The notes under the pieces: model-generated
Told to the model about the DNA's origin: nothing
The model's input: the letters and a program-made list of their open reading frames with translations, nothing else
Databases searched by the model: none
NCBI RefSeq assembly: GCF_964194025.1
Contig: NC_134478.1
Coordinates: 34,782,001 to 34,846,000, forward strand
DNA: 64,000 nucleotides
Reading direction: 5' to 3'
Source: Convolutriloba macropyga
Taxonomy: Eukaryota
In this document: one piece after another, positions 1 through 64,000 of the stretch
How the letters are laid out: each line of letters opens with the position of its first letter
Numbering within the stretch: position 1 is the first letter of the stretch
Program-made: the position numbers and the translations under genes

Positions 1-1488
1 TATCAAAAGTTCCTAGCGTTTTTTCATTGAAAATGATTTTCATATAAATTCTGCAAGAAAATGAGCCGGTTATTCATTGGAATATACAAAACTGGTTATT
101 CATGGGAATATAAGAAACCGCTGGCTATTCACTGGAATCTTTTCTTCAAGGTTTTTTGAGGTTTCATTAACAAAACGTTTGTCAATAAAGTTTTAAAAAG
201 AATTTTGTCCCATTTTATTTATTTATTTTACTGTGCAGCAGTCTTGACTTTTATAAATCATTTTGCTTTTGGCATTTAAGTTGAATGCTAAGATGGCAAT
301 ATTGTTAAGAGGATAAATAAAGTTATTCATGTAGCATTTTTCCACACGGGGCAGTGAAAATGTTTTTTTTGTTCAGAAGTTGCTGAACAGCTCCACTGAA
401 AAGCATGCATTAAATGTAAACCTAATTGAAATCCAAAATCATTTTGTTTTTGTTCAGTTTCCTTACTCTTAGTTTTTTTTATTTTAAGAAGACTGACTTT
501 CATGTCACGAAACGTTTTTCCAACTTCTAATTTGTTTATAATTGCTCTTGCCAATTTATTCTCAATTGGAAGTTCACCAATACTCCAATTTCTCAGAAAG
601 TTAAGACTGATCAATTTAATTGTCAATTGCTCATTTTTGAAGATGTAGTGAAATCAAATTTTGTGAACCTATTGACACTAAAAAACCTCTTCAAGAAATA
701 TTAGGACGAATAAATAGGCTATCCCAAAGCTAACCAAGTTGACTTCTTCGCTCAATATCAACCGTAGTCAGAAGAATCCATTTTTAGTCATATACTATAC
801 TCAAAAACCGGGAGAAAAAAATTAGCCGTCATTTTTTTAAATTAAAAAGGTAACTGTTTCAAGAAAAAAAGAAGACGGCGCCAAAACTTTTTGTCCAAAA
901 TAAGTACGCAACAATTTTTTATATTGTCGATCACATAATGATCAGCCAAATTAGAGAATATTATCCTTTTTGCTTAGTGTTTCCATGATATCCTCGTTCT
1001 TGCCAAGTTCACAATTGATCACGATCTGACGCACTCGGAGATTAATCAGCCATGATCAGACAAAATGTCGTTCAACAACGGATATCCGTTTCTGGATGGC
1101 TTAAAAGCAACCAACATCAGATATAACTTAATCAACTTTAATTTTTTGCATTATTATTTTGAAAAAAATTTTTTAGCACTTTCATCTTTTTCTCTTGAAA
1201 CTTTTAACTTTTTTAATGATTAAGCGACGACTACTTTTCTACCTGCATTTGAGAATTTTTACGACACAAAGGGCAATAGTTAAATAACATTCATAGAGGA
1301 GCGTAAACTTTAACCTGTGTTTGATTAGGGCCTACATTTGCGCACCAAACAACCCTTTTTCTCGTTGCTGAGGTAAAATCAGCCAAAAACTAAACTTTTG
1401 TCTTCTAGACTTATAAGTTTTGTGGATTTTAAACCCACGTGGGGCAGTCTATGGGGCAGTTTTTGTCTCGCCTATGGTGTCTCGCCTG

Positions 1489-2136
1489 TGTGCGCTCAAA
1501 AATGGTCTGCGTCATAAACGATTACCTCAACCTGGCACATTTTCTTTGAGGTGTTAACCACAATATGGCGCATGCCATTACCGCTTTCATTATCGGCCTC
1601 ATGCAGATAATAGAAAACTATAATCAATTAAAACTGCGTTCATAATCCGCAAATATCTCGTTAATGATGAACTGACAAGCAGACTTCGACAAAGGTCCTC
1701 GACCATGCAATCAAAGCGCGTTGTAGTCGCCTCCATTATCTGATAATTACCTGATTACGGATGATAGAGGTGCAAAACAGTCTTTCGGTGGTCAATTCAT
1801 TTCACTTTATAAAGCAACAACGTGTAAGCAACGATCAAGACTTCAAGTGGAACTTAGACGGCAAGGTTTTTTTGATGCTCTTTTACCGGTTTTTTTGTCT
1901 GATGTTATTGACGTCAAAGTAGGTTCGTAATTGTCCAACAATTGTCTAGATAACCTAAAAATCTTAAGCCGAAAACCAGCTTTATCGATACATATCGTGG
2001 TTATATTTACTTAAAATTAGGTTAATTGAACTTTTTCGGAACGCTCTACGTATATTTGAAAGTTTTATGCGCATTTAAATTCAACTTCAAATACTCGAAT
2101 CTGATTGGTTAATTTTCATTCATTTACTACTTAACA
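1489..2136 (-). repeat. 3' LTR of the BEL element
   Basis: On the minus strand begins TGTTAAGTAG at 2136, right after purine-rich GGGCCAGAGGA (PPT-like); homologous to 10021-10662. Distal boundary (~1487-1489) is where homology ends and may be truncated. Confidence 0.9.
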
Positions 2137-3455
2137 TCCTCTGGCCCGGCAGAAGATGTTGGGAAAACTGGTACAAGTTTTACGAGCGGGCGAAGGAGTG
2201 AACCGGTTGACTTACGTAAAACGGCGGAGCGGGCGACATCGGAGTCGCAACGGAGTTCCACAATCCGAGCGATAGGGTAGTAACTCCTAGGGTTGGTTTC
2301 TTCAACTATCCAAACCAAGTCACCGGTCTTAAGGTGTTGCTCGGCAGGCGTCTGCCACATAGAGCGTCGGTTCGGCGTCGGTACGTGCTTTCTGATCCAA
2401 CGGGACCAGATCGCATTAGCGTACGACTGCGCACGGGCGTAACGTTTACGATGATCAAATTCATTATTGCCGACAAGAGACGGAACACCGGAAGAGTATA
2501 CTCCTAAAAGAAAGTGGTTGGGCGTTAAAGCGTTCAAATCGCACGGATCAGCGCTTACGGGTGTTAAAAGACGCGAATTGGGAGCATTCTCCACGAGACA
2601 AAAGGTAGTATGCAGCACCTCATCCGTGAGGCGACGAATGCCAAGAATAGTATACAACACGCGCTTGAAGCTGCGTACCAACCTCTCCCAGATACCACCC
2701 TGATGTGCTACGCTTGGTGGATTGAACCTCCGCATTATACCTTTGTGAGCGATCTCAACTGCAATATTGAGAATGTTCCACTTTTCGACCTCTTCTCGGA
2801 GTTCTTTCTCCGCGCCAATAAAGTTAGTGCCATTTTCCGACCAAATCATGGCAGGTGTAACCCTACGTGACACAAACCGCTCAACTCTCATAACACAAGA
2901 ACTGGTGTCCATGGATGTAACTATCTGGACAGCGCGAGTAGTGAGACAGGTGAAGAGGAAGCCCCAAAATTTCTCATTAGTGCGGCAGACAAAAACATAG
3001 AACGGCCCAAAGTAGTCAACATCGGTGTTCGTGAAGAGAGGACACTGGCAAGCAAGTCTCTCCTTGGGTAAGTCAGAAATGATTGGTTGCATAGTTACAG
3101 CATGGAATTCTCGGCATCATAGGCAGTTTGCTTTGATGGAACGCAAAGATGATCTTAGTTTCGGTACTGTATAGTGTTCCGGCAGAATTGATCTTAGATG
3201 TTCAACACCTTGGTGATAATGCTTTACGTGGGTGTGGTCAAGGAACAGTTTTAAAAACAGAAGACGTGCTTCTAAAACGATTGGGCAGTTTAAGTTAAAC
3301 GCAACTTCCGTTAACCGCTTGATGCGGCCCGAGGATTGGATTAGTCCATTTGGACTAAGGAACAGTGAATCCGGAGCAATTCGGCTGCTCCGTTCAACAG
3401 ATTTTTTGTCAAGAAGATCTCTTCTTTCGGTTTCAAAAGACTCTCCTTGCACCAA
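2127..3455 (-). pseudogene. BEL/Pao integrase region (zinc-binding part frameshifted; core ORF 2127-3092)
   Basis: ORFs 3117-3455 (HTHVKHYHQGVEH...CL) and 2127-3092 (DYFGP, SENGTNFIGA, WERLVRSFK, LTPNHFLLG, RPLVKL). The second catalytic D of the usual SDNG motif reads E. Confidence 0.9.
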
Positions 3456-6314
3456 TTACTGTAGATGGCGCTGGGCTTCGTCAAGCTCATTAGGGTCAGT
3501 AATGCTACCGTCGAGGTTATGTTAGCCGGCATGCTTCGGCAAAAGCCGGAGAACGTATGCGGCAATGCGCAAGTACTTTTGATAAGAACTAAACTTATCA
3601 AACAGAAATATTGAAGGAACGGGAGTTGTCCGTTTTTTGACAGATGTAGCCAGAGATACAGTGTCTTCTATTGTGACTGCTTGGTTGACGCCAATTGTGA
3701 TGTTATTAAGGACGTCTTTGTGCGGTACAAATGGGAAACGTAAATTAGTTAAGAAATGTTGGCCTTTGACCCAACTGCACAGTTGCAAAACTTCAGCGGA
3801 CATTTCACGCGTGCCAGCGTCAGCGGGATTATCCTTAGTTGTGACATGGTTTCACTGGTCAACGCTGGTATAACCCAAAATTTCACAAAGCGGTTTGCAA
3901 AAAAGATTGGTTGCTTTTCATTAGAGTTTATCCAATGAAGAACGTTCGCGCTGTTTGTCCATATGAATATCGGGTAACAGTTACAGTAAGTGCCTGAATA
4001 ATTCAGTTCATCAGCCGAGTGGCAAGTAGAGCTGCTTTCAATTCCAATTTTGGGACAGTCATTACTTTCATTGGCGCCACGCGAACTTCCCCACTACAAA
4101 CGGAAGCTGTGTTTTTACCTTGCCCGTAGGAGTTGTTACTCGGCTCGAAGAAATGCGACTGCACTAAAAATTTTCTGGGAACTGTCATCAAACATATGCA
4201 ATTCTACATTATCAAAGGGTCCAGTAAATTAATTTCGAGAAATTTTGATGTTTTCAAGCTTTGGTTAGTCCGCTCTTCAAACCAAAAATCTTTGAACTTT
4301 GTCTTGCGGGAGCTCATCCTCTCAATTTTTTCCTGTGACACGCCAGATGTCTTAAGAGCAGTCAAGCCCCAACAGTAAACGGTGCGACAAGACCAATAGG
4401 GTCAAAGACTTTCGAGACCAGACTTAGGACCAAGCGCTGAGTGAGTGACTTTGTGATAGCGCACCTGTACCCCTACTCACAACTTAAGTGTCATTAGTGT
4501 AGTCCCACTTTAGCCCAAGCACGTGCGTTGAATCCTCCTAAGATGAAGCAATAAACTTGCGTTCAGTAGATTGAAGAGTAACAGCAATTCAACCAGCCAG
4601 ATTTGGCAAATTGGTTACAAACTTTGTAAGCTTAAGCCCACCGAGACGGAGAACAAGTACCAATTCATTCGATCTATTGATGGCTTTCTCAGGAGACTCC
4701 ACTGAGTCAAGGTAATTGTCCATGTAAAGGTTTTCAAGGACGGCTTTTGCAGCTTTGGGGTAAAACTTTGCGTTCTCTCTCGCAGTGCTTTGTAATGCAT
4801 ATTTGGCGCATGTGGGCGAGTCTTTAGCCCCGAATATATGGCGCTTTTATTGATACACTACAACGTTAGTAATGGGGTCCGCCCGCCACAGAAAGCGAAT
4901 TGATGGTTGGTCTGATGGTAATACACCAACCTGTAGAAACATTCCCTCATTCCCTCGATGTCGGCAGAGACGGCATATGGATGTTGCCGGAAGCGAAGAA
5001 GTACGTGAGTAAGGTTTTGGAGCAGATCAGGTCCAGTGAACGAGGATTTAGTCATTGAGTCACCATGAAATTTTGCTGCTCCACTGAACACCCTAAGCAC
5101 CTTATTCGATTTGTTCGGGTTTAAAACCGGATGGTGGGGTAGATACCACTCTTTATCGGACCGGTTCTCAACCTTGTGAGCCTCCGGAACCTCAATGACA
5201 TACCCCTTAATTCGATCTTCCTTGATTGTACTAGTATACTTCTCCCTAAGTTCTTCATCCTTGGCCAATCGTTTCTCGAGAGACTTTAGCTGCACAAGGG
5301 AAGAGAAGTAATTATTTGCGAGCTTTGTGTTATCTGCTGCCCACAGCATTCCGACATCGTATCTCAGGCCATTGTGAATAGTGGTACTTTCACGGATTTC
5401 GTGAGTCCTTGTGTCTGCTGCAGATCGTGGGTCGACCTGCTTGCTTATCCCAAATAATTCAATGTCGTACCATGACTTAACTTGACTTGCTTACTCATTG
5501 TCATGTTCGATATCACTTTAAAGCACGTTGAGGTTAAACACGAACTTGATGGTAACAGACCGCTTAAAACCCAGCCTATGGGTAAGCGTAGGGCAACGGG
5601 TTTACGCTTCTCATTGGCAGAGAAGTATTCTAATGGGCGGATGGCATCATAGACATCTTGACCGAGTATCATCCCAATGTCTTTATAGATATATGTTACG
5701 GGATCAAGGACTGCTAAGTGTGGATAAGTCTCTTGCAGGGCCTGTACATTTATCATTATATCTGAGCTGACCTTCAGACTCTCCTTAACGAAAGGGTTGA
5801 TGGTAAGTGGTTCGAAATCCTGATGTTCTCTTGTCTTCATAGTATTTTCAACAATCATAGTGTCAACTACTTCTTCGGTATTATTACCCTTGGCAGTCAG
5901 CTTTAGTGCTTTACCGTGCAAACCGAGTCTATATACGAGACTACCGGCCACCCAAAAGTAACTGCAGGCGGTATCACACAAATCTAGAGCCCTGGTATCT
6001 AAAGCGGACGAACTGACCAACTGCAATTCAGTCACCTGAAGGAGCCCCTTAACGTCAGTAACTGATGACATCGTTGTGGTCTTGTTAAACGGCTGTTGAC
6101 TAGTAGTTGCTTTACTTTGACCTGTGTTGCCAGAAGACTGGATATTATTGGGATTTGTTGACTTTTTTGCTGGGAAAACGCTATCTGCTCCAAGCAGTAG
6201 TGTGTTATGCGAACTATTACACCCTTTTGCTCGGCTCTTTCTTGGTTGAGGGCACTGGCGGAATGTGTGCTTGTCCCGTAAGCACGAAATGCAAAGTTTG
6301 TTATCTGCCACCAA
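3456..6314 (-). pseudogene. BEL/Pao protease, reverse transcriptase and RNase H remnants
   Basis: Fragments 5445-6314 (knuckle, protease, LPIGWVLSG), 4858-5349 (RT N-part), 4003-4191 (PKLELKAALLA), 3522-3803 (WVKGQHFL...KFSSYQKYLRIAAYVLR), broken by stops and frameshifts. Confidence 0.9.
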
Positions 6315-8952
6315 CTTAGCTCTCTAGATTGTAGTCTTTTCCTTGAAAACTCGACACTCCCATAGCCGGTAGTTACCTTTGCGTACAATGCAGCGAGAGT
6401 AAGTGTTTACTGAAGAAAATGGAATTTTCTTCTCTGATTGCCCTTGTTGTAAATTTGCTGCAAACATTTTTGAGGCTGTTTTGGTGTTGGTTACTAAAGT
6501 GCTGTTTTCATCAGATTTTGCCGTGGTTGCGCTATGTATCATAAGATAGTGGGCTTCAGCCTTCTCTTTAGGCCTGTCGTTGAAGTCGAGGAGGGTGAGT
6601 TTAACCCAGTGCTTTTTAACCGTAAAGACCGACCATGACTCTTTCATGTTTGGTGGTAACTTCTGTACTGCTTGGTTAAGTAAGGAAGCGCTCTTCAAGT
6701 CAGCATCATATGTCAGTTTATCTGAGTGTGCAATTACGACTGCTTCTGGCCAGCCAAAATTACGTTCTAAAGTCCTTAGTGAATCATATTACATTAAACC
6801 ACAGTAAGCAAACTCGACGATTGCAATCTTTGCTTTACAGGTGACGAGTGTTTTACGGTACGTCAAATTAACGTCATCAGTGAGGGACTGCGAGTCAATC
6901 GAGCTTTTGAATTGACCATACCACTGATGCCACTGTAATGGGTTGCTATTAAATTGTGCAAGTTTCCACTCGGGCAGAGGGTCGTTTTTCTTACTATATC
7001 GCATCAGCTAATTCCCTAATCAATGACGCATTGTCCGGTATTGGAGGGGCAGGTGCAGACACCTGCAGACCACTCCAACTCAACGGAGTGGGCCCAACAT
7101 AAAAATATTTTTGGCTAAAAAACCGGAGTGGCTAGACAAGGTACCACATTACTAGTAGTTGCGACCAGGTTTTCCTGTTGTGCGCCTGATGGTGATTGCA
7201 TATCAATCAAAAGGGTGAATTTTGATATATTCGTAGTAGAACATTAGTGCCTGAGGGTGCGATATGTGCCTGTATATTTGGAGAGACACTATTCACTGTG
7301 GAATTGTCTTGGTTGACTTTTGACGGTCTGTGCTTTGGAAAACGCCAATGACTCATATTCGGCCCGAAATGTTGGTCAAGAGGGATATTGGGAATATTTG
7401 GAACAGGAGGAGCAACGGAACGTACGACTTTGTGTACTTGGTTAGTATCATTTTGAAAAGTGTTGTGAACGGGAGACTGAGTGATCAAAGGCGTGTGTGG
7501 GATGGGATCCGAGAGGATAGGTGCAAATACTGGGTTCGGGATGGGAAGGGCATTAGGACGAGTAGGTTCGAAGTTGTGCTGTTGAGTGTTTGGACTTGGT
7601 GGGGAGCTTGGGTTCACAGGAACATTTGTTAAGGGGGCTGGATTATTTGTTTTCGGAAAAGGGGGAAGAGTGGCGTTTGGGGCTCACGGAACAAAAATAA
7701 TTTGTTGTCGGCAGCATATACGCTGGGTCAAATTGTTCTCAGGCAGACTTGACGTTTCAGGTCCCCTAAATTGTGAAATTTGAAATTGTGCGTGTTGAAA
7801 AAAACTCGGACAAAAAATTTTTGATTAATTTGCTAAGCGAACGACTGTGGTAAAACGGGCTGTTGATTGGGCAGTGAAGAAGCCCCTGGGACTTGTACAG
7901 AAGGCGGGTGACAATCAGCGGTTCCTTGGTTAGTTATGCTCGGATGCGCCGTTCCTTGTTGGCCTGTTTGACTCATATGCGCCCGTAGGTGCGCCTGGCA
8001 CAACGCCTGTGTGTTAGCAGCAGCCAAAAAATTCTCAGGTGGGGTATAATAAGGGTGAGTTGCTGCAAGGTCTAATTGCTTAAAGAGTAATTGCCTCTAC
8101 AATTTTAAGGAACAGAGTGCCTCAAAATTTCAGTGTTGTGATGTTCCACTGTTTCACTGTTGTTGCGTCTAGGGCATTCTGGAAAGTCATTCGTAACCTC
8201 TGGTTCACCAGTTTTATCCTCTTTGTTAAAACTTAAAGCAAGTGAGGTGTTGATCCAGTCTTGGACGGCCTTTTCACTTCTCATTGAGCTCCCAGCACTA
8301 AGCAGTTGTTTCAGAGTGACTACCTTTAGAAACGTCGTCCAACAATTCAAATTCTTGTAGAGTTGCCTCTGCCAACCGTTTCCTGTTGCTTTCCTCCAGT
8401 TCATCTAAATCCATTTGTTTTTTCTGTTTAGCGAAGCGGATGGCTGCCTCATTTTGTTTTGCAATTTCTTCGCGCTTCATTTTAGCGATTACATAATCAT
8501 GTTTACGCTGACTAGATGTTTTTGACGAGGCCATCTTTGAGGGATTTCTAGAACGAAAAGAAGCCCTCGGTTCCTGAAGTTCACTCACTTTATCATCAGC
8601 ACAGTTGATGTTGTTTTGTGCTTAAGTGAGGATCTTGTAGTTCTTTGTTGGCATTGCTTCCAAATAAGACTTTTATGAAGGAACAAGTGCACTTGGATCC
8701 TCCGTTTTTCCAGCAAGTGCAATCAGGGTCTTATTTTTGTCTACAACAGTCATAAAGGTTTCGTTGCAGTTTGTTACTAGGCGTTCAAGTTTCACTCGCC
8801 TACTTTGACTATTTATACAATGAAGGATATCTTCATGTATAGCAGGCAATTCAGCTTCACGCTTTGACCTGGCGGCGTACAACTTTTTGATCAAGACTTT
8901 TATACATCACGAAGTTTTTTTTCCAAAACCCAGCAGAAATACCACCGCACAT
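6315..8952 (-). pseudogene. BEL/Pao gag remnants, including a long Pro/Asn/Gln-rich linker
   Basis: Coiled-coil fragments 8673-8894 and 8298-8588, low-complexity 7207-7617, DUF1759-like 6789-7004 and 6324-6698 (KLPPNMKESW). The 5' boundary is approximate. Confidence 0.8.
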
Positions 8953-9420
8953 GGTTATATTTATATGCACACTCCAAACAAACCAAATCTACGCAAAACA
9001 AACCCAACGCAAAAGACACCAAACACAGTACACTGAGACAGTTTGTAAAAAAAACCGCCCTAAGAGCAGAAAAGATCGTCGAGCACAGTGCCCGACAAAA
9101 CAGAAGTGGAGCGCTGAAAGCTATGCGCTCAACGCGGCAGGAGACGAAGGACAAACGTAGTCGAGCGAGCAACGCGCGGCGAAACGGAAACGTGACAGAC
9201 TGGATGTCGAGCGATTAACGCGCGATGCAACGGAAACGGGACAGACAAGAATTCGAGCGAGTAGTGCGCGACGGAACGGAAACGAAACAGACGGGAAGTC
9301 GAGCGAGAAATGCGTAACGCAACGAAAACTGGACGGTGGCGAAAGAACGGGCGGGAAATGAGCGAGGAGGTTGGAAAAAACTATGTTAGCAGACCAAAGC
9401 AAAAACTCAACCAAACAAAC

Positions 9421-9920
9421 TAGCCGTAACTCCTGAACAAACTTAAGTCACACCCTAGGAAGAAGGAGAGAAGCTACTGCAAGACAAGCTAGCATAAATC
9501 AATATGGGGCTTAATATAACAACAAATGAATTAGAGGCAATGCAATAGTACACTAAAAGGATGAAAAGGTCTAAAAATTTACTAGCCGTAACTCCAGAAT
9601 AAACTTAAGTCACACCCCAGCAATACCCAAACCAAAACAACCAATCAGCATGCTAACAATATTAAACAAGCTACAGATAAATTAAATAAACTACAAACGT
9701 GTATTTATAGATTTTGACCGTTGGAGAAGTCAAGAAACAATCCAGCCGTAACTCGAGAATAAACTTAGGTCACACCCTAGAAAGCAAAAGGAACAAACCA
9801 ACTACCAATCATACAGTTACACACAAACATACAGCAGCAAAAACAATATACTACAACAGGAGGGCTAGTAAATTAGTAAACTTCAAAAAATCAAAAGGCA
9901 ATCCAGCCGTAACTCGCGAA
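9421..9920. repeat. Array of four regularly spaced cores (AGCCGTAACTC...AAACTTA(A/G)GTCACACCC) in the retrotransposon leader
   Basis: AGCCGTAACTC begins at 9422, 9584, 9744 and 9905 (periods 162/160/161). The first three extend to ~37 nt; intervening ~125-nt A-rich spacers are barely alignable. Confidence 0.9.
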
Positions 9921-10020
9921 TCAAGGGGGAGGCTTTGGCTCGACCGTAAAAAACTGGTGCGTTTATGTTTCTCGTTAAGAAAATTCCTCGCCTGTATTTT
10001 TTAACGCACCGTACCTCCTA

Positions 10021-10662
10021 TGTGCGCTCAAAAATGGTCTGCGTCATAAACGATTACCTCAGCCTGGCACATTCTCATTGAGATGTTAACCACAATATGC
10101 CATTACCGCTTTCAGTATCGGCCTCATGCAGATAATAGAGAACTATATTCCATTAAAACCGCGTTCATAATCCGCAAATTTCTCGTTAATGATGAACTGA
10201 CAAGCAGACTTCGACAAAGGTCCTTGACCTTATGCAATCAAAGCGCGTCGTAGTTGCCTCCATTATCTGATAATTACCTGATTACGGATGATAGAGGTGC
10301 AAAACAGTCTTTCGGAGGTCAATTCATTTCAGTTTATAAAGCAACAACGTGTAAGCAACGATCAAGACTTCAAGTGGAACTTAGACGGCAAGGTTTTTTT
10401 GATGCTCTTTTACCGGTTTTTTGTCTGATGTTATTGACGTCAAAATCAGTTCATATTCAATCAACAGTTGTCTAGAAAACCTAATAATTTTCAGCCAAAA
10501 ACCAGCTTAATTGATACACATCAAGGTTATATTTACTTAAAATTAGGTTAAATGAACTTTTTCCGACCTTTCTACGTATATTAGAACGTTTTGTACGCAT
10601 TTAAATTCAAATTCAAATACTCGATTCTGATTGGCTAAAATTCATTCATTTACTACGTAACA
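10021..10662 (-). repeat. 5' LTR of the BEL element
   Basis: On the minus strand begins TGTTACGTAG at 10662; direct repeat of 1489-2136. Confidence 0.9.
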
Positions 10663-11212
10663 ACGGAAGATCAACTGGGTCCTTGTGCCATAGGTTTTGA
10701 AAACAGCGACAACGACGAAAGCTACTTGGTCGTTGCTTTAAAAAAATGTCTTTATTTGACGAGGCTTGAAGGATGCTTTTTTTGTTTGGGAACCACCAAT
10801 ATTACCAATAAAGAAGTTTTTAACTGTGTAGGTCGACATAATCAAAACACAACTTAACGAATCTTTCCCATGTATAAAACGACAGCACTTAAACTTTTAA
10901 ACTTTCCACAGTTTTGGTTTGAAATACCTTGGAATAATGTAACTGGGAATAGCTGCACCTTGAACATCTTATCTTGACTTCTAATTTTTGTCTTTTTCCT
11001 CGGACAAACTTGATTTAAACCTTGAGGGTAATCGAAAAATTGAATAAATTCCCTGATTTGGCACAAAGAACTTCAAATCTAAGCTTAATTTCTAGATAAT
11101 CGGGAAATCTTAGATTTTCAATTCAATCATAATGACCAAGCAAATTCTTCCATGAGATTAAGCGTTTCAGCCGGTTTGTGATAAATGTTTATGCAAATAT
11201 TACTATTCATAC

Positions 11213-11321
11213 CTGATGAGTTTTTGAGGCTTTCGATGGCCTTCTGAGCTCCCAGTCTCATCTGTGCTTTTAACTTGTACTGCTCCTCTAACTGCTCCAG
11301 CCTCATTATGTGGTACTCAAC
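11213..11321 (-). CDS. RIPOR: RIPOR-like coding exon 4
   Basis: Acceptor TTGTTGCTGTAG|, donor CAG|GTATGA; VEYHIMRLEQLEEQYKLKAQMRLGAQKAIESLKNSS. Confidence 0.85.
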
Positions 11322-14300
11322 CTACAGCAACAACAAACAAGCAAAAACTTAGAAAGGAGGAATTAAAGGTACATCTAGCTAATTGTTCCGACCCCTCTTA
11401 AGTGGGGGGGGGGGGGGAGGAACTATATACTCAAATGGGTTTTTTTGTTCAGTCAATTTTCGCCGATCGATATTCATCGTAGAGAGTTGAGACTAGTATC
11501 ATTAGAAAACTCGTCCAGCGTAGAATATGGAATTAAAAAGATTTTTCAAATTTTCGTTTTCTACAGGGAGTTATCGAGGTTTAAACTTCTAAAAAAAAGT
11601 AGAGCGAATTCACGTTGTTTTATTCACATTTTCCGAAATTTTTGCCAAATTTTTCGTCAATTTTGCTAAAATTTGTTGAAATTTTTAAGAATAGTGTCGT
11701 TGACTTTATTTTTAAGGACAAACAAGCCTTGTGCATTAGTCTGATTTTTTTTTTGTCAAAAAATCTGGCTAAATATTTCAAACTTTTCAATCAAAAACAG
11801 AAGGAAATAAGTTTCTTTAGTCCACTTTGATTAAATTTGCAGGAAGTACACGCCCAAACATCACTAATACAATCTTTGTAGACTCCGAAGGGGCTATTCT
11901 TACTTCCGATGAGAGTGCTCTGTAATTAAAAACTTATAAAACTTTGCAGTTTTTTGCTAGCTTTACTCGTTTATTATCAAAAATGCAGAACTTTTTTGAG
12001 TTTTCAACTAACAAATTATCTATATCTACAATATTCGGACAATCAATAGTTCCCAACGGACAATATGCATTAGCAGGGCTAGTTTTAGGCCAATCTTGGA
12101 CTTTTACAATCAAAAAAGAATTCGGATTGCAATCAGTCGGTCTTTTTTTTTAGAAAAAGACCATTTTTTTGATAATAAAGAACAGAACATATGAAATGAA
12201 AGCTCAGGAGTGATAGGTCCAATTGGCTTCCTAAGCAGCTCCAAGCTAATGCATTTAGTTTTTTACTTGAAAGTTTATGATCGTTTTAACTTTTAAAAAT
12301 AATTGGTTTTTAAATAAATAATGGGTTAATGAACTTTTCCTCCATTCTTTTCTTAATTTGGTCAATTTGCAGCTTAGTGTCAGCAAAGAAGGAATGCTTC
12401 GTCATTCTACTGATTTGAAATTTGGTCTCAATTGCGTTTTTAAGCCTGAAGTTTTTGTTTTCTGGCATTGATACTACTAGATTTCAGATTTTTTTGTTTT
12501 TAGAAATTTGCCAGTTTTTCACGTTCTCTAGCCACATTATAACATTACTGACAGTTCTCATATCACGTTATTAGCGTTCAAAATGAAACACAATTGAACA
12601 TATTAAAATCTTTAAAGATATAGATTATCGTTTTAACGGTCTCGACACTTCTTTCTTCAAGAACGTAATTCAATTTTTTAATTTTGTCTTTAACTGTCAT
12701 TTATACTTGGTCATTTCAGTTGTATGAGATCTCTTGTATAGTGATAGGTTTCACTGGCTTTTTGTCGAACAATAGACAAGCCGACATTCTGATTTTAGTA
12801 GATAGCTGATGGCTTTCATGACTTTGAAAACAATCGTTTTCCAAAACTAAAAACAAAAAACATTTTAACTTCGCAAGTTTGTTCTTTCTATTTTTCTTTT
12901 TGGTACCGCTCATTAACTACAGTTCAAATATGACATTATGAGTGTCAAGTTAGGTTGTCCAAACGGATTGATGTCCCAAAATCCTTTTTCTTAAAGAATG
13001 AGTTATGACCTTACTGACTTCGACAACCGTTTTTCACAAAAAATGTAAATTAATTTGATTTTTGTCATGTTTGACGTTCTTTTTGTAGAGGCAAGAATTA
13101 TTCTGGATAATTTCAGGTCTCAAAGAGTTCGTTTGGATGATTAAACGACCCTTTTTAAAAATTTCATTTTGTAATTAATGTTTTTCATGACTTTGGATAT
13201 AATTTTCTTTCGAAAAAAAAATCAAAATTATTACATACTTTTGCCCTTTTCTCTTTTTTGTCTGCTTGTTACCTCGTCTCACTAATAAATGGCAAATACT
13301 ACATTATCAGTTTTTGAAGAAGGCGCAAACGAATATATTTTGAGGGCCGAAATATTGGTTGACGGTCTTGACAGCGTTTTCTGGCAAGTTTTAATTGAAT
13401 TTTTGTTTGTTGTTTTTTGTTGTTCTTTTTAGCCTCTTAAAGAAAAAAATAAGGACAGGTCCTTATGCCCTACTATAGAAACACTGGTAATCGTATGCCT
13501 GTGGGATATTTTACTTGATTTCAAATGGTTTCAATTACTTTGAAGTTAATTGTTTTAAAAAAAGCGAATTTTTTAACTTTACTGTTTTTGTTCTTTTTTT
13601 GTCTAATTGTTACCAAACTTTTTTATGGACTGGTCCATATCTTTCCTGGTGATTTATAAGTTATTTTGTTTAGTTTGAGATTCATCTGACGGTATCTTGA
13701 CTTTGTTATTGAATTTTGTTTTTTAAAACGGACAAAAAGTTTTTGATGTAATTAATGTTTGTTGTTAATGTGGTTTGACTTTGCTGTTCGTATTGACTCG
13801 CTTTCTTCACATCACAGCAATTTAATGCTTCAATTTTTACTGCACTGAGTTATTTGCTTTTGCGGCTATTTTATCGTTCATACACAATTTTTTTGAAAAG
13901 TACTTGGGCTTTTTTGGGTTTTTTGTGGTTCCCAAAAAATAATTTTTGTGTTTTCTATCTGTTCCTCATTTGGTAGACAATTATGCCAAAATTGTGGATA
14001 GGCGGGGTCGGAACCTTATGTGCCATCGCACATTGCTGAGCCGCCTTGTTCCATTACAACTTTTACACCTGTTTTAGCATCTTTCAGGAAAATTTTTCTA
14101 GAAATATTGTTGCGCTGTGGGTATCTGCCAGCAATAGTAGACAGAATGCTGTCGTTTCCATATTTATAGTTCAATGAAAGACTCCATTAGGCTGTGACGT
14201 TTTTCATTAACAAGATTTCTTGATTATCTGTAGAAAAGAAAAGGCTATTTCCTCATAAAACCAATGTTCTAAAAATTTCTTCACTTGAGTAAAGTATTTT

Positions 14301-17300
14301 TTGTGAATTCTTAGACCTAAAACTTCATTGAATTTAACCAACCTTTTTCATCCTACGTTCACTACTTTTGAGTTGTCTGCCTATCTTGTGCTGTAGATCT
14401 CCAGGGTTAGATTCAAGTTGGGATGCCAGTCGGCGGATCACCCTCTCCTCATTCTGTTTTATCATCCTGGATAAAATGAATAATGCAAAATCGATCCACA
14501 TTTTTCCGGATAGCAATTTTTTCTAGCAATCATTTACATTCAAATATTTAAACCTCACAACTATAACCACAGGTTAAACGGTTCATTTTAAACCATTTGA
14601 GTCAAATCACGGTATCCTGTGAACTTAGATTATGCGAATAATGTACGGATTAGATTTCCAAATTATATCAACAATGAGTGAAAGAGTTTCCGAATTGAAT
14701 TTTTTAAAAAAATTCTTTGATCTTAATCTGTCAAGGCTTTTAACAAAAAAACCCAAAGAGCACTTAATATAATAGCACTTATTTGAAGTTTTACTATTGA
14801 TTTTAGCTAAATATTTGCTTATATAATATGAAAATAGGGTGATTAAAATGAAAGATTATCAGGAACTGTTGTTTTTCACGGTGCATTACGAACAACTATT
14901 ATTAGTGGGTTTTTAACTATTTTAAACTAGTATACTCCATTTTAAATAATTACTCAGTTTTCTTTACAATTTTTGGCTTCACAAATCATTATCAGTTCGA
15001 ATACGAGCATGCAATTAGAATCTATCATTAGCTATTCTGAGCTAGATACTTAACTCTTTAAATTTTATAAACTTAATTCCTACTGGGTAATTTCCAAATA
15101 GAGAAAGGAGAAAAAAAAATGTATCTTATCTTATAATTGGAAGAAAAAAGTATATAAAAAAAAGGAAAAAAAAACAAGAGAATTATAAAGATTGAAGATT
15201 ACAATAATAGAGTTTTGTGGAGTTTTGTGCGTAAAGTTTGTGGAGTATTGTGTCACGAGAATTGTGTCTCTTTTAGGTACAGTAAGCATGGGGGTGGGAC
15301 TCTGCCCATCAACGGAGCTCGAACTCGGAATTTGAAGCTCGCTCGTCAGGATCCCGGAAGAGATGGAGAAACTCGTTGTCCCGCGCCAGACGAGCAGCAA
15401 TAGTTCGAGGGTAAAAATTCGTGTTGCAATGCGGCTGCCTTGCCATCGGGTGGTTTCAGGATCTGTTGTTCCTCGTTATTGATGTTAAAATTTTGAAAAT
15501 GAAAACAAAACTTCGTATCGTGCCGAAAAGGAATCCTTCTGCACAGAACTTCACAGGTGGAGTTTATCCATGTGCAGACATTGTCGACTTCAACTGTTTT
15601 GTCTGTCCGGCGTCTAAGACATTTGTATCACCACTTTAAGCTTGAAACTTGTTTATACTCATCTTCAGTGTTCAGATGAGCAAAATCAAGAGTTTGAAGG
15701 CCGCCGCATCGTAAAAACGTAAGGTTGGCGTCGGGGCCCCACCCCGTCTTAAAACAAACCTGTATATACCAAACTTTTACCAAAATAATGCAATCTTGGA
15801 ATAATACTGAAAAAGTTCACTAATTTTTGCATGCGGCCTGCTAAGCCCAAGAGAAATTAACTCGTCTTAACGAATTTTTTGATTGAATCATTCATTGATG
15901 GGCTTTTGGTCATTTTTCGGGATAATTTTTGCCAAAATTTTGACTTTTGCAAAATTCTTTTTTGTGCAAATTGTGACGTTCTCTTTTAATAGGGGTTAAC
16001 CAAAGTGATTTTGAGTTGCAGTCTGTTATTGGGAAACAGATTTCGGTTAACTTCTTCCAGTTTTTATTAAACTGTAAAATTGTGACCGATTTTGATGAAT
16101 TTTTTTAAAAAAATTTGTGTATTCTTTATTTTTGTCATCGGGAACTCTAACTGTCGTAATAAATTATGATAATTCTATTAAGGGTGTTTGTGTCCCTCAT
16201 TTGACAGAAATTGTAAAATTTCGAGAAAAAAATCCATTTTTTACTGTTTTTCTAAAGGTCTACAATTGGGAGCTAAATTTGTGGCAATTTTTGTAAAGGC
16301 TAAGCGAAAGTACTGTAACTTATCTTGGTCTTGTATTCAAAAACGACGAGAGTTTTCAACGTTTTCAAAAAAATTTATTTAATAGAGACTTTCAAATTTT
16401 TAAAAAATGCAGTTTTTGAAATTTTTCCTAAGTTCAAAATTCAATTTTCGAAATTTTCTATTTTGCTCAAAAAACCTTACACATTGTTCCATAGACTAAT
16501 TGCAGTCATTTTGAGCACAATTGGAAAAAAATGAATTATTTTGTTCAAAATCCTCCCATTGATTCGCAGAGGTCAGATAGAGAAAATTTGAAAATTTTGT
16601 CACTAAAAAGAGCTAAAAGACGCAATTGAATTTTTTTTTGAGATGTATTAATTTTAAAGGTTTCATTAATTTGCAAAAGAGTCACTTAGGGCGTGTATGT
16701 TGAGCTTGCACAACATCATGCCCCTCTCAAAGATGGAGAATTATTTGCAAGCCTTCAAATGATGCTGTTATCCTGTAGACAAAAGATTTGTGAAAATTTT
16801 GTAAAATATGTACGAGAATCTGATTAATCAACATGAAGGGCGCTACCATCTTGTTTCCCCATATTTGCTCTTCAACAACTAATCAGAATGAGTACCGCGC
16901 GAACATGCAAAAGGCACAACAACTGACGTATGCTGAGTTTCAGACTTGTTTTAACTAAGGTATAAAATTTTTGTGAGCTCATACCCGCTTGGACGCTCAG
17001 TTCCAGATTTTAGGGCGTCCATTCCAAGACTGGTTTCCGATCATGTCCCAGGATTTGTGAGTTTTTGTCGAGGCTTTTTGCGCTCATATCCAAAATTTTG
17101 TGCAATAATGTGCTTATTTTGTGCGATCAATTCTGCAGATGTCTGTATTCACATCCAGTGTTTATAAGTTCATTCTCCTTTTTTTCAAATTCAAACATTT
17201 GAGCGGTTATGTTCAGTTTTGTACATTATTGTCCAGGCTTTTGTACGCTTAAGTACAGATTTTTGTGCACACACCATACATTTTGCATTAACGGTCCGCT

Positions 17301-19017
17301 TACCAAATGAATTCAATTTAAATAGAAATCATTTGGCAAACAAATCGAGAAAGGTGTAATTCTGATTGTTGAAAATAAGTGAAGTGAGAATAAAGAAGTG
17401 AGCTGGTTAGAGTAGCTTCAGTTAGGTACTGAAGATGTGCCAAAAATTTAAAATCAGAAGAGCCAGCAAGTCAATTCAATAAAATGGAAAATTTCCAGAA
17501 GCGGTCATTTTAGTTGTTTCATTGCAGTTCTGATGGGTGGTGTTGTTTTTGGAACTAAAGAGTAGAAAAGCAATTGAGAGATTGTTTTTAACTTGTTAGT
17601 ATTATAATATCCACCTGTTTGTACAAACCATCTCTAGCCCAACTCCATGTCGTAATACATACAATTCTGGCTGCAGTTTCAAAATCAACTGCTTGCACCA
17701 TTTGAGCTCTCTCCGATAGAGATTTCTGTGTAATGAATAAACAATTACTGTCCTCATAAGCATTCGCGCCATACAATTATAAAAAACTTTGGCATTGATT
17801 CTACTTAATCTGACGTCCACATACGAGTGTCTAATGGTTTTTTTATTGTTTGGATAAGACAAAAATTGAGCTAAAATGGCCAAGAAACACAGCCATGATT
17901 CCATTATTTCAATTAATCGTGAAGAACAAAGTGACATTGTCCACACTTCTTTGGAAAGACTTGGCAAAGCTCAGTCGGTATGAAATTTTTGAATAATTAC
18001 AGTAGAAATGTTGCGCTGTAGTAGATACTGTGCAATAATTTAATGAAAAAAGATTCAACTGAGGGCAATAGCAGATAACCCCCTGAATCAGCCATGATAA
18101 CCCCCTGATAACCCCACCCCCAGAATCAGCCAGAAACAAAATCAGCACAAATTTTGTGTGCGTCCTATGTATGCATGTGTGTTGAAAGGGTGTGTATGAG
18201 TGTGTGTACGTGTGTATTTTTATGTTTGTGTGAGTGTTGAAAACCTGCTTCACAATTTGTAATAAAAAAAATCTGAACACACAAAGGCATTTGCGAGACT
18301 TACGACAATGTATCCAATACAGAAATGAAGACAGCCCTGGTGGCACTTTCCCTCGTGAGTTGCTGCTCTACTTTGAGTAACAGGTCACGTGACCTGGCCT
18401 CTAAGTTGCGCTGACTGGTCACTGCTTCCGATTGCAGATTCACATCTGAGGATTTGAGCAAGTTTTCGTTGCTGTATGCTGCAGAACTGTACAGGCCCCG
18501 TGACGCAACATCTGAAATAGAGGAAACATTTTATATACGATGACCCCGTAATTGTAAGTAAAATCCATTGTCATGATACATTCTCAAACGTACTTTTGTT
18601 AAAAATACAAGCTCTTTGAGAGATCTGCACGAAAAAATATAATAGACGTTGCACCATAAAAAAACGTTCCTACATTTTAAGACCCAAATTTCAACCACAG
18701 TTAGTTTGTTAAAAGAGCTAAGCAATCTCGTGGAATTAGAATAGATAATCCTATGACATCAAAATTTGTTTAATGTGTAACAGGCTTTATTAAAAGGGCT
18801 TGAATTTTTTTCAATTGATTAAAACTGATTATACGTTTTAGCAAAATTTTTTAAAACAATTTTTCATAAAAAGCAAATATTTAAAAGTTTTTTTATATAA
18901 CATTTCCGTACCTGAAGAAACTGAATTTCTCAGCAAATTGCTCTCACTTCCAAACCGCTTTTTAGCCCTGGGCGTAAATTTAGCTCTAGGGTATCTAGGG
19001 TCAGCCAGATAGCTCAT
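11213..19017 (-). CDS. RIPOR: RIPOR/FAM65 (Rho family-interacting cell polarization regulator) homolog, N-terminal ~182 aa; complement(join(11213..11321,14343..14466,18304..18511,18912..19017)), 3'-partial
   Basis: Four GT-AG exons in continuous frame (phases 1,2,0,1): MSYLADPRYP...TRAVFISVLDTLSMIKQNEERVIRRLASQLE...KIGRQLKSSERRMKKVEYHIMRLEQLEEQYKLKAQMRLGAQKAIESL. This resembles the FAM65 N-terminal (PL48) block as I recall it ([42 protein letters not shown]). No further exon found in the window. Confidence 0.8.
11383..14050 (+). mobile_element. Non-autonomous Helentron (HINE/DINE-1-like) element, copy A
   Basis: Starts TTGTTCCGACCCC; subterminal inverted copy GGGGTCGGAAC at 14004-14014, then a short hairpin (ATGTGCCATCGCACAT) and terminal CTTGTT. 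Both ends are homologous to two other copies in the window; no coding capacity. Confidence 0.8.
14343..14466 (-). CDS. RIPOR: RIPOR-like coding exon 3
   Basis: Acceptor TTTTATCCAG|, donor AAG|GTTGGT; MIKQNEERVIRRL...SSERRMKK. Confidence 0.85.
15280..15762. mobile_element. Putative Tc1/mariner-type MITE
   Basis: TA|CAG-TAAGCATGGGGGTGGGAC ... GCCCCACCCCGTCTTA-AAACAAAC-CTG|TA: imperfect TIRs, TA on both sides, GC-richer interior than the flanks. Confidence 0.55.
16965..17280. repeat. Degenerate ~21-bp minisatellite (TTTTGTGCGCTCATNTCCAGA-like)
   Basis: Recurring units such as ttttgtgagctcataccc, tttttgcgctcatatccaaaa and ttttgtacgcttaagtacaga. Confidence 0.55.
18073..18240. repeat. Short GATAACCCC(C)/GAATCAGCCA repeats followed by a TG-rich microsatellite-like tract
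   Basis: GATAACCCC three times and GAATCAGCCA twice, then gtgtgt-rich sequence. Confidence 0.7.
18304..18511 (-). CDS. RIPOR: RIPOR-like coding exon 2
   Basis: Acceptor TATTTCAG|, donor |GTAAGT, 208 nt open frame (VASRGLYSS...VFISVLDTL). Confidence 0.8.
18912..19017 (-). CDS. RIPOR: RIPOR-like coding exon 1 (MSYLADPRYPRAKFTPRAKKRFGSESNLLRNSVSS)
   Basis: ATG at 19017 with an in-frame TAG four codons upstream; donor CAG|GTACGG, phase 1, matching the next exon. Confidence 0.7.
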
Positions 19018-22000
19018 CTCTCCAAACTACAACTCTTTGATAACCTTAACTCCAAATAATATCACAAAAGAACTTGACAATTAATAGAACCGATTTAGTA
19101 CACGTTTGATATAGATGGTATTGTTGCTTGGTGTAATTGATTCAAAAGCAATTGTTCGCTGAGTACAAGCAAATAAAGTTGTTGTTAATTGTCAAACAAA
19201 ATTTTATTAAAGTTTTGATACTCTAGATTCGAACTTCAATTAACGGCAGTTGAATTTTGTTCAGAACAAGGACTTTCAAACATAATCTGGCGACTTTTTT
19301 GAGAGCGCTTTGTTCGAAAGGTTTGCCAATCCAAACTGTTTGACCAAATTTGTTGTTTATTTGATTAAAATGAACTCTAGAAAACAACAATATCAATGTC
19401 TCACAGCGGCGTATGATTCACAATAGTTATGAAACATTATATCTGCATGTCTTAAAAACAGTGACGTCACAACAATTTGGGTTCCTTTTTATATACAATC
19501 AGACTATCCGAGTATAAATCGGTTTAATGATTTTAACTTGCACAAACTTTGCACAAACTGATACTTGAATTGGCATAAACTTTGCATCGGAAGTTGAAAG
19601 ACAAAATCAATGGATCAGTTGTCTGAACTACTTTTTTGAACTACTTAAAAAGGCAACGCAGACCAGATGGCAAAAGATCTTTGCTGAACGAATATTTCAA
19701 TTTCTGGGAGATAAACTTTTGGGCAAACTATAATCCACTTTGTAGAACTGATGAACGCAAATATGCTCAAATTCATTTTGCTGATATCAGCCCGCAGAGT
19801 GTGTACGTTCTGTTGTTGGATTACTAGCCTCTTCTAAAATATTTTTTTCTTTTTTTCATTATCTATAAACAAAGTCAAATGGATTTGATTTCTTGAAAAG
19901 CTAATATGTTTGCTTGGCAATTGTATTTTCCTTAAAAAAAATCTATATATTGGTAAAAATTTTCCCTTCCGTTCTTTAAAGAAAACAAACCCCGGTTTCC
20001 AAGTTTCTGTCAATTTCGGAAGAAAAATTTTCCGTTATTATAGTTTTTCGTAGGCGCCATTACCATAGTGTTTAATCGTTATCAATATTGAAAATATTTT
20101 CCAATATTTAAGAAGATGGCTCGTGTGAGTCATTGCGCAGCACAGTATGTTCCAACATAACTCCCAAGGTTACAAAAACAGGCATTAATTTCAGAGAAAC
20201 CGTTGAAGTATCCGAAAACAACTTATTAGCATTGGAGAAAATTACTTGTATTATTTGAATTTTAAAATATCCCATCATTTTTGGCAGACAAAAAACGAAA
20301 AAACTGTAGCAAATTCTAGAGTGATAGGAGTACTGCAATTCAAAAGACACAGGCACAAATAAACCATTTAAACACATACACAACACATATATTACACAGG
20401 CAAAGAATGACACAAATACAAACCCCACCACTAAAGAAAACAATTTCATAATTTTTTTTCTTGCGAATGTTTTTGTGTTTTTGGTTTAATATTAAGAATT
20501 TGGCGTGACATTTTGAGGCAATTTTATCAAAAATTGTAAATTTGACAATTAAAATTGAAGTGAAATTCTTTGAAATTATCTCTAAAAACTTTATCAAACT
20601 TGATTTTTCATGAGCATAATGGACCAATTGGATTTTTTTCCAAACATTCGCAGATTTACTACCAGCTAGATCTTTTAAAGAAAATCTTTGTTTCTAACAT
20701 AAAATTGAAACCGTAATTAGTAGAAAATTTTCAGATTTTTTTCAGATTTCTGATGTCTTTGCACTCTGCCTCTACTTGTTTTTAACTTTTTAAGGAACTA
20801 TTTCTCTCAAGCCAAGTCTCTTTTTTATCTTTCTCCCTTACAAACAATCGCATACCATACACATTGAGCACAAACGCAGTCACGAAAAAACTCCCACACA
20901 AGCGCACGCACACACACACTCATAATCAAAAACATACAAAAAATCCGACGCAAAAACATGTTGTTACTTCTCTCTTTTGAGTGTGATTTTTCCCCTTAGA
21001 TGTCATTGTTCATTTATGTCTTGTGTTTTATCTGGAAAACTAGAATTGGACCTTCATGACGCAGCTGTATCTGTAAATTTGACCCTTGAACTTGAAAGAG
21101 TTTTTCTGGAAAAAGTTTTAAAGATGGTTGTCTTTTTGATGTTTCATGAGAATAATGGGATATTTCGTTTTTTTTACAACATCTTCAAAATCTGTTACAA
21201 GCAAGATTTACAAAAAAACAATTTTGGGATTAAGCATATTTGAAACAGCCTTCTGTAGCAAATTTATAGTAACTTTTCAAATTTTTTTGTGATATCTGAC
21301 AGCTTTTACACTCTTCTGCTTGTGTTTAACTTGAAGGTTAATGTTAGAGGCCGTCCTTTTGGGGCATAATTTAGAAGTATTGAACAAAATTTTTAAAATT
21401 TACGCTGGGGCATTTTCATTCTTCTCAGTTTTTTTCAAATAAAGAGCTTTTGTTCGTTGTCTAGCTTGGCTATCAGTAAATTCTCTAACTCTCAAAACCG
21501 TCCCTGTTTCACTATAATGGAGGAAGTTAGATTGAACGATCTGCTTTGACGACATAAGATATACAAATAAATCAATTAAGATGAGAAATCTGTCTTTTTT
21601 TCAATAATGATATTTTTTGATTTTTTTTACTTCTCCGCAGTTCTGAAACTACAAAAATGGTTATTTCTGAAGAATTGTACAGAGTTTTTGGAGAACTTTA
21701 AAAACGCCTTCAGAAATAAGAAAACAATATTTTTTGCTTTTGTTTTACAGTTTCAACTTGATTTTTCCGCTGTTTTGAGAGCTCTGAAGTGCCTGAAATC
21801 TTCCATTTTCCAAAAAATCATTTTTTTGTAAAGTAAATTTGGGTGCTGCAATAGCTTTGAACCAGTAACAAATGGCGAAACAGAGAAAAATTTTTGAAAC
21901 AAAATTGTCTTGGAAAAAAATCAAAATAAAATATAATTGACTTTTCGTCGAAAGTTTTGATCTAATAGTTGAAATGAATAAATTTTAGATTTGAAACTGC

Positions 22001-22757
22001 GACAAATTACTCGCGGCTTTTAATCAAACTAATTTTTCTACACATTTATCCGTTTATTTTAATCTTAAATTTCAAAGCGATGTGTAAACAAAAAAAGAAA
22101 ACTCTTTTAAAGAAAGAAGTCAGCCTCACATATATATTTACCGATTTTGAAAAAACGTAGGACCAATGGATATTTAAAAATTTATTGTAAAATACTGAAA
22201 GAACTCATTTGCAGGTAAAATAGTGAAAGAACTCATTTGCAAGCTCCAATGATTTTTGAAAAGTTATTTGGAAATCAAATTTAAAGCAAAAGACACTTTA
22301 AATTGATCTCTCATGATGCGTTTATCTGCTTAACTATCCTCGGTTGTTGGCCTCTGATAGTAATGCTTAAACCTGAAAAAAACAGCCCATAGAACTTAGA
22401 CACAAAAATCCAAAACTCTTGTCCTTTTTCAATGAAACTTTCTATCAGTCGATTGGACAGCAAGCATTCATTGAAAAGATGTCAGATTGATTTCTCATCT
22501 CAACCTTGCAGCCTTGTAATAGTATAAATCGGTAAATTCATTAGGAGTTGTTTGACCCTAAGCAAATTTTGCTGCCCTACGGGGAGTCTTGGAAAAAAAC
22601 TTACAAATTGGTGAAATAAAATTTCCTTTTTTTTGTCAGTAGATTTCACTTGAAATCTACATGCTATTTCAGATGGAAAATTCAAATCGTAGCTTTGTAA
22701 GTACTTTTAATATTTTTGTTTATTTAAATTTTTACAATGACAATCAAAGTCAAATTT

Positions 22758-25461
22758 AACAAGGAGGCTCGGTAATGTGCGTTCGCACATTAAGTTCCGA
22801 CCCAGCTCATCTACATTTTTCACTTAATTGTCTACCAAATGAGGAAGAGATAACAAAAATTAACATATCAACATATCGTTCAACAAACTATTAAAAGAAT
22901 AAAACAATCTACTCTAGAAGGTCTACGAGACCTGTGGCTACCATTATATGACTACCAGAAAAGACGGCAATAAAAATCAAATAGTTACAAACATTAATAA
23001 CGACCAAAACTCCTTGTCCATTTTTTAAAAACCACTAATAACCAAATCAATAGGGCATCAGATAAAATTCATAAGATTAACTGGTACTTTTTGGAACAAA
23101 ATATGAGACTTTTCCTCAATGCGACTTGGCAACAAGTCGACTAGAAATGAGCAAAAGCGGCAAAAGTTTATTAAAACCTTGTTTTTTTTAAAAAAGAGTT
23201 ATTAAATTCGAACTGATTAGAAACATTAGGCATCAAATTAAATCATTGAGAGAGTCTTTTATACCTCAAAAGAGAGCGACTGAGGCCTTTCATTATCCAG
23301 GATATGTCATACGACTACAAAAAGTACGACAAATACGGGCAAAATTTGCACGAAAAATTATGCACGAAAACGATGTCCACCCAATCATTTAAATAATAAG
23401 GTGATCACTAAAAACAATAAAAATCTTCGTTTGCATTTTTTGCAGGTACCAACATTTGACCCCCATTATTGTGATACTGTGCAAAGAAAAGAAAAAACTA
23501 CAAAAAAGGGGCAAATTTGCAAAAGTCACGAAAACTGGTTTTTTGAAAACTGGTTGTTCCAAGAAGAAAGACCATTTGAAGAAAATAAAACCAACCGTTA
23601 TGAAGAGCAAATTGTATTTCAGAAGATAAATGATGTGAATTGAATATAGAGATGCTTAGCTGCAATTTAACAGAAATAAAATTGGCAGATCTCAAAAATC
23701 TCTTTTTTTATTGAAAAAAATATTTTCAAAATTTACAGCCAACAAAAGCTTTTGACTAAAAGAGTAGACAGTTTGTCTTGCAACTATTCGGAAAACTAAT
23801 TGCGACTTTTATTAATGAGACTAAATCATAAGACTATAAAATAACATTAAATACAAACTGAACTAATAAGTTTCAAAAACAACTTTACGCAACCACAGTT
23901 TTGAAGACATTGAATTTATAAGATAATAACCGCGAGAATTTAAAATCTTCATTTGCGTGTCCTTCAATCATCATAACATCTTTTTGTATAACGACTATCA
24001 CAAAATGACAACAAAAAGAACCACAAAAACTGAAAAGTATCTAAACTTCACAAAATTCTTCTGAAGCAAATTGTCTAAGCACTGAAGACATCATTTAAAA
24101 AGTTTAAACAACAGAAAAATTATTGTTTGATTCAAGAAAACATTTAAAAAAATAATAAATAAAGATGCTAATTTACGAAAAGGATACAACATTGTAAAGT
24201 ACGAAAAAAAAACACAAACCAGAACAAAAAGGGATAATTTGAAGAATACTATTACTTTTTTTAGAATTTTAATTCCAACGTCAAAACAACCAATAGTTAT
24301 TTAACGATATCTGTTATTTAAATTCAATTTTCTATCTGTAGATGGCCACTGAGACCTTAAATTACACAATGTTTGGTATACGACAACAAAATTTAACAAC
24401 AAATAAAGGGCAAAAATAAAATCTCTACCAATTTCTGCAAGAGAACGGTGTCGCAGCCCTTCAAAACATATGTTATAAAAACAAAAATTATTTTTCAATT
24501 TCAAATGCTGTAAAGCTTTTTTCAGTTAGATTGGTAAATAATGTGGCAATTAACAAAAGAAACAAAAACAACAGCAAAAATGGGCAATTATGCACAAAAA
24601 TCAGAAAATTTTTGTATAAAAACTCGTAGTACCACAAGCAAGAAAACCTTCTGTTAAAACAATCGGCCACAAAATTAGTTTTTATTCTATAAGGAGGGAG
24701 GGTTGACCCGTACTTTTTGAGAATTCTAAGGGTCCATGATTTTATCGAACCTTTCCCTGATTTTTTCGGGCGCCCAGCAAACCGACCAAGTGTTCCACGT
24801 ATTTGCAATTTAGACCAATTGTTGAGTGGAATTCTCCAAATATTGAAAAAAAATGCATTTTGTATAATCATCAAGTTAAATCTGCAAAAAACGGCAAAGT
24901 TTTAATTCCAGAAGACTTTCATACGGCGCCTAATTTCAACTAGCGCTCTTTTAGAGATTAAGTAGTCCGTGTTAGGGTTTCTAGGTCACTAAGTCTGGCA
25001 AACTTAAACAAAGTGGACCAAAAAGCATATTTTGTGCCATTTTTGATGAAAAAAGTTTGAATTTTGAAAATGTTATCAAAAATTTTAGCCAAAAAAACTT
25101 CAATCAAACAATTCAGTAACGCTCCTTTATCTCTAACGTTAACAACAACACTCTGCCGTTAAAAATTTTAACTTATTTTGAATTATATTAGCGAAATTGT
25201 GCCAAATTTTAGCAAAAATTACTGAAAATGTGAACAAAAACAGTCGAATGTTCACAATACTTTAAACCTCGATAACTCCCTGTAATACACGAAAAACGAA
25301 AAAAATCTTTTTAATTCCGTATTCTACGCTGGACGGGCTTTTTAATGATACCACTCACAATTCTCTACGATGAATATATCGGTCGGCCAAAATTGACTGA
25401 ACAAAAAAACTCAGTTGAGTATATAGTTCCTCCCTCCCCACTAAAGTGGGGGTCGGAACAA
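22758..25461 (-). mobile_element. Non-autonomous Helentron (HINE-like) element, copy B
   Basis: Plus strand reads AACAAGGAGG, perfect hairpin AATGTGCG-TT-CGCACATT, GTTCCGACCC ... CCCCACTAAAGTGGGGGTCGGAACAA; reverse complement of the copy A termini. Confidence 0.8.
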
Positions 25462-26622
25462 TGACAAATTTCTGTTAGTTAAATTAAATTATCCTTGTTG
25501 TGAACTCTACTTGCGTTTTCTGGCTCATATGTTTCCAAAGCCGGTAATTACAATTAAGGTAATCATTGCTATTCTTATTGTTTTTAACAAAGGATAATTA
25601 AGGATACGTGCATTAAGATTGGTTGAGAGACTGACTTAGATTTTAGAATGCAAAATTGTACTATTTGTACTATAATTTGTACCTCGAATATTTTTGTTCA
25701 GGCTGAACAGAACTTACATTTTCAAGTCATGATGAACTGTTTGGAAAGTTTTGAGATGAAATATGGGCAACATCAAGAGCTAGATCTTTTTTTAAACTGC
25801 TTGTATTAAAAGGTATCAAATCATTGACTTAAAAATATGCAAATAAATTTAAGCCAGCGTCATAAAATGAAATAAAATAGGGAAAAACAACGGATTATAA
25901 AGTTCAAGTTGTTTTGCGTTGATTAGACACCGACCTTTGTATAGTTTTCGGTTTGAGAAATTCATTTTCTCAATTCAACTGCCTCAAAAAGATTTAGCAC
26001 ACAAGATGAGATTCCTTATCTGAATTATGAGAAAGTAAGCAAAAATAGCAATTTGATATTAACAGATGAGACCTGATTCACAATCTAAGATGATGATTTT
26101 GATTTAAGGGATGAAGTCAGTGCATGTGGCGGAAATTTTGATCTTCTCAGCTAAGCTTGGTTGGTTCTGAAGTAGGTTTATTTTAACAAAATACAAAAAT
26201 ATATGTCAATTGCGTTGTGAAATTATTTTGGTGATTTAATTATACATTTCGTAGATCAGACAACATTATATTTTGAGTTTTGTTCAGATCGCGAGTTAAT
26301 TTCATTGAACTTTTACAAAACTTTTTTCCCCTGATACTTTGAGGCAGAAATCGCCGACTAATCTCAAGTCTATATCCAATCTTATCAGCTTCCCAACGCT
26401 TGTCCAAACGTCCATGTTATATGACCAGACAGGTTCATTTCGTACAAAAATTTAAAATTTTCTCTTTGTTAAAACTAAATGACAACTATTACCGCGAACA
26501 TCTCACTTTTTCATATACTGATTTTCAGTTTAAATTGATTGAGTAATGATCAATAAAATGCTCAGGGTCTCTTTTTTTAAGTCTCACATACATATCTAAC
26601 AATTTCATGTTTTCGTAAAACT

Positions 26623-29132
26623 AACAAGGAGGTTCGGTAATGTGCGTTCGCACATAAAGTTCCGAGACCACTCATCCACATTTTTGGCATAAATGTCTAC
26701 CAAACGAACAACTAGAAAAGCCCAAAAATTCAAGTATTTTTCAAAAAAATGTGTATGAATAAAGATTGCCTCCAACGCAAATAGCTCAGTGGAATAAAAG
26801 ATGCTGTATCACATTCATGAGATTGGTCATTATAAACAAAGCAAGTCAAGACGAACAAGAAAGTCAAACAACAATAACAAAAAACATTAATTACATCCAA
26901 CAATTTATGTCCACTTTAAAAAAAACTTTCTGACAAGTTCAAAATAGCGTTGGATACGGGTGAAACTAAACAAAATAACTTGTATTTTGCTAGAAAAGAT
27001 ATGGGACCACTCAATGAACAGGTTCGGTAACAATTAGACAAAAAAGAACAAAAAACAATTAATTTCGAAGTTAGGAAAACCATTATATGGAAATTGAAAA
27101 CATCTAAGATGTTTATCATCACACGCCTCTAAAGAGGGCACTAAGACCTGTCAAAAATCAATTTTTTAAGCGGTTACATGAACAACAAAAAGAGACAACA
27201 AAAAGAAATTCAATTAAAACTTGCGAGAAACGCTGTCGAAGCCGTATAGCCATATTTGGCCCCTCAAAATATGTTCAATTGAGCCTTCCTAGAACGCCAA
27301 AAATGTGGTATCGGCCTTCTCAATAAAGAGAATAGATAACAAGTGAAGAGAAAAAGAGAAAAAGGGCAAATTAAATTGGCACTTGTCTTTTTTCGGAAAT
27401 TATTTTCTTCAAAGTCATGAAGGTTAATAGCTGCAAAATGAAACAATTAAGTAGGTTCACCTATTTGTCCAAAGGAAGCGTTTGAGACCTGTCATAAGTC
27501 AGAATAAGTCATACATATACAAAAAAGCGTTAAAAATAGACAAAAATCAAGAGTTAGTTAATTTTTTGTGCGAAAAACCTGTGTCGAATCCTGTAAAATC
27601 ATAACGAATTCTTTAAAAAAGACATTAGGTTTGGTACACTTGCACTTTTTTCCGACAACAATAATGTTATATTTGACCTGTAATTAACGAAACTAGGTAA
27701 CAAATCCACATTTGAAGGCCATCAGCTATCTACTCAAATCTCAACAAAAGCGCAATTACTTTTTGTAAAATGCCAATGAGACCGTCATTATCCAGGCATT
27801 TTCATAGGATCAAAAAGACAAAGTAAAAACGACAATTAAAGACAAATGCAAAAAATTAGTATAATTCTTCGAGAAAAGGGTGTCGAAGCCGTTAAAACCA
27901 TATGATATGCCTTTCAAGACTTTTAAAAGTTCAATTGTGTCTTATCTTAAACGCCAATAATGAAAGATGTGAGAAAAACGAGAAAAAAACGTAAAAAGTT
28001 GGCCAATACCAAAAACTCAAAAAAAAATGTTATATCGAGTAGTATCCAAGCCAGAAAACCATTACTTAACGCATAAAACCACAAAAAAATTACAAGTTAT
28101 TTGAGTGGAAAAAAGAAGCTGAATAACTATTCTTTCTATGCTGAGACTGAGCTAGAAGTTGACCAAATTAAGAAAATAATCTTGGCAAATTTCAATAAGC
28201 AACGGTTCATTTAAAAAGCAAACATTTTAAAAGTCAAAACGACCAAAATCTTTCGAGTAGAGATAATAGATAAAAAAATTTGAAAATGCTTTGAAAGTTT
28301 TTTTTTGGACCTATCAACAGTGAGGTTTGATGTGAATTGTTCTGTTCTTTAATTAACATAAAAAGCTCTTAATTTTTTTTAAAGGACCGGCTGATTACAA
28401 TCCGAATTATTTATCGATTGTAATGGTCCAAGATTGCACCATAATTAAACCCGCTACTGCTGTTTCTCAATATAGAGCACTCAAATGTTTCGAATGCTGT
28501 AGATCTAAATAATTTGTTAGTTAGAATATCAAAAAAATTGCTGCGTTTTTGATTATCATAGAATAAAGTTAGCAAAAAACGGCAAAATTTTGATTCTAGA
28601 CTACCCTCAATGGAAGTGGAATTAAAATTAGCTGCCTTTTTTGTCTACAAGGATTGTGTTTGTGTTTTTGGGGTTTGTACTCTGGGAAAATTTAATCAAA
28701 GTGGACTAAAGAGGCTTACTTCGGGCAATTTTTGATGAAAAAGGCTGAATTTTGAAATATTTAGCCAAAAGTTTAACTAGAAAAATTAAATGAAAATCGT
28801 CAACACTACTTTTTTTGTCTCTTAAAATAAATTTAACAGCACTACTGTTAACTTTTTTTCACAAAATTGACGAATTTTCAGGCGAAATTTCGGAAAATGT
28901 GAATAAAAGCATCGGAAATCTGTCAACTATTCACAAAACTTCAACCATCGATAAATCCCTGTAAAAATGAAATCCAAAAAAATCTTTTTAATTCCATATT
29001 CTACGCTGCAGGGGCTTTTTAATGATACCACTCACAACTCTGTACGATGAATATATCGATCTGTCAAAATTGTCTGAACAAAAAAACTTATTTGAGTATA
29101 TAGCTCCTCCCCCCTCAACAGGGTGGGAACAA
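26623..29132 (-). mobile_element. Non-autonomous Helentron (HINE-like) element, copy C
   Basis: AACAAGGAGGTTCGGTAATGTGCGTTCGCACATAAAGTTCCGA ... GAGTATATAGCTCCTCCCCCCTCAACAGGGTGGGAACAA; internal blocks are reverse complements of copy A (e.g. GCCATCAGCTATCTACT ~27718 vs ~12797). Confidence 0.8.
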
Positions 29133-30330
29133 TAAACTCAATTATGCCTGCCATATTTGTTGTGATGGATATTGCTATTGGAATAAAATGGGAATAAAAT
29201 TTTGGGAGTTTTTTGCAACGGCAGTGTTAAGCTGATTTTTTAAGCATTTTTAAGCGATGGGTGGAGAGGGCACGCTTTCTGTCATGTTATATCAGTACTT
29301 GTATAGTTGTTTCAGTTGCTTCAGTAACTCCGCTGCTGCTCGTCCGGTGCGCGGAATGAAAAAGCTGTAAAATTTTGCTCGAAAGTCTCAAAAAGTCAGT
29401 TATTAACTTGACTTGATAAACTTTTCCCACAGATGTGCAGTATTTAAAGTCGACCGGACAAAACCTTTCTTAGGATATAAAACGCCGGTACTGTATTTTA
29501 TTTGTTTAACAAAGGCAATACCGAGTCTTTTGCTTACTAATAGAAAAATTACCATAGCGGCTGGATTTTTCGTCGTTTTCGGATAAAAGTACTTGCAAAA
29601 CAATTCGCACAATTTCTAATGTTGAAAAACCGAAGATTACGTTTCATTTATCTGAATTTTCTACAGCAGGCAAGATTGAGTCGGGAAAATAGCGTCCTAT
29701 CAACAGATTGAAAATTTCCTCAAAAGATCATGTTTATGATTTTAATTCAAAGGATTGCCAAGATTTGTACAATGACCTCTATGAAGCTAACATTTCAGCG
29801 CTTTTTCAGTTTCCTGTAAAAGTTTCCTGTAAAATTGTGTTTTTAGACGCTCGAACAAGTTTTACACATCATGAAACTTGTAAAAGTTTTGGTACCCAGT
29901 TTATTATATCAATTGTTGCGCTGAAAACAATACGCTTGAATGCTTTAACAGTGGGAAAAACAATAAACTTGCTTTTCAAACATTTGCGCCGCATCTTGAT
30001 ATCGATTTTCTCAACAACAGTACTTTTGCATGCAATTATTTGTCATGTGTCTGTATATTTAACATACCATTCAAAAGTGTGCAAACGACAATTATGTAAC
30101 AGATGTGAAATTATTTGAGGAATTTTTCACTATACTTTTAGTTTAAAACGTGAAAAAATATCCCTCAATAGAAAAAGAGTGCAAAATTTTTAAAAGCAGT
30201 TCAACCAAAAAGCGTTAATACTGCAAACCGATCCTAAGCTTAGTGTTTATAAAGCAAACTTGCGTCTTTTTTCAGATTTTTGTACACAATAGTTTGATAA
30301 CATTAAAAACATCATTACAATAAGTTTATT

Positions 30331-32184
30331 ATGTCTGATATACTAGGAACGAATGAAGTTAGCTTTAATGATATGGATCTAAACGGAACAAAAAACTTTG
30401 GTGAGCTCGATGACGATCCAGAAACAACGGAACTGCAACCTGCTTTATCATTCGATTCCGACTCTGAGCAAGTCAAAGACGCTGTGAACATAATCGAAAA
30501 CGACTCGTTACCGCCCACTGACTCAATGGGAGAGTCCGAGCTTGTATCGCCCAATTTAAGCATGACAACAGTCGAGACATCCAGTGACTTCGGACCCGCA
30601 GCGAGTTTCGACTCTGAAGATACCAGACCCGATTCTCCGGATCTGAATAAAAGTGAAAGCGAGCCAGAGAAAACGGAGGAAAAGTCGTCAACGCCGACTA
30701 CAAAAACGACTAGCTCGTCCCAAGTTGTGACTCAACTTTGGGTGCATCGTAACGCGGACCCGGAATCCGAGAGTGTCAGTGTCGATCGAGATGTGTCGGC
30801 ATCTTCAAATCCAAATGCAGCAAACGAAGACAGCGATGAAGTAACCAGTGACTTTTCAAATCAACTATCGCCTCTACAGGAAAACTCAGAAAGTGCTTCG
30901 TTAATAGACGGAGGCAAAATTGATGAAGATGTTTTGAGGCCCTCGGAGCCGGAACCCTTGCAGGACCTCAGATCTGAACCTCTAAATTTCGACAATATAG
31001 GCTCGTCGGAAGATTTAACAAACATTAATACTGAACTTGAACCCCTTCACGTAGAAGTTGAAGTTGAGATTTCTCCAGTGGCCGCCGAAAGATCCGAAAG
31101 CGTTGCCGACCCAGCATCGGCAAGAGTAGAAGAAAGCGTAAGTGACGCCATACAGTCATCAACGTCCCGACTTGACCTAATTTGGGATACAGATATACCA
31201 TCTGAATCTGATCACGGCCACAGACATGGGCGTGCTTTAGCTGGAACCGCTAAAGAAAGTAGCCAGCATTCTCTGGAAGGACCGGGTCCTTCCGGCTCAA
31301 ATCCTCAAAATGATGGGAATCAAGTTGGGAACCAAGGCAATGCTCAACTTGTTTCTCCGTACACTTCAGAAATTGAGAGTTTGACTATTTTCAACAAAAC
31401 CGAGCTAAACCCGTTACCAAGGCGACCTGTGAACAGTTTCGGTGGAACATTTAAGGATGGTGGGGACGATTCTTTAGTTGAAACAACCTGGGACAGTGAA
31501 AGTGTTGCGTCACAAAAAGATATTCCTAACATTCCAGCTGACCCCGAACCTGAGAAGGTTAAATTCAAAGATGAGGTCACACCAATCAATGAAAATGCCC
31601 CTTTTGAAATGTGTTCTGTCAACCAGGCCAGTGGTCATAAAAACCCTGGTCCAAATTTGGAATCGAAACTTCAAATTTCAATTTCAACGGATGTTATGGA
31701 TTGCACAATTCAAGCTGACAATTTGCCCGTAAAACAAAACAAAGTCTCTCAGCCTGTTAACAGTGGAAATACTGAAAACCATAAAACAAAGCAATCCGAG
31801 CCCATAAATGTGACCCAGACTGGTGTCGACCCACAAACCGAGCCTCGGTTGACCGTTAACAAAAACCCAGTTCAAAGAACACCTGTTGGATCTCCAAACA
31901 CAGAAACTGGTCAAAAAGACGAATTTTCAACCCAGCCTAAACCAAGAAATATTTGGGCAGATGAATTACGAAGTGACATATACAAGAAGGAACCTAGATC
32001 TCAAGTTACAGGTAGACCCAAACGACTGTCCAGTAAGACGAAGGTTGATCAGCCGAATGAAGAACTCAGTTCTGCTACCAAAGAGCACATGTCTAAGTTG
32101 TGTAGTCAACATGACCATCAAGAACTTCATCTGTGCTGTATGCCACCGGCACCTTCGTACAATTTCACACCACGAATTGAACAG
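30331..32184 (+). CDS. Tail-anchored protein coding exon 1 (618 codons)
   Basis: Long ORF; donor CAG|GTTGGT after ...FTPRIEQ. Confidence 0.85.
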
Positions 32185-35100
32185 GTTGGTAAACATTTGA
32201 AGAAAAAACATCAGAAATAACTATTGCAACCTGTTCAGAGCGTTGTCACAGACCAAAAGTATGATATCCTAGACAGGAAATATGTTGTCCAAAAAAGGGT
32301 GATGTCCTAGATCAAAAGTCATTTGTCCAAAACGAAGGAGGCGCAATGTGTTCAAAGTCACATGCTTTCGATGAATGGACAACTTATTTTTGTTCCAGGT
32401 TCCCCCTTGGAATTTCAGATTTCGATCAAAAATCGAAATGATTCAGTGATCGCATTTTTCTACTTTGTTTAAGTTCAACATTGAATGACCATAGTTCTAA
32501 CTGGGTTAAAACATAATCCACGTGTTTATTCTCACCTGTAATTGTTGTCCAATAATGCGAAAAAAGAAACATACAACCAGCGTCTCAAAATTTCCGTATT
32601 CAATTAATGAATAATTGCATTGTAATTTATTATGCATGGTTTCTAGAATTCAAGCCTTTCCTTAATGAATGACCTGCTAATTGAGTAAAATATTCAAGGT
32701 CAAGCGGGAAGTAACACAACGTTCCATATCAGTTGACAGCTCAAACGCCCCTCGTAAGAAGTACCCCATGACTCCCACTAGACGACGGATCCCAAGCAAC
32801 GCCTCCAACACTTCAGACGCCGGAGATTCCAACGTCTTCGACAGTGACACCGGATCCAGATCTTCTAGGCGATTGGGCAACTATCGCGTGTATGGGAAGC
32901 AAACGCCTGTGTTTCGCAGTGGGAGAAGGAATGACAGCTTCTCTAAGGACTATGCAAGTGACACGGAAAGTGTGACTAGCATTGCGAGCAACGCAAGCAG
33001 TCGTATTCCAAGGTAGAACATGAATCAGTGTCTCCTTTCTTGGTTCTTCGGGTTAATAATTTCAGAATTTTCGACTACAGACAACTGTTTCCATTAGAAT
33101 GACTCATTAATTTAACTTCAGAGAAGCTCAATATTATGTTGAAAAATACCCAAAACAGCAGATAATGAGGAAAATTGGAGCATTTATCCTAGAACTTCAA
33201 AAATGAAACCAGCTGACACGAATAAGAATTTTAAAAAAAAAATTGTGGTTTCTGCGCAATCGCAGCGGAACAGCATTAGGCCTACAGTAGCCTGTTTTCA
33301 GCTGCCCTTTTTCTTATTTATTCTCAATTTTTGTGTTCTTCACTGTTTTTAGAAAACATTTTGCAAAATAACTCTTTCGGTCACGCAGGATCATTACGCT
33401 TTGTGTCTTTTCGGTGTCTCAAATCCACCTCGAAGAAATCCTTCATATTTAAAAATCAATTCATTTAAAGATTTTATGTCTAAACGTCTCATCTTTGGAC
33501 TAATCTTAATAAACATGAGCTTGGTTAGAAGTCAGCTAGTTGAACTCTACTGTAGGTACGTGGGCAGATCTTCCCGAACTGTATCTGAGAGCAGTCGACC
33601 AATGGGAAGGAGTGAACGAGACGTGAAGGAGTTCGTGAGACAGGCGAAGAACGCGGGTGACAGACGCTCACCTAGTAAACAAAGGTATGGTGGCCAGGAA
33701 TACACGAGTGATCATGACCCTAGGTCGAGGAAGAAAGAACCAAGGAACAACAAAGATCTGTAAGTCATTTAATATTCGGATAACTTATTATATTTACGTA
33801 AACATTATATTTTTTTCTTTCTCATTAAATGCATCCCTCTCACCCAACTGGAGGGGAGTAAGGGTTTCTTTTTTCACTAAATGAGAGGTGACCATAACCG
33901 ATTGTGTGGTTATGTGAGCGGAAAGACTTGTATAAACCAATTAGATTTATGTTACAAAACTCTGCAAAATACGATAGATACCAGTTGATGAAGAACGGGA
34001 GAAGTCCAAAGGAGTGATATGCTGCCCAATGACTTTGACTGATTAATTGCTTGATTATACCCAAGATTCAATTGTCCATCTAAGATATTCACAATATAAT
34101 TTAGACGAAGTTTTAATCGCTAGAATTTAAATTTAATTTTTTTTAAAAACATTAAATTAATGATACAAAATGCATGAATTGGTCTATATTTACACAAATT
34201 ACTATTCCATATGAATCTGGGGTCTCAGAAACAAACACATACACAGAGAGAAGACAACAATCTTGATTCTATCAAGACCACTAATCAGACTGGTCTAAAC
34301 TTTCACCATGTTCCCGAGTTGAGAATTTTGCTCGAAATAAACATCAGAAATCATCGGCTTTCGTCGAGTTTATGTCGCCAAAACCGAAGAAAACCCTTAT
34401 GTTTTTGTCGGTTTCATAGGTTTTCGTCGATTTACTTCAATTATTGGCGTTTCAAAACTTAAGAACCGTCGGTTTTTGTCGGCTTAAAAAAGTAAGAACT
34501 GTCGGTTATAGTCGGTTTTAAACATACGAAGCGTGGGCTTTTGTCAGTTCTAAATGAAGAAGTGTCGGTTTCTGGCAATTTTACATCAGCAAACAATGAA
34601 TATGGAAATTTGGTTCAATTTTAACAACTGCAGGCCCGATTGAAATCCGCATTTTTTTTACAACGAATGAAAGACCATTCGCGTAGATGCAATTAAAATT
34701 GTATGAATATCTATTTTCTATTTGAAGAAAGCTAGACTAAAAATTCTTGATGATATAGACTTTACGCAAACTGGGGATCTACTATACCAGTTTTCGTTCG
34801 ATTTCAGCAAATCTTTGACTGGGTAAAAAACACTTCTCTTGAAAACGTTTATTCATGACAAAGCTTTTATTAGCACCAAAAATATTGAAAAAAGGCTGAT
34901 TTGATTTGAAAAGCTCTGTTCTAAGATGTAGACCCTTTTTATCTGTTCAGTCCGTCCAAAACTTAAGTTTTGATTTGTTCAGTTTGGCCAACACCCACAT
35001 TTCGGTCCGTACACTATAGCCAATTCCTTTACTTGGAAATTGTCGGTTTGGAAGCCTCCTGTCCGCGACACAGCTCGGTCTGGCTAACAACTATTTCGGG

Positions 35101-37082
35101 GGGGGGGGAGAGTTATTTATTTTTCTGCTCGATCACTAACAATCAATACTTAACAGAAAAATATTAAACAAAACTTATATATCGCAAAGGAAAAAAACCA
35201 CCTAAAAAGATGACAACAATGTAGTTTTTATTTCAATGAAAACTTGTCTAAAATTTGAGTGGCAGAAAAATTTTAATTACAGTTGCCGCTAGATCAGTTA
35301 CCTACCCAATACAATTACTCGGCAGAGAAATATTAAACCACGTATAGAAATTGCAAAATACAAAAAATGAAAGAAAACGATTTATTTAATATATTTCAGT
35401 GAAATCTGCCATGTCTGGTATTCAAAGGTCACTTCAAGGTAGCAACAAATACAGGATAGGGCCTATCTAAAGATTGACTGCAAAAAATACAGCATTATTT
35501 TTAAAATTAGAAAAATTAGGCGCAAATTTTCCGAACTCCTTTATTTTAAATTCTTTTCTGTTTACAAGGCACGGTGTCTAAAGACAAGCAAAAAATATGC
35601 TTAAGATGCCTCTGAAGAGCACTCTTATAAGCTATCAAAAAGCATGTTACAGATATCTTCAGCAGCACGGCTAAGCAGACAAATCGGAGAGCACCCCAGC
35701 TATCACTTTCGCAGCTATTAACAATGAGAAGCGAATGTTTATTGTTGGCCTGGTCTTGTTTTTTTTTATTTCGTCGAGAAGTTATTTGTGGTGACCATAT
35801 AAAGTTACACTCCTCTTTTTCGGCTTTTGCAAATTAGTTTTTGTTGGCTTAGGGAATTCTACAATTTATGCTCTTGATCAAATGATTTATCGTTTACTTG
35901 CTTTCCAGCAAGTTTTTTCATGCAATGATTTTGCTTGGCGTATCTGAATTTTTGATATACTCGTTATCCTTTAATTTCTCAATTTTTTGAAATCTCAATT
36001 GTGCTCTCCTGTAGCTTTTTGGCCTGGTCTTGTTTTTTTTATTTCGTCGAGAAGTTATTTGTGGTGACCATATAAAGTTACACTCCTCTTTTTCGGCTTT
36101 TGCAAATTAGTTTTTGTTGGCTTAGGGAATTCTGCAATTTATGCTCTTGATCAAATGATTTATCGTTTACTTGCTTTCCAGCAAGTTTTTTCATGCAATG
36201 ATTTTGCTTGGCGTATCTGAATTTTTGATATACTCGTTATCCTTTAATTTCTCAATTTTTTGAAATCTCAATTGTGCTCTCCTGTAGCTTTTTGAGCGCT
36301 CATAACAGAAAGTCAGGAAAATTGCTTTTACTTCTGAAAGTGAGGAAAATTCCTGCTTTCAGTTTTTGATAAGCGATTAGAATATTGAACCAATACTACA
36401 AATACAAAGTCACACGCTAGAGATATCGACCTATGAAGATAAATTGACCACCCTCAAGTATTTTTAAATGGGAACCCAGATTTAGAACTCGACTGGTGAA
36501 AATAATTATGAACGACTCAAATCTTAGCCGGGCCCATGAAAAGGTTTTACCTCGACCTTAACTATATGTTGCTGGACCGTGTGTTTATTGAGATCTAAAA
36601 GTAGGAGGTAATCTAGACTTGGATTGTTGCAGCATTGAAAAAGCTAATTTGCATTCACCTGGAATATCAAATGTCTGTCAGGTAAGGATCTATTCTATAT
36701 CGCAAACAATAACAATTCCAATTTTTAAGTTTTTGAATTTTTTAGCATGAGCTCTACTGCAAGTAACAGATCATCACGTGACCGACTGTCTTCTTCTAGA
36801 CGAACACCCACTTACGAGGAAATCGAAGAACCTGCCACACTTCCTCAAACTCAAATACCAGCTGCCCTTTCATCGGCTCCTCCCCCACCCCGCAGAGACA
36901 TCCAACAAGACAAACAACCCAAATTGATGAATCAATACTTAGTTGGGTTTCTTTTGGGTTTGATAGTGGCTGGCTTTGTGAGATACGTGATTTCGCCCGC
37001 ATTTTCTGCTGCTTTTACGTCCCTCGGGAGTAAATCTGACCCTGATGAAGCAGTACAGGAGGAAAAACCAGCCGGATTGTAG
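30331..37082 (+). CDS. Uncharacterised 902-aa low-complexity protein with a C-terminal transmembrane helix; join(30331..32184,32699..33012,33556..33759,36746..37082)
   Basis: Four GT-AG exons with compatible phases (0,2,2), 2709 nt including stop. Acidic Ser/Pro-rich N-part, basic Ser/Arg-rich middle, hydrophobic YLVGFLLGLIVAGFV near the C-terminus. An acceptor TTTTTTCAG at 30275 precedes the ATG. Confidence 0.85.
32699..33012 (+). CDS. Tail-anchored protein coding exon 2
   Basis: AAG| acceptor (weak pyrimidine tract), donor AAG|GTAGAA; VKREVTQRS...SSRIP. Confidence 0.8.
33556..33759 (+). CDS. Tail-anchored protein coding exon 3
   Basis: CTGTAG| acceptor, |GTAAGT donor; YVGRSSRTVSES...RNNKD. 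Confidence 0.85.
34350..34580. repeat. Degenerate ~32-bp repeats with GTCGGTTT cores, probably subterminal repeats of an old DNA transposon
   Basis: aagaaccgtcggtttttgtcggctt / aagaactgtcggttatagtcggttt / acgaagcgtgggcttttgtcagtt / aagaagtgtcggttt. Similar cores recur at ~35040 and 38850-39550. Confidence 0.5.
35747..36293. repeat. Near-perfect tandem duplication (274 + 273 bp) in intron 3 of the tail-anchored protein gene
   Basis: GGCCTGGTCTTG...CCTGTAGCTTTTT at 35747-36020 and 36021-36293; one substitution and one poly-T length difference seen. Confidence 0.95.
36746..37082 (+). CDS. Tail-anchored protein last coding exon (transmembrane helix)
   Basis: TTTTTTAG| acceptor, phase-compatible; ends ...EEKPAGL*. 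Confidence 0.85.
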
Positions 37083-37891
37083 CGACTGTCTTTTTGATAA
37101 ATGACTAAAACTTAGTCAAAATTTATCCATGTTTATATGATGACGTACAGATTGCGTTACTCTGATGAAGTCACTGAGAAAATCTGTTATTCGTCGAGAA
37201 CTGCGTAGAAGTTTGAGATTCAAGCCAGAATTTCGAAGTGACTTAGGCTGAGTCACGTAACATGGCTTGATACACGCACTTGGCAAGTTTCAAAATGATG
37301 AAAGTTAACTGTAAATTAGATTGGAGAATCTGGCATTCTAGAACCTAGCACTGCAGAGATCTGGCATTTTGAAACTTGCACGTTTATTAGAAAGTTTATT
37401 GCAAATTATTTCAAATTTTAATACAATACAGTAATTAAGTTAATACAAGCAACTTTTGACGAGTTGTGAACCGAGCGTTGTGGCCATTAAGTTTCATTGT
37501 TGTACATTTCAAACTAACTTATTTTTTGTAGTTATACCTTTAAATTGGGATGACAAAATCCCCCACCCCTAATTAAGTATGATTCTCCTGTTACCGGATT
37601 TTGTTGGATTTGAGTTCTTGAAGCAGGAAACTAAGATACTAGGAACGAAACGTAATAGCAGTTTGGCGTAAAACAAGAAAAGCGTCAATTTATTATAAGA
37701 AAATGGCTGTTAATTTCTTTCCTTTACACCCTCATTTAAGAGTCAAACGGATATCTGAATTTCACGAGGCTGAAACTCTGTTGCATTTCGCTATAGGCTC
37801 GCGGCAATGTTCATTTGTACATCTCCAACTGTCAGTTAACTTCTGATGCGATAACAACTGTGAGATAGCTTACCAATATAACAAAGTTCTT

Positions 37892-37911
37892 GGGGGGGGG
37901 GGGGGGGGGGG
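37892..37911 (+). repeat. G20 homopolymer
   Basis: Directly visible. Shorter G runs at ~11403, ~35098 and ~46712. Confidence 0.95.
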
Positions 37912-38530
37912 CTATAATGGGAAATACCCAAAATGCCCCACAGTTTCAAACATAGACCTCATACAGCTTTTAGGATCAGGCTAGGAAGTTCAGTCACCTT
38001 TTTCTCGCAATTATTGTAGTATAAAAAAGGGTGAAAAAAATTGATTTAGCTGCCCTAAATACAAAGCAGTGGTGTGAGAAACTGTATCGACATTGAACTG
38101 TTGGCAGCAGAAAGAGAATTGATTGAAAACATTGTCACATCGCTATTATAGCTCGCTAGAAATTACTCAACAAACTGCCTTTGCATAAGAGTTAAATAAA
38201 ATCTCGACAAAGATGAGTAATATAAATTTTAATTCTATCAGTGGATGCAATTTAACTTCCTACAAAGTGCATTGGTTAGAATTATATCATTTTTCTATGA
38301 AATTTATTTTTATTTCTAAAATAAAACTTTTCAGAAGAATTTATAATTGTACTTCCTGTCTAATGCTTAATAATAATAAATCTACACACGAACGCATTTT
38401 TCTTTTATGAGATTCGGGACAAAAATTAGTAGTATTTGCAGTTGCCACTAAAACGGGAAAAGTATAAAGAAGGAAGCCTAAGATTTTTGCCTAGAAGGAG
38501 GCAGTAAGGTTGTTATATTGATTGAGTCTT

Positions 38531-38586
38531 CTTGAGGCAAAGTAATTGAGGCAAAATAATTGAGTTTATTGAGGCAAAATAATTGA
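38531..38586. repeat. Short tandem repeat TTGAGGCAAA(A/G)TAA, three copies
   Basis: Directly visible. Confidence 0.8.
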
Positions 38587-40871
38587 ATTTCATCTTTTCA
38601 AGGAAGCCTCGAGAACAATGAAGTAATTTTATAATCTGTTTGTCAACAAGAGACGTAGATCCATGCTTCTGGTTAAAAAAATGATTGTGACGTCATTAAA
38701 CAGAACCCGTTTATGACGAAATAGTCCAGCCAAGGTTTGACGCTTTCCCTAATTGAGAAGACCAAAAACCGAAAAAAAATTGTAACAAACTTTTGGTATA
38801 TTCGGTTTCAAAAGTAAGAAAGCTTCAGTTTGTTTGGTTTGTTTGGCATTGTCAGTTTCGAACGTGAGAAAATTTGGTAGGGTGTTTTTTGGACGCAAGA
38901 CAGATCGTCGGTATGTCCAGTTAGGGACGTAAGAAATTGTCGATTTATTCAAAAACAAAAAAAATGTCTTCAAATAATGCAGTCAAACGTTGTGATATGT
39001 TTTTTTTCAAGAATTTCAAACGCTCTTCTTAGAAAAATTTCCGAAAAATTGTGCAAACTCGTTGAAATTTTTTTTAGCTCATTCACAAAATTAATTAAAC
39101 GAGTATAAATTTCCTGATTATTTTTTAAACCTGAAATGTAATATGCATGCTGATAATTGATGAGATCTTCTGTTGATTAACTGGCGTTCACCAAGTTCGT
39201 ACATTTTTTCTTGTAGTTTGAAAGCAAAGCCTTTGACGGTTGATTCCGTTTCAAAACGCCGAAAGCTGATCGATTTTATTGTTCGGTCTGCTGGACTAAT
39301 CTTCTTTTCAGACCCTGTTCAAAAAATTGTGGTGTTTCTTTAACCAATAACAAATCTTGCTTGTCTAGAAACAACGATATCGAATCTCTCTTACATTTGA
39401 AAACGACGATAACAAATCTTTCTTATGTTAAGTACCAAACAAAAACTACGATACCGACGACAAAATCACAAAAATTTTTGTCGTTTAAAGCTAGAAAAAA
39501 AAACGACGAAACCGACGCTTTCTTATATTCAAAAACCGAAAAAGTCTCATCTAGATGTAGTTTCAGATGCGTTTGTTAAACAGAAAGGTGTTTATATGAT
39601 TAGTTTTTAATGATTATGTGCAGTAATCCCATAATTCTCACTGAAATGTTTTATTACTTTAACAGCAGTAGAAAACATCTTCAAAATCGAAATTTGACGT
39701 CTTTGCTGAGAAACCTTTCAAAAAGTTGTTTTCAAAATCTAGAATGAATATGAAAGCCATTGGAATGAAATGAGTTAGCGTTCTCCGACAAAATCAAAAA
39801 ACTTTCTACTAATTGTTAATGGTGGTTAGCTCGCAGTTTTTCGTTTCAATTTTTGCAGTTAGTTTCAATTTTTGCATATCAGAAGTCTTACTTCATGTAA
39901 AGAAAATTTTCATGTTAGCGGGTAACAATCCTTATTTTTTAAGAGTACGGACTGAAAAAGTAATACTCTTAATTTTCTTTACAAATACTTACAGGGTCTT
40001 AACCACAGCAGCATTTAGAGAGATAGAGAGAGAGAGAAGAAGGGAGAGGGTGAGACGTGATAGTAGATTTTAACTAGCCGTTCATTTTAAATATTTGATT
40101 AAAAGATTTAGTTAAAAAGTGACCAGTAATTGATTGCAAAGGAACGTGGGTGCGAATCATGATGTCCTATGTTCGTTAGTTCACCGCATAATTACTTTTC
40201 CATAATAGTTAAAAAAATAAATCCTGACGTCTAACATACACGTCTAAGTTCTCATTTTAGCATAAAGTGTTTCATAAGATATTTGAAGTCTAGTAGGTGC
40301 CAGATAATTTGACATCAAATTTCATTTTTGATAATTCTCAAACAGTTACCCAACTTAGATCTAAAATCTGTAGAGCAATTGTTGAAAAACTCATGAGCAA
40401 TCTATCTTGCTTACCGTTTAATTCTTCAAGCAGAAGGATTCAGGTTCTTGTTAGATTATCCAGATAATTTTTTCTGGCACATTATTCATGTCGGTCTTAT
40501 TGTGAATATTACCATGTCAAAAATTTTTGAATAATTGTTGTTCTAAAAGAGCGAAACAAATTACTCCGAATAACACTTTGAACTGCGCATTCGATCACTA
40601 TTTAAAAATAAAGATTTTTTAAATTGATTCTTGTTTTTAAACCTGAAGGCAACTCAAATTCGAAAAAGCATAACTTTTTTGCTTTCATGCTTTCAAAAAT
40701 TCGATCGTTTAATTGAAATTGGAGCCACAAAAAACCTAGGATGAGTTTTAAAAACTAAATTTAAAAAGCATTAAACATGTTGAAAGTAAGCCAAATATTA
40801 GTAGGAGGAAACAATTTTTGTTGGAAAAAAATTACGAAAAAAATTTTATTAAAATTTTAAGATGCCGGCAC

Positions 40872-40948
40872 TTTTTTAAGTTTTTTAGCATAGTTTTTTA
40901 GCGTAGTTTTGAGTTTTTAGCGTAGTTAATAGTTTTATAGCGTAGTTA
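40872..40948. repeat. Short tandem repeat TTTTTAGCGTAG, about four copies
   Basis: Directly visible. Confidence 0.8.
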
Positions 40949-43900
40949 AAAGATGTTGTGAGATCTTTTTGAGACAATTTTTACAAAATCAAAACAGTTA
41001 AAATGAGAAATTTCGAACATTAAAAAAGTTTCCTTTTTCTACTTTCTTGCTTTCAAGTAAAACGATTGTTGACTTGTCATTAGAGCAACAACACGCAATA
41101 AACTGCTAAAATTTGATTCAGTCTTGATTCAAATAGCTGCAATCTTAAATTAAATTTAAGTTGCACGCAGCAGTTTCAAGAGTGACCAGGTTTCAGTAGA
41201 AATTCTTTCTTAAAAATGGCTCCTTAGAAACAGATTCCAAAAATAAATTTTTCTTTCGTTCTCAAGACCCGTCACTTTTAACAAAAAGGGTTTTTTAATT
41301 AAATTAAGTTTTTTTGAAGAATAAAGCAGATAGATTCGCCGGATTAGAAGCGCAAAAACTGTCACTTGTTTCAAAAGCAAAAAGTTTTCTCAGTTTAAGT
41401 TTGTTGTGTACAAAAGACTAGTCCTGATGAGAGCAACAAGTTGTCAAATTTTTCGAGAAAAATGCTTTTCTAAAAGACCGACATAAAATGAAACTAATGA
41501 CTACAAACTGGACTAAGCAATCAATAAATTTTTGTGAACCAAGATGCTTGCGATTGATGTCTGTTGATAACTTCAAATAAATACTTATATGATTCTGGAT
41601 TTCATGCTTTTACCTTAAACAAGCATTCACTGGATATTGATGCAAAAATACACGAACAATTAATACAGCATTTTGACTTATGCTTGATGCAAGCAGTTAA
41701 AATGATAAATTAGAGCTAAAATGCTCCAAACAAGCTAAAAATTGACCGAATTTAAAAACTATACTTATAATTCTTTTTCAAAATCGTACCCACGTAAAAA
41801 TAGTGGAAGTTTTCACGCGTTGTCCTTTTTCTATCAAATTGGGTTAACTTTGATTTTAGTTGAAGTTTTAAATTATAAATGAGGGAAAAAAATATTGCAT
41901 TGAAAGAAAAGTTTTAAGAGAATTTTCGGGCGAAAAAGAAGTTGTTGCGCCATTTTTTAGAAAGGCAGTTCAGTTCTTGGATATCTTGGACGCCTGGCAA
42001 CTCTTTGCTCTTTACTAAAAAAATATGACATGTTCGAATTTCAAATTAACGAGAGAAGCCGGGGTACTTTCTCTAAACATAACAAAAAAAGAGTCAAAAA
42101 TTACTTTGCATTTACCGGCCTTTTTTGTTCCATTTTGTAACTTTTGCTGTAATTTGATGTTAATTCATTTTCTAATTTCTCAATAACTCGGTATAGTAAA
42201 TGAAAACTGCTTCAACACAGTATTAATTGGTTCAACGCCTTCTTTAGTTGTGTAAAGAATAATAATTGATTCGAGAAAATTTTCTTGCCTAATTGTTCCG
42301 ACTCCACTTGTTAGTTTGCTATTATCAAGCCACTAATAAAATAGCGTTTTTCAGTTTACACAGATTTCAAATTAAAAAGTTACTTTAATTTCTCATTGTC
42401 TCTGTTTTTTCTCATGGTATCTTGGTCGACTTAAAGCTATACCTGCATAGTTTATTGGAATTTTTTAATTCTCTCATTTTGCTTAATAATCTGGCCGCTC
42501 CTCTTAAAACCCTCAAAACGCACGAGGAGAAGAGAAACTTTTACCATAAAATGTTTACGTTGAAGTTTCCGGGAAGTGATCATCAAGACAGCAGTTGATG
42601 AAAACTGGATTTCAGAAGCATATTACTGATTCTAATCTCTGTGATTCTTCAGAAGAAAAACATGTCTAGCCTTTTTCTGGATCATAGTAAAATTGAAATA
42701 CTAAAAATAATTTCTGCATAAATTCTATGGATGTTTTCTTAAGAATCATTTGAGACAAATATTTCACTATTATGCAGATGAATGTGTAAAATGTGTATTA
42801 TGACGACGATTTCAACTAATAATATATGAATTTTTAATCTGAGACAAAAATACCTTTGATATTAGTCACAAACTGGTGGGTTTGTTGTACATGAACTCTC
42901 CCCACTACCAATTATTTTCCACGGCGACGGAGAGATTTCATTACAACCAAACCTTCATAGTTTATGTTCAATCCAAACCAGCTGGAAATATAGCATTTAA
43001 GTTGGGAAATAAATCTGACATGGGGAAAAATTAAACCTACTCAACAACTCTTAACCAAACTTTGCTATACAATTGTACATTTATTCACGTTTGAGCAGAA
43101 ATTTGCTCAAAGTAGGAAGTTTCTAGTCGTCTGAAAGATCGGGTATGCGTGTATATACTCTTATCTAACCAACATTTAGTTATTCAGAATATAAATTCTG
43201 GGTTTTATGGTAACTAAACCGGGTTTCAATTTTAATGTGATTTTGAAAACCCGCATAATCTCGCGCTAGCTAACGGAGCAAAGGAATGTTTACCAAAATT
43301 GTTATAACTAAAGTTATTACAAGCTTCAGGCATGGCAAAATTCTTAAGAAAGTTTTGCCGAAAACTTGCAAAAGGTTAGGAGGTTATCTGTTAAATTTGT
43401 TCCCACTTTCTTTACGATTTCAAATCTTTGCTTAATATTTAACACAAGTATAAGTAGGTAGAAATGAATGAAGTTTGCATAAGATTGTACAATTTTGAGA
43501 GGAAAGCTTAGCCGGCTGGTTTTATAGTTGGGCGTACTGTTTCGCCGCTATACGTGGGTTTAGGGAGCTGGGAAAACTTTCTGTCAAACTAATGGAAAAT
43601 AATGTGGAATATAACTGAGTCAAACGGGTAATACGGTTTCAGCCTATGGGGGAACTTTGGGGTTTTCCTGTCCGTAGTTTGTTATAACCAGCTAGTTATA
43701 ACTGAAGTGGCCATTATCTGTTCTCGGCATTTGGGGACTTAGTGCGTTTGTGTCTAACTTGACTCCAGCAATCCGCCTTTCTTCGTGAACTACCGTTTCT
43801 TCTCTTTCTGTCACGTTAGTTCTTTCTCTTTTCATACACTAGATTTATTTTACCCATTTTAGTCCTGTCTTTTTATACGCACCAACCCTCCTCCTGTTTG

Positions 43901-44356
43901 CCCAACTGGGTTATTTTAATTTGTAAATTTTGCTCTGCGTAGGATTTGTAATTTAAAAATTTAATTAACTAAAAGCCATTTCCAAGCGCCCTGTTTCCTT
44001 TTAATACTCAGGTTTGACGTTTTAGCGCTAGCGGATTTTGTGATTTTTTTCTGGCATATACTAATTTTTCGATTAACTTTCTACTGCTATTGTGAACTAA
44101 ACAGATCTTGTGTTCTTTCTTTAATTTGATAATATTCACCCATCTATCAACCTATCAATTTGATATTCTTCATAAAAAACTCGGACCTCATTTTTTGTTA
44201 CATTTTATACGATTGTAACTGATGCACAACCTTTGTTTTCGTCAGAAATTTCTAAATTTTTTCCCCAACGAACAAAATTTTTTTTATGTTTATTGATTGA
44301 TTAAATTTTGTTGGTTTAGGTGTGAATAACAGTAACAGTAACAACAACTAGCAGCA

Positions 44357-44470
44357 ATGGAGGCAATTAAGAAGAAGTTGATGGCCCTGAAGAACGAGTG
44401 CGACAATGCACTTGATGAGGCAGAACAGGCCAAGGAGCTCCAGAAGAATGCAGAGGACAAAGTAGCCAAG
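44357..44470 (+). CDS. TPM: Tropomyosin exon 1 (aa 1-38)
   Basis: 114 nt, donor AAG|GTCAGT; upstream acceptor TTTAG| at 44319. Confidence 0.95.
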
Positions 44471-47400
44471 GTCAGTATAGTCACTTCAATTACTAACACA
44501 CAACATCAAAACATGACAATATGGGNNNNNNNNNNNNNNNNNNNNNNNNNNNNNNNNNNNNNNNNNNNNNNNNNNNNNNNNNNNNNNNNNNNNNNNNNNN
44601 NNNNNNNNNNNNNNNNNNNNNNNNNNNNNNNNNNNNNNNNNNNNNNNNNNNNNNNNNNNNNNNNNNNNNNNNNNNNNNNNNNNNNNNNNNNNNNNNNNNN
44701 NNNNNNNNNNNNNNNNNNNNNNNNNNNNNNNNNNNNNNNNNNNNNNNNNNNNNNNNNNNNNNNNNNNNNNNNNNNNNNNNNNNNNNNNNNNNNNNNNNNN
44801 NNNNNNNNNNNNNNNNNNNNNNNNNNNNNNNNNNNNNNNNNNNNNNNNNNNNNNNNNNNNNNNNNNNNNNNNNNNNNNNNNNNNNNNNNNNNNNNNNNNN
44901 NNNNNNNNNNNNNNNNCACACGCACTCACATCACTCATACATTCATACACGCACTCACAAATACACACCACACATGTACACGCATGTGCATCATACATAC
45001 TTACTTGATGCGCTCTTTTTAAAAAAAATTAAACAATTCATCAGATTTAGAAAATATTAATTTTTATTTCGAGAAACGAGAAATTTCATATTTCTGAAAA
45101 TTGAAACCATTTTTATTTACTAAGGTTAATTCGATACACTGAAGAAATTAAAGTTAAAAACTGATTTCAAAACTTTACGAGCAAAACTTTAAAATTTTTA
45201 ATAATTAATGAGATAAAAGTAATATTTAATTTGTGGCAAAGAAGCTATCCATCAATATCTTTCCAACAGCCAAATTTGTCATTATTTATTTTTCGTTGCG
45301 CCTTTTGAAATTTTGAGGAGATACTTACTAGTGATTTTTTACCTGTATTTTTGCACTTATAGAATGAGATAATCAGTTTTGGTGGGAAGTCACTGGAAAG
45401 CGATTCCTAAAAAATTCATAGGATCAACTTTTTCAAAACAAAGACGACTCAAAATTGTCTTGCTCACAGTTACAACACACAGAAGGAATAATAATCTACT
45501 TTTATCAAGTTATTGCTACTTTTCCATTCTGAAGGCAAATGACCTGTAAAACACTATCATGCTTTAATTCAAAAGTTGGCCAAAAATTGAGTTCATGAAA
45601 AAAAAGTTTTATTTGAGCCAAAACTTTTGGATAAATTGCAGTATTACAATGAATAAATTTTTATTAAAACGGAAAAAAGGATTCAAAATACCATTTACTA
45701 TTTACGCCTGTTAAATATCTAAAAGCCACATAATAACTAGCAAAATCAAAGCATTCAAGAAAAATGTAGTTAGTGAATTCAGTCTATAATAATGCTGATG
45801 ACTTCAAAAGAGTTGATTCAGTTCATTGATTTTTGTGTTTTTAAAGTAGAATATCATATTGGTTGTAAAATTATGGAAAAAAAAATCTTGTAACAATTTA
45901 TTTAGCCTGGTAAAAAAACTTTCACTTGAACAGGGATACTGTTATTCAACAATCACAAAAAAATTGAGAGCTGAAGAGAATCATCAGTCNNNNNNNNNNN
46001 NNNNNNNNNNNNNNNNNNNNNNNNNNNNNNNNNNNNNNNNNNNNNNNNNNNNNNNNNNNNNNNNNNNNNNNNNNNNNNNNNNNNNNNNNNNNNNNNNNNN
46101 NNNNNNNNNNNNNNNNNNNNNNNNNNNNGAGTTACAACTGGATACAATCTGCAGCTCTTATATAGTTAACCTGGTCTATTAGAATAACAGCAACATAATG
46201 ATAATCATTATAGTTGGAAGAGGAGCTCTCGGAGGCTCACAAGGCGGCCAAGCAGGTGGAGGATGAGCTGGACAAAGTGCAGGAGCAGCTGGACAAGGCG
46301 AACCATGAGCTGGATGATGCCAACAAGGAGAAGGCTGCAAGTGAGGCGGAGAGTGCTGCTTATGCGAGGAGACTGCAGCTGGCGGAGGAGGAGTTGGACA
46401 GGACGACAGAGAGACTCAACACCACCACTGAGAAACTGGAGGTGTCCGAGAAAAGGGCTGATGAACTAGAACGGTTAGGGAGAGAAAATTGTGTGTACAC
46501 TTCATTTGATACTTTCATATGAGCCAGTTCATGTTCTTTCACTTTCAAGTTCTTATTGCTTTTTTATCGTAGCAAAGTGCGATGCGAGCAACTTATAACG
46601 TTCTATTCGACTAAACATGTCTGATAGAAAAAAAAACAGTCGAAAATCTGATGAAATGAACTAGAATCGGGGTGTGGTTATAGAAGGATGGAATTATCGA
46701 TTTGAAATGGCGGGGGGGGGAGTTAATAGGGTAAGGCGTGACACCGACATTATCTGATGTCAGATGCTTTTTAATGTCAGCAAGGTACTTTTTATCTAAT
46801 GTCAGAGTTCAGTTCTTGGGAAACTGGCTCTTTCAGATGAAACATGGACACCCAGTGAGTGTAATGATGAATGGGCTATAATTTAGAGAGAGAAAGGTGC
46901 TGGAGAACAAGGCAATGGACGATGATGACAAGATTGAGTTGCTGGAGATGCAGCTGAAGGAGGCACAACTCATCTCAGAAGAGATGGACAAGAAGTTCGA
47001 TGCTGTCTCCCGAACACTAGTCGTAGTTGAGGGAAACCTCGAGAGGGCCGAGGAGAGGGCAGAGAGCGGAGAATCGTAAGTCACATTCCACCATTCCACT
47101 ATTCCGCCTATTTTCAACTATTCCATTCTTTTCCATCTTGACAATCTTTCTATTATTTATCCTGACTGAGAAAATAGAATTTATGGATATATCATAGCCT
47201 CTGGAAGTCTCTGTTTAAACCAATATTATCTTGTGGTTAAAATTGTCTTGGAACTCTCAAAGCTAAACATAGATTTAAAGAAGACTAAATTCCAATTTCA
47301 AGATAAATCAATCATCTCTCTGCTTCAATTCATCGCTTAAGCTTTCTGCTTCCATCTTTTCGTGCAAAATTAGATCTATAATAATGATAAAGAAATTCGG

Positions 47401-50400
47401 GCATATTTTATAAGTGTTTTGAACAAATATTTCAGAGGTGTGAAATTTTTCGAAAAACTTTGAAACGAGCATATAGATTTAGGATTGAATTTGATAACTA
47501 ATTCTAACATTTGAAGTTAGGTGGCTGTTGAAGGAGCTGTTCCCTAAGACAAAAAAACAAAGTTCTGCAAACAATAGTAAATGGTACCCAAAAATAAGCT
47601 GCATTTTCTAAAATTTAACCAAATATTTTCAGTTAAAACGTATTATCATTAAGTTTGTGGAACAAAAAGTTGCTGACAATCATTTTGTCTTCAAAAATTG
47701 TAAGGAGTAATTTTCAAAGCTGTAAAAACAGGCTAAACTTATTCATCTGGGTAAAAACGAGGTTTGCTCAATATAAAATTGAAAACAAATTTTCAGGTTT
47801 GCGGCCATTATTTCTTATTCTCTTACCAAAACCTTAAGAACATAAATTGGCCAATAAACGTAAAAAAAGTTAAAACGGTTTAGTTGAAAAAATCTTTTAT
47901 TTGCTAATCTTACCCACAATTTTCTTACTCAAAATTGCCTATATTTGCCTACCCAAAGTACTGCATTGACCATTGATCTTTTATAAATAAAAACCAACAT
48001 ACTTATGTTTTATAACTTAGCAGGATGGATCCAGAACGGGCTGTTGAACATTACTGTACAACAGTTCGCCCTTCCTATGTAACACCTCAAATGATTTCTG
48101 GAATGTATAGTAGAGAGATTTCGTTGGTGTTTTAGTTCAGTAGAAGAAAAACTAATGTGGAGAAAGTTCAAAAGATCCATGAAAAGGTCCGGATAAATTC
48201 AATGAAGAAATTTTAATGTTTTTTAGAGTCCACGTTACGTGTTCAATGTAGGAAAAGGCAAATTTCGACAAATTTTGCCTGTTTTTAATACAAAATCATT
48301 TTGAGCATGCATTTGGACTGAAATTTTTCTCGAATTTAATTAGTATCTCTTTGAGACCAAATTCAAATTCTTATTTGTTCTTGTGAACTGTGCTATGGGT
48401 AACCGCATAACCGCTTATTGCCATCTTAATCCACAATTAGTATCGAGAGGGACAATTTTGTAATTAGTTACCAATTGGGTTTTCTTTCATTTTGGTAATT
48501 AGATACTGTATCCGAGGGAAATGGGTAATTTTGAAGCAACTTTTATCTAAATTTGCTGAGTAAAAAATTAACTTGAAAAATGTAAGATATATTTCACTAA
48601 AATGAATAATCGAACAACTATATTGAGTTTAATTTAAACGCAGAGAAAAATTCATTGTTTATGTATATATTCTTGAAACATTCGTTTTGAAATAGGATGT
48701 TTTTTTCTTGTTTCTATATGTATTTTCTTGAAGGTTCCAGGGAAAATCAATTTGTTCAAGTTTTTTGATTATATGATTACCACTTGTGTTTAACATGAAG
48801 CACTCTGTTGAATCATCTCACCACAACTTGAATTATCTAGAGTTTTTTTTCTGATGACACATTTCAAAAAAAAATCAACTTTCAGTTTTTAATCTGTGTA
48901 AATTATGAATCAGATGTTTATAATTTTAATTATCGTCTATTGATTTGAACTAAATTCAACTTGTGTTTCTGTTCAACTTAATTGGCCTTAATTTTGCATA
49001 AACTTCAGCCGTAAAATCACAATCACAAAAAATTTTTTAGGAAAAAAAATATAAGTGTTGACTAGCGAAATTAAGGCGGCTGTCTTTTGAGAGCTACCTT
49101 GTTTTGAGAATTTCTACGACAAACAATTCTGGCTAGGGAACAGTTTCTACGGCAGCTTTAGTTCTAGCATTTAGCTTCTTCCTCCTCCATTTCGCTTAGT
49201 TAATAGCCACTGTTGTTGTTGTTTTCTTGGCCATAGTTCATATACAGATGAGCTTCATACATTTCATCGCTCTCTCTTCATCCAATCATAATGCTGAAAC
49301 AAATCATCATGCTTCCTCTGCAATACATACTGCTACTATGTGGGTCTTGTCATAGTAGTGGTTGTATTTTATCAGGTAAATTAGGGTCACCAACAACACG
49401 TGAACAAAATCTCCAATGAATGAATCGGCCCACGAAAACTGTAAATTGACAATTGTAATAATTTTATCATCGATCGATTACTGTATGACTTCAAGTTGAA
49501 ACTGTGAAATGTGCATCCATGAAAACATGAACATTTTTTCAATAATACCCATTAAATACCGGTTTAATATCGATTTAATGAACGAGTAATGACCGATTAA
49601 ATGCCGATTTAATGATTGAAGAACGCTAGTGGAAATCAAGAACTGTGTAAATCAAGTGGAAATCAAGATAAAAAAGAGCCGGTAGTGGGACGAAACAATT
49701 GCAATTGTAAAATGAGCATATAAGATATTAGGGACAATTGCTAGCCCACAAGCATACTAACCATGTTAAAATTAATCGACAGATTAGTTTTATTCAGCAT
49801 TATTTCACGCGCACTCATGGCATCACTTTCACACTACTTCATCTATTCTGTTGCCAACATTTCTGTTGTTTTAAGTTAGAAGAATTTTCCAAAATATGTT
49901 GAAATTATTTATTACGGGGTTGAAAATAAGGGGTCGTACTTTCTTAGCGGGTTCGTACTGGCTAATGAAGTGAGCATCATAACCTTGTTACGATGCTGGC
50001 TATCGTCTGACGACCTTTCTCCAAAACTGATGTCATTTTGATTTTGTTCAAATGTCTACTTAATTAAATCTTCGTTAAATTTGATTGTTTTGTTATTATT
50101 GACTAGCATAGACTAAATATGGACAATTCGGATTTTCATTTTTGATTTTTATTAATAAAATACTTTTGGGGTACATTTTTGTTATTTTTTCGGTATTATA
50201 AGTAACCTCTTTTGAGTGCATTAATAGGATGAATATTCCTTATCATGTAATACTATGTCGCACCCACTATATTAAGACGCACTAAATAACGTGACATTTA
50301 AAAGCATTTCACAAATGTCACATTCAACAAAATTATTTGTCACACACACCGTGAGAGAAATTATTCGTCTTGTCGGATTGTATTTCATGTGGTATGGTTA

Positions 50401-53400
50401 CGGTTATGCTGTACATGATACAATTAATAAACACTCCCAACGTAATCAGGTGTTCACTCAGCCGGAAGGTCAAATTAGCCAAATTTTTTATTTCTGCTTT
50501 CCTTCATTATTGAACTTTCAAACATGATTTTTCAATGCTAATTTGTTTGACTTCTATCTATAAAGAACTAGCACATTTTGCAAAAAGGCAACACTTGGAT
50601 GTAAATTAGCTCCCATTTTTATGGTATTTAAAATATTGTCTCCTGCGAAAATAGGGTCGATTTGATTATTTTGTTTTTGGCTAACTTTGTCATTTTGGCT
50701 GATTGCTACACCATCACTTTAACTTGCAGTGCGTATAAGATATTTGGATTTTTTTCTACAATCGCCTCCCCTTTGCTACATAATAAAGAATTTTCTCCCC
50801 TTCTAAGCTATAAAATCGCCCGCTGTTCTGATTGGTCGAAAAAATGCTCTCTTAAATTCTGTTCAAGAATTACCTCAAAGCGAGGCTCCCCTTTTACACT
50901 AAGGAAGGCGATTGTTCAAAAAGTCCGAAACCTTGAATGAATTTGGATCGATAATATGAGTTTATAAATACCCACTGCAAGCTAAGCAAGTTATGATAAC
51001 TAACAAACCCACCATGAAGAGTAGGGTTCTAACCAGGGTCCCTTGCCCGTTTGCAGCAAAGTCGCTGAGTACGAAGAGGAGTTGAACCTTTTGGCCAACA
51101 ACCTCAAGTCGGTAGAGGTTGCACTTGACAAGGCAAACGAGAAGGAATACGAATATGAGAACACAGTTAAGGACCTCGAGGAGAGATTGGAAGAGGCCCT
51201 TAAGAGAGCAGAGTTTGCAGAGAGAACCATCAACAAGCTCGAACAACAGGTCGGTCACTCTTTGATTGTTTTATATATACAGAAAAAATCCACCTTAATA
51301 TATAGCACTCACGACATCGGATAAGCTTTGGTACCCAAAATCTATGTCTGTCATGATCGGCGCCGCACAACAAAATACAGAAATCTCACAACTTAAATTC
51401 AGGTTTCAGTGAACATCATGAATACAAATTTTACATGAAAAACAGGTTTCGAGGATTACAAATCGCGCAGGAAAACCCCAAGTTTTTTAAAAAAAGCTAA
51501 AATTAGTAAGCAATCTGCTCGAAGCGTTGCTAAAACGAATCAGAGTGACCAATATTTTTACTCTTTTTCTTGCTATGATAGTTTACAATGTACAATTTGC
51601 AGCATCAGGAAAAAAATGCGTTTTGTCAAAAAATGCAACGAATGCAAAAAAAACCTTTGGGGACGAAAAGCAAGAGCTTTACAGACTTTTGATTGAAGTA
51701 GTTTCTTTAATATAGTCAGAAAGTTCTTCTGATTCTGAAAAAAAAATCTGTCGCTATTACAAATGAGGCTAGAGTTCAAATCTTCAGCTAAAGAATGGTT
51801 CTAATTTTCTAAAGAGGAAGATTTTGATAAAATTTTACACAATAATAAAAGATCACTTACGTTTTGGGGTTCAATACAATCAGTTGGGAATAAGCTGCTT
51901 GTTAGACGTTGAAAAATGAAGTACGCTAAGTAATTTTAAAACATGGTTGAATTATAGAGAGAAATTAAATGTGGGCATTTGAGACAAACAAGTGGGAAGT
52001 ACTGGCATAAGGTCCAGATATAAATTAAACTGAAAATATATTAGCAATTTTTAAGCCTCGTTTTCAAAATACATTTTTCGAAAAAATTCTGATCAAAAAA
52101 GGGACGTAAATTTGGAAAAAGTTGCCATTAGAAGTGAGCGAAGATGGAAACTCTACAGTGAGATAGTGAGAGAAAGTGTTGGAAGAGGATAAGTTACAAC
52201 TATGCAATCCATATACTAGACATTTACAAATCTGAAGCGTAAGGACGTTTCACTAATTAAATAACCTGAACAAAAGTATTTTATTTGTTTAAGTTTTTGA
52301 CATTTGACATTTTTGAAAACGTTTCTTCTGGTTTATGTTGCCTTTGGTACCATAGTTATCTTCCATTTGTATCATAATGTTTTAGATAAGAAGATTTTCC
52401 AGATACCATATAGTTTTTAACAGCTCACTGAAAATTCCGTATCAATATTATTGTGGTCCCGTTGCCCATTTCAGTTAAAGAAAAAATATCTTTTCTATCG
52501 ATCGGTTAAAATAACTAAATGTTGTGGCTGCAATTTTTTGAAAACCAGTTTAATTCTTTGTCTGTCATTAATTCTGCTGCATCTTTAAGTGCAGAAACAA
52601 GTTTCCTTACTCTTTTTCGCGCAATTTCTTAATTCTCATTTGATAATCAACTATTAATTCTCTTAAAAGCAACTTTGTTGCTTCTCTCGTTTAATTTTAC
52701 TGAAGTTGTCTTCGAAAAATTTGAAATTGACCAGTATGAAATCAGTAGAAATTTGTTTTCTTTGTTTTGTTTTCTTAAAAAAATTGTTATAGCAATAGTT
52801 AAAGATCTCAGTTTTTTTGCTAGCGGGTGCTTATCTCTGTTTTTTCCAAATATTTTGATGTGCATTGTTTTCAAAATCAAATTGAAAATGACTGACATTT
52901 TTCACGCTTGATAACGAAAATTTTATGAAATTATTTTCACGTCTACAAATAAGTAAAATTAAGGTTTCTTTTTGTCTGCAAGTTAGGCTTCGATCCGTTA
53001 TCTGACAATTTAAGGTAACCTTATTTTCTCAGGTTGTGCAATTGTTGACAATTTTTATATTCATAGTCGGCAATTTTATATACCAAAAATTTTTAAAGTT
53101 TTTCATAAAATCTAATTTTGTTCCACTGGGCTTATCTACCTAAATTTTTTTTATATGTATCAAAACTCATTGTTGATCTTTTGACTCAAAATAGCCTCTT
53201 GAATTTTTCAGGGTTTGTATCAATAATGTGTTCATCCCAAAAAAATCTTTCGATTCAGTTTTTGATTGCTTATGGTGGGCAAAATAGTCTCTCTTACTGA
53301 TTGAATGAATAAGGTATGGAGAAAAAAGGAATTAGATCTCTAATAGAAACACTTTTTACTGCTTGGAAAGCAAACCATTTGCATCGAAACCTGTTTTTTT

Positions 53401-56400
53401 CTGAAAATTGTCGTGATTCATATATAAATATTACGTTTTATAATACAATAACTGATACGATTGACAATTTTTAGGACTCACAGTCTCAGAATATTACGCT
53501 TCTCAATGTCTTTGCCAACGGCACTCAAAAACCATTCCGTTTTGCGGTCACAAATTCTGTATCACGGTAATACATTTTAGGTATTAATGAGTTGAAATTA
53601 TACAGTCCGGAAGCACATCGTAACAAACTATGTTTTCAAATTGTGTTCTGAAAAAAAACGGCACTTGAATGTTTTGAACGCAACTTGAATGTTTTGAACA
53701 CACTGGGCAAAGTATTTCATTTAATTTTTTTCTATAAGTTTTAAAGAAAATCACATGGACATTTGAGAGATGATTGGATGCTATTCTGTTGATAAAACAA
53801 TTCTAAAATTTGCACGTGGTCAAAATGAGTTACTTTATAAAAACTGAAATTTTTTGCGCATATTTAAATTTATATTTCGAATTCTTACTTTTTTGGGGCC
53901 CCTAGTTAAATTGAGTTATTGAACTTATTGAACTTATCTGAGCCAAATCCAAACTCGTTCGCTCTATTTAATTTTTACATTAACTGAGACGTAAATTTGT
54001 TGTAAATTTGTCTCTAAGTTTTTCGGACAGATTTGATGTGATTTTCGTGTGACTGTCATTGAGAGTGACAACTTTTTTATGTGACAACAAGTATTTGAAC
54101 AAATTTCTATCATCAGTAACAATTTAATAGCAACCTATACTTTTTGCACCTTTATAAACTATTTTTTTGCTCCCAGTTAACACAAATATTCAATTTTCTT
54201 TTTTCGTTCATTGACTACAAAAAGCATTTCCACATAATCAAAACCGATTTAACTATTATATTTAGCTTTTTTGCTCCAATTATTTTCAAAATTTTGTGAA
54301 CAAGTTGTGATTTTAAACGCGAGCAACGCAAAAACCGTGTTGCTCGTAAATTCCGAGGTGAAGTTATGAGTCCATTTCGAATTTTTTGTTGCTACAGAGA
54401 AAGCGCTTTGGGGAAGAACAGGCCAAGTTTTTATGCTAAACTAACGTTTTCTGTAAAGATAGCATAAATGAAAAATTGAATATAGATCTTTTAAATGTTA
54501 CTTGGCATTGCCCATCATAAAGTAAGATACAATGTGATTCACATTTTAAGCATTGTGTATCAGAAGTTAAATTTTGCTACGCAATCAAAACTAGCCTAAA
54601 GCGAGCTAAAAATATTTACTGGCAAAATGGAGCTAATATGTTTGATAATATTGTATTGGGGTGAATTTGGCAGAGACTTAGCTCACAATGCTTCTTGCTC
54701 TTTTGAGAGTAAAATTGGGCTCTCGTTTTGACTGAAATTTGAGTCGACCCCACAACCTTGGTAGTTAATTTCATATCATGAACCTATCTATGCAGGTGTC
54801 TATTTATTTGTTTGTTAACAGTTGGACAACGTGGAAGAAGATTTGTTCAACGAGAGGACGAAGCTCAGAAATATCATGGCAGAACTCGACCAGATCCTGG
54901 CAGAGATCACTGGACAGTCTTAAATGCCTTATCCTCCCTCTTTCTCATTGTTCCTATGTCAAAGAGACAAACAAACAGAAACAAACAAACAAACAAGCGT
55001 GGTCGTGGTTGATTGATTGGCTGGCTAATAACCCTATTATTATAATAACTTGTACATGTTAACCAACTTGCATGCAGCGCATCGCAGACACCTTTACTAA
55101 CATCGGCAGATAGCAGCAGAGCAAAAGAAGACACAGAAAAATGTTTAATTTTATTACTACATCATTATTATTACTACTATTATTATTACAATTGTCAATT
55201 AGTTATCTTAATTTCTCATCTTTGCTTCCCGGCTCTTCAAAATACCAACCAGGTTTCTGATAGCAATTTTAGAGCGGCAAGATTTAGATATAAAGTATAA
55301 TTTCTGACAGTTAAGAATGAACACGTGAAGCTGGCTTTTTAAAAATTCCGATTCGAACTTTTCGGAATGGAGTACAAAATAGTTTTTCAGAAGAAAACTT
55401 GAGTAATTAGAAGTGTTTTTTATGTTGGACAAACGCCTGGATTCTCTTAAAGTGGAAATATGAAGTTTAAACGTCGATTTGTATTTAATTTTGCATACAT
55501 TTTGAAAAAAAAACTATCATAAGTTTCTCAACTGATGGCGGAAGTTCATTACATTGCAAAAAGCACATTTGCTCAGTATATATACTCGGCTCTTGATTGT
55601 TTTAAGCATGTATTTCGAGCAAATGTATTAAGATTAAGAAATTAAGCGACAGGAAAAGTTCAGGCATTCTGAAATTTTGGTACGTAGATCACAGGTTTTC
55701 GCATTTTATAGTGTGCGAATAGTAGCGACAAGTGTTATTGATTCCAATCTTTCGATCTTGTCGCCAATTCTATTCTAGTTCTCTGATTTTGGTGGATTAA
55801 TTGCCAATTTTTGCCGTGTATCGTTAGAATTCGCAGCCAAGATCAGCAACCAGGAATGGCAATTTAATCGGTGATTTTTGCATTGTTGCTGACTTTGGGC
55901 AATTTTGCTAAGATACGAAAAACCAATGAAATGTTTTTGTCAATAAAATCTTCTTCTTTATGAAATAATGGTGCACGTTTAACAATTTTTTTCCAGAAAC
56001 ATTAACATACAGATCTCAAGTTTATTGAACCAAGTTTAATATGATTGATTTAATTGTCAAAATAAGTTTGCAAAGCCATAAAAAACAATGATTTTTTGCA
56101 AAATTAGTATGATAAAGACCTCGACTAGAAGCGTTTGCTTTTTCAGAGCTGTAAAAAAAATCTCCCGATTTTATGAAAAACAATTATTTTATGCACTTTT
56201 GATGCTTGAAACGTATTTAGGAAACAAAGAAATTAAATGAAATCCACAATCCGGAAGTTTTGCTATACAGAACTGATAATTAATTTTTGAAGCAAACAAC
56301 TATATGCAGGATAACTGTACCGATCATTTGACGGAATTAACTCACCAAATTTATTTTTCTACATAGGTATATAAAAGAATACAAAGCTCAAATTATATGA

Positions 56401-58571
56401 TTGATAGATTTGTTCTAAGAGCACATCTTGACGGCAAAAATTATAACGAACACGGAGATTTAAAATGTTCTTTGTCACTAATATTACTTCAAAGTGATGA
56501 AAAACATTTCGACTTTTCAAAATTGAAAAAAAATGCTTTGCATTTAGATCAACCAATAATTCGTGTTGTTGAAGTCATCAAAATTTAAACACAATAGGTT
56601 CAAACCACATGGAATGAAAGTGGAATTAACCAAAAGTTTTTTAAACAGATAATAAGATTTAAAGTCTTTTATAACAAAACATCCTCGGCCAAGTTTGCTT
56701 CACAACTTACTACGGCATGGCGAAAAAAACAATCTTTTCATGGTGAAAGCGTTTCAGTGTTCTCGCCTAAAATGAGTTTTAAAAATGGGGCGTAGGATAT
56801 TGGGCAAAAACTATATAAGGTGGAAGATATATTTGGCCATTCGGCAAAAATTCCGGACTAGAACTTTGTTGAGACATTTAATGGCTCTACTGCATTAATG
56901 ACTGACTGAAAAAGTATAGTCAAACGACAATTATAATTGACTTTGTAGAAAAATAGCTTAAAAAATAATAAGAAAAATTTGACTTATTTCTAACTTTGAG
57001 TGTCTTTACAATGTAGTGTGACATCATTTATCCCATTTTTCCGAACTGATTTTCAACCGGTATTTCTAAATTATTTTCATTAAAGTTATTGACAACAAAT
57101 TTTATACATTCACTATTCTCTGTTTGCTAGTTTTATTGAAAATCAAAATCATTGGCCGTGATGACAGTCAGTAGAGTAAACGAGTAGCAAAATTTAAAAA
57201 AAATTGTAAATTTCAGGTTAAGATGACTGTTTGGGACACATGAAAACTTCATGGAACTGAGTGGATTTTGATATATCTCTTTTAATTGGTTCTTGCCTAC
57301 TTTTCACAAAAATTTATTACAGGATTTTTGCCTAATGGCTATAAAAGTGCCTACGTCTAATCAAGTTTTCGCCTAATAAACCATCCTCCGTAAAAATTTG
57401 TAAAAATTGTTTTTGTAAGGTTTATAGCAGCTGATTGTGTAAAAAAAATTTAGATTGTGAAAAATAGATTCTCTAAGATCGGTTGAAGCCAAAGAAAAAG
57501 AGTTGGCTCGTTTTGTACTTGAAATCAGTACTTTTCGAAAACAATTATTTTATATTTTTAAATATCGAAGTCTGACCATGTCACTAAAAAGTCATGATCT
57601 GAAGCGAATTAGAATTTCATGTAACTTGTCACGTTTTTCTCATTCTATGCTTAAATTTGGTCAAATATGCGTCATTAAATAACTTCCAGACCCCATGAAC
57701 TTTAAATCATATAGAAAGGTTTGAGCAAGTACTGAGAAGTGAGAATTGCAATTGAACATTGATCCTTCAGTACTGAAATTGAATGGATTCATTCTGCATC
57801 AGCACTGATCCATTCATGATCAGTGCTAAAACAGAGTAAGTATGCTCAAGTGGGTGTGAATACAGGAAGATCACAGAGTATGAAGAGGAGCTGAACATGC
57901 TGGCGAGCAACCTGAAGTCAGTGGAAGTGAACCTGGAGCAGGCCAATGAGAGGGAAAGTGAGTATGAGACTACAATCAAGGACCTGGACGAGAGATTGGA
58001 GGAGGCTCTAAAGAGAGCTGAATTTGCCGAGAGGACCATCAGCAAACTCGAACAACAGGTCAGTCGACCCAAATATTCTGTTTCTAACTAAGGCAACCTG
58101 CATGCTGACTTTTTGCTACAAATTTTTAAAATGATAACAAAACCTGCAGCTGAGCTTAAACTTTTCGCCAATGTCTAATAAAGCCTGACAATAGAATGAT
58201 CTATTTTCTATAAAGCAGCATATTTTAATTTTAAGTCATAACAGAAGCGCCGAACTTTGAAAGTTTGCAAAATTTCAAAATTTCAGCTAGTTATTTATAG
58301 CAATTTGTGGTTATACAAAACTTGTATACAAAAGTTGTGGGTATGCAGAAGTTGTATAAATTTTAATCACCTATCTTTGGAATTCGAATATTAATTATCG
58401 TAGAAAAATTTTGTTGAAGCTGCTCAATAAATCCTTCTTTGATAGCTAAATGATCTGTTTTTTTTTCAGCTGGACAACGTGGAGGAGGACTTGTTCAACG
58501 AGAGATCCAAGTTCAGAAACATCATGGCAGAACTGGACCAGATCCTGGCAGAGATCACTGGACAGTCCTAA
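44357..58571 (+). CDS. TPM: Tropomyosin (long, 285 aa) with two alternative 3' cassettes; isoform A join(44357..44470,46214..46473,46887..47075,51057..51249,54822..54923); isoform B join(44357..44470,46214..46473,46887..47075,57866..58058,58470..58571)
   Basis: MEAIKKKL start, RRLQLAEEELDR, EKRADELER, LERAEERAESGES, NNLKSVEV, RAEFAERTI. Introns after residue 38 and inside codons 125 and 188 match vertebrate TPM positions; the non-canonical core residues D137 and E218 are conserved. Confidence 0.97.
44526..44916. other. Assembly gap (391 N), followed by a CA-rich low-complexity tract
   Basis: Run of N. Confidence 1.
45990..46128. other. Assembly gap (139 N)
   Basis: Run of N. Confidence 1.
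46214..46473 (+). CDS. TPM: Tropomyosin exon 2 (aa 39-125)
   Basis: TTATAG| acceptor, CG|GTTAGG donor, 260 nt. Confidence 0.95.
46887..47075 (+). CDS. TPM: Tropomyosin exon 3 (aa 125-188)
   Basis: ATTTAG| acceptor, TC|GTAAGT donor, 189 nt. Confidence 0.95.
51057..51249 (+). CDS. TPM: Tropomyosin exon 4a (aa 188-252, isoform A)
   Basis: TTTGCAG| acceptor, CAG|GTCGGT donor, 193 nt; KVAEYEEELNLLANNLKS...TINKLEQQ. Confidence 0.93.
54822..54923 (+). CDS. TPM: Tropomyosin exon 5a (aa 253-285 plus stop, isoform A)
   Basis: TTTGTTAACAG| acceptor; LDNVEEDLFNERTKLRNIMAELDQILAEITGQS*. Confidence 0.93.
   Translation: MDNVEEDLFNERTKLRNIMAELDQILAEITGQS
57866..58058 (+). CDS. TPM: Tropomyosin exon 4b (aa 188-252, isoform B)
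   Basis: ATACAG| acceptor, CAG|GTCAGT donor, 193 nt; KITEYEEELNMLASNLKS...TISKLEQQ. Confidence 0.93.
58470..58571 (+). CDS. TPM: Tropomyosin exon 5b (aa 253-285 plus stop, isoform B)
   Basis: TTTTTTTTTCAG| acceptor; LDNVEEDLFNERSKFRNIMAELDQILAEITGQS*. Confidence 0.93.
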   Translation: MDNVEEDLFNERSKFRNIMAELDQILAEITGQS

Positions 58572-59747
58572 ACCCAGACACCAAAACCACAACTATCACC
58601 ACAAAAAAAAGCCAAAATTAGGCGCCTTGTTGCACCTACCTCTTCATCTCGTGACAAAATTGTTTGTGCAAAGATGTAGAATTACTATTGGCCAATTCCG
58701 TTGATTGTTTCAAAACATGTTCATTTTTTACAAAGACTGTTTATTGATGTCCACAATTAGGATCTGTTTCAAAACTATAAATATTACAAATGCACTTCTC
58801 AAAAACAATTTCTGAAACAGACAAATCTGAATGTTATTTTCTAGTCTATTAAACTACCCATCTTAAATCAAAGCATAGAATTGAAGGAATCTGTTAAAAT
58901 CACAAATCTCGGCCCTGTAATAAGTCAAAATTAACAATAACTTTTAATTAACTAAAAACAAAGTTTAACAGATCCTCTATTTTGATAACTGTTAGAACTA
59001 CCTGAATGACCTTAGTATCATATTCGCGCGGCTAAAATTTGGGACAATAAAAATACAATATTGCTGTTTGCATTTAATATTTCAGCTTTTATTATTAAAC
59101 TATTATTTATAACTATACCTGTAATTGCACTAATTTGGATTATGCAAATTCTGTGAATTGAAAATGACACCTACTTTTTTTGGAAAGTGATCTGCTTCCT
59201 TTCCGCCGCTATAGTATGCCCTAATTAACTGATGGATAATTTTTCTGTACTTTTGTTATGGTGCATATAAACAGTCCCGCATATTTTTACAAACGATTGT
59301 CAGTAAAATAGCGGTAACATTATTTTTGTCACATATAGCAAAAGGGAGTAATGGTTATTCGTGCTGACCAGTCCGCCAAAAAGTTGGAAATTTTTTATCC
59401 ATGTTGCGTATAACAATAAGCCGCAAAACGTACATTTGGCTTTTTTCTTCGGCTGATTTGGCCAAATCGCGAACAACACTTTTTCACATTTGTCAACGAT
59501 TTATGTCACTACTTTCCGACGTTTTTGCATTCAATTAGCCTGCAGCTAAAGTTATTGATTTTAATAATAATTATCCAAGACATCAACCAGGCCTTAAATT
59601 TTGTTAATTACGATAATACGAGTAAGTTTAATCCAGCAATTTGCCTTCTTTATCCTCGAATATGAAAACGAACACCTTTTGTCTAAATGAAAATCAGTTA
59701 GGTTTTCTTTGATTTTGGCTAATTGGTATTTTGTTAACATTTTTTAT

Positions 59748-60690
59748 CTACGCTGGCTCAAAAACCCAAATCGTGGACAAATGTGACGGATAATTCCAAA
59801 ACTTCAAAAATTTGGACAAAAATCAAGTTAATGTCACTTTTTTCAAGCTCACTTATTACTCTAATCTTATAATTAAAACCAGGCAGTGAAAAAACTCCCG
59901 ACAAAATCGGGCAAACTTGCTTGTTTTATGTTTACGTTTTCCTGCGTAATGAAGTCACAAAATTTGCGCATCAACTTTCAGTGTCATTCTGCTTTACTTT
60001 TGACCCTAAAAACCACAAGAAAAAAGTTCTAGTTTAAAATTTATCGTTTTGCAATCAATTCGTTATATTAGTCATTTCTTCTCGGCACATTGTTCAATTT
60101 TGCATTGTAATATATGGTTGAAACTTAACTTCGATTTAGAAAAGATGCCGGAGACAGGTGCACAAAATATTGATAGTAAAAACCACAATTTTAGTTTCAG
60201 CTTTTAATTTCCAACTGACGTGTGAAAAACCGTGAGGCTGAGGAGAGGAAGTCAGAACACAGTTCTGCGCTAAAGAAAAAACAATTTGGAGATTTCCTTC
60301 TTCTGATTCACAATTATGTCACTGATACGCACAAATTACTTTTACCTGTAACAAAAAAGTATTTAGATACAGACGAAAATAATCAAAAAGCTCTGCGTGT
60401 ATGAATAGTGCAAACCAAAAAAATTAATAATTGATGCAATAACAGATCAGTTGATAAATTCAGTCTTCAAGTTGCAAAACAGAGAATCTAAAATTTTTCA
60501 ATTTTTTGGCAACAAAAATTAATACTATTTGTACCAAAAGAAATTTTCTATCAAAGGAACCGTTATATAAGTTAAAGATTGAAAGTCGTTGATTGATTAA
60601 ATATTATAGTTACTTCTGAATCTGAAAACAAAATTTGAACGTATGATATACGTTAAAAACTGCTGCATTTTAACGTTTCCTCACCTATTT
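59748..60690 (+). repeat. Diverged direct repeat, copy 1 (unclassified repeat family)
   Basis: Colinear with 62934-64000 (ATTACTCTAATCTTA, GCTGAGGAGA, GCTCTGCGTGTATGAA, GTTGATAAATTCAGTCTTCAAGTT, ATGATATACGTT). Confidence 0.85.
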
Positions 60691-62933
60691 TATTTAGCAT
60701 ATAGAGTAATGAGGCTTAAGAGTGGTCTTTGTTCACTTTAGCAGCCAACTAATAATTAGAAAAACTTTTCAGAGAACGACATCCCTTCGTCAATTTTTTA
60801 ATGAACTTCAGTGTGAAGTTCATTGAATAAACGAACGACAGAAAATTGTATAAGCTGAATTTGAAATTTTTTTGACAATGTTATTTTATCAACAAAAAAT
60901 AGTGAACTCAAAGCAATTTGTCCGAAAAACTCGATCTTTAAACTGGCACCTTTTTATATGTAACCATATATAGATTGGAAAAACTGAATCATTTACCCTG
61001 AAAATCTGACAAGAGAAAAAAATACAAAATTTTTGCTTAGCTTCTGATTCCTTTTGTCCGTTCTTTTATGAACTTCAATAATTGTATTTTTGTGTGGTTT
61101 CGGACACATTCAGTCAGAGTGAGTTCATAAAATTTGATGCCTTGTTTTCAGGGATCATTTTAATTTTTAAAGAGATTTCCTATTATACCGCTTTCATAAC
61201 TGCCAGCAAGGGATCTCGATGGGCCGGGCTCAACTTGCAATTTCGAAATATCAGAACTACGTCGCCATCGTTGTTCTATTTCCTGTTAATCTTACGCAAG
61301 GCGTTTTTCTTTCAGTTGTGTTTAATGGCGATTCAGGAAAGGTATCAAACATTCTCATATTTCTAAGTCTCTGGAGCTTGGTGAATTTTTTGAGGCTTTA
61401 TTGCTATTTGAGTATTCGTCGAAGAAAACAAATCAAAAACACCCAATTTTACAAACCACTGAAAGTTGCATTCAGTTTTTTTTTGTAAACTTTGGCATCT
61501 TTTTCCAGTTATATAGTCATTTTAACAAAGAATTCTTTTATCTCAGTTTAAAAAAGTTCGCCAGTGGAAATGGTATACAATTTTACAGAAAATCATAAGA
61601 GATGGAAAAGTAAGCAGCTGATATAATCAAATAATAATTCACGAAAACAATATCAGAGCCTATAAAAGATTAATATGAATAAATTAAAAGTTATGGTTGT
61701 TGTACACATGCAATAAAAATTGAAACAAATGAAACTATAAGGTGAAAAAGCTGTGCGAAGTATCATTCTTATATGCCCTCCGAACTGCTGAGTGACTATA
61801 ATTGTTCAAAATTTTGCCGGCTGACTGTGTATGTCATTATACAATTTAACTAAGGTCAAAAGAGCGAAAATAATCCTGAAAATTCCAACCCCCGTGAAGT
61901 AATGCGTTTTGAACTATCAATCAGAACCCACTTTTGAATCTTTTGGTCGTTGTCTCCGCTGTCAAACTCGGATTCCATTTTCTTGTTGGTTTGACTGAAT
62001 TCTGTATAAAAAATTATTGCTGATCTTAAAACATTGCATCGGACTCTCTTATATGTTTCAAATATAAAATGAACATTTTGTTTAACACCAAGTTCAAGAT
62101 CTATTTCTAATACTTCGATAAATTAAGTTGTAATTGCTATTTTAGGGGTTTAGATGTTGTGAATAGCTCCAGTCAGTTACTATGTTTTAACAGTTTATCA
62201 CGTTTTGTAATCTTAAAGAATTTTCATTCTGTTTTTTTTTTTTCATTTTGGCTGTTATGAAATTAAGGAGCGTATTGTATGGGACAATTTCGATGAGGTT
62301 TTAGCTATTCACAAAAAAGAAGTTATGTACAATTTGAAACGTAAATCGTTAGTATCCGGGATCTGTAATGAGCAATTAATTCGTTATACCTACTTGAAGC
62401 TAAAGACTCATCCAGACAGTTTTTCAAAAACAAATTGTTGATGCAAACTAGTTGTTTCAATGAGATTTGAGTGAATGCTTTAAACCGGTGATGCTATCAA
62501 TTTTTGCATGTTCCAAAACTTTTCCAATTTTTAGGTAAGGGCCAGGTAAACCATTTTCATTTCTTTTAATTTAATTTTGAAAAAACCGTGCTTTGTTTAT
62601 AAAATTTTGTAGGTGGCTTCCATTCGCTCAAATTTTCTCTTTTGTTTACGGATGTTTATCAAATATAGTTTGACCGCAGCATGTTGTTGAATCTTATAGT
62701 TTACTACCAAGGAACGTTGAAAAACAAGCAGAAAAAATCGTTCAATGAATTTGGTTTTTTCACATTTTTTTTCATAACAGATGCAAAAGCTGAAATGGTG
62801 AGATGTGGCAATGCCAAAGAAAAAAACTATCTTAAAATTTCCGTGTTTCTGATTCACAATTAGATCTCCGATATGCACAGATACTTTTATCTTTACCTTA
62901 CATACTTTTACCCAAGAATTGTGCTAACAGTTT

Positions 62934-64000
62934 CTATCGACGATAGCTCAAAAGCACAAATTACTAAAATTGTTGACAAATCTGACATATAATTTCAAAG
63001 TTTCTATAATTTAAAGGAAAATCGATTTAATGGCTTTTTTTCAAGCCCACTAATTACTCTAATCTTAAAATTAAAACCAGGGCAGTGAAAAAATTCAGAC
63101 TAAATTGGGCAAAATTGCTTGATTCATGTGTACCTTTTGCTGCGTAATGAAATGATAAAGTTTGAGCATCAACGGTCAGGGTCTTTCTGCTTTACTTTTG
63201 TCACTTAACAGCAGGAGAAAAAACTCTATTTTAAAATATATCCTTTCGCAACTCTTTTCAATATATTTGTCATTTTTTGGCATGTTCAATTTAAACATTG
63301 ATTGATTTAAACTTTGATTTGGAAAAGACGCCGGAGACAGTTGATCAAGATATTGATCGTAAAAATACACAATTAAATTTCAGGTTTTATATTCCAACTG
63401 ACCTGTGAAACACAGTGAAGCTGAGGAGAAAAACTCAGAGCACAGTTCTGTGCCAAAAATAAAACCGTTTGGAGACTTGGTTTTTCTGTTTCAAAATTAT
63501 ATCACTGATATGCATAGAGTAATTTTACCTGTGCGGAAAATTTATTTCGATACAGACAAAACTAATCAAAAGGCTCTGCGTGTATGAAAAATGCGAAATA
63601 AAATAAATAAAAATTGATGCAATAAAAGATCGGTTGATAAATTCAGTCTTCAAGTTTCAACAGAGAGAATCAAAAATTTTTCAATATTGTGGCAACACAA
63701 ACTAATATTATTTCAACCCAAAAAAATTGTTTATCAAAAGAGCCATTATATAAATCAAAGATTGAAAGTGGAACACAACAATATAGTTACTTCTGAATCA
63801 GAGAGAATCAAAATTTTTTTAAATTTTCTGGCAACGAAAAGTTATACTAATTGTACCCGAAACCAAAATGTTCTATCAAGTGAACCGTTATATAAATTAA
63901 AGATTGAAAGTTGAACACAACAGTATATTTACTTCTGAATCTGAGAACAAAATCTGAACTTATGATATACGTTGAAAACTGTCGCATGTTAACGTTTCCT
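62934..64000 (+). repeat. Diverged direct repeat, copy 2, with an internal ~140-bp tandem duplication; runs off the window
   Basis: Homologous to 59748-60690; the AAAGATTGAAAGT...TTACTTCTGAATC block occurs twice (~63757 and ~63899). Confidence 0.85.

Follow-up and report, generated by a model that had tools for sequence, protein, structure and literature searches.

A predicted tropomyosin gene with a tandemly duplicated two-exon 3′-terminal module in the acoel Convolutriloba macropyga

A gene predicted to encode tropomyosin lies in a 64,000-nucleotide stretch of the Convolutriloba macropyga genome (hereafter the window, to which all positions refer), with exons 1–3 present once and followed by two tandem copies of the last two exons (4a–5a and 4b–5b). 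In our reading, which we hold with high confidence, the three shared 5′ coding exons are combined with one of two alternative 3′-terminal modules, both of them expressed, and the arrangement serves as an isoform switch. Both modules are present in the RNA of this organism. A single tandem duplication of the 3′ end of the gene produced them before the three species sampled here split, and strong purifying selection has maintained both ever since.

Gene structure and predicted product

On the evidence of its sequence, the locus is predicted to be one tropomyosin gene encoding a full-length protein of 285 amino acids (Table 1). Exons 1–3 form a 285-aa open frame with either cassette, and the product has the features that define tropomyosins, namely a coiled coil with uninterrupted heptads over about 284 residues and an N-terminus of the form M-x-A-I-K-K-K (here MEAIKKK). 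In heptad register 0, 68 of the 82 a and d positions were hydrophobic, compared with 15–41 in the other registers. When scored against Pfam PF00261 (curated cut-off, 38.6 bits), exon 4b alone reached 54.0 bits, exon 4a alone 52.4 bits, and the transcript of a relative (P0102) 152.6 bits. Exon 1 was 95% identical to its orthologue in one of the related species (L006; tblastn).

The original prediction, made from the letters of the window, described a single set of 5′ exons and two intact copies of exons 4 and 5, and its coordinates, lengths, frames, and splice sites proved exact. The acceptors of 4a, 5a, 4b, and 5b are all AG, and the donors of 4a and 4b are both GT. A recount of the residues that distinguish isoforms A and B gave the same numbers as before (exon 4, 13 of 64; exon 5, 2 of 33; 15 altogether). 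A second copy of exons 1–3 was found neither in the window nor in the whole 1.18 Gb genome (tblastn); exon 4 occurs genome-wide in just two copies, 4a and 4b; and the genome contains no processed gene copy able to mimic spliced contigs. The interval between 54923 and 57866 had been described as free of gaps and of further 5′ exons, which agrees with the blank tblastn result and with the position of the N runs in the window (44526–44916 and 45990–46128 only). No tropomyosin-like exon, no wholly contained ORF of at least 70 aa, and no block conserved between species was detected in the inter-cassette region.

Table 1. Features of the tropomyosin gene (positions in the window)
Feature	Positions	Strand	Description
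Exon 1	44357–44470	+	From ATG, aa 1–38; open frame, N-terminus MEAIKKK, then GT donor
Exon 2	46214–46473	+	aa 39–125
Exon 3	46887–47075	+	aa 125–188; donor 47075/47076 common to 4a and 4b
Exon 4a	51057–51249	+	193 nt; aa 189–252 of isoform A
Exon 5a, coding part	54822–54923	+	102 nt; aa 253–285 plus TAA; under high-depth cDNA-like contigs
Isoform A 3′ UTR	54924–55232	+	Ends at poly(A) site at about 55232 (X8 contig)
Inter-cassette region	55233–57865	+	Downstream portion of the 10.8-kb intron that exon 3–4b splicing removes
Exon 4b	57866–58058	+	193 nt; aa 189–252 of isoform B
Exon 5b, coding part	58470–58571	+	102 nt; aa 253–285 plus TAA
Isoform B 3′ UTR, minimum extent	58572–59120	+	High X8 depth continues to about 59275

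Age of the modules and the residues that separate them

The order 3, 4a, 5a, 4b, 5b was also found in two independently assembled species (L006 and L007/L008), a search of related genomes being one of the checks that had been proposed. Exon lengths and splice sites are likewise kept in L006 and L008, so that the copies of exon 4 (193/193 nt) and exon 5 (102/102 nt) match in length and retain AG acceptors and GT donors in all three species. Exon 2, a single exon here, is split in two near aa 80 in L006 and L007/L008, and the gap between 5a and 4b measures only 864 nt in the third species. A search for representatives with exon 2 returned relatives of approximately 50% identity together with fragments, and no full-length close relative.

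In a tree of exon 4 sequences from the three species, types a and b were separated with 99/98 support. The two copies in this species differ by 37 synonymous and 18 non-synonymous changes (dN/dS 0.057, a check that had likewise been proposed), a pattern well outside what chance would give, and 74% of the synonymous sites differ between 4a and 4b. In the comparison of this species with L006, non-synonymous differences in cassette B numbered 3.5 and synonymous ones 36.5 (dN/dS 0.011; Fisher p = 3e-26), and cassette A gave a dN/dS of 0.010; the exon 4b protein was 95% identical to its L006 orthologue. The tree and these ratios bear out the earlier suggestion of an old duplication under purifying selection. 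A reading of the copies as pseudo-exons was rejected on the grounds of this selection and the shared arrangement in the two other species. Alignment of one cassette with the other extended over the exons and a few flanking bases only, with the introns and UTRs unalignable, which, together with the 37 synonymous differences, is as originally described. Comparison of the window with L006 by blastn revealed no conserved non-coding elements or extra exons beyond the known exons.

Across the three species, ten positions distinguish the types, seven of them type-fixed and three type-disjoint, and all ten fall within aa 190–225. Three are conservative changes, two of them in the core at heptad position a (residues 190 and 225, where V or C alternates with I) and one at position g (210); the remaining seven occupy the surface heptad positions b, c, and f. 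The segment originally proposed to be tuned, aa 190–250, has to be narrowed to aa 190–225. From these ten mostly surface positions, we infer that the switch would retune an outward-facing surface that may contact actin, troponin, or other partners, in the segment equivalent to vertebrate exons 6–7. Residues 226–285 are nearly identical in the two isoforms; the C-terminal overlap region, which would have to fit the single N-terminus, is unchanged between them. The exon 5 copies look as if they have been homogenised by gene conversion. Purifying selection, to which the near-identity of 5a and 5b had been attributed, would accordingly be part of the explanation, with gene conversion also contributing.

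A more specific interpretation, which we put forward tentatively and consider somewhat doubtful, is that the gene is an independent equivalent, in the acoel lineage, of the vertebrate 6a/6b switch. The isoforms would then mark separate cell types (distinct classes of muscle, or else muscle as opposed to non-muscle), and 5a and 5b would be kept alike by conversion because both isoforms overlap head-to-tail with a single N-terminus. Alternatively, the two modules might be kept mainly for their different 3′ UTRs, with effects on stability, localisation, or translation, and the protein difference would be secondary. The lack of alignable sequence between the two 3′ UTRs, the near-identity of aa 226–285, and the homogenisation of exon 5 are all in keeping with this idea. 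However, the seven type-fixed and three type-disjoint residues, maintained across three species despite near-saturated synonymous sites, are hard to explain without protein-level selection, and the UTRs themselves are unconserved between species, which makes this explanation improbable compared with a switch between two proteins.

RNA evidence and the proposed switch

The RNA evidence was obtained mainly from X8, a public run labelled as the same organism, which belongs to an older study from 2016 and is separate from the reads used for the assembly. None of the runs listed as matching the locus was registered as RNA. Its record states only 'DNA?'; we read it as cDNA because contigs at depths in the thousands were confined to exons and UTRs, crossed splice junctions, and included a tail of 22 A. 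The joining of 47075 to 57866, on which the original prediction hinged, was found in one X8 contig, which opens with exactly 47047–47075 and continues from 57866 onward; such a stretch, 29 nt of exon 3, is as long as a branch in the assembly graph would lead one to expect. The 4b–5b junction was represented by an X8 contig that jumps from 58058 to 58470, skipping 411 nt (58059–58469) with GT..AG ends, and the 3′ end of exon 4a was joined to 5a in contigs of both X8 and X9. The exon 3–4a junction was seen only in the transcripts of relatives, where exon 3, 4a, and exon 5 follow one another (MERC fragments P0102, P0104–P0107, and P0110). Contig depths in X8 are unfit for ranking the abundance of the isoforms.

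The 3′ ends of the two isoforms were also distinct. For isoform A, an X8 contig passes 55232, 309 nt after the 5a stop codon, into 22 A that are absent from the genome, and its 3′ UTR contains neither AATAAA nor ATTAAA. For isoform B, a 565-nt X8 contig covers 58554–59120, high depth extends to the 59109–59275 bin, and AATAAA and ATTAAA occur at 59046 and 59094, respectively. The non-templated A tail and the separate B 3′ UTR support the coupled choice of acceptor and poly(A) site that had been suggested. Because 5a carries a stop codon and a poly(A) site, 4a and 4b would be expected to be exclusive within one mRNA.

Searches of marine metatranscriptome proteins, seeded with the cassette part of P0102 and with exon 4b in the form of P0109, yielded A-type transcript fragments and genomic ORFs only, and no transcript of B type. 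As X8 shows B in RNA, we attribute this result to thin sampling. A further fragment, P0063, is a tropomyosin–actin chimera. In two others (P0105 and P0106, MERC), a type-a exon 4 is followed by an exon 5 similar to the type b found in other species; they were not counted in favour of a 4a–5b hybrid because exon 5 types are unstable between lineages and protein-level assemblies may be chimeric.

In the proposed switch, each module consists of one penultimate and one last coding exon (4a and 5a, or 4b and 5b), together with a stop codon, a 3′ UTR, and a poly(A) site of its own. For isoform A, splicing of exon 3 would use the proximal acceptor (51057), followed by cleavage and polyadenylation at about 55232. 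Isoform B would require transcription to continue beyond the A module, with its acceptor at 4a and its poly(A) site both bypassed, and the joining of donor 47075 to 57866 would then remove 10.8 kb holding that entire module. The choice may lie in a competition of proximal splicing and cleavage with read-through, and is probably set by cell-type-specific RNA-binding proteins, by analogy with C. elegans unc-60. In two of the three species, the pyrimidine tract at the acceptor of 4b is poor.

Low-depth X8 contigs were also found between the cassettes, over 55203–55911 and 56526–57892, the latter (56526–57166 and 57137–57892) leading unspliced into 4b. Along with Met199, a residue that in each of the three species belongs to type b only, these contigs could point to a promoter between the cassettes that drives 4b–5b mainly or partly, giving a short transcript that encodes, for example, a C-terminal fragment from Met199; the unspliced RNA over 57137–57892 leaves room for a minor internal start. 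We nevertheless regard such a promoter as very unlikely, given that exon 3 sequence is present in the contig that covers the 5′ boundary of 4b and that no second set of 5′ exons exists in the genome. Moreover, the unspliced contig has a depth of 47.7 versus 6,721.6 for the spliced 4b–5b contig, low-level RNA of this kind fits an unspliced precursor, the sequence upstream of 4b lacks an in-frame ATG in all three species, and nothing is conserved in the interval between 5a and 4b, short as it is in the third species. Finally, although the published assembly of the likely species retains some uncollapsed haplotypes (PMC9911081), it is scarcely conceivable that two alleles or paralogous loci were wrongly joined in tandem, since the synonymous divergence of exon 4 far exceeds that between alleles, the same tandem order occurs in other assemblies of two further species, and the low-depth X8 contigs span much of 55203–57892, albeit with holes.

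Comparison with other tropomyosins and with unc-60

Tropomyosin is a textbook case of isoform diversity through duplicated exons. The recurrent tandem duplication of its exons, including 3′ exons, is already known, as is a terminal choice between two exon series in unc-60, and the general understanding of tropomyosin or of alternative splicing is unchanged by our finding. What is new is a clear, well-documented example from Xenacoelomorpha, which are relevant to the reconstruction of early bilaterian muscle. Three aspects deserve attention: the duplication involves an entire terminal module of two exons, the selected difference spans no more than approximately 36 residues that overlap the vertebrate 6a/6b variable region, and the last exon shows concerted evolution.

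The published spliced leader of Symsagittifera roscoffensis occurs more than 2,000 times in the genome, and a single locus matches exons 2 and 3; judging from these matches, the gene is most likely the same as the acoel pan-muscle markers SrTrp and IpTrp, the latter of which is reportedly expressed in all muscles (PMC3566195). Alternative C-terminal modules are not mentioned in the acoel SrTrp/IpTrp literature compared here, in which a single product is assumed (Chiodin et al. 2011 was outside the comparison), and no description of tropomyosin isoforms in acoels was found in the literature searched. Since tropomyosin is a standard acoel muscle marker, probes or 3′-end single-cell reads may catch one isoform or merge both. 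The unrelated 3′ UTRs permit isoform-specific detection, and if the isoforms mark cell types, these UTRs would be ready markers for cells that are lumped together by a pan-muscle tropomyosin probe.

As in human TPM1–4, Drosophila Tm1/Tm2, and C. elegans lev-11, where duplicated 3′ exons that yield homologous C-termini also occur, tandem homologous exons are used alternatively and vary a segment of a coiled coil that is otherwise the same. The variable part starts here at the intron position of vertebrate exons 6a/6b (aa 189). Unlike in those genes, a two-exon block (aa 189–285) with its stop codon and poly(A) site is duplicated, and the switch is therefore a choice of terminal module rather than of one mutually exclusive internal exon or one last exon; a further difference is that the exon 5 copies are nearly identical, the real difference being in the penultimate exon. 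Many tropomyosin exons were duplicated independently in most bilaterian lineages (PMC3342872), and tandem duplicated 3′ exons in TPM1, lev-11, and Tm1 have apparently independent origins (PMC9741552). According to the explanation cited in the former study, the exon copies are assigned to long and short isoforms transcribed from two promoters (PMC3342872), whereas no such scheme is evident here, where the two products are equally long (285 aa) and have exon 1 in common.

The arrangement also resembles that of C. elegans unc-60, in which a shared 5′ exon precedes two tandem homologous multi-exon terminal series and splicing to the distal one leaves out the entire proximal series (PMC3469465). 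The two genes differ in that unc-60 belongs to another protein family, shares only exon 1, and encodes far more divergent proteins. Known regulators of unc-60 are ASD-2 and SUP-12, which act at identified intronic sites; here, no intronic element conserved between species was found. The likeness nevertheless extends to the product, which is a regulator of actin filaments in both cases, and to the ends of the transcripts, in that each series has its own stop codon (TAA in both modules here) and poly(A) site, the ends being represented here by the A tail at 55232 and by the B 3′ UTR over 58572–59120 or beyond.

Organization of the tropomyosin locus

The tropomyosin gene has a single set of 5′ exons (e1–e3), followed by two terminal modules, cassette A (exons 4a and 5a) and cassette B (exons 4b and 5b), each of which has its own stop codon and 3′ end. 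The positions, lengths, and splice sites originally predicted for the four cassette exons were all borne out in the sequence. When e1–e3 were joined to either cassette, the reading frame was uninterrupted over 285 residues. The two products (isoforms A and B) differ at 15 positions, and a recount gave the predicted 13 differences in exon 4 and two in exon 5. Exons 4a and 4b each exceeded the Pfam tropomyosin threshold alone, and the heptad register was unbroken, with hydrophobic residues at 68 of the 82 a/d positions. The length of exon 3 is a multiple of three, and exon 2 joined directly to 4a leaves an open frame of 222 amino acids.

Exons of the tropomyosin gene in window coordinates
Feature	Position	Strand	Description
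Exon 1 (e1)	44357–44470	+	Common upstream exon
Exon 2 (e2)	46214–46473	+	Single 260-nt exon, common to both isoforms
Exon 3 (e3)	46887–47075	+	189 nt, common to both isoforms
Exon 4a	51057–51249	+	193 nt; AG acceptor, GT donor
Exon 5a	54822–54923	+	102 nt, TAA at end; AG acceptor
Exon 4b	57866–58058	+	193 nt; AG acceptor, GT donor
Exon 5b	58470–58571	+	102 nt, TAA at end; AG acceptor

The proposed lack of a second 5′ exon set held: tblastn found none in the window, and across the whole genome (1.18 Gb), e2 and e3 were single copy and exon 4 occurred only as 4a and 4b. Alignment between the cassettes extended no more than a few bases beyond the exons, in agreement with the claim that their introns and UTRs do not align. 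There is also no gap between the cassettes, as claimed, because the only N runs in the window (44526–44916, bordered by a CA-rich simple repeat at 44917–45000, and 45990–46128) lie in tropomyosin intron 1.

Elsewhere in the window, an ORF of 629 amino acids (30331–32220, +) had no Pfam match, and several minus-strand ORFs of 160–320 amino acids in a GC-richer stretch (2127–6314) may be part of a transposable element. The 31-nt spliced leader of Symsagittifera roscoffensis (PMC9911081) had 2,128 genome matches with ≤1 mismatch (reversed control, 0), a count far above that expected for leader RNA genes alone. These matches place the genome in this acoel species or a close relative of it.

Transcripts and 3′ ends of the two isoforms

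No run recorded as RNA was listed for this organism; RNA evidence came from X8, a public run of a 2016 multi-species study that is distinct from the assembly's reads and carries the same organism label. Its word content for e2–e3 was 0.60, approximately the exonic share. The depths of the X8 contigs placed on window positions 54600–59600 were in the thousands over 5a, 4b, 5b, and both UTRs, zero over the final 167 nt of the 4a–5a intron, and about 2 in the 4b–5b intron; these depths cannot rank the isoforms, so the claim is limited to both being well represented. Three junctions were established. The end of 4a lay directly ahead of 5a, and 58059–58469 was omitted with GT..AG ends, which joins 4b to 5b. 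The predicted joining of exon 3 to 4b (47075 to 57866) was seen in a contig in which the 29 nt ahead of 57866 were exactly 47047–47075, the end of exon 3, a sequence unique in the window; such an overhang has the length expected at an assembly-graph branch on a shared exon. A contig also ran beyond 55232 into 22 A residues absent from the genome. Because the genome contains no processed copy of the exons, the X8 contigs derive from spliced, polyadenylated RNA.

The isoform A poly(A) site is marked by this tail and follows a 3′ UTR of 309 nt (54924–55232) that contains neither AATAAA nor ATTAAA over its whole length. The 3′ UTR of isoform B was covered separately to at least 59120, with high depth to approximately 59275, and contains AATAAA at 59046 and ATTAAA at 59094. 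The isoform A tail and the separate isoform B UTR support the proposed coupled acceptor and poly(A) choice. A (CAAA)n-like run occurs in the isoform A UTR at approximately 54961–55005, where repeats were skipped in placing reads.

Low-depth X8 contigs (12–70, <1% of exon depth) covered 55203–55911 and 56526–57892 between the cassettes, the latter entering 4b unspliced, and coverage was absent at approximately 55936–56436. This RNA fits read-through past the isoform A poly(A) site together with unspliced isoform B precursor. An extended isoform A 3′ UTR may account for the first block, with AATAAA near 55944; the second may represent precursor that is still unspliced, or a minor internal start.

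In X15, a run with another organism label that we guess to be RNA, short contigs at 54817–54884 and 58011–58058 joined a 4a-like end to 5a with a few mismatches, showing that the A junction is also present in a related strain or species.

Conservation and divergence of the cassettes

The same arrangement, sought in related genomes as originally suggested, was found in two other species, on a 581-kb contig (L006), reached by a representative search via the genomic ORF fragment P0002, and on a 21.7-kb contig (L007/L008), reached via fragment P0103. Both share the order e1, e2 (split), e3, 4a, 5a, 4b, 5b, with exon lengths and splice sites matching the window; intron lengths vary widely, and the 5a stop and exon 4b are separated by 2,942 nt in the window, compared with 1,087 nt (L006) and 864 nt (L008) in the other species. 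No alignment was found between the window and L006 outside the tropomyosin exons. When all six copies of exon 4 were placed in a maximum-likelihood tree, types a and b were separated with support of 99/98, indicating that the duplication is older than the split of the three species. Exon 2 is divided near residue 80 in both relatives (L006, 10001–10672; L008, 198–1009) by an intron of roughly 390–550 nt. Since this position coincides with the vertebrate exon 2/3 boundary, the intron was probably lost in the window's lineage.

In six database fragments labelled 'merc' (P0102, P0104–P0107, and P0110), a source that is presumably a catalogue of marine eukaryote metatranscriptomes, e3 is followed by a type-a exon 4 and then an exon 5; no type-b transcript was found in this source. 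Another fragment, P0063 (167 amino acids), combines actin sequence with tropomyosin exons 2–3 from a close relative (96% identity); it is almost certainly a chimera from metatranscriptome assembly rather than a true fusion.

A comparison of 4a–5a with 4b–5b in the window gave 37 synonymous and 18 non-synonymous differences (dN/dS 0.057). Between the window species and L006, synonymous and non-synonymous differences in cassette B numbered 36.5 and 3.5, respectively (dN/dS 0.011; Fisher p ~3e-26 for the synonymous excess), and cassette A had a dN/dS of 0.010, indicating that coding constraint on B is as strong as on A, in line with the proposed purifying selection. Synonymous divergence between the window's cassettes approached saturation in exon 4 (pS 0.74) and was lower in exon 5 (pS 0.45); this deficit in exon 5 had p = 0.045 in the window genome and p = 0.006 in L006. 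In L006, 5a and 5b are identical in protein and 96% identical in DNA, whereas exon 5 orthologues are only 84–91% identical, and the exon 5 tree did not sort by type. The predicted near-constancy of the C-terminal end stands, but purifying selection is unlikely to be its sole cause: these sequence comparisons point, with moderate strength because the exon is short, to gene conversion between 5a and 5b in addition to constraint.

Across the three species, seven positions are fixed by type (199, 202, 212, 213, 219, 223, and 225) and three are disjoint (190, 191, and 210), all ten falling within residues 190–225. Of these, 190 and 225 occupy core a sites (V or C versus I), 210 a g site, and the others b, c, or f sites. 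The types are practically alike from residue 226 to the C-terminus, so that the region proposed to be tuned, residues 190–250, is upheld for 190–225 but not beyond. The effective switch is therefore this segment, which starts at the intron position shared with vertebrate exon 6a/6b and extends into the exon 7 equivalent.

Proposed mechanism and comparison with known tropomyosins

These results confirm the duplicated terminal cassette and support its two-isoform interpretation. A tandem duplication with breakpoints in intron 3 and downstream of the gene would have given a functional arrangement immediately. Isoform A would arise by splicing to the proximal exon 4a and cleavage at the proximal site, and isoform B by bypassing the 4a acceptor and a weak proximal poly(A) site, followed by removal of a 10.8-kb intron. 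The tract upstream of the 4b acceptor is purine-rich in the window and L006 (pyrimidine fraction 0.41), unlike in L008 (0.64), and is thus not a conserved feature. In all three species, the sequence ahead of 4b lacks an in-frame ATG, which is evidence against translation starting independently at this cassette.

Tropomyosin serves as a pan-muscle marker in acoel work (PMC3566195); none of the acoel papers covered by our literature search was found to describe tropomyosin isoforms. Tropomyosin exons have been tandemly duplicated independently in most bilaterian lineages (PMC3342872), and human TPM1, fly Tm1, and worm lev-11 have tandemly duplicated 3′ exons of apparently separate origins that encode homologous C-termini (PMC9741552). 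In the present tropomyosin, the duplicated unit is a two-exon terminal module, in a lineage for which, as far as we found, no such arrangement had been reported.
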